42,600 bases of DNA from Candidatus Binatia bacterium (GTDB taxonomy: Bacteria; Desulfobacterota; Binatia; UBA1149; CAITLU01). The notes beneath the pieces are model-generated. The model was not told where the DNA came from and did no database searches. It saw only the letters and a program-made list of their open reading frames with translations. Below, piece after piece: positions 1-42,600 of this stretch; within the stretch, counting starts at the first letter, position 1, and each line of letters opens with the position of its first letter. The position numbers and the translations under genes are program-made. The stretch spans positions 1 through 42,600 of the forward strand of contig JBHEOD010000012.1 of assembly GCA_046261745.1 (NCBI GenBank), written 5' to 3'.

Positions 1-81
1 GCCATGGAGGCCGCGATGGTGGTGGTGCCTGCCATGCTCGCGGGAATGCTGCTGCACGACCGCTGGTTCGCCGTGCGCTGA
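1..81 (+). CDS. 3' end of a CDS that begins upstream of the window (hydrophobic C-terminus, family unknown)
   Basis: Frame 1 is open from base 1 to TGA at 79-81 (…AMEAAMVVVPAMLAGMLLHDRWFAVR*). Codons are GC3-rich. Confidence 0.3.
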   Translation, partial: AMEAAMVVVPAMLAGMLLHDRWFAVR

Positions 82-167
82 GCGCGGCATCGGGCGGGAT
101 GTTCATGCCTTCAGAGTCATTGGATTCTCTTCCCGGCTGCGCAGTCGTGCAGTAGGATGCCCCGGCG

Positions 168-743
168 ATGTCGACCACAGCGACCGACGCGGGATTTGAC
201 GTGAACGGGTACTTCGCACTGATCGAGTGCGGAACGATTTCGCCGGACGACAGGGTGGAGCTCCTCGAGGGCCAGATCGTGTCGATGGCTCCCCCGTCGC
301 CGCTCCATGACGCGGTCGTCTACCACATCCAGCAGCTTCTGGCCTCGCGACTGCCGCCCGGAACGCTCGTGCGCCCCCAAATGACGTTTCTTGCCGGGCC
401 GAAGAGTGTCCCCGAGCCCGACGTTGCGATCGTTCCGGGGCGCAACACCGATTACCTGCGGCGCCACCCGTCGAAGGTGCACCTGCTCGTGGAGGTGGCC
501 GACAGCTCCCTCGTCCAGGATCGTCTGACCAAGAGCGCCATCTATGCGCGTGCCGGCGTGCCCGCCTTCTGGATCGTGAACCTGCGCGATAGCAGCGTTG
601 AGTGCTTCACGGAACCTGACCAGGTCGGTCGCCGCTACGGGAAGACGATGCGCGCCATGGGGTCGACCACGCTGGTGCTGCCGGCCTATCCCGACGTTGT
701 GATCGAGGCGGCGCAGCTGTTTCCTTTCGACACTGACGAATAG
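168..743 (+). CDS. Uma2-family (DUF820) PD-(D/E)xK endonuclease
   Basis: 191-aa ORF. The layout is typical of Uma2 proteins: 'ELLEGQIV.MAP', 'PEPDVAIV', 'LLVEV.DSS...D...K...YA..GVP.FWIVN'. Confidence 0.8.
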   Translation: MSTTATDAGFDVNGYFALIECGTISPDDRVELLEGQIVSMAPPSPLHDAVVYHIQQLLASRLPPGTLVRPQMTFLAGPKSVPEPDVAIVPGRNTDYLRRHPSKVHLLVEVADSSLVQDRLTKSAIYARAGVPAFWIVNLRDSSVECFTEPDQVGRRYGKTMRAMGSTTLVLPAYPDVVIEAAQLFPFDTDE

Positions 744-771
744 GCAGTCTTTCCGAAAAGCCGCGGAACTC

Positions 772-3114
<2,343 letters not shown>

Positions 3115-3888
3115 CTATTTACCGCGAAAGGTGGGTTCGCGCTTCTCGAGAAAGGCCGCGATGGCTTCGCGCGTGTCCTTCGACGCGACGTTGACCGACT
3201 GGGCCATGGCTTCCGCGTCGAGGGCTTCGCTGAGCGTCACGGAGAACGCATTGGTGAGCATGCGCTTGCTCATTGCGAGCGCCAGCGGCGGACCGGCGGC
3301 GAGGCGCCTCGCCCAGTCGTCCACGAACGCATCGAGTTGGGCATGCGCGACGACGCGATTGACGAGTCCGATGCGCTCGGCCTCCGTCGCGTCGATGATG
3401 TCGGCGAGCAGCGCGAGCTCCTTCGCCTTGTGCAGTCCGATCAGGCGCGGCAGCAGCCACGAGCCGCCGAGGTCAAGACTGAGGCCGCGCTTCGCAAAGA
3501 TCTCCGCGAAGCGCGCGCGGTCGGATGCGACGATGAGGTCACAGCCGAGAGCGATGTTGAGGCCGGCGCCGGCAGCCACGCCGTTCACCTTCGCGATGAC
3601 GGGCTTCGGGATGGCGTGGAGCGCCAGGCCCACGCGGTTGAAGTGGTGCATGCGCTGGAGCTGGTGACGGTCGGCTTCGGCCTCGCCCGCGAGGTCGGCA
3701 CCGCTCGAGAACGCATCGCCGGCGCCGGTCAGTACCAGCACGCGGTCGGCGGTGCTCTCGCCGACTTCCGCGAAGACCTCGAGCAGCTCGTCCCACATAC
3801 GCGCGTTGATCGCGTTCTTCTTCGCGGGACGGTTGAGCGTGACGGTGACGATGCCGTCTTCGCGGCGCTCGACGATCAGGGTGTCCAA
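3115..3888 (-). CDS. Enoyl-CoA hydratase/isomerase (crotonase) family protein
   Basis: 257 aa. Has 'VLVLTGAGDAFSSGADL' and 'KPVIAKVNGVAAGAGLNIALGCDL'. GAGGAG lies 6 nt before the ATG. Its stop abuts the copA start with 0 nt between them. Confidence 0.9.
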   Translation of the reverse strand: MDTLIVERREDGIVTVTLNRPAKKNAINARMWDELLEVFAEVGESTADRVLVLTGAGDAFSSGADLAGEAEADRHQLQRMHHFNRVGLALHAIPKPVIAKVNGVAAGAGLNIALGCDLIVASDRARFAEIFAKRGLSLDLGGSWLLPRLIGLHKAKELALLADIIDATEAERIGLVNRVVAHAQLDAFVDDWARRLAAGPPLALAMSKRMLTNAFSVTLSEALDAEAMAQSVNVASKDTREAIAAFLEKREPTFRGK

Positions 3889-3921
3889 AGTCGTGCTCCT
3901 CGGCGAGGGGTTGGTTGAGTG

Positions 3922-3954
3922 CCTGACGTCCGCCTTGGTAGGGCGGACGTCAGG
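3922..3954 (-). terminator. Perfect 13-bp stem / 7-nt loop hairpin between the FKBP gene and the crotonase gene
   Basis: cctgacgtccgcc-ttggtag-ggcggacgtcagg. It lies downstream of the FKBP stop (4084) and upstream of the crotonase start (3888). No U-tract follows it. Confidence 0.35.
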
Positions 3955-4083
3955 GCTGTCATTGCTCGCGGCGACGTGGCTCGGGCGCGGCGCCGAGGCT
4001 TGCCCCGTTTAGGCTATTCTGATCGTCGCGCTGCGCGCTCCTACTTGGAGGAACTGGTCTCGCTCCTCGCCAGCTCGGAGCTT

Positions 4084-4554
4084 CTAGTTGATCTTGATCA
4101 GCTCGACTTCGAATACGAGGGTGGAGTTGGGCGGGATCTTGCCGCCGGCTCCGCGCTCGCCGTAGGCGAGGTCCGGCGGGATGGTGAACTTGTACTTCGA
4201 GCCGAGCGGCATCAGCTGCACACCCTCGGTCCATCCCGGGATCACGCGGTTGAGAGGGAAGGTGGCCGGCTGGCCGCGATCGACGGAACTGTCGAAGACC
4301 GTGCCGTCCATCAGCGTGCCGTGGTAGTGCACGGTCACGTTGTCGGTGGCCGACGGCTTGGCGCCGCTTCCTTCCTTCAGAACTTCGTATTTCAAGCCGC
4401 TGGCGGTGGTCGTCACCTTTCCGGTCTCCTTGCCGGCCTCGGCGGCCGGCGCGGCTTTGGCAGCCGGTTCGTCCGGCTTGCCGCCTTGGGCGCAGGCCGT
4501 GAGGGTGGATGTGAGGGCGAAGGCGAGGGTTGCCGTCGTCAGAAGGGTCTTCAT
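4084..4554 (-). CDS. FKBP-type peptidyl-prolyl cis-trans isomerase, lipoprotein
   Basis: Start re-picked at [21 protein letters not shown] (signal peptide plus lipobox L-T-A-C). FKBP core: '[18 protein letters not shown]...[16 protein letters not shown]...[23 protein letters not shown]'. Confidence 0.88.
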
Positions 4555-4793
4555 TGGTCGCACTCCTGTTGTGCTCCGGGTCGATTGGAGACCGGGAGTC
4601 TTGTCAAAGATCCTGAGCAAAACCCACTCCCCATGGCCCGTTTGCCCGCCCGACCCTGTCGGCCGCCATCGAACCGGCCCGGGATGCTCCCAACGCTCCG
4701 ATGACGCATTGCGTTTGCGGCGTGCAGCGCCTATGGTCCCGTGGCTTTACTCTTTTAGGGCCCCTCTCTTGGCGCCCAAGGCCGAACCCAATC

Positions 4794-6617
<1,824 letters not shown>

Positions 6618-6647
6618 CCGACACGATCGCAAGCCGGTAATCGTGCG

Positions 6648-8144
6648 TCAGGCACTCACCGGCTCTGCCTTACCAAAGAGCTTTCTCAGCACGTCGATGT
6701 TGCTCGGCCGTGCAAGCGCCCAGACGCGGTCGCCCGGCGTGAACGCCGTATCCCCCTTTGGAATGAGATAGCGCCCACCCCTTTCGAGACTCGTGAGGAG
6801 GACTCCGGAAGGCAGGGCAAGGTCCACTACCCGGGTGCCCTTCGCGGCCGCACTGTTTCCCACCTCCATCTCGATGGTCACGAAGCCCTCGGGCAGAAGC
6901 ATGCCTGCAAGATGATCGTGTGCGGGCTCCTCGCGAAGTGGAACGATGCGTCCCAGTTTCACCGCCACCCACGGAATGGTGATTCCCTGCACGATCACCG
7001 AAAGCAGGACCACGAAGAAAACGAGGTTGAACAGATACTCCGAATTCGGAAAGCCGACGCTCCACGGAAGAGTGGCCAGGATAATGGGCGCAACGCCCCT
7101 GAGTCCCACCCACGAGACGAACAAGCGGTCCTTTCTCTCCAGGGTGGATGATCCCGGAGTGGCCAGGAAGACACTCAAGGGACGTGCGACGAACATCATG
7201 AAGCTGGAAAGAAGAATTCCTTCCTTCCAGACCGGGAGAAGATGGGACGGGGTGGAGAGAAGTCCGAGCGTCAGAAACACCAGGATCTGGGCGAGCCACG
7301 CGACTCCGTCATGAAATCGCTTGACGCTTCCTTTGTGGAGAAGCTCCGAGTTGCCGAGGAAGAGCCCGGCAATATAGACGGCAAGAAATCCGCTTCCACC
7401 AAGCGCCGAGGTGCCCGCGAAGAGGAAGATCACGAGTCCGAGGAGAAGTACGCTGTAGAGCCCCTCGTATTCGATCCCCGCGTGGTTGATCAGCCAGCGG
7501 AAGGCGTGGCCGCCGATCCATCCCAAGGCGAGGCCCAGCCCCCACTGCATGCCAAAGAGTGAGACGAAAGAGAAGACGTCCGTTGCCTGACCTGTCGCGT
7601 AGGCCAGCACACCCACGGTGAGGAAGATCGCCATGGGGTCGTTGCTGCCCGCTTCGAATTCCAGGGTGTCCTTGAGCCGGCCTTTGAGCGAAAGACTCCT
7701 CGCCCGGAGAATGCTGAACACCGCAGCGGCATCGGTGGACGAAACGATTGCTCCGAGAAGCAGCGCCTCGACCCACGAGCGACCCAAAACGACATTCGCG
7801 AAAACGGCCGTTGCCACTGCCGTGATGAGCGTCGCCAGCACGGAAAGTGAAAGCCCGACCGGCAGAATGGGACGCACGTTGTTCCATGACGTGCGCATGC
7901 CGCCGTCGAAGATGATGAACGTGAGGCAAACGCTGCCGACGGCGAACGACAGCGAGTAGTTGGTGAAATCGATTCCTCCCGGGCCTTCCACCCCGGCCAG
8001 CATGCCGATCCCGAGGAACAGGAGAAGGGAGGGGACTCCGAGGGCGGAGGAGATGCGATTGGTCAGGACCGAAAAAACCAGCAGGAACGAAGTGGAGAGC
8101 AGGAGGAACTCCAGCGAGTGGCCTTCGAACCGGAAGCCCTGCAT
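6648..8144 (-). CDS. K+/H+ (cation:proton) antiporter, CPA1 NhaP2/CvrA type, with a C-terminal TrkA-C domain
   Basis: Polytopic membrane protein with the 'AIVSSTDAAAVFSIL' exchanger signature. The C-terminal 'RVVDLALPSGVLLTSLERGGRYLIPKGDTAFTPGDRVWAL' is TrkA-C-like. Start re-picked at MQGFRFEGHS, 5 nt after the USP stop. Confidence 0.88.
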   Translation of the reverse strand: MQGFRFEGHSLEFLLLSTSFLLVFSVLTNRISSALGVPSLLLFLGIGMLAGVEGPGGIDFTNYSLSFAVGSVCLTFIIFDGGMRTSWNNVRPILPVGLSLSVLATLITAVATAVFANVVLGRSWVEALLLGAIVSSTDAAAVFSILRARSLSLKGRLKDTLEFEAGSNDPMAIFLTVGVLAYATGQATDVFSFVSLFGMQWGLGLALGWIGGHAFRWLINHAGIEYEGLYSVLLLGLVIFLFAGTSALGGSGFLAVYIAGLFLGNSELLHKGSVKRFHDGVAWLAQILVFLTLGLLSTPSHLLPVWKEGILLSSFMMFVARPLSVFLATPGSSTLERKDRLFVSWVGLRGVAPIILATLPWSVGFPNSEYLFNLVFFVVLLSVIVQGITIPWVAVKLGRIVPLREEPAHDHLAGMLLPEGFVTIEMEVGNSAAAKGTRVVDLALPSGVLLTSLERGGRYLIPKGDTAFTPGDRVWALARPSNIDVLRKLFGKAEPVSA

Positions 8145-8149
8145 CACCC

Positions 8150-9073
8150 CTACTCCATCCTTACGGCCAGGAAGGGCCGTTTCGTAAGCGAAAGAATGTG
8201 ACGCCCGGTCGATCCCAGAAGGAGCTTTCTCGCACGAGAACGAGGAGCCGCCGTCGTGACGGTCATCCACGCCTTCTTCTCCTCTGCGAAATCTACGACC
8301 GTGTGCGCGACGGACCTGGATTCCTTCAGGATTGTCGTCGTCGAGCTGACCCCTTGTTCCTTCAAGGCCGCCTGGATCCGCGCAAGGACCCTGAAAGCTT
8401 CAGGCTCGGTCTTTCGCTGCTTGAGCGATTCGAGGAAAGTTCCTCTCGCCGGGTCCACATACACGAGGTCCACATTCGCCGAAGCCGATTTTGCCGTCTT
8501 CGCCAGGAAGCGAATGGAGAGAGCGGACGGTGGCACTGCCGCGTCCACCGCTACAACGAAGCGGACCGAACGGGAAAAGTCGGACTCGCTTATCTGCGGC
8601 TTGATGATGAGGACAGGCAGCGTGGCGGTAAGGCTGGCGGTTTCGGAAAAACTTCCGAGGAACCAATAGGGAAGGCCCCTTCGGTCGCTGCTCGCCATTA
8701 CGAGCGCATCCACGCCAAGGCGGCGACCGTAGCGCGACAACTGTGCTACGTGATCTTCTTTCGCCGGCGAGTCGGATTGAAGAACCCGGGCGCCTTCGAA
8801 GTTGAAGCGTCCTTCGCTGGAACTCGTGATTCTCCCCAGGGCCTCGTGAGCGAAACGCCCCTTCGTCGCCCGGTAGAACTGGGTGGGCATCGCATAGAGC
8901 GAGGCATGGGTCACCGATACGAGGGAGATCTCCGGAAAAAGACCCCTCTTCTGGAAAAGTTGCACGACACGGCAAAAATGTTCGAAGTTCCATCCCTTGC
9001 AGGAGGTATGATCGAGCGCCACGAGTGCCTTCTTCATGGCCGGGACGCTATCGAGAAACTCCGGTGCCTTCAA
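8150..9073 (-). CDS. Universal stress protein with two tandem UspA domains
   Basis: 307 aa with two repeats of the Usp fold ('ALVMASSDRRGLPYWFLGSFSE', 'MTVTTAAPRSRARKLLLGSTGRHIL'). An alternative start is at 9037 (MKKALVALD). Confidence 0.85.
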   Translation of the reverse strand: MKAPEFLDSVPAMKKALVALDHTSCKGWNFEHFCRVVQLFQKRGLFPEISLVSVTHASLYAMPTQFYRATKGRFAHEALGRITSSSEGRFNFEGARVLQSDSPAKEDHVAQLSRYGRRLGVDALVMASSDRRGLPYWFLGSFSETASLTATLPVLIIKPQISESDFSRSVRFVVAVDAAVPPSALSIRFLAKTAKSASANVDLVYVDPARGTFLESLKQRKTEPEAFRVLARIQAALKEQGVSSTTTILKESRSVAHTVVDFAEEKKAWMTVTTAAPRSRARKLLLGSTGRHILSLTKRPFLAVRME

Positions 9074-9149
9074 TCACTTGTAGCGTTCGCACGTGGGACC
9101 GCATCGCGAATTCGCCGGTCTCTGCGAGCCGCGCCGCGAACGATCGCGA

Positions 9150-10286
9150 TCAGCTTCGTACGCCCGGCCGCGGGCCGTGGAACTGGTAGTACGTGCACTC
9201 GATCTGCGCATTGTAGAGCTTGCGGCGGCGATCGGCACGGCGCCCGACGATGCGCTCGAAGTCGCGCCACGAAGTGAGCACGAAGAACGACCACGTCGGC
9301 AAGTTGCGGAAGGTCTCACCCATCGTTTCATAGAGCCGGCGCACGTCGGAGTCGTCGTCGAGGCGTACGCCGTAGGGCGGATTGGTCACGATGCAGCCGA
9401 ATTCCCGGCTGGACGAGAGTTCCGAGAACGGCAGTCTCTGAAAATGAATGTCGGCGGCGACGCCCGCACGATGCGCGTGGCGGCGGGCCAGCGATAGCGC
9501 GGCTTCGTCAATGTCGGTTGCAAGGATGCGCTCGCCAAGGTCGGGTAGCTCGAGGTCGCGCGCCTCTTCGTGCGCGCGTGTCCAGATGTCCTCATCGAGC
9601 ACCGGCCAGTCTTCGGCCGCGAACGTGCGCGAAAGCCCCGGCGCGAGGTTGCGCCCGGCCATCGCCGCTTCGATCGCGATGGTGCCGCTGCCGCAGAACG
9701 GATCGACGAGCGGCTTGCCGCGCTTCCAGAACGAAAGATCGACGAGGCCGGCAGCCAGTGTCTCGCGGAGCGGTGCGGCACCGACGAGATCGCGATAGCC
9801 GCGCTTGTGAAGCCCGGGTCCGCTGGTGTCGAGCAGCAGCGTCGCGCTGTCCTTCAGGATTGCGATCTCGACCGCCACTTCGGGGCCTGATTCCGGCAGG
9901 TGGGTGACGCCGTGCGCGCGCATCAGCCTCTCGACCATCGCTTTCTTCACGGTGCGTTGCACGGCCGGCACGCTGGACAGCGTGCTCTTCACGGAGCGGC
10001 CCGTGACCGGGAACGCGTCCTCGGGCCCGATCCACTCTTCCCACGCAACCTCTCCGACGGCCTCGTAGAGAGCGTCGAAATCGGCCGCCACGAACGTGGC
10101 CACGCGCACGAATACCCGGTCGGCGCATCGCAGTCGCAAGTTCGTTCGCGCGATTGCGTTCCCGTCGCCGGCGAAGTCGATGCGGCCGGTCTGATCCGAT
10201 CGCGCCTTGTAGCCGAGGGCCTCGAGCTCGCGGACGACGACGGCTTCAAGGCCGAAGGTGGAAGTGGCGACGAGGTCGAGAAGCAT
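9150..10286 (-). CDS. THUMP-domain class I SAM-dependent RNA methyltransferase (RlmL N-terminal / YpsC-like)
   Basis: 378 aa. N-terminal THUMP region; SAM motif I 'DPFCGSGTIAIEA'; motif IV 'NPPYG'. Confidence 0.88.
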   Translation of the reverse strand: MLLDLVATSTFGLEAVVVRELEALGYKARSDQTGRIDFAGDGNAIARTNLRLRCADRVFVRVATFVAADFDALYEAVGEVAWEEWIGPEDAFPVTGRSVKSTLSSVPAVQRTVKKAMVERLMRAHGVTHLPESGPEVAVEIAILKDSATLLLDTSGPGLHKRGYRDLVGAAPLRETLAAGLVDLSFWKRGKPLVDPFCGSGTIAIEAAMAGRNLAPGLSRTFAAEDWPVLDEDIWTRAHEEARDLELPDLGERILATDIDEAALSLARRHAHRAGVAADIHFQRLPFSELSSSREFGCIVTNPPYGVRLDDDSDVRRLYETMGETFRNLPTWSFFVLTSWRDFERIVGRRADRRRKLYNAQIECTYYQFHGPRPGVRS

Positions 10287-10489
10287 GGTCGCGCGTTATG
10301 GACCCTGCGGCGCGCGGGCGCCAAGGCCAGCGGGGAGGCAGGCGGCCGCCGCGCGATGTGGCCACGGCGCGCCCCGCCTGAGGATCACGGGCGAGCCGCA
10401 TCACAGCCAGCGGCGCGGGCCTCGTGTTCGAATCCTCGCAGCGATACGGTCGATGGGACGCGGGACATCCGCGCCTGGAGAAGAACCCG

Positions 10490-11494
10490 ATGAAGATCGC
10501 GATGGTGGGTCTCGGAAAAATGGGAGCGAACATGAGCCGCCGCCTGATGGCGGGCGGCCATCAGGTGGTTGGGGTCGATCACAACCCGGAGGCCGTTGCG
10601 GAACTTGCAGCCGAGGGAGCCGCAGCTTCGTCCAGCCTCACGGATGCGGTCGCGAGACTCGAAGCGCCACGCATTGTCTGGGTGATGGTGCCCGCCGGCG
10701 TTGCCACCGAGTCGGTGTTCGGCGCGCTGGCCGATCTGCTGTCTCCGGGCGACATCGCGATCGACGGTGGCAATTCCCACTTCAAGGACGACATCCGCCG
10801 CGCCGCCAGGCTCGCGGAGAAGGACATCCGTTACGTGGACGTTGGCACGAGCGGCGGGGTGTGGGGACTCGAGCGCGGCTACTGCCTGATGGTCGGCGCC
10901 GCCGACGAGGTCTTCGCCGTGATCGAACCCATCCTGCGCACGCTCGCGCCCGGCGGTTCGGGCGTGCCGCCGTCGCCTAATCGCGAGGGTCGCGGCGGTA
11001 CGGCTGAAGAAGGCTTTCTGCACTGCGGCGGCGTCGGCGCCGGCCACTTCGTGAAGATGATCCACAACGGCATCGAGTACGGACTGATGCAGGCCTACGC
11101 CGAGGGCTTCGACATCCTCAAAGGCGCGGCCACCGTGCCGGAACTTGCCGGCTACCGCTACGACTTCAACATGGCGGATATCGCCGAGGTGTGGCGCCGC
11201 GGCTCCGTCGTCACGTCGTGGCTGCTCGACCTCACCGCCGATGCATTGGCGAAAAGCCCGCAGCTCTCGGACTTTTCCGGCCACGTCTCGGATTCGGGCG
11301 AGGGCCGCTGGACAGTGGACACAGCCGTCGAGCAGGCGGTGCCGGCCAACGTGCTGACGGCCTCGCTGTTCGCGCGCTTTCGCTCTCGCCAGGACAGCAC
11401 CTTCGCCGACAAGGTTCTCTCGGCCATGCGCATGGGCTTTGGCGGTCATGTCGAACCGCCGATAGTGGTCGTGCCGAAGGCGCCCGGAAAGTGA
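10490..11494 (+). CDS. gnd: 6-phosphogluconate dehydrogenase, decarboxylating, short (YqeC-like) form
   Basis: Start at [19 protein letters not shown] (Rossmann fold). Also 'GGNSHFKDD', '[12 protein letters not shown]', '[16 protein letters not shown]'. Confidence 0.88.
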
Positions 11495-11502
11495 AAGTCA
11501 CG

Positions 11503-13020
11503 ATGCAAAGCAACCCCTGCGACGAAGACGGCATTCGCGCTGCGGGTCCCTGCGTGCTCGTGCTGTTCGGCGCGTCCGGCGACCTGACCAAGCGCAAGCT
11601 CATCCCCGCGCTCTACAACCTCGTGCGCGAGAAACTGCTGCCGGAGAACTTTGCGGTCGTCGGCTTCGCTCGCCGCGACACCACCACGGAGGATTTTCGC
11701 GAGCAGACAAGGCGCAACATTGCCGAGTATGCCCCCGACGGTATCGACGAGGCGACATGGTCGTGGCTCGAGAGCCGCTTCTATTTCGTTCCGGGTTCCT
11801 TCGACGATGCGCAGGCGTATGTGCGCTTGCGCGAGCAGCTCGTCGAGGCTCAAGCCACCCACAAGACCGGCGGCAATGTGCTGTTCTACCTCGCGGCGTC
11901 GCCCGAGTACTTCGGCGTCATCGTCGAGCAGCTTTCGACCGCGGAAATGGTGAAGAACGAGAACGGCAGCTGGCGCCGCGTCGTCGTCGAGAAGCCCTTC
12001 GGTCGCGATCTTGCGTCGGCGCGCGACCTCAACAGGTTGCTGCTGCGTGTGCTCGACGAAAGGCAGATCTATCGGATCGACCACTATCTCGGGAAGGAGA
12101 CGGTGCAGAACATCCTCGTGCTGCGATTCGCCAACGGGATCTTCGAGCCGGTCTGGAACCGGCGCTATGTCGACCACGTGCAGATTACCGTGGCCGAAGC
12201 GCTCGGCGTGGAGGGCCGGGGAGGCTATTACGAGGAGGCCGGCGCGCTTCGTGACATGGTGCCGAATCACGTCTTCCAGCTGATCTCGCTGATCGCACTC
12301 GAGCCGCCGATCTCGTTCGATGCCGACGCGGTGCGCGACGAGCAATCCAAGGTGTTGCGCGCGGTGCAGCCGATGGCGCCCGAGGACGTGCTGACGAGGG
12401 CGGTTCGCGGCCAGTACGGCGCCGGCCGCGTCGGTGATCGCCACATGGTGGACTACCGCCAGGAAGACCGCGTCGACTCGCTGTCGAAGACCGAGACCTT
12501 CGTCGCGATGAAGATCGAGATCGACAACTGGCGCTGGAAGGACGTGCCGTTCTACCTGCGCGTCGGCAAGGCCATGCCGGAGCGGATGACGGAGATCGTC
12601 GTGCAGTTCCGCCGCCCGCCCTTCGCGCTGTTCCGCCACACGGCCGTCTGCGACCTGCAGGCCAACCAACTCGTCATTCGCGTGCAGCCCGACGAAGGCA
12701 TTTCGCTCAGCTTCGGCGCGAAGATTCCGGGCGCCACGATGCGCATCGGCACCGTCGACATGGATTTCCAGTACGCCGAGCACTTCGGAAACGGCATCGC
12801 GACCGGCTACGAGAGGCTTCTGCACGACGCGTTCCTCGGCGACCAGACGCTGTTCCAGCGCGCCGACATGGTGGAGGCGGCGTGGGAGATCGTGACGCCG
12901 GTGCTCGACGTGTGGGGAGCGCTGGCCGCGCGCGACTTCCCGAACTATGCGGCCGGCTCCTGGGGGCCGGAGGATGCCGTCGACCTGATCGAGAGCGACG
13001 GGCGCAAGTGGCGGCAATGA
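11503..13020 (+). CDS. zwf: Glucose-6-phosphate 1-dehydrogenase
   Basis: Start at MQSNP, 8 nt after the gnd stop. 'LFGASGDLTKRKL' is the NADP site; the 'RIDHYLGKE' active-site signature is present. Confidence 0.95.
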   Translation: MQSNPCDEDGIRAAGPCVLVLFGASGDLTKRKLIPALYNLVREKLLPENFAVVGFARRDTTTEDFREQTRRNIAEYAPDGIDEATWSWLESRFYFVPGSFDDAQAYVRLREQLVEAQATHKTGGNVLFYLAASPEYFGVIVEQLSTAEMVKNENGSWRRVVVEKPFGRDLASARDLNRLLLRVLDERQIYRIDHYLGKETVQNILVLRFANGIFEPVWNRRYVDHVQITVAEALGVEGRGGYYEEAGALRDMVPNHVFQLISLIALEPPISFDADAVRDEQSKVLRAVQPMAPEDVLTRAVRGQYGAGRVGDRHMVDYRQEDRVDSLSKTETFVAMKIEIDNWRWKDVPFYLRVGKAMPERMTEIVVQFRRPPFALFRHTAVCDLQANQLVIRVQPDEGISLSFGAKIPGATMRIGTVDMDFQYAEHFGNGIATGYERLLHDAFLGDQTLFQRADMVEAAWEIVTPVLDVWGALAARDFPNYAAGSWGPEDAVDLIESDGRKWRQ

Positions 13021-13060
13021 GGTCGGCGCCAGCGCAAGCACGGCCGCAGGCACGGACGCG

Positions 13061-13798
13061 ATGAGCGCGTCGCCCCGATGGATCGTCGTAGCGGGGCCCG
13101 GTGACGTTGCGGCCGCCGCGTGCCGCCTCGTGCTCGACGCAGAACGCGAAGCCCTGGCGCGCAGCGGCACGTTTCGCATCGCGCTTTCGGGCGGATCGAC
13201 GCCGCGCCGTCTGTACGAACTGCTCTCATCGAGCGACGAGGCCACGTTCGCGAGCTGGCGCGTATTCTTCGGCGACGAACGCTGGGTTCCCGCCGACCAT
13301 CCGGACAGCAACTTTCGCATGGCGTGCGAAGCGTTGCTCGACCACGTGCCGATCCCGTCGCATCAGGTGCATCGCATCGACACGTCGTCGGGCTCTCCGG
13401 AGAAAGCCGCGTACCTCTACTCGATGACGCTGCGGCGCGGCCTCGCGCCCGATCCCGGCGAAACGCCGCGCTTCGACCTCGTGCTGCTCGGGCTCGGCTC
13501 CGACGGCCACACCGCGTCGCTGTTTCCCGGCTCGAGCGCGCTCGCGGCAGCGCCCGGCGAGATCGCGGTGGCGACTTGGGTGACGGCCCAGAGCGCCTGG
13601 CGCGTGACGCTGACTGCGCAGGTATTGTGCGCTGCTCGCGCCGTCGTGTTCCTCGTCAGCGGACGCGACAAGGCGCCGGCGCTGCGGCGCGTGCGCGAGG
13701 GCAGTGCCGGCGCGCCGCCCGCCTCGCTGGTTCGACCGACTGACGGCACGCTGACGTTCGTCGTGGACGAGGCCGCAGCGGTGCAAATAGAAGCCTGA
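13061..13798 (+). CDS. pgl: 6-phosphogluconolactonase
   Basis: 245 aa. Motifs 'IALSGGSTP', 'FFGDERWVP', 'LLGLGSDGHTASLFP'. Confidence 0.92.
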   Translation: MSASPRWIVVAGPGDVAAAACRLVLDAEREALARSGTFRIALSGGSTPRRLYELLSSSDEATFASWRVFFGDERWVPADHPDSNFRMACEALLDHVPIPSHQVHRIDTSSGSPEKAAYLYSMTLRRGLAPDPGETPRFDLVLLGLGSDGHTASLFPGSSALAAAPGEIAVATWVTAQSAWRVTLTAQVLCAARAVVFLVSGRDKAPALRRVREGSAGAPPASLVRPTDGTLTFVVDEAAAVQIEA

Positions 13799-13801
13799 AC
13801 C

Positions 13802-13859
13802 GAAATCGGGGACAGGTACGGATTTCCCGGAGCGGAAATGCGTACCTGTCCCCGATTTC
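13802..13859. terminator. 58-nt near-perfect hairpin filling the gap between convergent pgl and VOC genes; bidirectional terminator or REP-like element
   Basis: gaaatcggggacaggtacg-g-atttcc-cggagc-ggaaat-g-cgtacctgtccccgatttc. Stems of 19 + 6 bp are interrupted by a single G.G mismatch, with a 6-nt loop. Confidence 0.6.
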
Positions 13860-14411
13860 TCAGGCGTTGGTGGCGCCTTGCTGCAACAGGCGCTCGAGCG
13901 GTGTGCCGCCGCGGTGCATCTCCAGCAGCCGGTCGGGATCGTACTCGACGCCGATCGGATTGAGCGCGAAGGCGCCGCTGCGGAACCACGCGTCCAGCTC
14001 CTGGTTGGTCGCGAAGTTGTCGATCTGAAGCTCGACGCGCGTGCCGTCCGGATCGCTGTAGTACATCGAAGTGGTCGGCCCGTGATTGATGCACCAGCCC
14101 GGCACGATGCCGGCCGCCTTGAGCCGCTCGTAGGTGCCGAGCAGGTCGTCGAGGCTGCGATACGTGAAGGCCACGTGGTCCACGCCGGCCGCCAGCGGAT
14201 TGAGATCCTCGAGTTGGGGAAGGTTGACGAACGCGACGCGGTGATGCTCGTCGTCGTAGGTGAGGAAGGTCAGCATCGCGTCGGCGAAGACCGGCGCAGC
14301 CCCGAGCACCGTGCTGTACCACTGGACCATCGCGTCGTAGCGCGGCGTGCGAAAAACGAGGTGGGCGAGCTTGGCCGGCGAAACCGGCCTCGCAGCGGGA
14401 TTCTCAGTCAT
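13860..14411 (-). CDS. VOC (glyoxalase / extradiol dioxygenase) family protein, BphC-III-related size class
   Basis: 183 aa. 'LAHLVFRT', 'HHRVAF', 'GVDHVAFTY', 'HGPTTSMYYSDPDGTRVELQ'. Its start overlaps the TetR stop by 8 nt. Confidence 0.85.
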   Translation of the reverse strand: MTENPAARPVSPAKLAHLVFRTPRYDAMVQWYSTVLGAAPVFADAMLTFLTYDDEHHRVAFVNLPQLEDLNPLAAGVDHVAFTYRSLDDLLGTYERLKAAGIVPGWCINHGPTTSMYYSDPDGTRVELQIDNFATNQELDAWFRSGAFALNPIGVEYDPDRLLEMHRGGTPLERLLQQGATNA

Positions 14412-15159
14412 GCGTTTCTCCTGGCAGTTGGGCGGCGGCCTCGCCGGGCGCGACGGCCAGCCCTTTCATGAGGATCTCGAGCACCCAGCGAGAGTGCGCT
14501 TCGATCACGTCCGGATCGTGCGTGGCGACATTGTAGAGTCGCGACAAGAGCGGCGCGGCGCCGAAGAAGTGCACCGTGGCGCCGATGGCGATGCTCGACA
14601 GGTGCGCCGCCGGCACCGGACGAATGCTGCCGGTGGCTATTGCCGCATCGATGAAGCGGTCGAGCCGGGAGTGCAGCGGACCGAGATGGCGTTCGACGAG
14701 CCAGTCGAACCTTGCACCGCCTGAACGAAGCTCGTTCAGGATGATGAACGTGTGCGCGGGGTGCCGTGCGGTAAAGCCTGCAAACTCTCGAAGCAGTTTC
14801 TGCAGCGCGTCGACGGGCGCGAGTTCGGCGGCCGATTCCTCGAGCCGGTCCATGCTGCGCTGGAGATCGTCGAACGCGTGATCGACGGCCGCCCGCCACA
14901 GGTTCTCTTTCGATCCAAAGTGGTAATGCACGAGCGGGTGGCCGATCGAGGCCGCCTTCGCGATGGATGGAATGGATGCACCGTCGAAGCCGTCACGCGC
15001 GAACAGGTCGAGCGCCGCTTTGAGAATGGCCTGGGCCGTCGCGCCGTTGCCGGTCGTCGATCGCACCGGCGCTTCGACGGCGCGGGAGGCGGCGGCCGTG
15101 CGGCCTCCCGTCGTGGAAGTCTTCGCACGCGTGGCGACGGTGGGGGCCGCGTTCTTCAT
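14404..15159 (-). CDS. TetR/AcrR family transcriptional regulator
   Basis: Start at MKNAAP. HTH region 'ILKAALDLFARDGFDGASIPSIAKAASIGHPLVHYHFGSKENLW'. The 673-aa track ORF is a run-on of this frame. Confidence 0.9.
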   Translation of the reverse strand: MKNAAPTVATRAKTSTTGGRTAAASRAVEAPVRSTTGNGATAQAILKAALDLFARDGFDGASIPSIAKAASIGHPLVHYHFGSKENLWRAAVDHAFDDLQRSMDRLEESAAELAPVDALQKLLREFAGFTARHPAHTFIILNELRSGGARFDWLVERHLGPLHSRLDRFIDAAIATGSIRPVPAAHLSSIAIGATVHFFGAAPLLSRLYNVATHDPDVIEAHSRWVLEILMKGLAVAPGEAAAQLPGETHD

Positions 15160-16973
15160 GCGACGGCTTCCTGCAAGGCCGGGGCGAGTGCCAACACGAC
15201 GCGGATCGTATCTTCGAGAACCGCCCGAGCCTCTCGCGCGCCTGCGGCCTGCCCGGCGTGGCGCCAGGCCACGTGGCCGTCGGGTCTGACGAGCAGCGCG
15301 CCGCCCGCGTCGAGTCCGCTGACAGCCGCCCAGGTGCCGCAAGCATCGCTCCACTCGCCGGCGGCGCCGCCGCCGATCACGGCGAGATCGATGTCGAGAC
15401 CCGACTCGAGCACCAGCGCACGCACGGCGTCGATCCACGCGGCACCGAGCGGATCGGTGATCAGCGTGAAGCGCCCCGGGCGCGCGACATCGTGGGTGGA
15501 CACGCGATGTCCCAGCTTCTCGACCCACGCGTGCGGCAATCGAGAGCCGGGCCGTGCAACGGGAGTGTAGACGCGCACGTCGAAGGGAGGCGCGTCGGAG
15601 CCGTCGCCGACGACAGCGCCGGTCTCGTAGCGAAAGCCGAGATCGAGCCCGCCGAAATCGAAATGCTCCGCCTGCGACTGGATCACCTCGTGAAGCTCGC
15701 GGCGCTTGGTGACGGCCGCGTCGCCGTCGCCGTCGAGGCCGAAATCGACGCGGTCGTCGGCGTCGCCCATCACCACCACGGGATCGACGGCGGCGAGAGT
15801 CGACACGCCGAGCACCATGTCGACCTCCATCATTCGCATCGCGTTGCGCACGCTCTGGTCGCTGTTGGTCTGCGCCACCGGGCGCCTCTCGGTCTCGTAG
15901 CTGTCGAGCAGGCCGGCGCCGGCCCTCCCGTGCACGACGGCTGCGAGCTTCCACGCGAGATTGTGTGCGTCCTGGATGCCGGTGTTCATGCCGAGTCCGC
16001 CGGAGGGTGGAAAGCGGTGCGCGGCGTCTCCGGCCAGGAATACGCGGCCTTTGCGGTACCGGTCGGCAAGCTGCGCACTCATGTTCCAGTTGCCCACGGA
16101 AGTGATGCGGAACGCGGCCGAAGGATCGCCGATGGCATCGCGCACGAGGCGTTCGGCAATTTCTGCGGGGAAGTCGTCGGCCGTGTGCGGGTCGTCGTAC
16201 GGCACCATCAGCGCCCATGTGCGCGCGAGGTCGAAGCCGATGATCACGCCGCGCGTACGTGCGCCGGCGATCCAGAAGAGCGGGCCGGTGCGTCCGGCGA
16301 TCCAGCGTTCGAGATTGGCCTCGAAGTAGATCGAGACGAACTTCTGCAGCGACGAGGGTCCCACCATCTCGATTCCGAGCCCGCGGCGCACGCGGCTGCC
16401 GGCGCCGTCGCAGCCGACCACCCACGCTGCCATCACGTGGGATTCACTGCCGTCGCGTTCGCGGATGTCGAGCCGTACGTCGCCGCCGCGGTCGCTTACC
16501 GCGACCACTTCGCTGTCGAAACGAACCTGCGTTCGCGCTGCATGCCGGACGAGGCCGAGCAGCAGCGGCTCGAGGCGGTTCTGCGCCAGATTCACAATCG
16601 ACGTCGGGCTGAGTGCGAGACGTTCGACAAGGGCCCCCGCATTGCCTCCCTGCAGCGAGATGCGTCCGAGTTCGCGGCCGGCGAGGCTCTCGCACCACGT
16701 GATCCATCGAAGCAGCATGGGAGGGGCGGCGGCTTCCTGGATGGCCGCCGCGATGCCCAGCTCCCGAAGAATCTCCATCGTGCGCGTGTTGATGACGTGG
16801 GCTTGCGGGTCGCGATGAAGAGCGGTGCGACGCTCGAGGACGCAACTCGTGACGCCGAACCGGTCGAGCAGCGCCGCCAGCACGAGGCCGACCGGACCGG
16901 CGCCGACAATGGCTACGTCGACGGCCGTCGAGCGGTAAGAGGAAGGATGGGCGGGGTTGGGCGGGTCGGTCAT
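15156..16973 (-). CDS. FAD-dependent aromatic-ring monooxygenase (PheA/TfdB-type hydroxylase)
   Basis: Start at MTDPPN. 'VAIVGAGPVGLVLAALL' and 'VFLAGDAAHRFPPSGGLGMNTGIQDAHNLAWKL'. It has a 4-nt ATGA overlap with the TetR start. Confidence 0.9.
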   Translation of the reverse strand: MTDPPNPAHPSSYRSTAVDVAIVGAGPVGLVLAALLDRFGVTSCVLERRTALHRDPQAHVINTRTMEILRELGIAAAIQEAAAPPMLLRWITWCESLAGRELGRISLQGGNAGALVERLALSPTSIVNLAQNRLEPLLLGLVRHAARTQVRFDSEVVAVSDRGGDVRLDIRERDGSESHVMAAWVVGCDGAGSRVRRGLGIEMVGPSSLQKFVSIYFEANLERWIAGRTGPLFWIAGARTRGVIIGFDLARTWALMVPYDDPHTADDFPAEIAERLVRDAIGDPSAAFRITSVGNWNMSAQLADRYRKGRVFLAGDAAHRFPPSGGLGMNTGIQDAHNLAWKLAAVVHGRAGAGLLDSYETERRPVAQTNSDQSVRNAMRMMEVDMVLGVSTLAAVDPVVVMGDADDRVDFGLDGDGDAAVTKRRELHEVIQSQAEHFDFGGLDLGFRYETGAVVGDGSDAPPFDVRVYTPVARPGSRLPHAWVEKLGHRVSTHDVARPGRFTLITDPLGAAWIDAVRALVLESGLDIDLAVIGGGAAGEWSDACGTWAAVSGLDAGGALLVRPDGHVAWRHAGQAAGAREARAVLEDTIRVVLALAPALQEAVA

Positions 16974-17012
16974 GGGGTTCCCCCGGGCGGAATGCCGGGG
17001 ATAGTCAGGTGT

Positions 17013-17030
17013 CTTGACAGATCTGTCAAG
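17013..17030. promoter_or_regulatory. Perfect 18-bp palindrome; candidate TetR operator overlapping a TTGACA -35 element
   Basis: cttgaca-gatc-tgtcaag, 40 nt upstream of the monooxygenase ATG. On the minus strand TTGACA is followed, 17 nt later, by GACTAT. Confidence 0.5.
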
Positions 17031-17384
17031 GGTCGTGCCGCCGCCTTGGGTGCTGAATTTCAAGGTTGGCCAGCGACCACGAAACCCCGGACTCGTTGCC
17101 GAGCGTCTTGATTCAGACCAGCGCTGTCCGCAGGGATCTCTCCCCACGGCGCGGCGATCGCCGGTCTGTGGTCGGAAGTCGTCCGACGATCGCCTTGACG
17201 CACTCCGTCATCCTAAGGATTTCATGCGGATGTAGTTGTGGACGTAGTGCGAGCGTGGTTGCCGGCGTAGTATGCATGGGCACCGGATCGGCGATGCTTG
17301 CTCCGGTTCTTCCATCGTTTTGACTACGGTTTGCGGAACGGCACATATGCTGCGGATGAAGGGTGAGGTTCGGGAGGGAGAACG

Positions 17385-17954
17385 ATGAGCGATCAGGACA
17401 GCTTCATCGATTTCTATGAGGTGCTGGAGATCAGCAGCAGCGCCCATCCGGACACGGTTGCGCGTGTCTACCGGCTGCTCGCCCAGCGCTTCCACCCGGA
17501 CAACCAGGAAACCGGCGATGCCGAGCGCTTCACCGCCATCCTGCAGGCCTACAAGGTTCTGAGCGATCCGGAACTGCGGGCCCAGTTCGACGTCCACCAC
17601 CAGCAGCAGAAGTCGGTCAAGTGGCGCCTGTTCGATGCCAGGGAGGCATCCGGCGGCATTTCTTCAGACCGCGAAATCCGCTTCGGCGTGCTCAGCCTTC
17701 TCTACAACAAGCGAAGGCGCGACCCTGAGCATCCGGCGATCCCGATGTTCGAGATCGAGAGCCTGCTCGGAATTCCTCGCGAGCATCTCGAGTTCAGTTT
17801 CTGGTTTTTGCGGGAAAAGGGCCTGATCGCGCGCACCGACGGGGGAAGCTGCACGATCACGGCCGCTGGCGTGGAGTACCTGGACAACAACGGACTGCAG
17901 GAGCGCGCGAAGATCGTCGCGGGCCTTCCTGCCGGCGGTCGCGGGCCTCGTTGA
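17385..17954 (+). CDS. J-domain protein (class III) with a winged-helix-like C-terminal domain
   Basis: 'DFYEVLEISSSAHPDTVARVYRLLAQRFHPDNQ...FTAILQAYKVLSDPELRAQFD' carries the HPD motif. There is no G/F or Zn-finger region. The tail reads 'LLGIPREHLEFSFWFLREKGLIARTDGG'. GGGAGGGAG lies before the ATG. Confidence 0.88.
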   Translation: MSDQDSFIDFYEVLEISSSAHPDTVARVYRLLAQRFHPDNQETGDAERFTAILQAYKVLSDPELRAQFDVHHQQQKSVKWRLFDAREASGGISSDREIRFGVLSLLYNKRRRDPEHPAIPMFEIESLLGIPREHLEFSFWFLREKGLIARTDGGSCTITAAGVEYLDNNGLQERAKIVAGLPAGGRGPR

Positions 17955-18050
17955 CGGGACGCGCCAGCTCGGCGCTTGAGTGCGGCCATAGCCGCACGAA
18001 GGGGAGGGAACCGGCTTTGGGGCGCAAAGCCTGAATGCCGGTGAATTGCC

Positions 18051-19922
18051 ATGGCTAAAATTCTCGGCATCGACTTGGGGACGACGAATTCGGTCATGGC
18101 CGTCTGGGACGGTCGCGAGCCCCGGCTGATCGCGAGCCAGCAGGGCAGTCGCCTCACTCCGTCGGTGGTCGCGTTCGGCGCCAACGGCGACGTCTTCGTG
18201 GGCGAGGTCGCGCGCCGCCAAGCCGTGGCCAATGCGCGCTGCACGATCTTTTCCGCCAAGCGTTTCATCGGTCAGTCATTCGACTCCGTCTCCGCGGATC
18301 GCCAGGCCGTGGCGTATGAGATTGCCGAGGGCGACCAGGGCGAGGTCCAGATCGTTGTCGGCGAGCGCCGCTTCTCGCCCGAGCAGATCTCCGCCCACGT
18401 GCTTCGCGAACTCAAGAAATCCGCCGAGGCCTTTCTCGGCGAGCCAGTCGACGGCGCGGTCATCACGGTGCCCGCCTACTTCAACGACGCGCAGCGCACC
18501 GCCACCAAGGAAGCCGGCCGCCTGGCCGGCCTGGACGTCCGCCGCATCATCAACGAGCCTACCGCGGCCGCGCTCGCGTACGGACTCGACAAGAGCAACG
18601 AGAAAGTCGTAGCGGTCTACGACTTTGGCGGCGGCACCTTCGACGTCTCTGTGCTTACGGTCGGCCAGGAGGTCATCGAGGTGATCGCCACCCACGGCGA
18701 CACGCATCTCGGCGGCGACGATATCGACGCACGCATCGTCGCGTGGCTGCTCAAGCACTTCGAAACCAAGACCGGCGTGCACATCAACGGCGACGCCACG
18801 GCCCACCAGCGCCTGCGCGAAGCTGCCGAGTACGCCAAGATCGACCTTTCCACCCGCACCGCCACCGAAATCAACCTTCCGTTCCTTGCCGCCAACGCCA
18901 GTGGGCCGGTTCATCTCGAGGTGGAGCTGTCACGATCCGAACTCGAGGCGATGATCTCGGATCTCGTGGACCGCACGTTGTCCTCCTGCGTGCAGGTTCT
19001 CTCGGATGCCGGCAAGCAGCCGTCCGAGATCGACGAGATTGTTCTCGTCGGAGGCTCTTCGCGAATCCCTCTCGTTCAGCAGCGCGTGGCGGCATACTTC
19101 CACAAGGAGCCCCGGCGCACGGTCAATCCCGACGAGGTCGTCGCGCTGGGCGCGGCCGTCCAGGCCGGTGTCATCAGCGGCGAGGTCAAGGGCCTCGTGT
19201 TGCTCGATGTGACTTCGCTCTCTCTCGGCGTGGAAACCCACGACGGTCTCACGGCCGTCGTCATTCCACGCAACACCACCATTCCCACCGAGGCCATGCG
19301 CACGTTCACTACTGCCACCGACGGGCAGACCAGTGTCGAAGTGCACGTGGTCCAAGGCGAGGCGGAGCAGGGCCGCCTCAACGACTCGCTCGGACGCTTC
19401 GACCTCGACGGCCTCGGCGCGGCTTCGGCCGGCACGCCGCAAATCGACGTCACCTTTGCGATCGACATCAACGGCATGGTCAAGGTGAGCGCGCGCGATC
19501 GCAATACCGGCCGTACGCAGACCGTGTCGGTTTCGGCGCGCACGGCGGTGGCCAGAGAACCGGCTCTCGGGGATGCGCGGGGGGCCGCCACCGATGAGTA
19601 CGAAATGGACCGCAATACGGCCCGCGAGATGGACGGCGATGCGCCCCGCCAGATGGACCGCGAGTTGGTGCAGGACGCGACCCGCGATACCGGATTGCCG
19701 TCGGCTGCCCAGGCGGTCCTTCACGACGCCGAGCAGATCCTCGGTCAGCACGGCAAGGCGCTCGCCGGCATCGAGCGTACCAGCATCGAGCAAACCGTCG
19801 AGCAACTGCGCGAGATGCTCGACGGACACGCCTCGTTGTCCGAAGTGGATCGATCGCGGACAGCACTGCGCGAAATGCTCAACCGTGCGAAAGAGTCGTT
19901 GCTCGCGCGCATCGTTCGATGA
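18051..19922 (+). CDS. Hsp70-family chaperone (DnaK paralogue-like) with a divergent C-terminal lid
   Basis: 623 aa. Motifs 'GIDLGTTNS', 'VPAYFNDAQRTATKEAGRLAGL', 'DFGGGTFDVS', 'LVGGSSRIP', and the linker 'LLDVTSLSLG'. Confidence 0.93.
   Translation: MAKILGIDLGTTNSVMAVWDGREPRLIASQQGSRLTPSVVAFGANGDVFVGEVARRQAVANARCTIFSAKRFIGQSFDSVSADRQAVAYEIAEGDQGEVQIVVGERRFSPEQISAHVLRELKKSAEAFLGEPVDGAVITVPAYFNDAQRTATKEAGRLAGLDVRRIINEPTAAALAYGLDKSNEKVVAVYDFGGGTFDVSVLTVGQEVIEVIATHGDTHLGGDDIDARIVAWLLKHFETKTGVHINGDATAHQRLREAAEYAKIDLSTRTATEINLPFLAANASGPVHLEVELSRSELEAMISDLVDRTLSSCVQVLSDAGKQPSEIDEIVLVGGSSRIPLVQQRVAAYFHKEPRRTVNPDEVVALGAAVQAGVISGEVKGLVLLDVTSLSLGVETHDGLTAVVIPRNTTIPTEAMRTFTTATDGQTSVEVHVVQGEAEQGRLNDSLGRFDLDGLGAASAGTPQIDVTFAIDINGMVKVSARDRNTGRTQTVSVSARTAVAREPALGDARGAATDEYEMDRNTAREMDGDAPRQMDRELVQDATRDTGLPSAAQAVLHDAEQILGQHGKALAGIERTSIEQTVEQLREMLDGHASLSEVDRSRTALREMLNRAKESLLARIVR
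19602..19673 (+). repeat. Degenerate 3 x 24-nt in-frame tandem repeat inside the Hsp70 SBD-lid linker
   Basis: gaaatggaccgcaatacggcccgc / gagatggacggcgatgcgccccgc / cagatggaccgcgagttggtgcag. Copies 1 and 2 match at 19/24 positions. The repeat encodes EMDRNTAR-EMDGDAPR-QMDRELVQ. Confidence 0.45.
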
Positions 19923-21196
19923 TCCGACACAAGATGCTGCGCCCGCTTCTCGTGGCCGCACTGGCCGCGGCATGGGTGGGGACGGCCTCGGCAGCGCCGC
20001 AGTCGATCGCAATTCCCGCCTACTTTTATCCGGTCTTTCCCGATCCGCTCTGGGCGCAGATGGAAGAGTCGGTGCCGACGGTTTCGTTCGCGGTGATGAA
20101 CCCCGCCAGCGGCGCGGGCGCTGCTCCGGACGCGAACTACACCAGCCAGATCGCGGCGACGCGGGCAGCGGGCGTGAAGATCATCGGCTACGTGACTTCG
20201 AGCTACGCCACGCAGACGCTGGCGGCAGTCAAGGCCGAGATCGACAACTACTACGCCTGGTACGACGTGGACGGCATCTTCATCGACGAAGCGGACAATA
20301 ACTGCGTGACGCAGCCGTACTATTCCGAGCTCGACGCGTACACGAAGGCCAAGGGCGGCCTCGGCCTGACGGTGATCAATCCCGGCACCACGACGCCGGA
20401 GTGCTTCGCCACGGCCGCGGACGTGATCCTGAATTTCGAAGGCTCGTACATGCAGTACCAGTCCTGGGCTCCTCTGGGATGGGAGGCGGGGTACGACGCG
20501 AGCCGCTTTTGGCACCTGGTGTACGCCACCGACGAGGCCGACATGCCCATGGCCGTGCTGATGAGCCAGGCTCGGGGCGCAGGCTACGTGTACGTCACTC
20601 CCGACATGCTGATTCCGAATCCGTGGGACTCCCTGCCCGGCCCGTCCTACTGGGCCACCGAACTCGCGTACGTGCAGCCGATCGACGGAGCTTGCCCGGC
20701 GCCCATCACCAAGCCCAAGCTACAGGTGCGAGGCCTCGACACTCCGGGCGACGACGATTCGATGAAGTTCGCCGGACGGTTCACGCTGGCGGGCACACCC
20801 GCGGTCGATCCGGTGGCCGACGGGCTGCGCGTGGTGATCGGTGACAGCGGCGGCTCCGCCGCCGACGTGACGATTGCGCCGGGCGTGTACGCGGGCGAGT
20901 CCGGCTGGATCGTCGGGAACAATCGCTGGGTCTACCGCGACGACAGCGAGACTCCGGCCGACGGCATCACCAAGGTGATGCTCAAGAGGAAAGCAGGCGA
21001 CGCGTCCGCGCACTTCACGTTCCGTGTGACCGCGCCCGAAGGCGCGTTCGCGGTGAGCGCGGCCGAGCTGCCGCTCACGGGAGTCTTGCTGCTGGCGCCT
21101 GCCCAGCCGACCACGAACTGCGCGACCGCGACGTTTCCCGGTCCCAAGCCGACCTGCGTCGTCACCGGCGGCGGCAGCGGCATCCGTTGCCGGTAG
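19919..21196 (+). CDS. Secreted spherulation-specific family 4 (spherulin-4 / GH135-like) protein with an unassigned Cys-containing C-terminal domain
   Basis: Signal peptide MIRHKMLRPLLVAALAAAWVGTASA|A. 'IPAYFYP....W', 'AVMNPASG', 'GYVTSSY', 'VDGIFIDEA' and 'INPGT' are typical of the family. The ATG overlaps the Hsp70 TGA. Confidence 0.8.
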   Translation: MIRHKMLRPLLVAALAAAWVGTASAAPQSIAIPAYFYPVFPDPLWAQMEESVPTVSFAVMNPASGAGAAPDANYTSQIAATRAAGVKIIGYVTSSYATQTLAAVKAEIDNYYAWYDVDGIFIDEADNNCVTQPYYSELDAYTKAKGGLGLTVINPGTTTPECFATAADVILNFEGSYMQYQSWAPLGWEAGYDASRFWHLVYATDEADMPMAVLMSQARGAGYVYVTPDMLIPNPWDSLPGPSYWATELAYVQPIDGACPAPITKPKLQVRGLDTPGDDDSMKFAGRFTLAGTPAVDPVADGLRVVIGDSGGSAADVTIAPGVYAGESGWIVGNNRWVYRDDSETPADGITKVMLKRKAGDASAHFTFRVTAPEGAFAVSAAELPLTGVLLLAPAQPTTNCATATFPGPKPTCVVTGGGSGIRCR

Positions 21197-21200
21197 CGCG

Positions 21201-22349
21201 TCAGGCCTTTACTTGCTCGAGGGCCCAGTCGAGCCACGGCAGCAGCGCTTCGATGTCAGAGCGCTCGACGGTGGCGCCGCCCCAGATCCGCAGCCCCGGC
21301 GGTGCATCGCGGTAGCCCGCGATGTCGTAGGCCACGCCTTCCTTGTCGAGCAGGGAGACCATCTTCTTGATGGCCGCCGCGCGTGCGTCGGCGTCGAGGT
21401 TTTCGAACCACGGATCGACGACGTTCAGGCAGATGGACGTGCACGAGCGCGTCTTCGCATCGCCGGCAAGAAACGCGAAGGTGCCCGACGTTTTCACCCA
21501 CGCGGTGATCGCCGCAAGGTTGCTCTCCGAACGCGCAACCAGGCCCTCCACGTTGCCGACGCTCTCGGCCCACGCGAGCGCATCGAGCGCGTCCTCCACG
21601 CACAGCATGGACGGCGTGTTGATCGTGGAGCCCTGGAAGATCTCCTCGTCGAGCTTGCCCTTCTTGGTCATGCGGAAGATCTTCGGCATCGGCCACGACG
21701 GTGTGTAGGTCTGAAGCCGTTCCACGGCGCGCGGCGACAGTGCGATCATGCCGTGTCCGCCCTCTCCGCCGAGAACTTTCTGCCAGGACCACGTCACGAC
21801 ATCGAGCTTGTCCCACGGCAGGTCCATCGCGAAGACCGCCGACGTGGCGTCGCAGATCGTAAGGCCCTTGCGGTCGGCCGGGATCCACTCGCCGTCGGGC
21901 ACGCGCACGCCCGAGGTCGTGCCGTTCCACGTGAACACGACGTCGTTGTCGAAGTTCACGCTGGCGAGGTCGGGTATTTCGCCGTAGCCGGCCTTGAGGA
22001 TACGCGGCTCGAGCTTGAGCTGCTTGGTGACGTCGGTGATCCAGCCTTCGCCGAAGCTTTCCCAGGCCATCATGTCGATGCCGCGCGCGCCGAGCAGGGA
22101 CCACATGGCCATTTCGACGGCGCCGGTGTCGGAGCCGGCGACGATGCCGAGGCGAAAGTCCTTCGGCATGCCGAGCACGGACTTGCTGCGCTCGATGACG
22201 GCCGCGAGCTTCTCCTTGCCGATCCTGGCGCGATGCGAGCGGCCGAGGGCGGCGTCGCCGAGGGCCTCGAGGCTCCAGCCGGGGCGCTTGGCGCAGGGGC
22301 CGGAGGAAAACTGGGGACGGGCGGGTCTGGCGGCAGGCTTGCTGGACAT
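21201..22349 (-). CDS. serC: Phosphoserine aminotransferase
   Basis: Start re-picked at MSSKPAARP, with AGAGG 6 nt upstream. '[12 protein letters not shown]', '[13 protein letters not shown]' (PLP Lys), 'STINTPSML'. Confidence 0.9.
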
Positions 22350-22552
22350 CGGAACCTCTGGTGTTGGCATGGGCGCGTGCTCGCGCTCCGCCGGACGCTG
22401 TCGTCCTGTAGGCGAGGCCGCCCGCTCCCCCGGCGTGAAAAGTAAGGCGCCTTCATGGCCTCGTCGGCGTGCGGATTCAATGAGGCGAAGGGGCGCGACC
22501 GCCGGGCCGTGGCGCACTGGCCCTGAGTGGGCTTCTCCGCTACAGAACGGCC

Positions 22553-22831
22553 ATGCTTCAGCACAACAGCTACTTCGAAGGATTGGTTCAGAGCGTCGGC
22601 TTCGAACGCCACGGCCGCCGATACACGGCCGGCGTCGTTGGCATCGGGGCATTCCACTTCAACACCGACAGCGCCGAGCGCATGACCATTGTCAGCGGCG
22701 AGCTGCGTGTCCGGTTGCCAGGGGAAGTCTCGCGCGTGTATCCCACCGGCACCTGCTTCGAAGTACCGGCAAAAAGCGGATTCGACATCGAAGCTTCGGC
22801 GCCGGCCGCGTACCTCTGCGAATTCCTGTAG
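22553..22831 (+). CDS. ppnP: Pyrimidine/purine nucleoside phosphorylase PpnP (YaiE/DUF1255)
   Basis: 92 aa, collinear with E. coli PpnP as I recall it: 'MLQ.N.YF.G.V.S.GF......GV...G.Y.F.T...E.M....G.L.V.LP', with C-terminal 'YLC.(F/Y)L'. Confidence 0.88.
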
Positions 22832-22842
22832 TCGACCCGAAG

Positions 22843-22900
22843 AAAATGGGGTCAGACCCCATTAACGCGGCAGCCATGAAATGGGGTCTGACCCCATTTT
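22843..22900. repeat. Pair of inverted 21-nt palindromic repeat units (REP-like) at the convergent ppnP/prsW junction
   Basis: aaaatggggtcagaccccatt - 16 nt - aatggggtctgaccccatttt. The two units form a perfect 21-bp inverted repeat. Each unit is itself palindromic except for its central base. Confidence 0.7.
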
Positions 22901-22914
22901 TGGAAGGCCTCGTG

Positions 22915-23769
22915 TCACGCCGCAGGCCGCGACGCGCGCCAGGCCACGCACAGCAGCGCGATGCCCGGCGCGAGGAACACGAGGGCGATCCCGGTCGCCT
23001 CACCGAATACCGCCGCATTGGTGGGTACGGCGAGGCAAGCCTCTCCAGACTTCGCTCCGCACAACGCTGCGCCCATCATCGGAGCCGCCAGCGCGTTCCA
23101 TGCGACGTGCTGCGCCGCCGCAACAAGGAAGCCCGTTAACGCGGCCCGCCCCGGGGCGCGGCGCCCCGCGGATCGCAGCGACCAGCCGAGTACTGCGCCG
23201 GCGCAGGCGGTGAACACGACATGGGTGGCGCCGCCGATTGCGCCTCGCAGGTACAGCGCGCGCGTGAGTCCGTCCTCGCCGCCCAGGAGCATCGAGATGC
23301 CGAGGTAGAGAAGGTTCTCGGTGCAGACGAAGCCGGTTCCGATCAGCGCCCCGTACACGATCCCGTCCCGCTCGTCGCGCAGGGCGGCGCGGCCGAACAG
23401 CAGGATCAACACGAGCCCCAGTGCCTTGGCGGCTTCTTCCAGCGCGGGTGCGACCATCACTGCGGTGACGCCCCGCCCGTCGGTGCCGGCGAGTCCGTCG
23501 ATCCACGGCCGCGCCATTTCGTTTCCGCTTGACGAAAGCCACGCCGCGCCGAGCGCGCCCCACCCGAGCGAGAAGAGAAGCGGCCCGAGGCCGCGGCCGC
23601 CGCCGCGTTGCGCCAGCAGGATGGCCGTCGCGAGGAGGATTGCCGGAATGACCGCGGCGGCGATGATGAGCGGCGGAGTGCCGGCGAGCAGATCGGCCGT
23701 CCACACCATGGCCGGCATGGACAGGAGCAGCGCCAAAAACTGCCGGATGCGTGGCGGAATTTCGTTCAC
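22915..23769 (-). CDS. PrsW-family intramembrane metalloprotease
   Basis: Multi-TM protein with 'EEAAKAL', 'FVCTENLLY', 'HVVFT' and 'HVAWN' motifs. The start is uncertain: GTG at 23769 preceded by GAGGTGG. The track ORF extends to 24045. Confidence 0.8.
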   Translation of the reverse strand: MNEIPPRIRQFLALLLSMPAMVWTADLLAGTPPLIIAAAVIPAILLATAILLAQRGGGRGLGPLLFSLGWGALGAAWLSSSGNEMARPWIDGLAGTDGRGVTAVMVAPALEEAAKALGLVLILLFGRAALRDERDGIVYGALIGTGFVCTENLLYLGISMLLGGEDGLTRALYLRGAIGGATHVVFTACAGAVLGWSLRSAGRRAPGRAALTGFLVAAAQHVAWNALAAPMMGAALCGAKSGEACLAVPTNAAVFGEATGIALVFLAPGIALLCVAWRASRPAA

Positions 23770-23855
23770 GAAGCACGCCACCTCTAGCACAGGCGGAAGC
23801 ACGGACAGCCTGCGAGCGAGTTCCTTCGTCGCGAGGGCACGGGCAAACTCCGCTC

Positions 23856-24818
23856 GTGACCGGTTTGGACGATGCCGCGACCCTCCGCGGCAGGCCTTGG
23901 CGTGATCGTGCGGCCGCGAGCGGCGGCGGGACTGACCAGCTCGGCGCGGCCGGCAGCGGCGCGGCGGTGGAACACGCCGCGGGAATCCGCGCCGACGTCG
24001 TCGCGGTGATCCTGAGCTGGAACGATGCGGATCGCGTCGTTGCACTGCTGCGTCGGCTTCGTAGCGCGGACCCTCGTCCCGGCCACGTCGTCGTCGTGGA
24101 CAACGGCTCCGCCGAGGGCTGCGCCGCGCGCATCGCGAGCGAGTTTCCCGAGCATGAAGTCTTGTGTCTCGAGGCCAATTTCGGCTTTGCCGCGGCGGTC
24201 AATCGCGGCATCGGGCGCGCCGTGGAGCGTGACGCGGCGTGGGTGTGGTTGCTGAACAGCGACATCGCCCTGCCGCCGACGGCGCTCGCATCGCTGCTTG
24301 CAACGGCCGGCGCCGACCAGCGCTGCGGAATGGCCGGCGCCGTGCTGACCGAGCCCGACGGCACCATCCAGGCGCGCGGAGGCGGGCGCGTGAGCCTCTG
24401 GACCGGCAGCTCCACGCACGTCAGGCGGTCGCACGAACGCTGCGATTACCTCAGCGCCGCCTGCCTGCTGATCCGCACCGCGATGCTGCGCGACACCGGA
24501 GCGTTCGACGAGAACTACTTTTTCTACTGGGAAGACGTGGACCTCGGCTTTCGCGCGCGCGCCGCCGGCTGGACCCTCGGGGTCGCCGAGGATTGCGTCG
24601 TCGTGCATGACGAGGGCAGCAGCCTCGGCCGCTGGAGCGAGCAGCGCTGGTTTCACCTGTTCCGCGGGATGAGCCTATTCCTTCACGCGCGCGCGCGGCT
24701 GCCGCGCACCGCGACGGCGTTTCGGCTGGTCGTTCACGTCGCGACGATGCTCAGGCACGGCCGGCGCGACGCTGCCCGCGGCGCGTGGCGGGGCGCGATC
24801 GCGGAACGGCTTCGCTGA
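23856..24818 (+). CDS. Family 2 glycosyltransferase (rhamnosyltransferase-like)
   Basis: 'VVAVILSWND', 'VVVVDNGSAEG', 'NFGFAAAVNRG', 'LLNSD', 'FFYWEDVDLGFRA'. The start is uncertain: in-frame ATG 23751, GTG 23856 or GTG 23967. Confidence 0.85.
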   Translation: MTGLDDAATLRGRPWRDRAAASGGGTDQLGAAGSGAAVEHAAGIRADVVAVILSWNDADRVVALLRRLRSADPRPGHVVVVDNGSAEGCAARIASEFPEHEVLCLEANFGFAAAVNRGIGRAVERDAAWVWLLNSDIALPPTALASLLATAGADQRCGMAGAVLTEPDGTIQARGGGRVSLWTGSSTHVRRSHERCDYLSAACLLIRTAMLRDTGAFDENYFFYWEDVDLGFRARAAGWTLGVAEDCVVVHDEGSSLGRWSEQRWFHLFRGMSLFLHARARLPRTATAFRLVVHVATMLRHGRRDAARGAWRGAIAERLR

Positions 24819-24935
24819 GGCCGCCACCGGATGGCTTCCCTCAGGCCGCCGCGCTTCCCCTTCCGGAGCGATTCCTCTCCGGCGGGTGGGCAAGGGGCTT
24901 CCATCGGCGCGGGCAGCAGTTCATTGTCAGGCCGC

Positions 24936-25397
24936 ATGAATCTGATCGAGCGATTCCTTGCCTACGAGGCCGATTTCGAAAAGACGGTTGCCGACGACCG
25001 CTGGTCACGGCTTGAGCCGTACTTCACCGAGGACGCCGTTTACGAGACCTACGGCAGCACGGGGCGCCGCACACAGGGACGCGACAAGATCTTCGCGAGG
25101 CTGCGGCGCGAACTCGATGCGTTCGACCGCCGCTGCAAATGGCGGCGCGTGACGACCGTCGGCGCCCTGGAAGTCGACGAGAATCGCGTGCTGCGCAATT
25201 GGGTGGTTACCTTCCACATCGACGGTGCGGCCGACTTGATGATCGAGGGCTCAGAGCGGGTAACCTTCAGCGGCAATCGTATTGCCGTGCTCGAGGAAGA
25301 GCCTTCGGAGACGGCCGAACGTCACCTGCTGGCATGGATGAAACTCAACCCGCAGGTCTTCGCCCCGCTCGAACGCACCACCGCCACCGCCCTCTGA
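24936..25397 (+). CDS. NTF2-like / SnoaL-like family protein
   Basis: Start at MNLIERF. About 150 aa with an alpha+beta cone-like pattern ('LEPYFTEDAVYE', 'VLRNWVVTFHIDG'). The assignment is by general resemblance only. Confidence 0.65.
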   Translation: MNLIERFLAYEADFEKTVADDRWSRLEPYFTEDAVYETYGSTGRRTQGRDKIFARLRRELDAFDRRCKWRRVTTVGALEVDENRVLRNWVVTFHIDGAADLMIEGSERVTFSGNRIAVLEEEPSETAERHLLAWMKLNPQVFAPLERTTATAL

Positions 25398-25410
25398 CCT
25401 GCCAAAAAAC

Positions 25411-25430
25411 AATGGGGCCAGACCCCATGG
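25411..25430. repeat. Third, single copy of the palindromic repeat unit (variant)
   Basis: aatggggccagaccccatgg, 14 nt after the stop of the NTF2-like gene and preceded by an A-run. Confidence 0.5.
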
Positions 25431-25586
25431 TTGCGGGACGAACGCTCGGGCATCACACCGCGCGGGAAAGAGCCGGCGACCGACGCCATCGGGCCTCTGC
25501 GCGACTTCCGTCGGCCGCGCGACTTCCCTCGCTGCATAAGCACGCCGGTCGCTCGCTTCAATCGTGTCCGCGGCTACGATGGCCGC

Positions 25587-26786
25587 ATGAGCGCGAATCC
25601 CTACGCCGTCATCACGTCGGATGCCCACGCCGGTGCGAGCATTGCCACCTACCGCGATTACCTCGATAGCCACCACCAGCAACTCTTCGACGAGTGGCGC
25701 GGCTCCTACACGAACCCGCAGCGCGCGCACATCGGATCGAAGAAGCACAAGAACTGGGACGACGCCGAGCGCATCGCCGACATGGACCGCGAAGGCGTCG
25801 TTGGCGAGATCCTCTTCCCGAACACGGTGCCGCCGTTCTTCCGGTCGAGCGTACTCATTTGCGGCAATCCGTCGCGCGAGAACTACCGGCTGTGGCTCGA
25901 AGGCATTCGCGCGCACAACCGCTGGCTGCTCGATTTTCAGAACGAGAACCGCGCCAGGCGTGCCGGTGTCGGCATCGTCTACCTGAACGACATCGACGAG
26001 GCGATCAGGGACGTGGAGTGGATCGCCGAGCATGGGCTGCGCGGCGGCATCCTGCTTCCCCACGTTCCCGACGATTGCACCCACATCCTTCCGCTCTATG
26101 CGCCCGAGTACGATCGCTTCTGGAAGGTGTGCGAGGACCTCGACGTGGTCGTGAACCATCACGGCGGCACCGGATCGCCCGACTACGGCAACTATCCCAT
26201 CTCGCTCCCGATCCGCTTCCTCGAGACGCCGTTTTTCTCGACGCGCAGCTTCTCGCACCTGATCCTCGCCGGCGTGTTCCACCGTTTTCCGAAGCTGCGC
26301 TACATCGTCACCGAGTCGGGCTGCGGCTGGGTTCCGTCGACGCTCGAGCAACTCGACCGCATCTGGAGCTTCGTGCGCAAGGGCTTCGTCGGCGAGTTTC
26401 AGTTCAACCCGGAGGCCGTCACGCCGGAGCCCCCGAGCTTTTACGCGAAGCGCAACGTCTGGTACGGCGCCAGTGCCGCCTCGCCGGCGGAGATCCGGGA
26501 CCGGCACAGCGTCGGCGTCGAGCGGCTGTGCTGGGGCACCGATTACCCGCACTACGAAGGCACGTACCCGTACACACGCGAGGCGCTGCGCCATACCTTC
26601 CACGACGTTCCGGAGACGGAGACGCGCCTGATGCTCGGCGCCAACGCCGCGTCGCTCTTTGGTTTCGATCTGGACGCCCTCGCTCCGCTCGTGGCGAGGA
26701 TCGGCCCCACGCCCTGGGAGGTTGCGCGGCCGCTCTCCCCGGAAGAGATGCCGAAGGACTCGATGTCGATGGCGTTCTCCCGCTGA
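25587..26786 (+). CDS. Amidohydrolase-2 (ACMSD/TIM-barrel metal-dependent hydrolase) family protein
   Basis: Start at MSANPYAVITSDAHAG. 'VNHHGGTG' and 'LCWGTDYPHYEGTYP' are typical of PF04909-type proteins. Confidence 0.85.
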   Translation: MSANPYAVITSDAHAGASIATYRDYLDSHHQQLFDEWRGSYTNPQRAHIGSKKHKNWDDAERIADMDREGVVGEILFPNTVPPFFRSSVLICGNPSRENYRLWLEGIRAHNRWLLDFQNENRARRAGVGIVYLNDIDEAIRDVEWIAEHGLRGGILLPHVPDDCTHILPLYAPEYDRFWKVCEDLDVVVNHHGGTGSPDYGNYPISLPIRFLETPFFSTRSFSHLILAGVFHRFPKLRYIVTESGCGWVPSTLEQLDRIWSFVRKGFVGEFQFNPEAVTPEPPSFYAKRNVWYGASAASPAEIRDRHSVGVERLCWGTDYPHYEGTYPYTREALRHTFHDVPETETRLMLGANAASLFGFDLDALAPLVARIGPTPWEVARPLSPEEMPKDSMSMAFSR

Positions 26787-26796
26787 GACTTACCCG

Positions 26797-27018
26797 GTGA
26801 AACTCGCCTCCAGCCGTTTCCCGCATGCGCTCGCGATCGAACGCGAACGCAACAGCCGGCAGATCGCGGCCTTCCGCTTCTGGGCGGTCAGCGCCATGCG
26901 TTTCCGCCGTGTGGATCGCGTCATCCTGCGCGGTCGCGACGAGGCGGTGAAAATATTCTCTCCGGAAACCGACGCGGGCACGGAGCTGACGCGCTCCGCG
27001 AAGGCCCGGGAGGCCTGA
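26797..27018 (+). CDS. Possible small basic hypothetical protein (74 aa, GTG start); strand is ambiguous
   Basis: Wobble positions are strongly G/C. However, the 63-aa minus ORF at 26790-26981 shares the same wobble positions, so composition cannot choose the strand. No family was recognised. Confidence 0.25.
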   Translation: MKLASSRFPHALAIERERNSRQIAAFRFWAVSAMRFRRVDRVILRGRDEAVKIFSPETDAGTELTRSAKAREA

Positions 27019-27140
27019 CGGTCGCCGGCTTTGGTGGACGGTTCGCCGATAGCGTGCTACTCGCGGGCAACTCAAGCGGCCCGCGCCGAGAGGATTGATA
27101 TGCAGCCGAATGAGTTCGAGCGCGCCGGGAGCGCGGCAAG

Positions 27141-27527
27141 GTGAGGGAGTTCCTGCTCGTTTGCGCGGGCGGCGCGGTCGGCACCGGAGCGAGGTACCTG
27201 CTGACGGCATGGGCGCTCGCGGCGCTCGGCCCGTCCTTTCCGTGGGGAACGTTCGCCGTGAACACGATCGGCTCCTTCCTTCTCGCCTTCGTGATGTATC
27301 TGGGCGTCGAGTCGTCCACGATCTCGCCTACCGTGCGGCTCGCGCTCGGCACCGGCGTGCTGGGCGGTTTCACTACGTACTCCACGTTCAGCTTCGAGAC
27401 GATGCGCTATCTGCAGGTGGGCTCGTGGGGACTCGCGATCACGAACGTACTGGCGAGCGTCATCGTGTGCCTCGCGGCCTGCATGGCCGGCTGGGCCGCC
27501 GCACGCTCGATGTTCGGCGCGCCGTAA
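27141..27527 (+). CDS. crcB: Fluoride ion channel CrcB/Fluc
   Basis: 128 aa with 4 TM segments. 'GGAVGTGARY', 'PWGTFAVNTIGSFLL' and 'LGGFTTYSTFSFE' signatures. GTG start. Confidence 0.92.
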   Translation: MREFLLVCAGGAVGTGARYLLTAWALAALGPSFPWGTFAVNTIGSFLLAFVMYLGVESSTISPTVRLALGTGVLGGFTTYSTFSFETMRYLQVGSWGLAITNVLASVIVCLAACMAGWAAARSMFGAP

Positions 27528-27585
27528 TCAATCCAGGATGCCAGCACCCACGGTTGAAGTGCCGCGGGAACGACTCGCGGCACGG

Positions 27586-27620
27586 CCACCGCCTGCCGGT
27601 GGACGTCTTTGCTTTTCTCC
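27586..27620 (+). terminator. Candidate intrinsic terminator after crcB
   Basis: ccaccg-cctgc-cggtgg followed by acgtctttgcttttctcc (T-rich). It is preceded by an 8-bp hairpin, gtgccgcg...cgcggcac (27559-27583). Confidence 0.4.
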
Positions 27621-27641
27621 CGGCAGAGGTAGGCTCCTCGC

Positions 27642-28415
27642 ATGACGGAAGAGGACCTGAGAGTTCTGCGCCTCGGCGGATTCGCAGTCGCGATGGCCAT
27701 CGCACTGGCGTGGCAAAAACTCCGCCCGCATGAGTCGAAGAAAGGAAGTCCCCGCGTCAACGGCGGGCTGTGGCTCGTCAACATTGTCGTCATGGGAACC
27801 CTGTGCGGCGCCTGCGTGTGTAGTGCGGCGCACTGGGCAACTCAGGCCGACTTCGGACTGCTCAACAGGTTCCCTGGGCCGGTGTGGTTAGCGTTGCCGG
27901 TTTCCGTGCTTTTCCTGGACCTGGTCTCGTACGGATGGCATCGCGCCACGCACGCCGTGCCTTTCCTGTGGCGCTGGCACCAGGTCCACCACTCCGACAC
28001 TTCGTTCAGCGTGTCGACGGCACTCAGGTTTCACCCCGGCGAATTGCTGCTCTCCCTGCCGCTCCGGCTGGCCGCCGTCGTCCTCCTTGGCACTCCCGTC
28101 GAAGCGGTCGTCCTGTTCGAGGTGACATTCACGCTCGCCAACCTGGTTGAGCATGGAAATATCGACCTGCCGGCGACGCTCGAGAGGCGAATTTCCGGAG
28201 TCGTGGTGACGCCGGCCCTGCATCGCTGGCACCACACGAACACGGTCGTCGATCGGGACAGCAACTTCGGGACGATCTTCTCGATCTGGGACAGGTTGCT
28301 GGGAACTTACACACCGAACGATTCGGCTCGGGTGGTACGGACTGGCCTGCCCGGGATGTCGAGCGTCTCCCTCGGCGACGCGTTGCTTCTTCCGCTAAGG
28401 CGTTTCGTGGGCTGA
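27642..28415 (+). CDS. Fatty acid hydroxylase / sterol desaturase superfamily membrane protein
   Basis: Histidine boxes 'HRATH', 'HQVHH' and 'HRWHH', with hydrophobic segments. Confidence 0.85.
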   Translation: MTEEDLRVLRLGGFAVAMAIALAWQKLRPHESKKGSPRVNGGLWLVNIVVMGTLCGACVCSAAHWATQADFGLLNRFPGPVWLALPVSVLFLDLVSYGWHRATHAVPFLWRWHQVHHSDTSFSVSTALRFHPGELLLSLPLRLAAVVLLGTPVEAVVLFEVTFTLANLVEHGNIDLPATLERRISGVVVTPALHRWHHTNTVVDRDSNFGTIFSIWDRLLGTYTPNDSARVVRTGLPGMSSVSLGDALLLPLRRFVG

Positions 28416-28449
28416 AGTCGCGCACTCGCGCCGTAGTCGATCCGTGCCG

Positions 28450-29550
28450 CTACCGTCGACGGACGACGAGGACATCAGTGGGCGGTCCACCGGTATCGAG
28501 AGCCGTCGGCGTGAGCTTCTCGTCCGTCTCGACGCCGAACACGTGCACGCCGTGCGCATCGAAGGAGCCGTCGGGAACGAACAGCAGCCCAGGGAGAGCG
28601 TCGAAGCCGAACTCCGGCACGGCATAGTCCACCGAGACATGGATGTTCGCGTTCTCGGCCACGCCGGTATCGAGCCCGAAGCGGTCGAGGTGCGACGAAA
28701 GCGTGAGGTCGGTGGTGAACACCAGGTAACCCCGGTTCTCGTTCAACAGCACGAAGGGGCCCAGATCCGCGCCGGTCAGGCCGTCGTCCTCGCGGACCAC
28801 CAAGCCGCGTGTCGCGAACATGTCGAGGTCGATCTCCTCGATCCCGCCGGCATCGAAGGAAGTGCCCGTGGCCGACACGAACAGGCGAGACGTGCCGGCC
28901 AGGATCTGCATGCGGTGCTTGGGCGCGGTGCCGTCCAGCTTGATGGCCTGTACGCCGGGTTCCAAAGGATCCACGTCGACGAGCGTAAGCGTCGGGAGAT
29001 CGACGACGGCGAGGTAGGAGGGGCTCGCGAGACCGCCGGGCGCTTCTTCGTTTGCGCGTCGCACCTGCACGAGCAGCCGCGTGCCGACACGAATCATTCG
29101 GCCGAGGTCGGGGTTCCCGTCGTCGTCGGCGAAAACACTGAGGTCGACGGCGTTGACGAAAGTGCCCGTCATCGGATCGAAGCGCAGAAGGTGCGGAGAC
29201 TGGCCCGTGGTCACAAAAGCAAGGTCGCGTCCGAGCACGACGATGTCCTGGGGCTGGCTCGCCGCGCCAAGCGAGAACGTGCGGCGCACTGCCCACGCAC
29301 GACGGGCGATCACGCTGACGGTGCCCTGGCGGCGACTGACCACGAAGAGGCGGTTGCCGCGTGCGTGAAGGACGGAATCGGCGCCGATTTCGAGGGCCGG
29401 CTTGCGAAGGCTCCACGGCGGCTTGGTCCTGAAGCTGCGGACGGTGGCGCCGGAGTCGCCGTGGTTGGCCGCCACGAACAGTTGCGCGGCCCCGGTGGGC
29501 GTGGCGAGGACGAGAAGCAGCAAGGCGAGCGGAATCCTGGAATGACGCAT
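28450..29550 (-). CDS. Secreted hypothetical protein, probable beta-propeller-like repeat fold
   Basis: Start re-picked at MRHSRIPLALLLLVLATPTGAAQ (signal peptide), with GGAGGA 8 nt upstream. Recurrent beta-strand-rich segments ('LFVVSRRQGTVSVI', 'LAFVTTGQSPHLLRFD', 'YLAVVDL', 'RLFVSATG', 'GYLVFTTD'). No family was recognised. Confidence 0.7.
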   Translation of the reverse strand: MRHSRIPLALLLLVLATPTGAAQLFVAANHGDSGATVRSFRTKPPWSLRKPALEIGADSVLHARGNRLFVVSRRQGTVSVIARRAWAVRRTFSLGAASQPQDIVVLGRDLAFVTTGQSPHLLRFDPMTGTFVNAVDLSVFADDDGNPDLGRMIRVGTRLLVQVRRANEEAPGGLASPSYLAVVDLPTLTLVDVDPLEPGVQAIKLDGTAPKHRMQILAGTSRLFVSATGTSFDAGGIEEIDLDMFATRGLVVREDDGLTGADLGPFVLLNENRGYLVFTTDLTLSSHLDRFGLDTGVAENANIHVSVDYAVPEFGFDALPGLLFVPDGSFDAHGVHVFGVETDEKLTPTALDTGGPPTDVLVVRRR

Positions 29551-29718
29551 CGGGCTTGTCCTCCTCGCCGGGGTCCTCGCCATCGACGCTAGTCCCCGTT
29601 GCTGCTGCCGGCAAGCGGAGGCCGGCCGTGAACAAAGCGCGGGCGCGTTCAGCACATCCCCGTCATTGCCCTGATGCCGAGGTTGCCGCACCCTCCGGCG
29701 TCCCCAAGGAGCACGACG

Positions 29719-30171
29719 GTGACCAGCGACGAACGAAATCTCATCGAGAAACTGCGGCGCATCGAGGCACTGTTCTCGCGTCCCGGTACGGAGGGGGAGC
29801 GGGATGCGGCCTCGCGTGCGCGCGATCGCATCCTCGAACGGCTGCGCCAGACGACTCCACACGCCTCGAATCACACCTCGGCTCCCGAGGAGCCGGCCAT
29901 CGAGTACCGCTTCTCGCTCGCCGACCCGTGGTCGCAGCGTTTGCTTCACGCACTGCTTCGCCACCACGGCATCGCCACCTACCGCCGCCGCGGCCAGCGC
30001 CGCAACACGATCACCGCACGCGTGACGCGTCGTTTCGTTGACGAAGTGTTGTGGCCGCAGTTTCGGGAGTTCGAACGCGAACTGCGCGAGTATTTCGATC
30101 GCTGCACGGAGCGCATCATCGCGCAGGCTCTCGGTGCCGCAACGAACGCGCGGGGAAGCGCAAGCCGCTAA
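29719..30171 (+). CDS. Hypothetical protein with a DUF2786-like N-terminal helix
   Basis: GTG start 7 nt after AAGGAG. 'LIEKLRRIEALFSRPGTEGERDAASRARDRILERL'; the remainder is Arg-rich and helical. Confidence 0.6.
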   Translation: MTSDERNLIEKLRRIEALFSRPGTEGERDAASRARDRILERLRQTTPHASNHTSAPEEPAIEYRFSLADPWSQRLLHALLRHHGIATYRRRGQRRNTITARVTRRFVDEVLWPQFREFERELREYFDRCTERIIAQALGAATNARGSASR

Positions 30172-30211
30172 GCGGCATCCCGGCAGCGAGATCCATCGAG
30201 GCCTTCCCGGG

Positions 30212-31171
30212 CTATCTGGACGCCTTTCGAGACGTACGCGCCGGCGCCTTGGGTTCGCGCCATTCGTCGTACCCCCGCAGCAACGTGCGCGCGAGTTCGC
30301 GCATCTCCGCGGCGCGTGACGACCCGCGGCGCCACACCAGTCCGAGCGAGCGGCTCGGCGGCGGCGCCTTGAACGGCCTCACCATCAGGCTCGAACCGTT
30401 GCCGGCAAGCGCGGGGACGGCGATCTCCGGCAGCAGCGTCACACCGTCGCCGCCTGCCACCATTTGCGCGAGCGTTGCGAGGCTGGTGGCACGGAAGTCC
30501 GCGTTTTCGTCGGCGCCGGCGCGATCGCAGACGGCCAGCGCCTGGTCGCGAAGGCAATGACCGTCCTCGAGCAGCAGCACGCGTTCGCCTTCGAGATCGC
30601 TCTCGACCACCTGCTTCCTCTTCGTGAGCCGGTGATTCGCCGGCATTGCCAGCAGGAATGCATCGTCGAACATCGGCGCTGATTCCACTTCGCTGAGGCT
30701 GCTGTCGATGGCGAGCAGTGCCGCGTCCACCTTTCCCTTGGCGATCAGCGCGATCAGCACCTCGGTCTTCTCCTCGCGCAGCATCAGCCGCAGCTCGGGA
30801 TACTCGCGACGCACGGACGGCAACGAAGCCGGCAGCAGGTACGGCGCGATGGTGGGAATGACTCCGAGGCGGAACGACCCGACCAAGGGACGCGAACGCC
30901 CGCGTGCAACTTCGACAAGCTCGCGCGCTGAAGAAAGCAGCGCGCGAGCGCGTCCCACGATCTCCTCGCCGGCAGGTGTGACGATCGCGCCGCGCCGGTC
31001 GCGATCGAAGATGCGAACCCCGAGCAGGAGCTCGACTTCGCGAATCTGGGTACTGAGCCCCGGTTGCGACACGTGGCAGAAGGCGGCCGCGCCACCGAAG
31101 GTGGCCTCGTCCGCAACGGCGACGATGTACTCGAGCTGGCGCAGGGTAGGCAGGGGAGCGGGGGCGGACAT
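30212..31171 (-). CDS. oxyR: LysR-family hydrogen-peroxide-sensing regulator OxyR
   Basis: 319 aa. wHTH 'FGGAAAFCHVSQPGLSTQIREVE'. The redox pair context 'LLLEDGHCLRDQALAVC' is present. Confidence 0.9.
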   Translation of the reverse strand: MSAPAPLPTLRQLEYIVAVADEATFGGAAAFCHVSQPGLSTQIREVELLLGVRIFDRDRRGAIVTPAGEEIVGRARALLSSARELVEVARGRSRPLVGSFRLGVIPTIAPYLLPASLPSVRREYPELRLMLREEKTEVLIALIAKGKVDAALLAIDSSLSEVESAPMFDDAFLLAMPANHRLTKRKQVVESDLEGERVLLLEDGHCLRDQALAVCDRAGADENADFRATSLATLAQMVAGGDGVTLLPEIAVPALAGNGSSLMVRPFKAPPPSRSLGLVWRRGSSRAAEMRELARTLLRGYDEWREPKAPARTSRKASR

Positions 31172-31257
31172 AACCCGAAGCTATCAGTGGGAGAAGAAAG
31201 ATCAATTTGTTTTATGTTGGAACAGCGCGCACTCTCGAACCCAAGGAGAACCCCACC
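31172..31257. promoter_or_regulatory. Divergent oxyR / peroxiredoxin control region (AT-rich)
   Basis: 86-nt gap containing an unusually AT-rich stretch, gagaagaaagatcaatttgttttatgttgg. Four tetranucleotides sit at 11-nt phasing (CTAT/AGAA/CAAT/ATGT), a weak match to the OxyR ATAG-N7-CTAT pattern. Confidence 0.3.
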
Positions 31258-32004
31258 ATGTTGCAGAACCGAGAAGGACAAAAAGTACCCGACGTCACGT
31301 TCCGGACCCGCGAGGGCGACCAATGGAAGGATGTCACCACCGCAGAACTCTTCGGCGGCAAGAAAGTAGTGGTCTTCGCACTGCCGGGGGCCTTCACGCC
31401 CACCTGTTCGGCCAGCCACTTGCCGCGATACGAAGAACTGGCCCCGGCGTTCCGGGAGGCCGGCGTCGACGACATCCTGTGCCTGTCCGTCAATGACGGC
31501 TTCGTGATGGAGGCATGGCGCGGCGACCAGAAGTGCCGGAGCGTACGCCTCGTTCCCGACGGCAACGGTGATTTCACGCGCGAGATGGGAATGCTGGTGG
31601 ACAAGTGCGGGCTCGGTTTCGGGGACAGGTCGTGGCGCTACTCGATGCTGGTCGACGATGGCGTGATCACCAAGATGTTCATCGAACCCGAGGTGGACGG
31701 AGACCCGTACGGCGTCTCCGATGCGGATACCATGCTGGCCCACGTGGCCCCGGAATGCGCCGCCAGGCCGAATGTCGCGATCTTCACCAAGGACGGCTGC
31801 GGCCACTGCGCACGCGCCAAAAAGGCGCTGACCGAGGCTGGCCTGACGTATCGCGAGGTCGAGATCGGTAGTATTGGTGGAACCGAAGCGTTGCGCGCAG
31901 TGACTGGCGTCACCAGCACACCGCAGGTATTCATCGACGGCGCGAGGATCGGCGGCGCGGACGACCTGGAATCGCACCTGGCCGGCAAACGCAAAGCCGG
32001 ATGA
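31258..32004 (+). CDS. Hybrid peroxiredoxin-5 / glutaredoxin fusion protein
   Basis: AAGGAG lies before the ATG. Prx5 motif 'PGAFTPTCS'. The C-terminal Grx fold is 'VAIFTKDGCGHCARAKK...TPQVFIDGARIGGADDL'. Confidence 0.9.
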   Translation: MLQNREGQKVPDVTFRTREGDQWKDVTTAELFGGKKVVVFALPGAFTPTCSASHLPRYEELAPAFREAGVDDILCLSVNDGFVMEAWRGDQKCRSVRLVPDGNGDFTREMGMLVDKCGLGFGDRSWRYSMLVDDGVITKMFIEPEVDGDPYGVSDADTMLAHVAPECAARPNVAIFTKDGCGHCARAKKALTEAGLTYREVEIGSIGGTEALRAVTGVTSTPQVFIDGARIGGADDLESHLAGKRKAG

Positions 32005-32026
32005 CCACGAGAGGAAAAGGAGAACC

Positions 32027-32482
32027 TTGATGAGCAAGGACAAGAAGAAGAACGAGGTCGCGCAGGCGGCGTCACGCCTGCTGGCCGACAGCTACACGCT
32101 GTACCTGAAGACCCACAACTACCACTGGAACGTGACCGGCCCGATGTTCACCACGCTCCATACGATGTTCATGACGCAGTACACGGAGCTGAGCCTTGCC
32201 GTCGACGAGATTGCGGAGAGGATCCGCGCGCTCGGTGAGTTCGCGCCGGGCTCCTACAGCGAGTTCGAGAAGCTCGCCAAGGTGCGCGAGGCCGACAAGG
32301 TGCCGAAGGCCGAGGAGATGATTCGCATCCTCGTCGCCGATCACGCCACGGTTGCAGCCACCGCTCGCGAACTGGTTGCCGCGAGCCAGCGCTGCGGCGA
32401 CGACGCCACCGCCGACCTCGCGATTCGGCGCATCGAGGTTTCGGAGAAGGCCGCATGGATGTTGCGCAGTCATCTCGAGTGA
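32027..32482 (+). CDS. dps: Dps (DNA protection during starvation) ferritin-like protein
   Basis: 151 aa. 'LYLKTHNYHWNVTGPMF..LH..F', 'DEIAERIRALG'. Confidence 0.92.
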   Translation: MMSKDKKKNEVAQAASRLLADSYTLYLKTHNYHWNVTGPMFTTLHTMFMTQYTELSLAVDEIAERIRALGEFAPGSYSEFEKLAKVREADKVPKAEEMIRILVADHATVAATARELVAASQRCGDDATADLAIRRIEVSEKAAWMLRSHLE

Positions 32483-32523
32483 CGTCCGCCCGGCACGGCG
32501 GGCTGCATCCGCAGAAGAAGCTG

Positions 32524-33042
32524 ATGGCGGCCATCAACCTGCTGGGCGGCCCCGCGGTCCTGGGCAGCTACGCGTGGGGCGCGAGCGCGTACTCCAGCGA
32601 AACGGTACAGCGCCTCTGGGGCGACGTGCCGCTGGCCGTCCGGCCCTACTACACCAGCTGGATGTTCGTGGCCGCGACCGGCTACCTGCTGTTCCTGTAC
32701 TACCTGTTCGTTCGCGTCGATGCCGAGCGCGCGCGCGTGGCCGGCGGGTACGGATTCGGACTCTTCAATGTGCTACTGGTGCTCATCCTGGTGCCGTCGG
32801 CCATGTGGATGCCGCTTACGCTCCATCACATCGAGGCACCGGATCCGCTGAAGTGGAAGCTGATCGTCGCGGGACTCTGGACCACCGGCCTGGCTTCGCT
32901 TGCGATGATCGGCGCGCTTTCGACGCTGGTGCCTCGGGAGTCGGCCACTGCCTGGAAAGCGGCGCTGGTAGGAAGTGTGTTGTTCGCTGGGCAGACGTTC
33001 CTGCTCGACGCGGTCGTGTGGACTGTCTACTTCCGCGTTTGA
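32524..33042 (+). CDS. Hypothetical integral membrane protein
   Basis: About 172 aa with 5-6 hydrophobic segments. No family was recognised. The start is uncertain: the track ORF begins at 32455, overlapping dps. Confidence 0.6.
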   Translation: MAAINLLGGPAVLGSYAWGASAYSSETVQRLWGDVPLAVRPYYTSWMFVAATGYLLFLYYLFVRVDAERARVAGGYGFGLFNVLLVLILVPSAMWMPLTLHHIEAPDPLKWKLIVAGLWTTGLASLAMIGALSTLVPRESATAWKAALVGSVLFAGQTFLLDAVVWTVYFRV

Positions 33043-33084
33043 CGAGCGCGATCAGGAACCGACTTCTGCAAAAGGAGACCCGCC

Positions 33085-34797
33085 ATGAGCGAAATCACCG
33101 GAGGAGAGCTTCTCGCCCGCTGCCTCGCGAATGAAGGAATCCGCTTCGTATTTGGCCTTCCGTGTCCCGAGCAGGATCCGCTTCTGGCCAGTCTGGAAGC
33201 CAGCGGCATTCGCCTGGTGCCGGTGCGCCACGAGTCGGCAGGCGTGCACATGGCCGAAGGTCTGTACAAGACGACGGGCCAGGTGGCGGCCGTGCTGGGA
33301 AACCCCGGGCCGGGATCGGCCAATCTGCTTCCAGGCGTCATTACCGCAAGGCATGAGGGCGTGCCTGTTGTCGTGATCACGGCGCAGCACCGGCTCGGCA
33401 TCGTCTATCCGTCGCCGCCTTCCACGTTCCAGGGACAGGATCAGCTCGACGTCTTCCGCCCTGCCGTCAAGTGGGGCGCACCAATCTTCGACTGGAGCCG
33501 CATCGTCGAAGTGACCGCGATGGCGTTCCGCGAGATGTGGTGCGGGCGCCCGGGGCCTGTACATCTGGAGATTCCGGCGCCGGTTCTTTACGCCGCCGGC
33601 GACGAATCGACCGCACGCATCCGTCCCCCGTCCTCGTATCGCGTGGCGCCGCCGCAGGCTTCGCAGCAGCAGCTCCGCTCCGCGGCGGAGATTCTCTGCG
33701 CGGCACGTCACCCGGTGCTGGTCGCTGGAGCCGGCGTGGACCGTGCCGGCGCGAACGCCGCGGTGCGCGAGATTGCCGACCTGCTCGGTTGTCCGGTCAT
33801 CACGACGATGGCCGGCCGCTCGGCATTCCCGTTCGACCACCCGAACCGCTTGCATGGCTACGGACCCGGCGCCGATCTCGCGCGCCACGACGCCGACGTC
33901 GTCTGCGCGCTCGGCACGCGTCTTGGCAACCTCGATGTTCCTTACGACAAGTACTGGGGCGATGGCTCCAAGCAGAAGCTCATCCACATCGACGTGGACC
34001 CACGCAGCCTCGGCGTCACGCGTCCGCTCACGCTCGGCATCGTCGCCGACCTGGCAACGGCGGCGTCCGCGCTTGCCGACGAGCTTCGCCGGCTCGGTGT
34101 CGAGCGATGCGACGCCGGCTACGTGGAGCGCTACGCGCAGACCGAACGGCAATGGCGCGACAGCCAGATTGCCGCGGCAGCAGAATGGGCAGGCCCCGGA
34201 ATTCATCCGGCGCACGCAATGATCGCCATCGGCCAGGAGTTCGGCAGCGACGCGGTGTACGTGACTGACGGCGGCAACACGTCGCTGTGGGCCCACGGTA
34301 CCCTGCCGGCAACAAAGCCGCGCTCTTACCACAGCATCCTCGAGCTCGGCATGCTCGGGACCGGCATCCCCTCGGCGATCGGCGCAAAGCTCGGCGCGCC
34401 CGAGCGCGAGGTCGTCTGCGTGACCGGCGACGGCGCGGCCGGGTTCCATTTCATGGAGATGCAGTCTGCCGCGCGCGAGAACGTCCACGTCACGACCGTC
34501 GTCTTCGCCGAAGGTTCCTGGACGATGGAGGAACTGAACGAGCGCGCGCTCTACGGCCGCACGTTCGGAACGGCGATGGGAACGGTGCGCTGGGACAAGG
34601 TGGCCGAAGGGCTCGGGTGCAGCGCGGCTTACGTGGATAAGCTCGACGAACTCGCGCCGGCGCTGGCGCGAGCCCGCGGCGGCGACGGGCCGAGCGTGAT
34701 TTGCGTCAAGTCGGATCGCGACGCGAATCTCACGCTTCCGCAGGACATGGTTGCGCGTTTCTTCGAGGTGTACCAAGGGCCGACGCCGCCGGCATGA
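33085..34797 (+). CDS. Thiamine-diphosphate-dependent enzyme (acetolactate synthase large-subunit-like family)
   Basis: 570 aa. 'GIRFVFGLPC', 'VRHE..A..MAEG', and the ThDP motif 'GDGAAGFHFMEMQSAARENV'. Confidence 0.9.
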   Translation: MSEITGGELLARCLANEGIRFVFGLPCPEQDPLLASLEASGIRLVPVRHESAGVHMAEGLYKTTGQVAAVLGNPGPGSANLLPGVITARHEGVPVVVITAQHRLGIVYPSPPSTFQGQDQLDVFRPAVKWGAPIFDWSRIVEVTAMAFREMWCGRPGPVHLEIPAPVLYAAGDESTARIRPPSSYRVAPPQASQQQLRSAAEILCAARHPVLVAGAGVDRAGANAAVREIADLLGCPVITTMAGRSAFPFDHPNRLHGYGPGADLARHDADVVCALGTRLGNLDVPYDKYWGDGSKQKLIHIDVDPRSLGVTRPLTLGIVADLATAASALADELRRLGVERCDAGYVERYAQTERQWRDSQIAAAAEWAGPGIHPAHAMIAIGQEFGSDAVYVTDGGNTSLWAHGTLPATKPRSYHSILELGMLGTGIPSAIGAKLGAPEREVVCVTGDGAAGFHFMEMQSAARENVHVTTVVFAEGSWTMEELNERALYGRTFGTAMGTVRWDKVAEGLGCSAAYVDKLDELAPALARARGGDGPSVICVKSDRDANLTLPQDMVARFFEVYQGPTPPA

Positions 34798-36451
34798 CGA
34801 CCGGCAGGCCGCTCTGGCGAACTTCCACGAGCGCCGACGCGGGAACACGGAAAGGCCGGAGCGGCGGGGGCCACAATTCGGGTTGCTCGGCCGGAAGAAT
34901 CGTCAGTGACTGCCCCGACGCATTCAGGAGTTCCGCGCGTTCGCATCCCAGCGCCGCGGCCGCCGCCGCGAGCCCCGATACGGTTACGCCCTGGATGCCA
35001 GGCGAAAACGTGCTGGCCCCGCACTGGAACAGGCCTTCGATCTCCGAGCGCACGGGGAACCCGAACGGGCCGAGGTTGCGCAGCGTGTGCTCGATCCCGT
35101 ACATCGCGCCGGCCGTCGCACCGACGTAGTGCATGTTGGTCAGCGGCGTGGACAAGGCCTGGAAAACAACCCGATCACGGATGCCCGGCACGATCTTGTC
35201 GACGACGTCGAACATCTTCCCGGTCAGGTATTCCTTGAGCTGCAGGTAATCGGGCGGACGGTGGCCGGGCACCGTGTCCTTCCACTTCGCGAAGGCATCG
35301 GCCGATGCCATGGCGATGGCCTCGACCGTGTGCAGGCCATCTCTGCGCATCGACGGATCCTTGAGCGTGGTTGCGTTGAGGAACATGCCCGGGATCTCGT
35401 CGAACGTGGTCAGGTCACTGCGCGCCGCGAACTCGTATGCCTCATCGATGTCGGTAGTCCTGCTGTACCAGACATTGCCGGAGTCCAGGCCCGCGGCTCG
35501 CAGGTCCATGTCCACCGCGAAGTAGAGACTCAACGTCGATACCGAGTAGTGAAGATTGCGAACGCGCCTTCGCAGTCGCGTGCTCATGTGCTCCGGTTCC
35601 ACGAGCCGGCCCCACGTGACGCCCGGGTCGCTGTTGGCAACGATGATACCAGCGCGGACTTCGTTTCCGTTGGCCAGTCGCACGCCCACCGCGCGACCGT
35701 TCTCCACGAGAATGCGGATGACCTCGGTCCCGAAGCTCACTTTGCCGCCGTGTGCATGGATGTGCTTGACGAAGGCGTCGGGGATCGCATGCCCGCCGCC
35801 GCGCGGGTAGCAGCCGCCGTCGGCGTAGTAGGTCTGCAAGCCCGCGTGCAGGACGGTGGGCGCACGGGAGGGGGCGAGGCCGTGATCGCCGGCCTGGATT
35901 GTCAGGATCGCGCGCAGCAGTGGATCCGACGTGCAGGAGTCGAGGAACCTGCGCAGCGGCAGCAAGCCGTAGCGCAGCGTTGTCGGAAGGCGCATCAGCG
36001 ACTGCGGCCAGCTTCGTGCCGAGTCCAGGCTGCCGAGCTCGTCGCCGATCGTGCCGATGATTCGGAAGTAACGTTCGATGCCGCGTGCCTCCGAAGGGAA
36101 GCGTTCGGTCAGCCGCGCCGCGAAACGGTCGAAGCCTTTCGGAATGTCGAAATGCTCCGCGCCGACCACCACGCGGTCGTAGCCGTCTGGATCCAGCTCG
36201 AGGAACACGAGATCGTTGGCGATGCCCAAGCCCTCGTAAATGCTGCGCAGCGTTCCGCCGGGGCCAATCCCGCCGATGTAGTGGATGCCCGGACTGAACC
36301 GGAAGCCCTTTTGCCGGAACGACTGGCTGTAGCCGCCGGGCAGGTAGTGCTGTTCGAACACAATCACGCGCTTGCCTGCGCGCGCCATGGCCAAGGCTGC
36401 CGTGAGTCCGCCCGACCCGGAACCGATCACGATGGCGTCGAAGTCCTGCAT
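34730..36451 (-). CDS. FAD-dependent oxidoreductase, phytoene desaturase (CrtI)-like family
   Basis: Start at MQDFDAIVIGSGSGGLTAAL, after GGAGGA. 'VFEQHYLPGGY'; the C-terminal 'GASTFSPGIQGV' is typical of CrtI-like amine oxidases. Confidence 0.88.
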   Translation of the reverse strand: MQDFDAIVIGSGSGGLTAALAMARAGKRVIVFEQHYLPGGYSQSFRQKGFRFSPGIHYIGGIGPGGTLRSIYEGLGIANDLVFLELDPDGYDRVVVGAEHFDIPKGFDRFAARLTERFPSEARGIERYFRIIGTIGDELGSLDSARSWPQSLMRLPTTLRYGLLPLRRFLDSCTSDPLLRAILTIQAGDHGLAPSRAPTVLHAGLQTYYADGGCYPRGGGHAIPDAFVKHIHAHGGKVSFGTEVIRILVENGRAVGVRLANGNEVRAGIIVANSDPGVTWGRLVEPEHMSTRLRRRVRNLHYSVSTLSLYFAVDMDLRAAGLDSGNVWYSRTTDIDEAYEFAARSDLTTFDEIPGMFLNATTLKDPSMRRDGLHTVEAIAMASADAFAKWKDTVPGHRPPDYLQLKEYLTGKMFDVVDKIVPGIRDRVVFQALSTPLTNMHYVGATAGAMYGIEHTLRNLGPFGFPVRSEIEGLFQCGASTFSPGIQGVTVSGLAAAAAALGCERAELLNASGQSLTILPAEQPELWPPPLRPFRVPASALVEVRQSGLPVVMPAASALGTPRRNAQPCPAEA

Positions 36452-36479
36452 GATTGTTCCTCCTGCCTGCGTGGAAAGG

Positions 36480-36495
36480 TGCAGAGAGTGTGCCA
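36480..36495 (-). promoter_or_regulatory. Sigma-54-type -24/-12 promoter candidate for the CrtI-like gene
   Basis: The minus strand reads TGGCACA-CTCT-CTGCA (consensus TGGCACG-N4-TTGCW), with GG-N10-GC spacing preserved. The TGCA of the -12 element ends 28 nt before the ATG. Confidence 0.35.
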
Positions 36496-36544
36496 ATCCA
36501 CCGCGAGAGGGGGGGGAGGTTCCACCACGCTTGTTTCGCGGGAC

Positions 36545-36712
36545 TTATTGGATGACGTCCTTCACCTTGTCTATGACTTTTGCCACCTTTTGTTTGATCT
36601 TCCCGACCGTCTGGTCGGTTTTTCCTTCCTGTTTCAGCTTCTTGTCGCCCGTGAGAGCACCGGCTGCTTCCTTGACGCGTCCTTTGATCTCGTCGGTTTT
36701 TCCGCTTGCCAT
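36545..36712 (-). CDS. csbD: CsbD-family general stress protein
   Basis: 55 aa after GGAGG: 'MASGKTDEIKGRVKEAAGALTGDKKLKQEGKTDQTVGKIKQKVAKVIDKVKDVIQ'. Confidence 0.85.
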   Translation of the reverse strand: MASGKTDEIKGRVKEAAGALTGDKKLKQEGKTDQTVGKIKQKVAKVIDKVKDVIQ

Positions 36713-36869
36713 GATGAGGACCTCCTCGTCCCGCATTTCGTTATGCAGGAACCGTGCCCTTGCGGCGACGCGCTGAGCGTCTTCTGCCGGACGCAAGCGC
36801 GTGCAGGAGTGACAATACTCGCCGACGCGGTTGCCGGAAATGACAATCACCGAGGCGCTAGTGGCGGCG

Positions 36870-38099
36870 CTACCGATGCTGCGCCGCAGGCCAGTTCGTC
36901 CGGTTCTCCCATCTTTCCTCGAGCTGCGGTAGCAGCACCACCCCCTCTGGGACGAGGCTGCTCGCGAGCATCACGCTGTTGATGTCCTGATGATGGCGCC
37001 AACTGTTGGTTTGCCGGTGGAAGGGCTCGAGCCAGAACGACAGGATGCCGGACCCGAGGGCTGTGTACGGGCGCAGCGCCTCCAAGGCGTTCGCGAACTT
37101 CGCGCTGCCGGTAAAACGCAGGCGGTCCGCCTGAACCTCGCCGGCAACCAGCGACACCGCCGAAAGACCGATGGCGAGGCCGAGTTCCCGGAAGGCGAGG
37201 CGTTGCGTCGCGCTCTTGCGCGAGTCGAAGCGCTTCGAGTAATGCGCCAGTCCCTGCTGGGCCGCCGTGAGCAGCGCGTTCATCAGCGGCTCACCGTCAA
37301 AATTTTCGGCATCGCCCAGCTGGGCGATCAGCGCGGTGTGCGTGAGCAAGCCCCCGATTCCGAGCGGGTCGGCGGTGGCAAGGTCGCCTCGTTCGATCAT
37401 GCGGGCGAAGTCGGCTGTCTGTCTGCGCAGGTTGGGACCGTCCGCGATCGTTCCCAACTGAGAAGCCGTGTTCTGCAGCTGGAGGCAGGTGAGAAAGCCG
37501 TCCAGGGGATCGTGGCGGCCCATGGAAGCAACGAGCGGTCGGGACAGGTCGATGCTCATCTTCCAGTGCATGCGCCGTGCGCCTCGCGAGTGCAGTCCAT
37601 GCACGAAGCTGCGGTGGGCCACGACGGCAAGCTCTCGCGCCCACGTATTGAAATGCGGCCGGTGCGTCGCGCGCGCCACCTGGTCGAGAGCGTGCATCCA
37701 CTTCGTCAGATAGTGGAAGTACTGGCCGTCGCGCTGCCATTCGAGCTCGTCGCTCGACGCCTCGTCGGCAGGCCGTTCCGGCAGGCTCTTGCCGATGCGC
37801 AGCCCGCCCAAGGTGGGATGACGCTCTCCCTCTTTATCGCCCAGTTCGCTCAGCCATCCCGTGCGCAGATCGCCCGGCCGATGCCTTCCCAGTTCGTGGT
37901 GGACCCCCTCGACGAGCCGAAGCGCACGCTCGATATGCGGTCCGTGCGCCGTCCGTCTCGCGAGGGCGAGATAATTGCAGACCGCGAACGCGTCCGTCCA
38001 GAGATAACGCCGTGATGGCGCGTGACCAGGCGGATCGAAGCTGCTCGCGAAATCCTCCATCAGGGTGGCGGCTGTGGTCGTAGTGTGATCGATCAGCAT
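36870..38099 (-). CDS. Conserved-looking hypothetical protein, mostly helical
   Basis: 409 aa from MLIDHTT. Segments 'YLWTDAFAVCNYL', 'QRDGQYFHYLTKWMHAL' and 'DPLGIGGLL' are loosely reminiscent of (alpha/alpha)6-barrel proteins. No firm family. Confidence 0.65.
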   Translation of the reverse strand: MLIDHTTTTAATLMEDFASSFDPPGHAPSRRYLWTDAFAVCNYLALARRTAHGPHIERALRLVEGVHHELGRHRPGDLRTGWLSELGDKEGERHPTLGGLRIGKSLPERPADEASSDELEWQRDGQYFHYLTKWMHALDQVARATHRPHFNTWARELAVVAHRSFVHGLHSRGARRMHWKMSIDLSRPLVASMGRHDPLDGFLTCLQLQNTASQLGTIADGPNLRRQTADFARMIERGDLATADPLGIGGLLTHTALIAQLGDAENFDGEPLMNALLTAAQQGLAHYSKRFDSRKSATQRLAFRELGLAIGLSAVSLVAGEVQADRLRFTGSAKFANALEALRPYTALGSGILSFWLEPFHRQTNSWRHHQDINSVMLASSLVPEGVVLLPQLEERWENRTNWPAAQHR

Positions 38100-38230
38100 C
38101 GCGGGCCTTCTCATCCTCACAAGGATCCGGTAGCACGACACAGGCCAGACCCGCTGTAGGCCAGTTCACTTCGGTTCGGCTTTTGCATGATTCGCCGTGG
38201 ACCGGGCGACGCCAGCAAGTAGGAGTTGCC

Positions 38231-38965
38231 ATGCTCATCGACGAACGCACCCGGATGGTGGAGACGCAGCTTGCGGATCGCGGCATCGCGGATCCGCGCG
38301 TGCTCGAGGTTTTTCGGCAGGTTCCGCGCGAACTCTTCCTGCCGCCGGAGCTGGCCGAGTTGGCCTATCGCGACACGGCGCTGCCGATCCGGGAAGGGCA
38401 GACGATCTCGCAGCCGTACATCGTGGCGATGACCGCTGAGGCCCTCGAACTCACCGGTGACGAATCCATTCTCGAAATCGGGACAGGCTCGGGCTACGCC
38501 GCTGCCATTCTCAGCCGGCTTTGCCGGGAGGTCTTCACGGTCGAACGCCGCGCAAGGCTGGCCCTCGAGGCGCGCGAGCGACTGGAGCGTCTCGGCTACG
38601 ACAACGTGCACGTGCTTTGCGGCGACGGCACGCTCGGCTGGCCTGAGCACGCGCCTTACGACGCGATCGCCGTTGCGGCCGGCGGCCCCGCGACGCCCAA
38701 GGCGCTGCTTGCGCAATTGTCGCTCGGCGGACGACTGGTCATTCCGGTCGGTCCGGAGCATTCGCAGGTGCTCCTGCGAGTGACACGCACCGGCGACGAA
38801 AAGTTCGTCGAGGAATGCCTTGGAGAAGTTCGCTTCGTGCCGCTCATCGGCGAGCAGGGATGGGCAGACGAAACCGCGATCATGCACGCGGCAAAAACCG
38901 CCGGCACGAGGAACGCGCACTCAGGCGGCGGCGCCGACCTCAGGCAGAATCGATCACCACGATAG
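38231..38965 (+). CDS. pcm: Protein-L-isoaspartate O-methyltransferase
   Basis: AGGAG lies before the ATG. 'TISQPYIVA', 'LEIGTGSGYAAA', 'GDG..GWPE.APYDAI', 'LVIPVG'. Confidence 0.92.
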   Translation: MLIDERTRMVETQLADRGIADPRVLEVFRQVPRELFLPPELAELAYRDTALPIREGQTISQPYIVAMTAEALELTGDESILEIGTGSGYAAAILSRLCREVFTVERRARLALEARERLERLGYDNVHVLCGDGTLGWPEHAPYDAIAVAAGGPATPKALLAQLSLGGRLVIPVGPEHSQVLLRVTRTGDEKFVEECLGEVRFVPLIGEQGWADETAIMHAAKTAGTRNAHSGGGADLRQNRSPR

Positions 38966-40466
38966 ACGGCTGCGACTGCACATAGTCGAGGGCATAGGCG
39001 AGTTCGCCCGGAGTCTGCGCGTGCAGCGTAAAGAGCGGCTGGCCGATATCGACTGCGTCGCCCAGTCGCACGTCAACGGTCGCGCCGGCGGCGGCGTCCT
39101 GCGGTGCGCCGGCCAGCTTGGCGGCGCGCGCGAGCAGTCGGTTGTCGATCGCGCCCACGCGACCGGTGGCGGCAGCAAGCACCGGCTGCGTGTACGGCGC
39201 GGTGGGCGGCTCACGCAGGCCGCCTTGGGCTTCTCGGATCGCATCGAACTTGGCCAGCGCGAGTCCGCTGTCGAGAGTACGCGTGGCCAGCACGACTCCG
39301 GTACCGGCGGGGGTACGTCCTGCCATTTCGAGAATCCGGCCGGCCAGCAACAGCGAGCGATCGCGAAGGTCTTGCGGCGCGCCGGCGCTGCGGCCGAGCA
39401 CGGCCATCACGTCCATCGCTTCGAGCGCCGGGCCGATACCGCGGCCGACCGGCTGGCGTCCGTCGGTTTCGATTACCTGCACGTGCAGGCCGAGGGCTTC
39501 GCCTACGCTCGTCAGGCTGCCGGCCAGCAACTTGGCCGCCGCGCGACTGCGGAGCTTCGCGGTGGGACCGATCGGCATGTCGATCAGCACGCGCTCGGAG
39601 CCGGCGGCGATCTTCTTCGAAAGTACGGAGGCCACCAGTTGGGCCTCGCTGTCGAGGTCGAGGGGACGCTCGACGCGGATCAGCACATCGTCGGCGGGGC
39701 TCAGCCGCGCGCTCGCGCCCCATGCAATGCAGCCGCCTTCACGTTCGACCACGCGCCGCATCGCGGCCAGGTCGAGCGCCACCGGCGCAAGCGTCTCCAT
39801 CGTGTCGGCTGTTCCTGACGGCGACGTGATCGCGCGCGACGAAGTCTTGGGGATGACCACGCCGCAGGCGGCGACGATGGCGACGATGATCGGAGTGGTG
39901 CGGTTGCCCGGCAGGCCGCCGATGCAGTGCTTGTCCACGACCGGCGAGGTGCCCCACGCGATGCGATCGCCCACGTCGAGCATCGCGCGCGTCAGCGACA
40001 CGGTCTCTGCGTGCGTGAGGCGCCCGCCCGCGCAGGCCGTCACGAAGGCAGCCAGGTGCAGGTCGGAAACGCGGCCGTGGCTGATGTCGTCGATCAGTGC
40101 GCGCATGGACGGATAGTCGAGCTCGCGGCCGTAGACTTTCGCGCGAAGGAACCGCAGCGAGTCGAGCGGCGAGGCGTGGTGGACGGTGACTTCCTCGCCG
40201 TTCTCAAGGGCCAGCAGCGTCCAGGCCGCTTCGGACAGGGCGATCTCGTCGTGGTGCAGCCATTCGGCATCCACTCGATGGAGGATCGCGGGGATTCGGC
40301 GGCCGTCCGCGACCACCTCCACCTCGACCTGAGCCTGGGCCTCGAAGCCCTCGGCGCGGCATACCGCACTGTCGCTGCGCAGATAGACGACCGATTGCTG
40401 GTACGTGTCGATGCACGCCCGCAACACGCGAAGCCGGCCCGGCGCCGGTTGCAGGTCAGGCGGCAT
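38940..40466 (-). CDS. Thymidine-phosphorylase-family protein of the archaeal AMP-phosphorylase-like type (with an extra N-terminal domain)
   Basis: 508 aa from MPPDLQP. 'VVDKHCIGGLPGNRTTPI', 'TSSRAITSPSGTADTME', plus an extension of about 80 aa ahead of the alpha-helical domain. Confidence 0.88.
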   Translation of the reverse strand: MPPDLQPAPGRLRVLRACIDTYQQSVVYLRSDSAVCRAEGFEAQAQVEVEVVADGRRIPAILHRVDAEWLHHDEIALSEAAWTLLALENGEEVTVHHASPLDSLRFLRAKVYGRELDYPSMRALIDDISHGRVSDLHLAAFVTACAGGRLTHAETVSLTRAMLDVGDRIAWGTSPVVDKHCIGGLPGNRTTPIIVAIVAACGVVIPKTSSRAITSPSGTADTMETLAPVALDLAAMRRVVEREGGCIAWGASARLSPADDVLIRVERPLDLDSEAQLVASVLSKKIAAGSERVLIDMPIGPTAKLRSRAAAKLLAGSLTSVGEALGLHVQVIETDGRQPVGRGIGPALEAMDVMAVLGRSAGAPQDLRDRSLLLAGRILEMAGRTPAGTGVVLATRTLDSGLALAKFDAIREAQGGLREPPTAPYTQPVLAAATGRVGAIDNRLLARAAKLAGAPQDAAAGATVDVRLGDAVDIGQPLFTLHAQTPGELAYALDYVQSQPSIVVIDSA

Positions 40467-41820
40467 CGAGATCGACCACGTCGCGGTACTCCGGAACGGT
40501 GCATGGCCAGCCGTGCCGCTCCTCGATGGCCTGGCGCAGCGAATCGGCGGCGACAGGCTCGCCGTGCGTGACGAAGACGCGCTGCGGCGGCGACGGCAGC
40601 GAACCGATCCACGCCAGCAGCTCGTTGCGATCGGCATGCGCCGACAGCGCGTCGAGCCTCGCGACTTCAGCGCGGACGGCCACGTGGCTGCCGTGGATCT
40701 TCACCGTGGCGGCGCCGCCGGCCATCGCGGCGCCGCGCGTGCCGGCGGCCTGGTAGCCGACGAACAGGATCGTGTTGCGCTCGTCCGGTGCGAGCGCCTT
40801 CAGGTGGTGAAGCACGCGGCCGCCCGAGGCCATGCCGCTTGCCGACACGATCACCGCAGGTGTGTGTACCGCGTTGAGCTGCTTGGATTGTTCGACGCTG
40901 GTTACGATGGTGGCCGACGTGCCCAACGCCGTGCACTGCTCGGCGCTCAGGCGGTGTTCGTCGCAATGCGCCTGGTAGATGCGCGTGGCATCGGCCGCCA
41001 TCGGGCTGTTGAGGTAGGCCGGCAGGTCCGGAATGCGGCGCTGCTCCTTGAGCAGGTGAATGCAGTACAGCAGCGTCTGGGCTCGGCCGATTGCGAAGGA
41101 CGGAATCAGCACAACGCCGCCGCGCGCTGCCGTGCGATTGATGACGGCGGCAAGGACCGTCAAAGGATCCTTGTCGCTGCGCACGCGATCGCCGTAGGTG
41201 GATTCGAGGACGACCCAGTCGGACGGCTCCGGCGCAGCTGGCGGGTTCATCAGCAGGTCCTCGGAGGAGCCGAGGTCGCCGGAGAACAGCAACGAATGGT
41301 TGTCCCATTCGACGCGTACGCTGGCCGCGCCGAGCAGGTGTCCGGCGCGGCGAAGCTGCACTCGCAGTCCGGCGACCGGCTCGAAGGCGCTGTCGAAGTC
41401 GTGAGGCTCGAAATGCTCGAGCGCCGCGCGCGCGTCGTTCTCTGTGTACAGCGGCAAAGCCGGGCGATGTTTGGAGAAGCCGTGCCGATTGGCGTAGTCG
41501 GCCTCCTCTTCGAGCAGGTGTCCCGAGTCGGGCAGCAGAAGGCCGCACAGGTCCCGCGTCGCCGCACTGCAATGCACGCGGCCGCGGAAGCCGAGGCGCA
41601 CGAGGCGCGGGATGAACCCGCTGTGATCGAGATGCGCGTGAGAGAGAATGATCGCATCGAGATCCGACGGCCGCATGGGGAAGTCGTCCCAGTTACGCAG
41701 CCGGAGCTGCTTGAGTCCCTGGAACAGGCCGCAGTCCACCAGCACCCGCCGGCCTTCGTGCTCGAGCAGGTACTTCGAACCGGTCACGGTGCCGGTGCCA
41801 CCAAGAAAGCTGAGTTGCAT
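40456..41820 (-). CDS. Metallo-beta-lactamase-fold beta-CASP family nuclease (RNA-metabolising MBL)
   Basis: 454 aa, with AAGGAG 8 nt upstream. 'LVDCG', 'SHAHLDHSG', 'GHLLGAA', 'ESTYG', 'LSAHAD', 'VFVTHGE'. Confidence 0.9.
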   Translation of the reverse strand: MQLSFLGGTGTVTGSKYLLEHEGRRVLVDCGLFQGLKQLRLRNWDDFPMRPSDLDAIILSHAHLDHSGFIPRLVRLGFRGRVHCSAATRDLCGLLLPDSGHLLEEEADYANRHGFSKHRPALPLYTENDARAALEHFEPHDFDSAFEPVAGLRVQLRRAGHLLGAASVRVEWDNHSLLFSGDLGSSEDLLMNPPAAPEPSDWVVLESTYGDRVRSDKDPLTVLAAVINRTAARGGVVLIPSFAIGRAQTLLYCIHLLKEQRRIPDLPAYLNSPMAADATRIYQAHCDEHRLSAEQCTALGTSATIVTSVEQSKQLNAVHTPAVIVSASGMASGGRVLHHLKALAPDERNTILFVGYQAAGTRGAAMAGGAATVKIHGSHVAVRAEVARLDALSAHADRNELLAWIGSLPSPPQRVFVTHGEPVAADSLRQAIEERHGWPCTVPEYRDVVDLDAA

Positions 41821-41873
41821 TTGCGTCGTTCTCCTTTGCTACGAACGTGAAACCCTTGCCGGCGCGTTGCGCG

Positions 41874-42600
41874 TCACGCGGGCTCCTTCGGCGGTCGCGC
41901 ATCGGCTTGCAGCTGGGCCGCGTGCCAGGAAAGCGGCGCCAGTCGCAGTCGCCCGTCGACGGCAATCGCGCCGCTGCCCGGCGTCAGCACCTTGACGGGA
42001 TTGAGGTCGAGCTCGACGAGTTCCGGCAGCGCTTCGACCAGCGCCGACACGCGCTGGATGAGGCCGACCAGGGCCGCGCGATCGCCGGGCGGGGCGCCTC
42101 GGTAACCGGCCAGCAACGCGCTCGACCTCAGCTTCGCGAGCATCTCCTCCGCATCGACGTCGCTGACCGGGACGAGGTGGAATGCAACGTCCTTGAGCAG
42201 CTCCACCAGCACGCCGCCCATGCCCACGACCACGAGCGGCCCGAAGACGGGATCGACGGTGACGCCGACCAGCGTTTCGATGCCGCCGGCGACTTCGCGC
42301 TGCAGCAGTACGCGTTCGATGACCTGTCCGCGCGCCGCCAGCCGCGACGTCATCGCGGCGACGGCTTGGCGGACGTCATCGGCGGAGTTGAGATGGAGAA
42401 CGACGGCGCCGACGTCGCTCTTGTGAAGGATGGGCGGGTTGGTGACCTTGGCCACGAGCGGATAGCCGAGGCGTTCGGCCGCGGCTGCCGCGGCTTCCGG
42501 TGTCACCTCGACGCTTTCCGCCAGCGCGATGTCGCACGCGCGCAGCATCGCGGCGAGATCTTCCATGCCGAGCCAGACGGGAGCGTCGACGCCATCGAGC
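41874..42600 (-). CDS. ADP-forming acetyl/acyl-CoA synthetase, C-terminal ATP-grasp part (CDS continues beyond the window)
   Basis: 'LGYPLVAKV....ILHKSDVGAVVL', 'VLLQREV.GG.E...GV..DPVFGP', 'DLNPVKV'. The frame stays open upstream of the first Met to base 42600. Confidence 0.8.
   Translation of the reverse strand, partial: LDGVDAPVWLGMEDLAAMLRACDIALAESVEVTPEAAAAAAERLGYPLVAKVTNPPILHKSDVGAVVLHLNSADDVRQAVAAMTSRLAARGQVIERVLLQREVAGGIETLVGVTVDPVFGPLVVVGMGGVLVELLKDVAFHLVPVSDVDAEEMLAKLRSSALLAGYRGAPPGDRAALVGLIQRVSALVEALPELVELDLNPVKVLTPGSGAIAVDGRLRLAPLSWHAAQLQADARPPKEPA

Follow-up and report, generated by a model that had tools for sequence, protein, structure and literature searches.

A conserved J-protein/Hsp70 gene pair with a predicted winged-helix tail, and its variable spherulin-4 neighbour, in a Candidatus Binatia genome

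The stretch of DNA analyzed here (the window, 42,600 nt) carries three genes on the same strand, which encode a J protein, an Hsp70 and a secreted Spherulin4 protein (Sph4). After comparison with related loci, we consider it fairly probable that they represent a specialised two-gene chaperone module and a separate secreted GH135-like hydrolase, joined in one transcription unit in this genome. The first gene of the module encodes a class-III J protein, with a family-specific winged helix of MarR-like type predicted for its C-terminal half; the second, immediately downstream, encodes a divergent DnaK paralog. The locus contains the following features:

17317-17348, + strand: promoter-like block TTTTGACT-N18-CATAT upstream of the J gene, recognized by conservation
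17372-17379, + strand: Shine-Dalgarno sequence of the J gene, GGGAGGGA, read from the sequence, 5 nt before the ATG at 17385
17385-17954, + strand: J protein gene, 189 aa (Pfam DnaJ, E=2.7e-16)
17409-17591, + strand: J domain, aa 9-69 (same Pfam match), HPD at aa 37-39
~17661-17918, + strand: predicted MarR-like winged-helix tail, aa ~93-178 (AF2 models, Foldseek)
17980-17997, + strand: 7-bp GC-rich hairpin gtgcggc-cata-gccgcac in the J-Hsp70 spacer, read from the sequence, with no U-tract after it
18051-19922, + strand: Hsp70 gene, 623 aa (PF00012, E=1.9e-201, full-length)
19605-19663, + strand: 24-nt tandem repeat, 2.5 copies, in the lid coding region of Hsp70 (TRF score 83, 82% matches)
19919-21196, + strand: Sph4 gene, 425 aa (PF12138, E=3.8e-44), with signal peptide (aa 1-25), Spherulin4 domain (aa 29-251) and Cys-containing C-terminal domain (aa ~260-425)
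21201-22349, - strand: serC (phosphoserine transaminase; NF002841, 663 bits, cutoff 477), convergent, downstream boundary of the unit

Every detail that was checked in a preliminary description of this locus (the three genes and their coordinates, the 96-nt spacer, the hairpin, the ATGA overlap and the lid repeat) proved correct. The GC3 of all three ORFs was 0.81-0.87, matching the high GC3 of this genome's real genes. Searches of the window also agreed with the statement that neither grpE nor a canonical dnaJ is nearby and that no CIRCE element lies upstream: both genes are absent from the window, and no CIRCE was found in it with up to 3 mismatches allowed. The sole HAIR-like match in the window was at chance level and away from the trio, and no nucleotide-exchange factor is encoded near the J-Hsp70 pair.

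The gene for the J protein with its winged-helix tail (J-wHTH) lies directly in front of this Hsp70 clade in 11/11 loci (the window, L001, L006, L009, L011, L012, L013, L091, L092, L096 and L097), and the pair occurs in four unrelated flanks, namely zwf-pgl/serC, guaB-guaA/der-era, uvrBC/histidine kinase and Band_7-NfeD. Between Hsp70 and serC, which directly follows in all Binatia loci, lies a slot that is filled by Sph4 in five of the seven Binatia loci, without exception downstream of the pair and in the same orientation. Sph4 is absent from this slot in the closest relative, L011 (J protein 88% identical), and in L012. An APH-family kinase gene stands between Hsp70 and Sph4 in L091, a kinase gene and a 443-aa ORF in L092, and in L013 Sph4 is preceded by a ~190-nt spacer that contains a long, perfect inverted repeat, and has a Shine-Dalgarno sequence of its own. 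A more distant genome, GCA_016218925.1, has the pair and Sph4 on different contigs, the latter (locus L093) within a rml/GT2/GT4/acyltransferase polysaccharide cluster. Also, the pair was found without Sph4 in three other genome contexts, and independent gain and loss of Sph4 and of the pair was partly seen. Judged from these sequence comparisons, J-Hsp70 is a conserved two-gene module and Sph4 a variable neighbour.

Upstream of the J gene, a block TTTTGACTAAGG...GGCACATAT could be aligned and was kept in 7/7 Binatia loci at a distance of ~40-70 nt from the J start, and its pattern is unique within the window. A strict sigma-70 scan made no call at this block, so that we only infer its promoter function. 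At neither of the two gene junctions (J-Hsp70, Hsp70-Sph4) was a promoter-like or terminator-like site called. The J-Hsp70 spacer has a minimum folding energy of -48.2 kcal/mol (z=-2.7), and its hairpin had no Rfam match; similar GCGGC-N4-GCCGC hairpins are present in the spacers of L012 and L013, but not in every orthologous spacer. The Sph4 start at 19919 agrees with the N-termini of 16 orthologs. Its 4-nt overlap with the Hsp70 stop (ATGA, 19919-19922) was found in this genome only, and argues for coupled expression of Hsp70 and Sph4 there.

The Hsp70 scored 730 bits with TIGR02350, below the equivalog cutoff of 822 (746 and 729 bits for two orthologs), and 744 bits with PRK00290, above the cutoff of 648, a PGAP model that would call it DnaK. 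A canonical Myxococcales DnaK used as control reached 980 and 1012 bits, respectively. The closest solved structure is that of E. coli DnaK. Variation of the lid gives the orthologs lengths of 557 to 687 aa, the one at 557 aa having a truncated lid. Identity between the window and its relatives is 72-81% for Hsp70 and 83-89% for the J protein. A second Hsp70 (P0402) is encoded on the same 807-kb contig as L091 and a further one (P0397) in the same MAG as L011; the other Hsp70s found in related genomes are divergent paralogs too, and in none of these genomes was a canonical dnaK-grpE-dnaJ set located directly. From its sequence, we regard the present Hsp70 as a divergent DnaK paralog.

Both the Sec signal peptide and the spherulin-4 core described previously for Sph4 were recovered, the former read from the N-terminus (MIRHKMLRPLLVAALAAAWVGTASA, then APQ), where a basic n-region and a hydrophobic core are followed by the A-S-A cleavage motif. 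Sph4 matches the fungal Sph3 structures 5d6t and 5c5g (E~2e-15), and its D-E motif (IDEAD) and NFEG glutamate align with Sph3; the aligned residues, which we take to be D166, E167 and E222 of Sph3 (numbering after Bamford et al. 2015), are present. D123, E174 and Cys259/401/413/424 are invariant in the ortholog alignment, and the C-terminal domain (~165 aa) had no Pfam match. Owing to these Sph3-aligned residues, the signal peptide and the conserved cysteines, Sph4 looks like an active secreted enzyme.

In the J protein, Pfam detected no G/F region, Zn-finger or DnaJ_C domain, and HPD is invariant among homologs, in line with its earlier assignment to class III. The tail is strongly conserved over its full length in >2000 homologs. 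Its AF2 model (pLDDT 80.6, pTM 0.71) has the topology H-b-H-H-b-b-H, with the CggR, MarR and IclR DNA-binding domains as Foldseek neighbours (TM 0.55-0.69). Thus, on the evidence of the model, the tail is a winged helix, as had been suspected. The family is large: the tail profile matches 1037 clusters (about 1,000 at 50% identity), and the tail follows a J domain in the examined clusters except P0367, where Pfam found none. Acidobacteriota J-wHTH proteins carry an N-terminal PilZ domain and have no adjacent Hsp70, neighbourhood clustering of 77 Acidobacterial loci revealed only lineage synteny, and in rare cases J-wHTH is fused to ParA/MinD-like ATPases.

These data were weighed against four other explanations. 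It seems improbable that J, Hsp70 and Sph4 form one functional system, in which the chaperones would serve the production, export or regulation of the hydrolase, or its polymer. The shared strand and ATGA overlap, the position of Sph4 downstream of the pair in most Binatia loci, the presence in L001 and L091 of GT2, Wzx and GT4 genes within a few kb downstream, and the PilZ domain of the Acidobacterial homologs, a c-di-GMP receptor domain often tied to exopolysaccharide control, are consistent with such a system. However, Sph4 is missing even in the closest relative, is separated from the pair by genes or by signals of its own at three loci, is unlinked in an EPS cluster in GCA_016218925.1 and is dispensed with in three other contexts; moreover, housekeeping serC and Ppnp stand between Sph4 and the glycosyltransferase genes. 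The three-gene architecture tied to a spherulin-4 hydrolase, as the preliminary description had it, is therefore not supported, the trio not being kept as neighbours in related genomes; a lineage-specific functional link between Sph4 and the pair may exist. It is hardly credible that nothing here is specialised and that the pair is just the housekeeping dnaK next to an unusual dnaJ. The PRK00290 score, the PGAP name and the closest structure fit this explanation, but the Hsp70 is under the TIGR02350 cutoff and ~250 bits below the canonical control, no grpE or class-A dnaJ is nearby, one ortholog has lost part of its lid, relatives encode more Hsp70s on the same contig or MAG, and the Hsp70 evolves faster than its J partner. 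The dedicated, non-housekeeping pair proposed earlier gains support from the 11/11 adjacency, the sub-canonical DnaK score, the additional Hsp70 genes in two related genomes and the modelled winged-helix fold of the tail.

The two other explanations concern the tail. We think it rather unlikely that J-wHTH is a DNA-binding transcription factor, an autoregulator or the head of a regulon, with its activity set by Hsp70 via the J domain in a chaperone-titration feedback loop whose logic would resemble HspR-DnaK or sigma32-DnaK/DnaJ. The closest structural neighbours of the tail include DNA-bound CggR, HpaR, MftR and PecS, a conserved block lies upstream of J, and the ParA/MinD-like fusions point the same way, type Ia ParA proteins having an N-terminal DNA-binding wHTH. 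Nevertheless, besides the -35/-10-like block, the region upstream of J yielded no conserved palindrome or operator, and the tail had no significant sequence-profile match to DNA-binding families (only the PADLOC WH model, E=0.006). Two glutamates are among the invariant residues of its recognition helix (P-R-E-H-L-E), the wing is shorter than in MarR/CggR-type domains and has no basic tip of the kind typical of MarR proteins, and the domain is roughly charge-neutral by manual residue count, features which make DNA binding uncertain. Winged helices also serve in protein interaction or dimerisation, and Foldseek matches of the tail include some that bind no DNA (O-methyltransferase, Rio2 kinase). 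A tail acting purely as a protein-protein module, for dimerisation or for a single conserved client, in a remodelling machine like HscA-HscB/IscU, is a tentative possibility. The helix 3 surface (PREHLEF..W) is almost invariant from Binatia to Acidobacteriota, which is more readily explained by a protein partner that is universally conserved than by operators that diverge, and the near-neutral charge agrees with this. Yet no candidate client lies consistently beside the pair, the Acidobacterial neighbourhoods showed only lineage synteny, and the best structural matches are DNA-binding domains.

In the favoured reading of a two-gene module with a separate hydrolase, the winged helix would dock the J protein on one specific target (DNA, or a particular protein); the J domain with its HPD motif would then trigger ATP hydrolysis by the partner Hsp70, which would clamp onto the docked target and remodel it, by analogy with other specialised Hsp70/J pairs. 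The transcription unit would begin at the conserved promoter-like block. Sph4, a putative secreted GH135-like glycoside hydrolase in the variable slot before serC, would have come to overlap the Hsp70 stop through loss of intervening DNA in this genome, and owing to this overlap Sph4 is here probably transcribed together with Hsp70 and translationally coupled to it. Sph4 would not be an integral partner of the chaperones, and more likely acts in extracellular polysaccharide processing with glycosyltransferase/flippase genes.

Aspergillus Sph3 (GH135, galactosaminogalactan cluster) and Sph4 share the Spherulin4 domain with aligned catalytic-site motifs; both appear extracytoplasmic, and in relatives Sph4 is associated with glycosyltransferase genes. 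Whereas Sph3 is membrane-anchored, the bacterial protein has a predicted cleavable Sec-type signal peptide, no membrane anchor and the extra Cys-containing domain, and no Uge3, Agd3 or Ega3 equivalents were seen in the window. The modelled tail shares fold and secondary-structure order with MarR/CggR-type domains, but differs from them in its wing, its acidic recognition helix, its lack of a significant profile match and its fusion to a J domain.

The E. coli pairs HscA-HscB and HscC-DjlC/DjlB likewise combine a non-housekeeping Hsp70 with an adjacent dedicated class-III J protein, made of an HPD J domain and a unique targeting domain with no G/F or Zn-finger region, and have no adjacent nucleotide-exchange factor. 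HscB ends in a C-terminal helical bundle and DjlC has a membrane anchor, whereas the second domain of the present J protein is a predicted MarR-like winged helix. Unlike HscA, the present Hsp70 is DnaK-like (TIGR01991, 544 bits, cutoff 709), and no Fe-S cluster genes are near the pair. Myxococcus xanthus also has additional DnaK-type paralogs whose substrate-binding or lid regions have diverged. The PilZ-DnaK chaperones CsdK1/CsdK2 are among these, and one chaperone set acts on the DNA/nucleoid-related client CdbS (PMC10313047; PMC11019930). Hsp70 systems are linked to c-di-GMP receptor domains in M. xanthus as in this J family, although PilZ is fused to Hsp70 itself in the former (PMC10313047; PMC11019930) and to J-wHTH in the Acidobacterial relatives; in contrast to CsdK1/CsdK2, the window proteins have no PilZ domain. 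Specialised Hsp70/J-protein pairs are already known as a kind, and the predicted winged-helix J partner would be the variant seen here.

The three open reading frames proposed earlier as a single module, which encode a J protein with a winged-helix tail (J-wHTH), a divergent DnaK-type Hsp70 and a secreted spherulin-4 protein (Sph4), were confirmed at their coordinates and lie behind a promoter-like block:

17317-17348, promoter-like block, unique within the window and conserved in the Binatia loci
17385-17954, + strand, J protein, 189 aa (ORF call)
18051-19922, + strand, Hsp70, 623 aa (ORF call)
19919-21196, + strand, Sph4, 425 aa (ORF call)

Third-position GC is high in all three frames, as in genuine genes of a genome of about 66% GC. 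The J-wHTH gene was found directly upstream of a gene of the same Hsp70 clade in 11 of 11 loci examined, namely the window and the homologous loci L001, L006, L009, L011, L012, L013, L091, L092, L096 and L097 of other genomes. As this adjacency holds in four unrelated contexts, the pair is a conserved and mobile two-gene unit, which moves between genomes as such. Thus, the dedicated J-Hsp70 pair of the preliminary description stands. The three-gene system that included Sph4 is not supported, the contents of the slot downstream of Hsp70 being variable.

The block TTTTGACTAAGG...GGCACATAT, about 40-70 nt upstream of the J start, is common to the seven Binatia loci (7/7; the window and six relatives) and is followed by a strong Shine-Dalgarno sequence. 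It is a putative promoter of the unit; the operator search upstream of J returned only this -35/-10-like block, without a conserved palindrome. No terminator was called by the site scan between the J, Hsp70 and Sph4 genes. The 96-nt spacer between J and Hsp70 and its 7-bp hairpin (17980-17997) are present as initially reported, and the spacer (17955-18050) has more predicted structure than shuffled sequences (z = -2.7). A GCGGC-N4-GCCGC hairpin followed by an AGGGG(A/T)A tract also occurs in the spacers of L012 and L013, not in those of all relatives. The structure of the spacer may set the J:Hsp70 expression ratio. Rfam gave no match on the whole window, nor on the leader and spacer.

The assignment of the first protein to the class III J proteins was upheld. 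Its sole Pfam match is PF00226 (DnaJ, aa 9-69, E = 2.7e-16), and neither a G/F region, a zinc finger (CXXCXGXG) nor a DnaJ_C domain was found with Pfam and NCBIfam, the DnaJ models of the latter matching only the first ~70-90 residues, far under their cutoffs. The H37-P38-D39 motif is invariant in an alignment of 24 homologs (45-91% identity). The homolog search returned 2031 proteins, and most of the best 120 cover more than 80% of the query, which indicates that conservation reaches beyond the J domain into the tail. In the 24-sequence alignment this tail displays the strongly conserved pattern R..G.L.LLY.KR...P..P......E.LLG.PREHLEF..W.L.E.......D.....IT..GVEY. It had no Pfam match (MarR/HTH clan), and its profile found nothing significant among the PDB sequences. 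Foldseek with the full-length model returned J domains only; the tail was then modelled alone. The resulting AlphaFold2 model (core pLDDT >90, pTM 0.71), with the order H1-b-H2-H3-b-b-H4, bears out the winged helix suspected from the sequence. Its best Foldseek matches in the PDB were DNA-binding winged helices (TM 0.55-0.69), including operator-bound CggR, HpaR, RovA, MftR and other MarR-family proteins. The PADLOC model WH_III-A also matched the tail marginally (E = 0.006). The PADLOC defence models gave no match for Hsp70 or Sph4, and an association with anti-phage defence was dropped, this marginal winged-helix match being all that PADLOC returned.

The second protein gave a full-length HSP70 match in Pfam (E = 1.9e-201), and among solved structures E. 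coli DnaK is the nearest to it. It could be asked whether it is simply the housekeeping DnaK. On NF001413 (PRK00290) it scores 744.5 bits, above the cutoff of 648, and on the prok_dnaK equivalog TIGR02350 it scores 730.6 bits, under the cutoff of 822.55; its orthologs reach 729-746 bits on the latter. A canonical Myxococcales DnaK used as control (P0423) obtained 979.7 and 1012 bits on TIGR02350 and PRK00290, respectively. The genes of the 42.6-kb window include no grpE and no dnaJ, and a search of the window found no CIRCE element, both in agreement with the preliminary description; the sole HAIR-like match in the window was at chance level and away from the locus. The protein falls outside canonical DnaK on TIGR02350, the stricter of the two models, and the lack of a nearby grpE and class-A dnaJ and of CIRCE/HrcA or HAIR/HspR elements also makes a housekeeping assignment very unlikely. 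Furthermore, the lid, whose 24-nt tandem repeat (19605-19663) was verified, varies between orthologs, hence their range of lengths (557-687 aa). The Hsp70 is also less conserved between the window and its relatives (72-81% identity) than the J protein (83-89%), and additional Hsp70s exist in these genomes: P0402 (54% identical), on the 807-kb contig of L091, and P0397 (55% identical), within the MAG of L011, both scoring even further from canonical on the DnaK models. The lid variation, the lower identity and the additional Hsp70s together argue that the window Hsp70 is a diverged paralog. Among the matches listed for the related genomes, no canonical dnaK was found, only the divergent P0402, P0397 and P0398. 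The divergent Binatia Hsp70 paralogs (L094 7001-8866, on the contig of L091; L095 1-1870, in the MAG of L011; P0398) score 620-652 bits on TIGR02350, share the N-terminus MAKILGIDLGTTNS and have no adjacent J gene; the small ORFs beside the second paralog contain no informative domains. Hsp70 thus appears to have expanded in the Binatia lineage. Duplication of DnaK is known from about 6% of bacterial genomes (PMC11019930).

Sph4 matches the Spherulin4 model PF12138 over almost the entire profile (aa 29-251; profile positions 1-238 of 239; E = 3.8e-44; 151.5 bits vs a cutoff of 30.2). It also matches fungal Sph3 structures (E~2e-15), with an aligned D-E pair and downstream glutamate; opposite 5d6t, F-I-D-E faces F-F-D-E and N-F-E-G faces V-F-E-A. 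The catalytic acidic residues D166, E167 and E222 of Sph3 have equivalents in this alignment. In 17 orthologs D123 and E174 are invariant, and E124 is replaced by Q in three. The signal peptide is conserved among orthologs, and a C-terminal domain of ~165 aa has invariant cysteines and no Pfam match. From these features, Sph4 looks like an active secreted enzyme. The ATGA overlap between the Hsp70 stop and the Sph4 start (19919-19922) was verified. An alternative start at Met6 (19934), which would abolish the overlap, was rejected: the N-termini of 16 orthologs align with the ATG at 19919, which is therefore the real start. In the window genome, Sph4 probably shares a transcript with Hsp70 and is probably coupled to it in translation.

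Comparison of the Binatia loci (synteny table) revealed the backbone zwf-pgl-[optional inserts]-J-Hsp70-[variable slot]-serC(convergent)-Ppnp-[Wzx]-GT2-[GT4]-SnoaL, with the following slot contents.

Contents of the slot between Hsp70 and serC in Binatia loci
L011 (closest relative, J 88% identical): nothing
L012: APH-family kinase (12523-13491)
Window, L001, L013: Sph4
L091: APH (6852-7907) + Sph4
L092: APH (4723-5775) + 443-aa ORF + Sph4

Ser/Thr kinase and homoserine kinase models match the APH-family gene weakly, and the 443-aa ORF of L092 has no informative domains. In L091 the APH gene overlaps the Hsp70 stop by 4 nt and is separated from Sph4 by 93 nt; different genes, APH there and Sph4 in the window, are thus coupled to the 3' end of Hsp70. 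The Hsp70-Sph4 junction itself varies from the 4-nt overlap of the window to a 35-nt gap in L001 and a spacer of ~190 nt in L013, which contains a long inverted repeat and a separate Shine-Dalgarno sequence. This near-perfect repeat (4684-4775, arms of ~22 bp) may act as a terminator or stabiliser, or may represent a REP-like element. In GCA_016218925.1, the Sph4 ortholog (L093, 51-52% identical) is not on the contig that carries the J-Hsp70 pair (L006); its neighbours there are rml genes, GT2, GT4, an acyltransferase gene and one that is GDSL/AlgX-like. This separation and the variation of the slot indicate that one lineage often has Sph4 next to the pair but can dispense with it; outside that lineage, Sph4 goes with polysaccharide genes and not with chaperones. 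The comparative data therefore argue that the coupling of Sph4 is a by-product of a deletion in the variable slot, and the overlap with a secreted glycosidase looks like a local result of gene loss rather than a conserved system. Annotators and neighbourhood-based predictors should not transfer the inference of a "chaperone-dependent glycosidase" from this locus.

A second variable slot flanks the chaperone pair on the other side. Between pgl and the J gene, the window carries an island (13860-17147, - strand) with glyoxalase, TetR and FAD-monooxygenase genes; of these, at least the FAD monooxygenase is again encoded upstream of J in L013 and L091, and the island is missing from L001, L011 and L012. 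Elsewhere, horizontal acquisition may account for the region 6648-9073 (- strand), which has a GC content of 0.59 vs ~0.67 and a strong AT skew. Its products are a Na+/H+ exchanger carrying a TrkA_C domain and a tandem universal stress protein. A gene for a putative restriction endonuclease of the Uma2 family (168-743) is unconnected with the chaperone finding.

The J-wHTH family extends well outside Binatia. Searched against 1.84 billion representative proteins, the tail profile retrieved 1037 clusters, 640 of them at E <= 1e-10, with two main architectures: proteins of ~190 aa composed of the J domain and the tail, and proteins of ~300 aa with an extra N-terminal region of ~100 aa, identified by Pfam as PilZ in many members. 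In the limited set of papers searched, which included a large J-protein survey (PMC10410713), neither a J-domain-winged-helix nor a PilZ-J architecture was found described. The ~300-aa form with N-terminal PilZ was observed in Acidobacteriota (Bryobacterales, Terriglobia) at many loci (L015-L090). RxxxR and DxSxxG, the motifs for c-di-GMP binding, do not vary among 11 aligned members (alignment A6); these proteins are candidate c-di-GMP-responsive J proteins. Some genomes carry tandem J-wHTH copies (for example, L004 8001-8897 and 8978-9871). In three proteins, P0237 (1031 aa), P0238 (540 aa) and P0240 (778 aa), a ParA/MinD-like P-loop ATPase domain comes after a single or double J-wHTH unit. 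Such fusions are rare in the family and hint at a role related to DNA or to positioning.

A scan of one genome per species showed that at least 557 loci encode the family, of which 80, mostly from Acidobacteriota, were kept. In the 77 loci of ~50% identity, Hsp70 genes are lacking within 10 kb of J-wHTH, as they are near the J homolog of L014 (59% identity). The recurrent neighbours in the 77 Acidobacterial loci, named from their sequences, are MoxR-like AAA+, amidase, Lnt, YchF and SPFH genes, which looks like lineage synteny without a functional theme. A link with exosortase/PEP-CTERM, whose genes are present at L004 and L008, was dropped, as it did not recur in the neighbourhood clustering.

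Specialised Hsp70/J-protein pairs redirect a general unfolding machine to one task. Few of these bacterial pairs are understood, HscA-HscB being the chief example. The closest kinds to the J-Hsp70 pair include the specialised pairs HscA-HscB and HscC-DjlC, as well as the DnaK paralogs CsdK1/2 of Myxococcus, which are PilZ-DnaK proteins (PMC10313047). However, the window Hsp70 fails the HscA model TIGR01991 (543.8 vs a cutoff of 708.55) and its J protein fails the hscB model TIGR00714 (16.4 bits vs a cutoff of 46.75). By analogy, the module may work like the known pairs, with a different targeting domain. The locus pairs a J protein, composed of an HPD J domain and a winged helix as its second domain, with a private Hsp70 paralog, both behind one promoter-like block. 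The winged helix would dock the J protein on a specific target, onto which the J domain would load the partner Hsp70, following the logic of HscB-HscA.

This target may or may not be DNA. The structural neighbours of the tail are DNA-binding domains, and the rare ParA-type fusions point in the same direction. However, the recognition helix is invariant and partly acidic, the wing is short and non-basic, and no conserved operator was found upstream of J; moreover, a surface near-invariant across phyla would suit a conserved protein partner. We hold as unlikely the most extended proposal, in which the widely distributed J-wHTH proteins (about 1,000 clusters at 50% identity) are co-chaperones that direct Hsp70 to a target bound to DNA or associated with the nucleoid. 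This recruitment would be gated by c-di-GMP via the N-terminal PilZ domain in Acidobacteriota, and in Binatia and a few other lineages it would be fixed on a private DnaK paralog.

The pair nevertheless has useful properties, namely its membership in a large family with PilZ-bearing Acidobacterial members, a recognisable unmodelled targeting domain and its mobility as a unit. These make it a tractable entry point to the question of what a winged helix fused to a J protein recognises. If the extended proposal were true, J-wHTH would include the first c-di-GMP-responsive J-domain proteins, and second-messenger signalling would act directly, through a chaperone, on gene expression or on the organisation of the chromosome. 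Plausible targets further downstream would then be biofilm and polysaccharide genes, among them the adjacent Sph4.

Follow-up and report, generated by a model that had tools for sequence, protein, structure and literature searches.

Three minus-strand genes at the end of a 42,600-nt stretch of Candidatus Binatia DNA (the whole stretch analysed, hereafter the window) raise the question of whether they act as one metabolic unit and, if so, which neighbours belong to it. The first-pass annotation had proposed a trio in which an ADP-forming acyl-CoA synthetase, a beta-CASP nuclease and an AMP-phosphorylase-like 'thymidine phosphorylase' (type 2, TP2) salvage RNA. All its coordinates and motifs were reproduced, including the three open reading frames, the 53-nt gap, the AAGGAG and the 11-nt overlap (Table 1).

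Table 1. Features of the synthetase, beta-CASP and TP2 region, in window coordinates.
Feature	Position	Strand	Details
ADP-forming acyl-CoA synthetase, 3' end	41874..42600	minus	C-terminal ~241 aa, ATP-grasp_5 domain; runs past the window edge
Spacer, synthetase stop to beta-CASP start	41821..41873	minus	53 nt; Shine-Dalgarno AAGGAG 41836-41831
beta-CASP metallo-beta-lactamase nuclease, TTHA0252-like subfamily	40456..41820	minus	454 aa; Lactamase_B, Beta-Casp and RMMBL (Pfam)
beta-CASP stop / TP2 start overlap	40456..40466	minus	11 nt, ATGCCGCCTGA; TP2 ATG at 40466, beta-CASP TGA 40458-40456
'Type-2 thymidine phosphorylase' (TP2), archaeal AMP/NMP phosphorylase homologue	38940..40466	minus	508 aa; extra N-terminal domain
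TP2 active-site motif DKHCIGGLPGNRT	39935-39897	minus	residues 178-190
TP2 active-site motif PKTSSRAITSPSGTAD	39851-39804	minus	residues 206-221
Convergent 3' overlap TP2 / pcm	38940..38965	both	26 nt; pcm = 38183-38965, plus strand

The nuclease begins with an ATG at 41820, preceded at 10 nt by AAGGAG, and carries the HxHxDH motif (H61-H66) at 41640-41623; its metal-binding and catalytic His and Asp residues show no variation in the alignment with relatives (A2). The best PDB match is the Thermus thermophilus RNase TTHA0252 (244 bits, 418 of 454 residues aligned), a stand-alone beta-CASP enzyme (PDB 2DKF, 3IEK) of similar size, likewise without extra domains and with the same catalytic residues, although the two are distant relatives and RNA is a predicted substrate in the proteobacterial case. 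A 5'-3' exonuclease activity has been reported for TTHA0252, in a study that reports no link to a phosphorylase or to low oxygen (PMC4229858). The overlap between the nuclease stop and the TP2 start is compatible with translational coupling, and the same junction in relatives shows a 4-nt or 1-nt overlap or a 2-nt gap. Since TP2 homologues (496-512 aa) align across 98-100% of the product, the start at 40466 is favoured over an upstream in-frame ATG at 40637.

Profile scores place TP2 in the family NF003338/TIGR02645, sister to the archaeal AMP/NMP phosphorylases and not DeoA/PyNP-like. It scores 640 bits against NF003338 (cutoff 434) and 554 against TIGR02645 (cutoff 434.6), with 440 against TIGR03327 AMP_phos, under the 535 equivalog cutoff. 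In the phylogenetic placement suggested by the first-pass annotation, the bacterial TP2 clade (bootstrap 100) is sister to the archaeal AMP phosphorylase (AMPpase) clade (99). The Thermococcus kodakarensis AMP/NMP phosphorylase (PDB 4GA4-4GA6) is the best PDB match by sequence (4GA5, 314 bits) and by fold, the AlphaFold model of TP2 aligning with 4GA5_A at TM scores of 0.82/0.85 over 502 columns, N-terminal domain covered. Both enzymes have a three-domain architecture that includes this N-terminal domain, which DeoA and PyNP lack, and their active-site motifs are nearly identical; group-specific invariant differences between TP2 and AMPpase number just five, every one conservative. Identity is nevertheless only 35-39%, and TP2 forms a separate, well-supported bacterial clade in which an almost invariant Cys (residue 181) takes the place of a phosphate-site Ser, so that its substrate could differ from that of AMP phosphorylase. 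The archaeal enzyme is the first in the 'NMP shunt' of the pentose-bisphosphate pathway and is partnered by R15P isomerase and RuBisCO, whereas TP2 is partnered by beta-CASP and by Prs or PhnN. NMP phosphorylase uses AMP, CMP and UMP as substrates and yields ribose-1,5-bisphosphate (R15P) (PMC9700705).

The pairing of nuclease and phosphorylase is conserved, as the first-pass annotation had anticipated in suggesting neighbourhood statistics. A beta-CASP gene lies directly upstream of TP2 in 47 of 74 independent genome loci from Alpha-, Beta- and Gammaproteobacteria, and because of this recurrence the adjacency is more than chance. Directly downstream, 50 of 73 testable loci carry a class-III-like Prs paralogue. 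Where both sides could be tested (n = 68), 44 loci have both partners, 12 only Prs, 5 only beta-CASP and 7 neither. Junctions are tight or overlapping, the order is mostly fixed as beta-CASP-TP2-Prs, and the sequences are 50-65% identical between proteobacterial classes. The conserved unit is thus a beta-CASP RNase and an archaeal-type nucleotide phosphorylase homologue, mostly followed by a PRPP-synthase paralogue. The window holds a minority form of this module, without the Prs paralogue: its 42,600 nt contain no Prs-like gene and no PhnN gene or domain, and pcm occupies the spot where a Prs-like gene directly follows TP2 in relatives.

These downstream partners bear on the product of TP2. 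The Prs paralogue (NF005537), whose best PDB match is the Methanocaldococcus jannaschii class III enzyme, keeps the RQD motif, the K-x-R loop and the ribose-5-phosphate loop; the usual substrate of a Prs-type enzyme is ribose 5-phosphate (R5P), not R15P. Six cluster representatives are PhnN::TP2 fusions, in which a PhnN domain at the N terminus (TIGR02322, 160-208 bits, cutoff 156) precedes an NF003338 TP2 (530-617 bits), and one joins an NF005537 Prs to TP2; five of these seven fusion clusters are known from one contig each and two (P0299, P0333) from several. In Escherichia coli the gene for PhnN, a ribose-1,5-bisphosphate phosphokinase, sits in the phosphonate (C-P lyase) operon, whereas here an equivalog-grade PhnN domain is naturally fused with TP2-family proteins and, in most TP2 operons, the Prs paralogue takes PhnN's position. 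PhnN phosphorylates R15P to PRPP (PMC9700705, citing Hove-Jensen 2003). The fusions lend support to R15P as the TP2 product and suggest an R15P-to-PRPP step downstream of it.

Evidence on regulation comes from relatives. Bradyrhizobium diazoefficiens bll3117-bll3116-bll3115 (thymidine phosphorylase family, ribose-phosphate pyrophosphokinase and MBL fold metallo-hydrolase) comprises the same three annotated families as the conserved module, bll3115 being a putative beta-CASP counterpart. This operon is microoxia-induced and FixK2-dependent, and the two studies assign no function to it (PMC6515984, PMC9104804). At 0.5% O2 the bll3115-3117 proteins rose by log2 2.9/4.4/2.1 and the transcripts 15.4/7.7/5.1-fold (PMC6515984); deletion of fixK2 lowered bll3117 6.6-fold and bll3115 30.6-fold, and the operon has its FixK2 box at position -74 (PMC9104804). 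Its order, TP-Prs-MBL, was seen only in L052 among the surveyed loci and differs from the beta-CASP-TP order of the window, which has neither Prs nor an FNR-type box. A perfect TTGA-N6-TCAA box stands 69-80 nt upstream of beta-CASP in 5/5 closest relatives, and across all loci such a box precedes beta-CASP in 22/135 against a 1.7% background. The proposed link to hypoxia or energy limitation therefore holds for relatives, through the induced Bradyrhizobium operon and the FNR-type boxes. Near the window operon, FNR-box scans that included the 53-nt spacer found none.

The reading we favour, with a probability of roughly 55%, is that the proteobacterial beta-CASP-TP2 module recycles RNA through NMPs and R15P to PRPP, within low-oxygen regulons in relatives, and that the synthetase is a local neighbour. 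By analogy with its closest characterised relative, the beta-CASP enzyme would degrade RNA 5'-3' to 5'-NMPs, which TP2 would phosphorolyse to free base and R15P, a product expected because the active site is near-identical to that of the Thermococcus enzyme and because TP2 occurs naturally fused to PhnN, an R15P kinase. Conversion to PRPP would fall to the PhnN domain in the fusion proteins and presumably, in most operons, to the Prs paralogue, acting on R15P or R5P; in the window organism the enzyme would have to be encoded elsewhere. PRPP and the bases would then enter salvage phosphoribosyltransferases. Given the place of the module in FNR/FixK-type regulons of relatives, its likely role is cheap recycling of nucleotides, PRPP and ribose from RNA under oxygen or energy limitation. 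Each enzymatic step and the co-transcription are inferred, as is the regulation in the Candidatus Binatia organism itself. Of the salvage route first proposed, from RNA to NMPs to base and R15P, the R15P product is thus backed by the PhnN fusions, but the synthetase as ATP-generating partner is not retained.

A possible though rather unlikely alternative is co-regulation without metabolic hand-off, beta-CASP serving as a low-oxygen or stress RNase for mRNA or rRNA turnover and TP2, with or without Prs, as a separate nucleotide/PRPP salvage unit; shared membership in one FNR-type regulon would explain why the two lie side by side. Among loci with closely related beta-CASP genes (47-75% identity), TP2 follows directly downstream in only 11/67, and 55/67 have no TP2 within up to 4 kb on each side, some of these beta-CASP genes following grpE-dnaK-dnaJ. 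Together with the 12/68 TP2 loci that have Prs but no beta-CASP, this means that the hand-off from nuclease to phosphorylase is not obligatory, and a strict dependence between them is not supported. FNR-type boxes before beta-CASP are also about equally common with TP2 (9/66) and without it (13/69), and disruption of TTHA0252 alters global mRNA levels (PMC4229858). Against mere co-regulation stand the tight or overlapping junctions in three proteobacterial classes with a mostly fixed order, and the fact that the products of a 5'-3' exoribonuclease are exactly the 5'-NMPs usable by an NMP phosphorylase.

It is unlikely that the module is biosynthetic, with TP2 running in reverse (base and R15P to NMP) or as a TrpD-like PRPP-dependent phosphoribosyltransferase and the Prs paralogue or PhnN supplying activated ribose. 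AMP phosphorylase is reversible in vitro, the TP2 fold is common to TrpD, and TP2 is constantly found beside PRPP-forming enzymes (Prs, PhnN), one fusion gene directly following that of a QRPTase-family PRPP-consuming enzyme. The phosphate-site motifs, however, are of the phosphorolytic AMP phosphorylase type and not those of TrpD, whose models match TP2 at only 1e-11; moreover, PhnN uses up R15P and does not make it, and its fusion to TP2 therefore accords with TP2 being the source of R15P.

The original trio, in which synthetase, nuclease and phosphorylase would take RNA to sugar phosphates by the pentose-bisphosphate route of archaea, with coupled ATP formation by the synthetase, is decidedly unlikely. 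The synthetase frame is open from 41874 (stop TGA 41876-41874) to the window edge at 42599/42600; the gene is therefore truncated by the window and its C-terminal ATP-grasp_5 domain alone is visible (Pfam, E=4.9e-61), aligning with the C-terminal part of NCBIfam models for NDP-forming CoA ligases, fused alpha-beta type. The ~241 residues read share this domain with ADP-forming acetyl-/acyl-CoA synthetases (NDP-forming). A promoter/terminator scan of the spacer found no promoter- or terminator-like site, which is compatible with co-transcription, and here the synthetase is probably read in one transcript with beta-CASP-TP2. Other substrate-level ATP-yielding enzymes often lie near TP2 in other lineages (phosphoketolase in 15 loci, an acetate-kinase-like gene in 7), and the FixK2 targets of B. 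diazoefficiens also include phosphoketolase and acetate kinase (PMC9104804). The synthetase, however, is not kept beside the module: a homologue occurs near TP2 or beta-CASP in 2 of ~170 loci (L002, L086), on the other strand and in another arrangement, and in none of the 8 close-relative loci examined. It is a lineage-specific upstream neighbour outside the conserved module, whose usual third partner is the Prs paralogue. A RuBisCO-type downstream pathway likewise found no backing, with no RuBisCO signature in any ORF of 81 loci, and the window ORFs scanned carry neither an IF-2B nor a RuBisCO domain; the conserved partners indicate PRPP instead.

That TP2 is an ordinary pyrimidine-nucleoside or thymidine phosphorylase with a decorative N-terminal extension is very improbable, even though database names say so and its Pfam domains are the same set as in DeoA. 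DeoA/PyNP models score only 135-202 bits, well under their cutoffs, and PyNP reaches 124 bits in the PDB comparison. The phosphate- and ribose-site motifs, common to TP2 and AMPpase, are unlike those of PyNP, as is the base site, where the base-binding PyNP Arg aligns with Glu in both; no deo-operon neighbours were seen. The first-pass view of an AMP-phosphorylase-like enzyme outside the DeoA type thus stands on model scores, PDB match, tree, motifs and predicted fold alike.

An anti-phage or toxin-like nuclease system depleting nucleotides is scarcely credible: several defence systems do contain nucleases and nucleotide-cleaving phosphorylases, and beta-CASP relatives have faint precomputed Anti-Pycsar_Apyc1 Pfam matches, but none of the proteins has a PADLOC match, conservation between classes is high, the module is under FNR/FixK control in relatives, and the surroundings are stress and hypoxia genes and not defence islands.

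The stress-gene context described earlier for the window (pcm, csbD, USP, dps) is present, and a peroxiredoxin-glutaredoxin fusion gene accompanies it.

The first-pass annotation described three minus-strand genes as a possible RNA-salvage trio: an ADP-forming acyl-CoA synthetase, a beta-CASP nuclease and a phosphorylase (hereafter TP2). Re-reading of the sequence bore out their positions, together with the 53 nt separating the synthetase stop from the beta-CASP ATG (41820), the strong Shine-Dalgarno sequence AAGGAG of the latter (41836-41831), and the 11-nt overlap between the TP2 ATG (40466) and the beta-CASP TGA (40458-40456). An upstream in-frame ATG at 40637, opening a 565-aa ORF, lies within the beta-CASP gene; TP2 homologues measure 496-512 aa at 98-100% coverage, the same length as the 508-aa product, and the longer ORF was therefore ruled out. 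TP2 and the convergent pcm gene overlap by 26 nt at their 3' ends. An intergenic scan of the operon detected neither a sigma-70-like promoter nor a credible terminator, a result compatible with co-transcription without proving it. The best homologue matches come from Ideonella, Rhizobacter, Rubrivivax and Aquabacterium; together with a GC content of ~67% they point to a probable Burkholderiales origin of the contig. The previously reported stress genes (pcm, csbD, dps and USP) were found in place, alongside a peroxiredoxin-glutaredoxin fusion.

Coordinates of the module genes and of other features in the window
Feature	Position	Strand	Content
Synthetase, 3' part	41874-42600 (to window edge)	-	Frame open to edge; only the C-terminal ATP-grasp_5 visible, ~241 aa
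Synthetase stop TGA	41876-41874	-	Sequence read
beta-CASP gene	40456-41820	-	454 aa; Lactamase_B, Beta-Casp and RMMBL domains
TP2 gene	38940-40466	-	508 aa
TP2 codon for Cys181	39926-39924	-	
pcm	38183-38965	+	Convergent to TP2
ORF between csbD and pcm	36870-38141	-	423 aa; coding-type GC3, no Pfam/NCBIfam match; adjoins the module
ORF	28450-30378	-	642 aa; coding-type GC3, no Pfam/NCBIfam match
DnaJ-domain, second Hsp70-family and Spherulin4-family proteins, consecutive	17367-21196	+	Resembles a chaperone cluster of non-canonical type
Enoyl-CoA hydratase / heavy-metal P-type ATPase genes	772-4008	-	
Heavy-metal P-type ATPase	772-3114	-	
Only FNR-type site of the window	4088-4101		TTGATCTTGATCAG; one mismatch; ~80 nt upstream of the enoyl-CoA hydratase / P-type ATPase genes

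TP2 is formally a member of the 'type-2 thymidine phosphorylase' family, an uncharacterised neighbour of the AMP/NMP phosphorylases. It aligned end to end with the whole-protein HMM NF003338/PRK04350 (640.3 bits, cutoff 434) and with TIGR02645 (553.8 bits, cutoff 434.6), in both cases above the curated cutoff, scored below the cutoff of the AMP-phosphorylase equivalog TIGR03327 (440.5 bits over residues 39-504, cutoff 535), and fell far under every DeoA/PyNP model. The closest solved structure was the AMP phosphorylase (AMPpase) of Thermococcus kodakarensis, at 314 bits compared with 124 for PyNP. The AlphaFold model of TP2 (pLDDT 78.5) superposed on the Thermococcus AMPpase structure 4GA5_A with TM values of 0.82/0.85 over 502 columns, and on PyNP/TP structures over ~430; the 502-column match therefore includes the extra N-terminal domain that is missing from DeoA/PyNP. 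In a neighbour-joining tree, 14 bacterial TP2-type sequences formed one clade (bootstrap 100), sister to eight archaeal AMPpases (bootstrap 99) and not nested within them in the sample used, with both clades together on a long stem apart from PyNP. The phylogenetic check proposed at first reading thus placed the phosphorylase on the archaeal AMPpase side.

The active-site stretches of TP2, DKHCIGGLPGNRT and PKTSSRAITSPSGTAD, are near-identical to those of archaeal AMPpases (motifs D-x-H-S-x-GG-V-PGN-K-T and PKTSSRAITS-xx-GTAD) and differ from their PyNP counterparts (DKHSTGGV-GDTTT and AKMSGRGLGHTGGTID). Group-specific invariant differences between bacterial and archaeal sequences were limited to five positions, each a conservative change, and within the TP2 motifs the sole non-conservative difference from the archaeal enzymes was Ser to Cys at residue 181. 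HMM scores, the 4GA5 match, tree, motifs and predicted fold all agree with the original description of an AMP-phosphorylase-like, non-DeoA enzyme with the additional N-terminal domain. Cys181 is conserved in 13 of the 14 sampled bacterial sequences, at the position of the phosphate-site Ser (D-x-H-S) of archaeal AMPpase and PyNP; it may be a redox-sensitive residue in an enzyme induced at low oxygen.

Conservation of the neighbourhood was assessed with each species represented by a single genome; 80 loci were obtained in Alpha-, Beta- and Gammaproteobacteria (52-78% identity), and their neighbouring ORFs were clustered. A same-strand beta-CASP gene lies directly upstream of TP2 in 47/74 testable loci, so the pairing proposed at first reading is kept across the three proteobacterial classes. 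Directly downstream, 50/73 loci carry a gene of ~300 aa, mostly with a 4-nt overlap with the TP2 stop, encoding a ribose-phosphate diphosphokinase (PRPP-synthase) paralogue, hereafter Prs (Pribosyltran_N + Pribosyltran; NF005537, 397 bits), whose top PDB match is the M. jannaschii class III enzyme, with the ATP and ribose-5-phosphate motifs kept in the paralogue. Both flanks could be assessed at 68 loci: 44 carry beta-CASP and Prs, 12 Prs only, five beta-CASP only and seven neither. The window belongs to the minority beta-CASP-only type (5/68): no Prs-like sequence was found in a search of its entire length, and the TP2 3' end instead faces the convergent pcm. Eight loci of closer relatives (74-78% identity) are arranged as beta-CASP-TP2-Prs, beta-CASP-TP2-GNAT or beta-CASP-TP2 alone, with junctions of 1-4 nt overlap or a 2-nt gap, and are flanked by USP genes at nearly all loci and by BON, patatin and a GroEL paralogue at some. 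In the reverse test, only 11 of 67 metagenomic loci that carry a close relative of the beta-CASP gene have TP2 directly downstream, which weakens a strict beta-CASP/TP2 coupling. In a subgroup of these contigs (L133, L137, L143, L144, L146, L150, L151, L161 and L164) the beta-CASP gene (~4001-5340 in each) comes after grpE-dnaK-dnaJ in the same orientation, and no phosphorylase is close by.

The third partner was thus misidentified at first reading, which named the synthetase and missed the Prs paralogue (or PhnN in fusions, described below). A synthetase homologue near the pair was seen solely at L002 and L086, each time in the opposite orientation, and does not belong to a conserved trio. 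Of the domains that mark an ADP-forming acyl-CoA synthetase (CoA-binding, succinyl-CoA-ligase-like and ATP-grasp_5), the window holds the C-terminal ATP-grasp_5 of the putative synthetase alone. Its C-terminus has no GNAT domain; the protein is therefore not Pat-like.

A search of 1.84 billion cluster representatives returned seven fusions of the phosphorylase. Six representatives (P0299, P0320, P0274, P0322, P0330 and P0333) join it to an N-terminal PhnN domain that passes the equivalog cutoff (TIGR02322, 160-208 bits, cutoff 156), with a phosphorylase part scoring 530-617 bits against NF003338, and one (P0254) joins an NF005537 Prs to the phosphorylase. Five of the seven clusters are recorded on one contig each; the P0299 and P0333 clusters are each known from several, so these two fusions are supported. 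One fusion (L169/L170, 6001-8064) begins 32 nt after genes for a TRAP transporter and for a PRPP-consuming enzyme of the QRPTase family. NMP phosphorylase converts AMP, CMP and UMP to ribose-1,5-bisphosphate (R15P) (PMC9700705), and PhnN phosphorylates R15P to PRPP (PMC9700705, citing Hove-Jensen 2003). The fusions therefore provide independent, Rosetta-stone-type support for a phosphorylase family that makes R15P, with onward conversion to PRPP, and TP2 itself would phosphorolyse AMP, CMP and UMP to base and R15P. Homologues of 910-1017 aa were ruled out as informative fusions: in P0279 and P0306 the extra length is an Intein_splicing + LAGLIDADG insert, located inside or at the beginning of the phosphorylase catalytic a/b domain, and P0286, P0325, P0326, P0340 and P0390 are probably intein-bearing phosphorylases as well.

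The archaeal NMP shunt is associated with R15P isomerase and form III RuBisCO. The partners of the TP2 module (Prs, and PhnN in fusions) point to PRPP in preference to such a RuBisCO-type sugar-phosphate route. No RuBisCO signature motif was present among the ORFs of 81 loci (+/-10 kb), and neither IF-2B nor RuBisCO Pfam domains were detected among the window ORFs scanned.

In the beta-CASP protein, Lactamase_B, Beta-Casp and RMMBL all scored above Pfam cutoffs, and H61, H63, D65 and H66 of the HxHxDH motif were invariant in the alignment (A2), as were H161, D182, H395 and H419. Scores against the Cas14 (372.7, cutoff 800) and aCPSF1 (269.6, cutoff 580) equivalogs were below cutoff, and membership of the RNase J, aCPSF1 or Cas14 equivalogs was rejected on the equivalog cutoffs. 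By sequence comparison the protein is assigned to a separate TTHA0252-like subfamily, of which TTHA0252, its closest characterised relative, is a dispensable RNase that acts as a 5'-3' exonuclease (PMC4229858).

Evidence for low-oxygen regulation comes from Bradyrhizobium diazoefficiens, whose 'core microoxic proteome' includes bll3117-bll3116-bll3115 (annotated as thymidine phosphorylase family protein, ribose-phosphate pyrophosphokinase and MBL fold metallo-hydrolase), with protein log2 fold changes of 2.1/4.4/2.9 and transcripts increased 5.1/7.7/15.4-fold (PMC6515984). A FixK2 box is located at -74 of their predicted operon, and deletion of fixK2 lowers bll3117 6.6-fold and bll3115 30.6-fold (PMC9104804). 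This operon is a counterpart of the module by annotated families, bll3115 being a putative beta-CASP orthologue, and its published expression supports the theme of low oxygen and energy limitation raised at first reading. A perfect TTGA-N6-TCAA box was found 69-80 nt before the beta-CASP ATG in 5/5 close relatives in which beta-CASP is the first gene. An earlier FNR scan, anchored on longest-ORF starts, gave weak enrichment (29% vs 16%, at most one mismatch), and re-anchoring to alignment-defined beta-CASP starts made the signal clear: 22/135 loci carry a perfect FNR-type box within 200 nt upstream, vs 1.7% of random windows, at similar rates with and without the phosphorylase. No such box occurs within 300 nt upstream of the beta-CASP gene of the window, where the synthetase 3' end fills that position; the operon promoter may lie outside the window. 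Exact-sequence searches with the beta-CASP protein of the window and with P0012 matched no contigs. The single FNR-type site of the window (see table) is non-significant, at least one match being obtained in 23% of shuffles.

The module genes are of known families, functionally uncharacterised, and the module varies the archaeal NMP-phosphorylase theme. Every enzymatic step is inferred. A tentative, far-reaching reading, to which we assign a probability of roughly 0.3, runs as follows. Under oxygen or energy limitation, the beta-CASP 5'-3' exoribonuclease would degrade RNA (e.g. ribosomes), releasing 5'-NMPs; the NMP phosphorylase would turn these straight into bases and R15P; and an R15P-using Prs paralogue (a new activity) or a fused PhnN would remake PRPP for one ATP. 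The module would then be an FNR/FixK-controlled, archaeal-type 'NMP shunt' rewired to PRPP in many aerobic Proteobacteria, serving energy-saving nucleotide/NAD maintenance and anoxic persistence. If the chemistry holds, nucleotide phosphorolysis to R15P would not be confined to archaea and candidate-phyla bacteria, and would be widespread in Alpha-, Beta- and Gammaproteobacteria (e.g. Legionella, Pseudomonas, Ralstonia, Achromobacter, Bordetella and rhizobia), where R15P formation would be tied to PRPP, not RuBisCO, and turned on at low oxygen. It would also give a function to the very common, misnamed 'thymidine phosphorylase family protein', 'MBL fold metallo-hydrolase' and second 'ribose-phosphate diphosphokinase', and account for a recurring FixK/Anr-type regulon member, with relevance to the anoxia survival of strict aerobes.

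We had presumed that the pair might be part of the Burkholderia cenocepacia lxa low-oxygen locus; membership was rejected, the locus paper naming no phosphorylase, metallo-hydrolase or Prs there. A defence-system reading was likewise discarded because the module proteins gave no PADLOC matches. The literature searched yielded no characterisation of the triad beyond the two Bradyrhizobium papers (PMC6515984, PMC9104804).

Several other genes recur around the phosphorylase. Copper/heavy-metal genes are found within 10 kb (L002-L081), comprising a P-type ATPase in 34 loci as well as CusA, CusB, multicopper oxidase and a MerR regulator; the window too carries a heavy-metal P-type ATPase. Phosphoketolase is present in 15 loci, an acetate-kinase-like gene in seven and PPK2 in six (L013-L015, L026-L028 and others), the first two following the beta-CASP-TP2-Prs operon in those Xanthomonadales loci that were checked, and PPK2 preceding it in the checked loci L018 and L023. 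The phosphorylase of Variovorax paradoxus (L001, 11516-13045) has neither beta-CASP nor Prs; the next gene encodes an AAA_33 P-loop protein of 509 aa that lacks an NCBIfam match, among Crp/Fnr, USP, BON, NorB, NnrS and ribonucleotide reductase genes. In a close relative (L085, 123-2040), a PncA-like isochorismatase and a nicotinate phosphoribosyltransferase (NAD salvage, PRPP-dependent) are located ~5 kb from beta-CASP-TP2.
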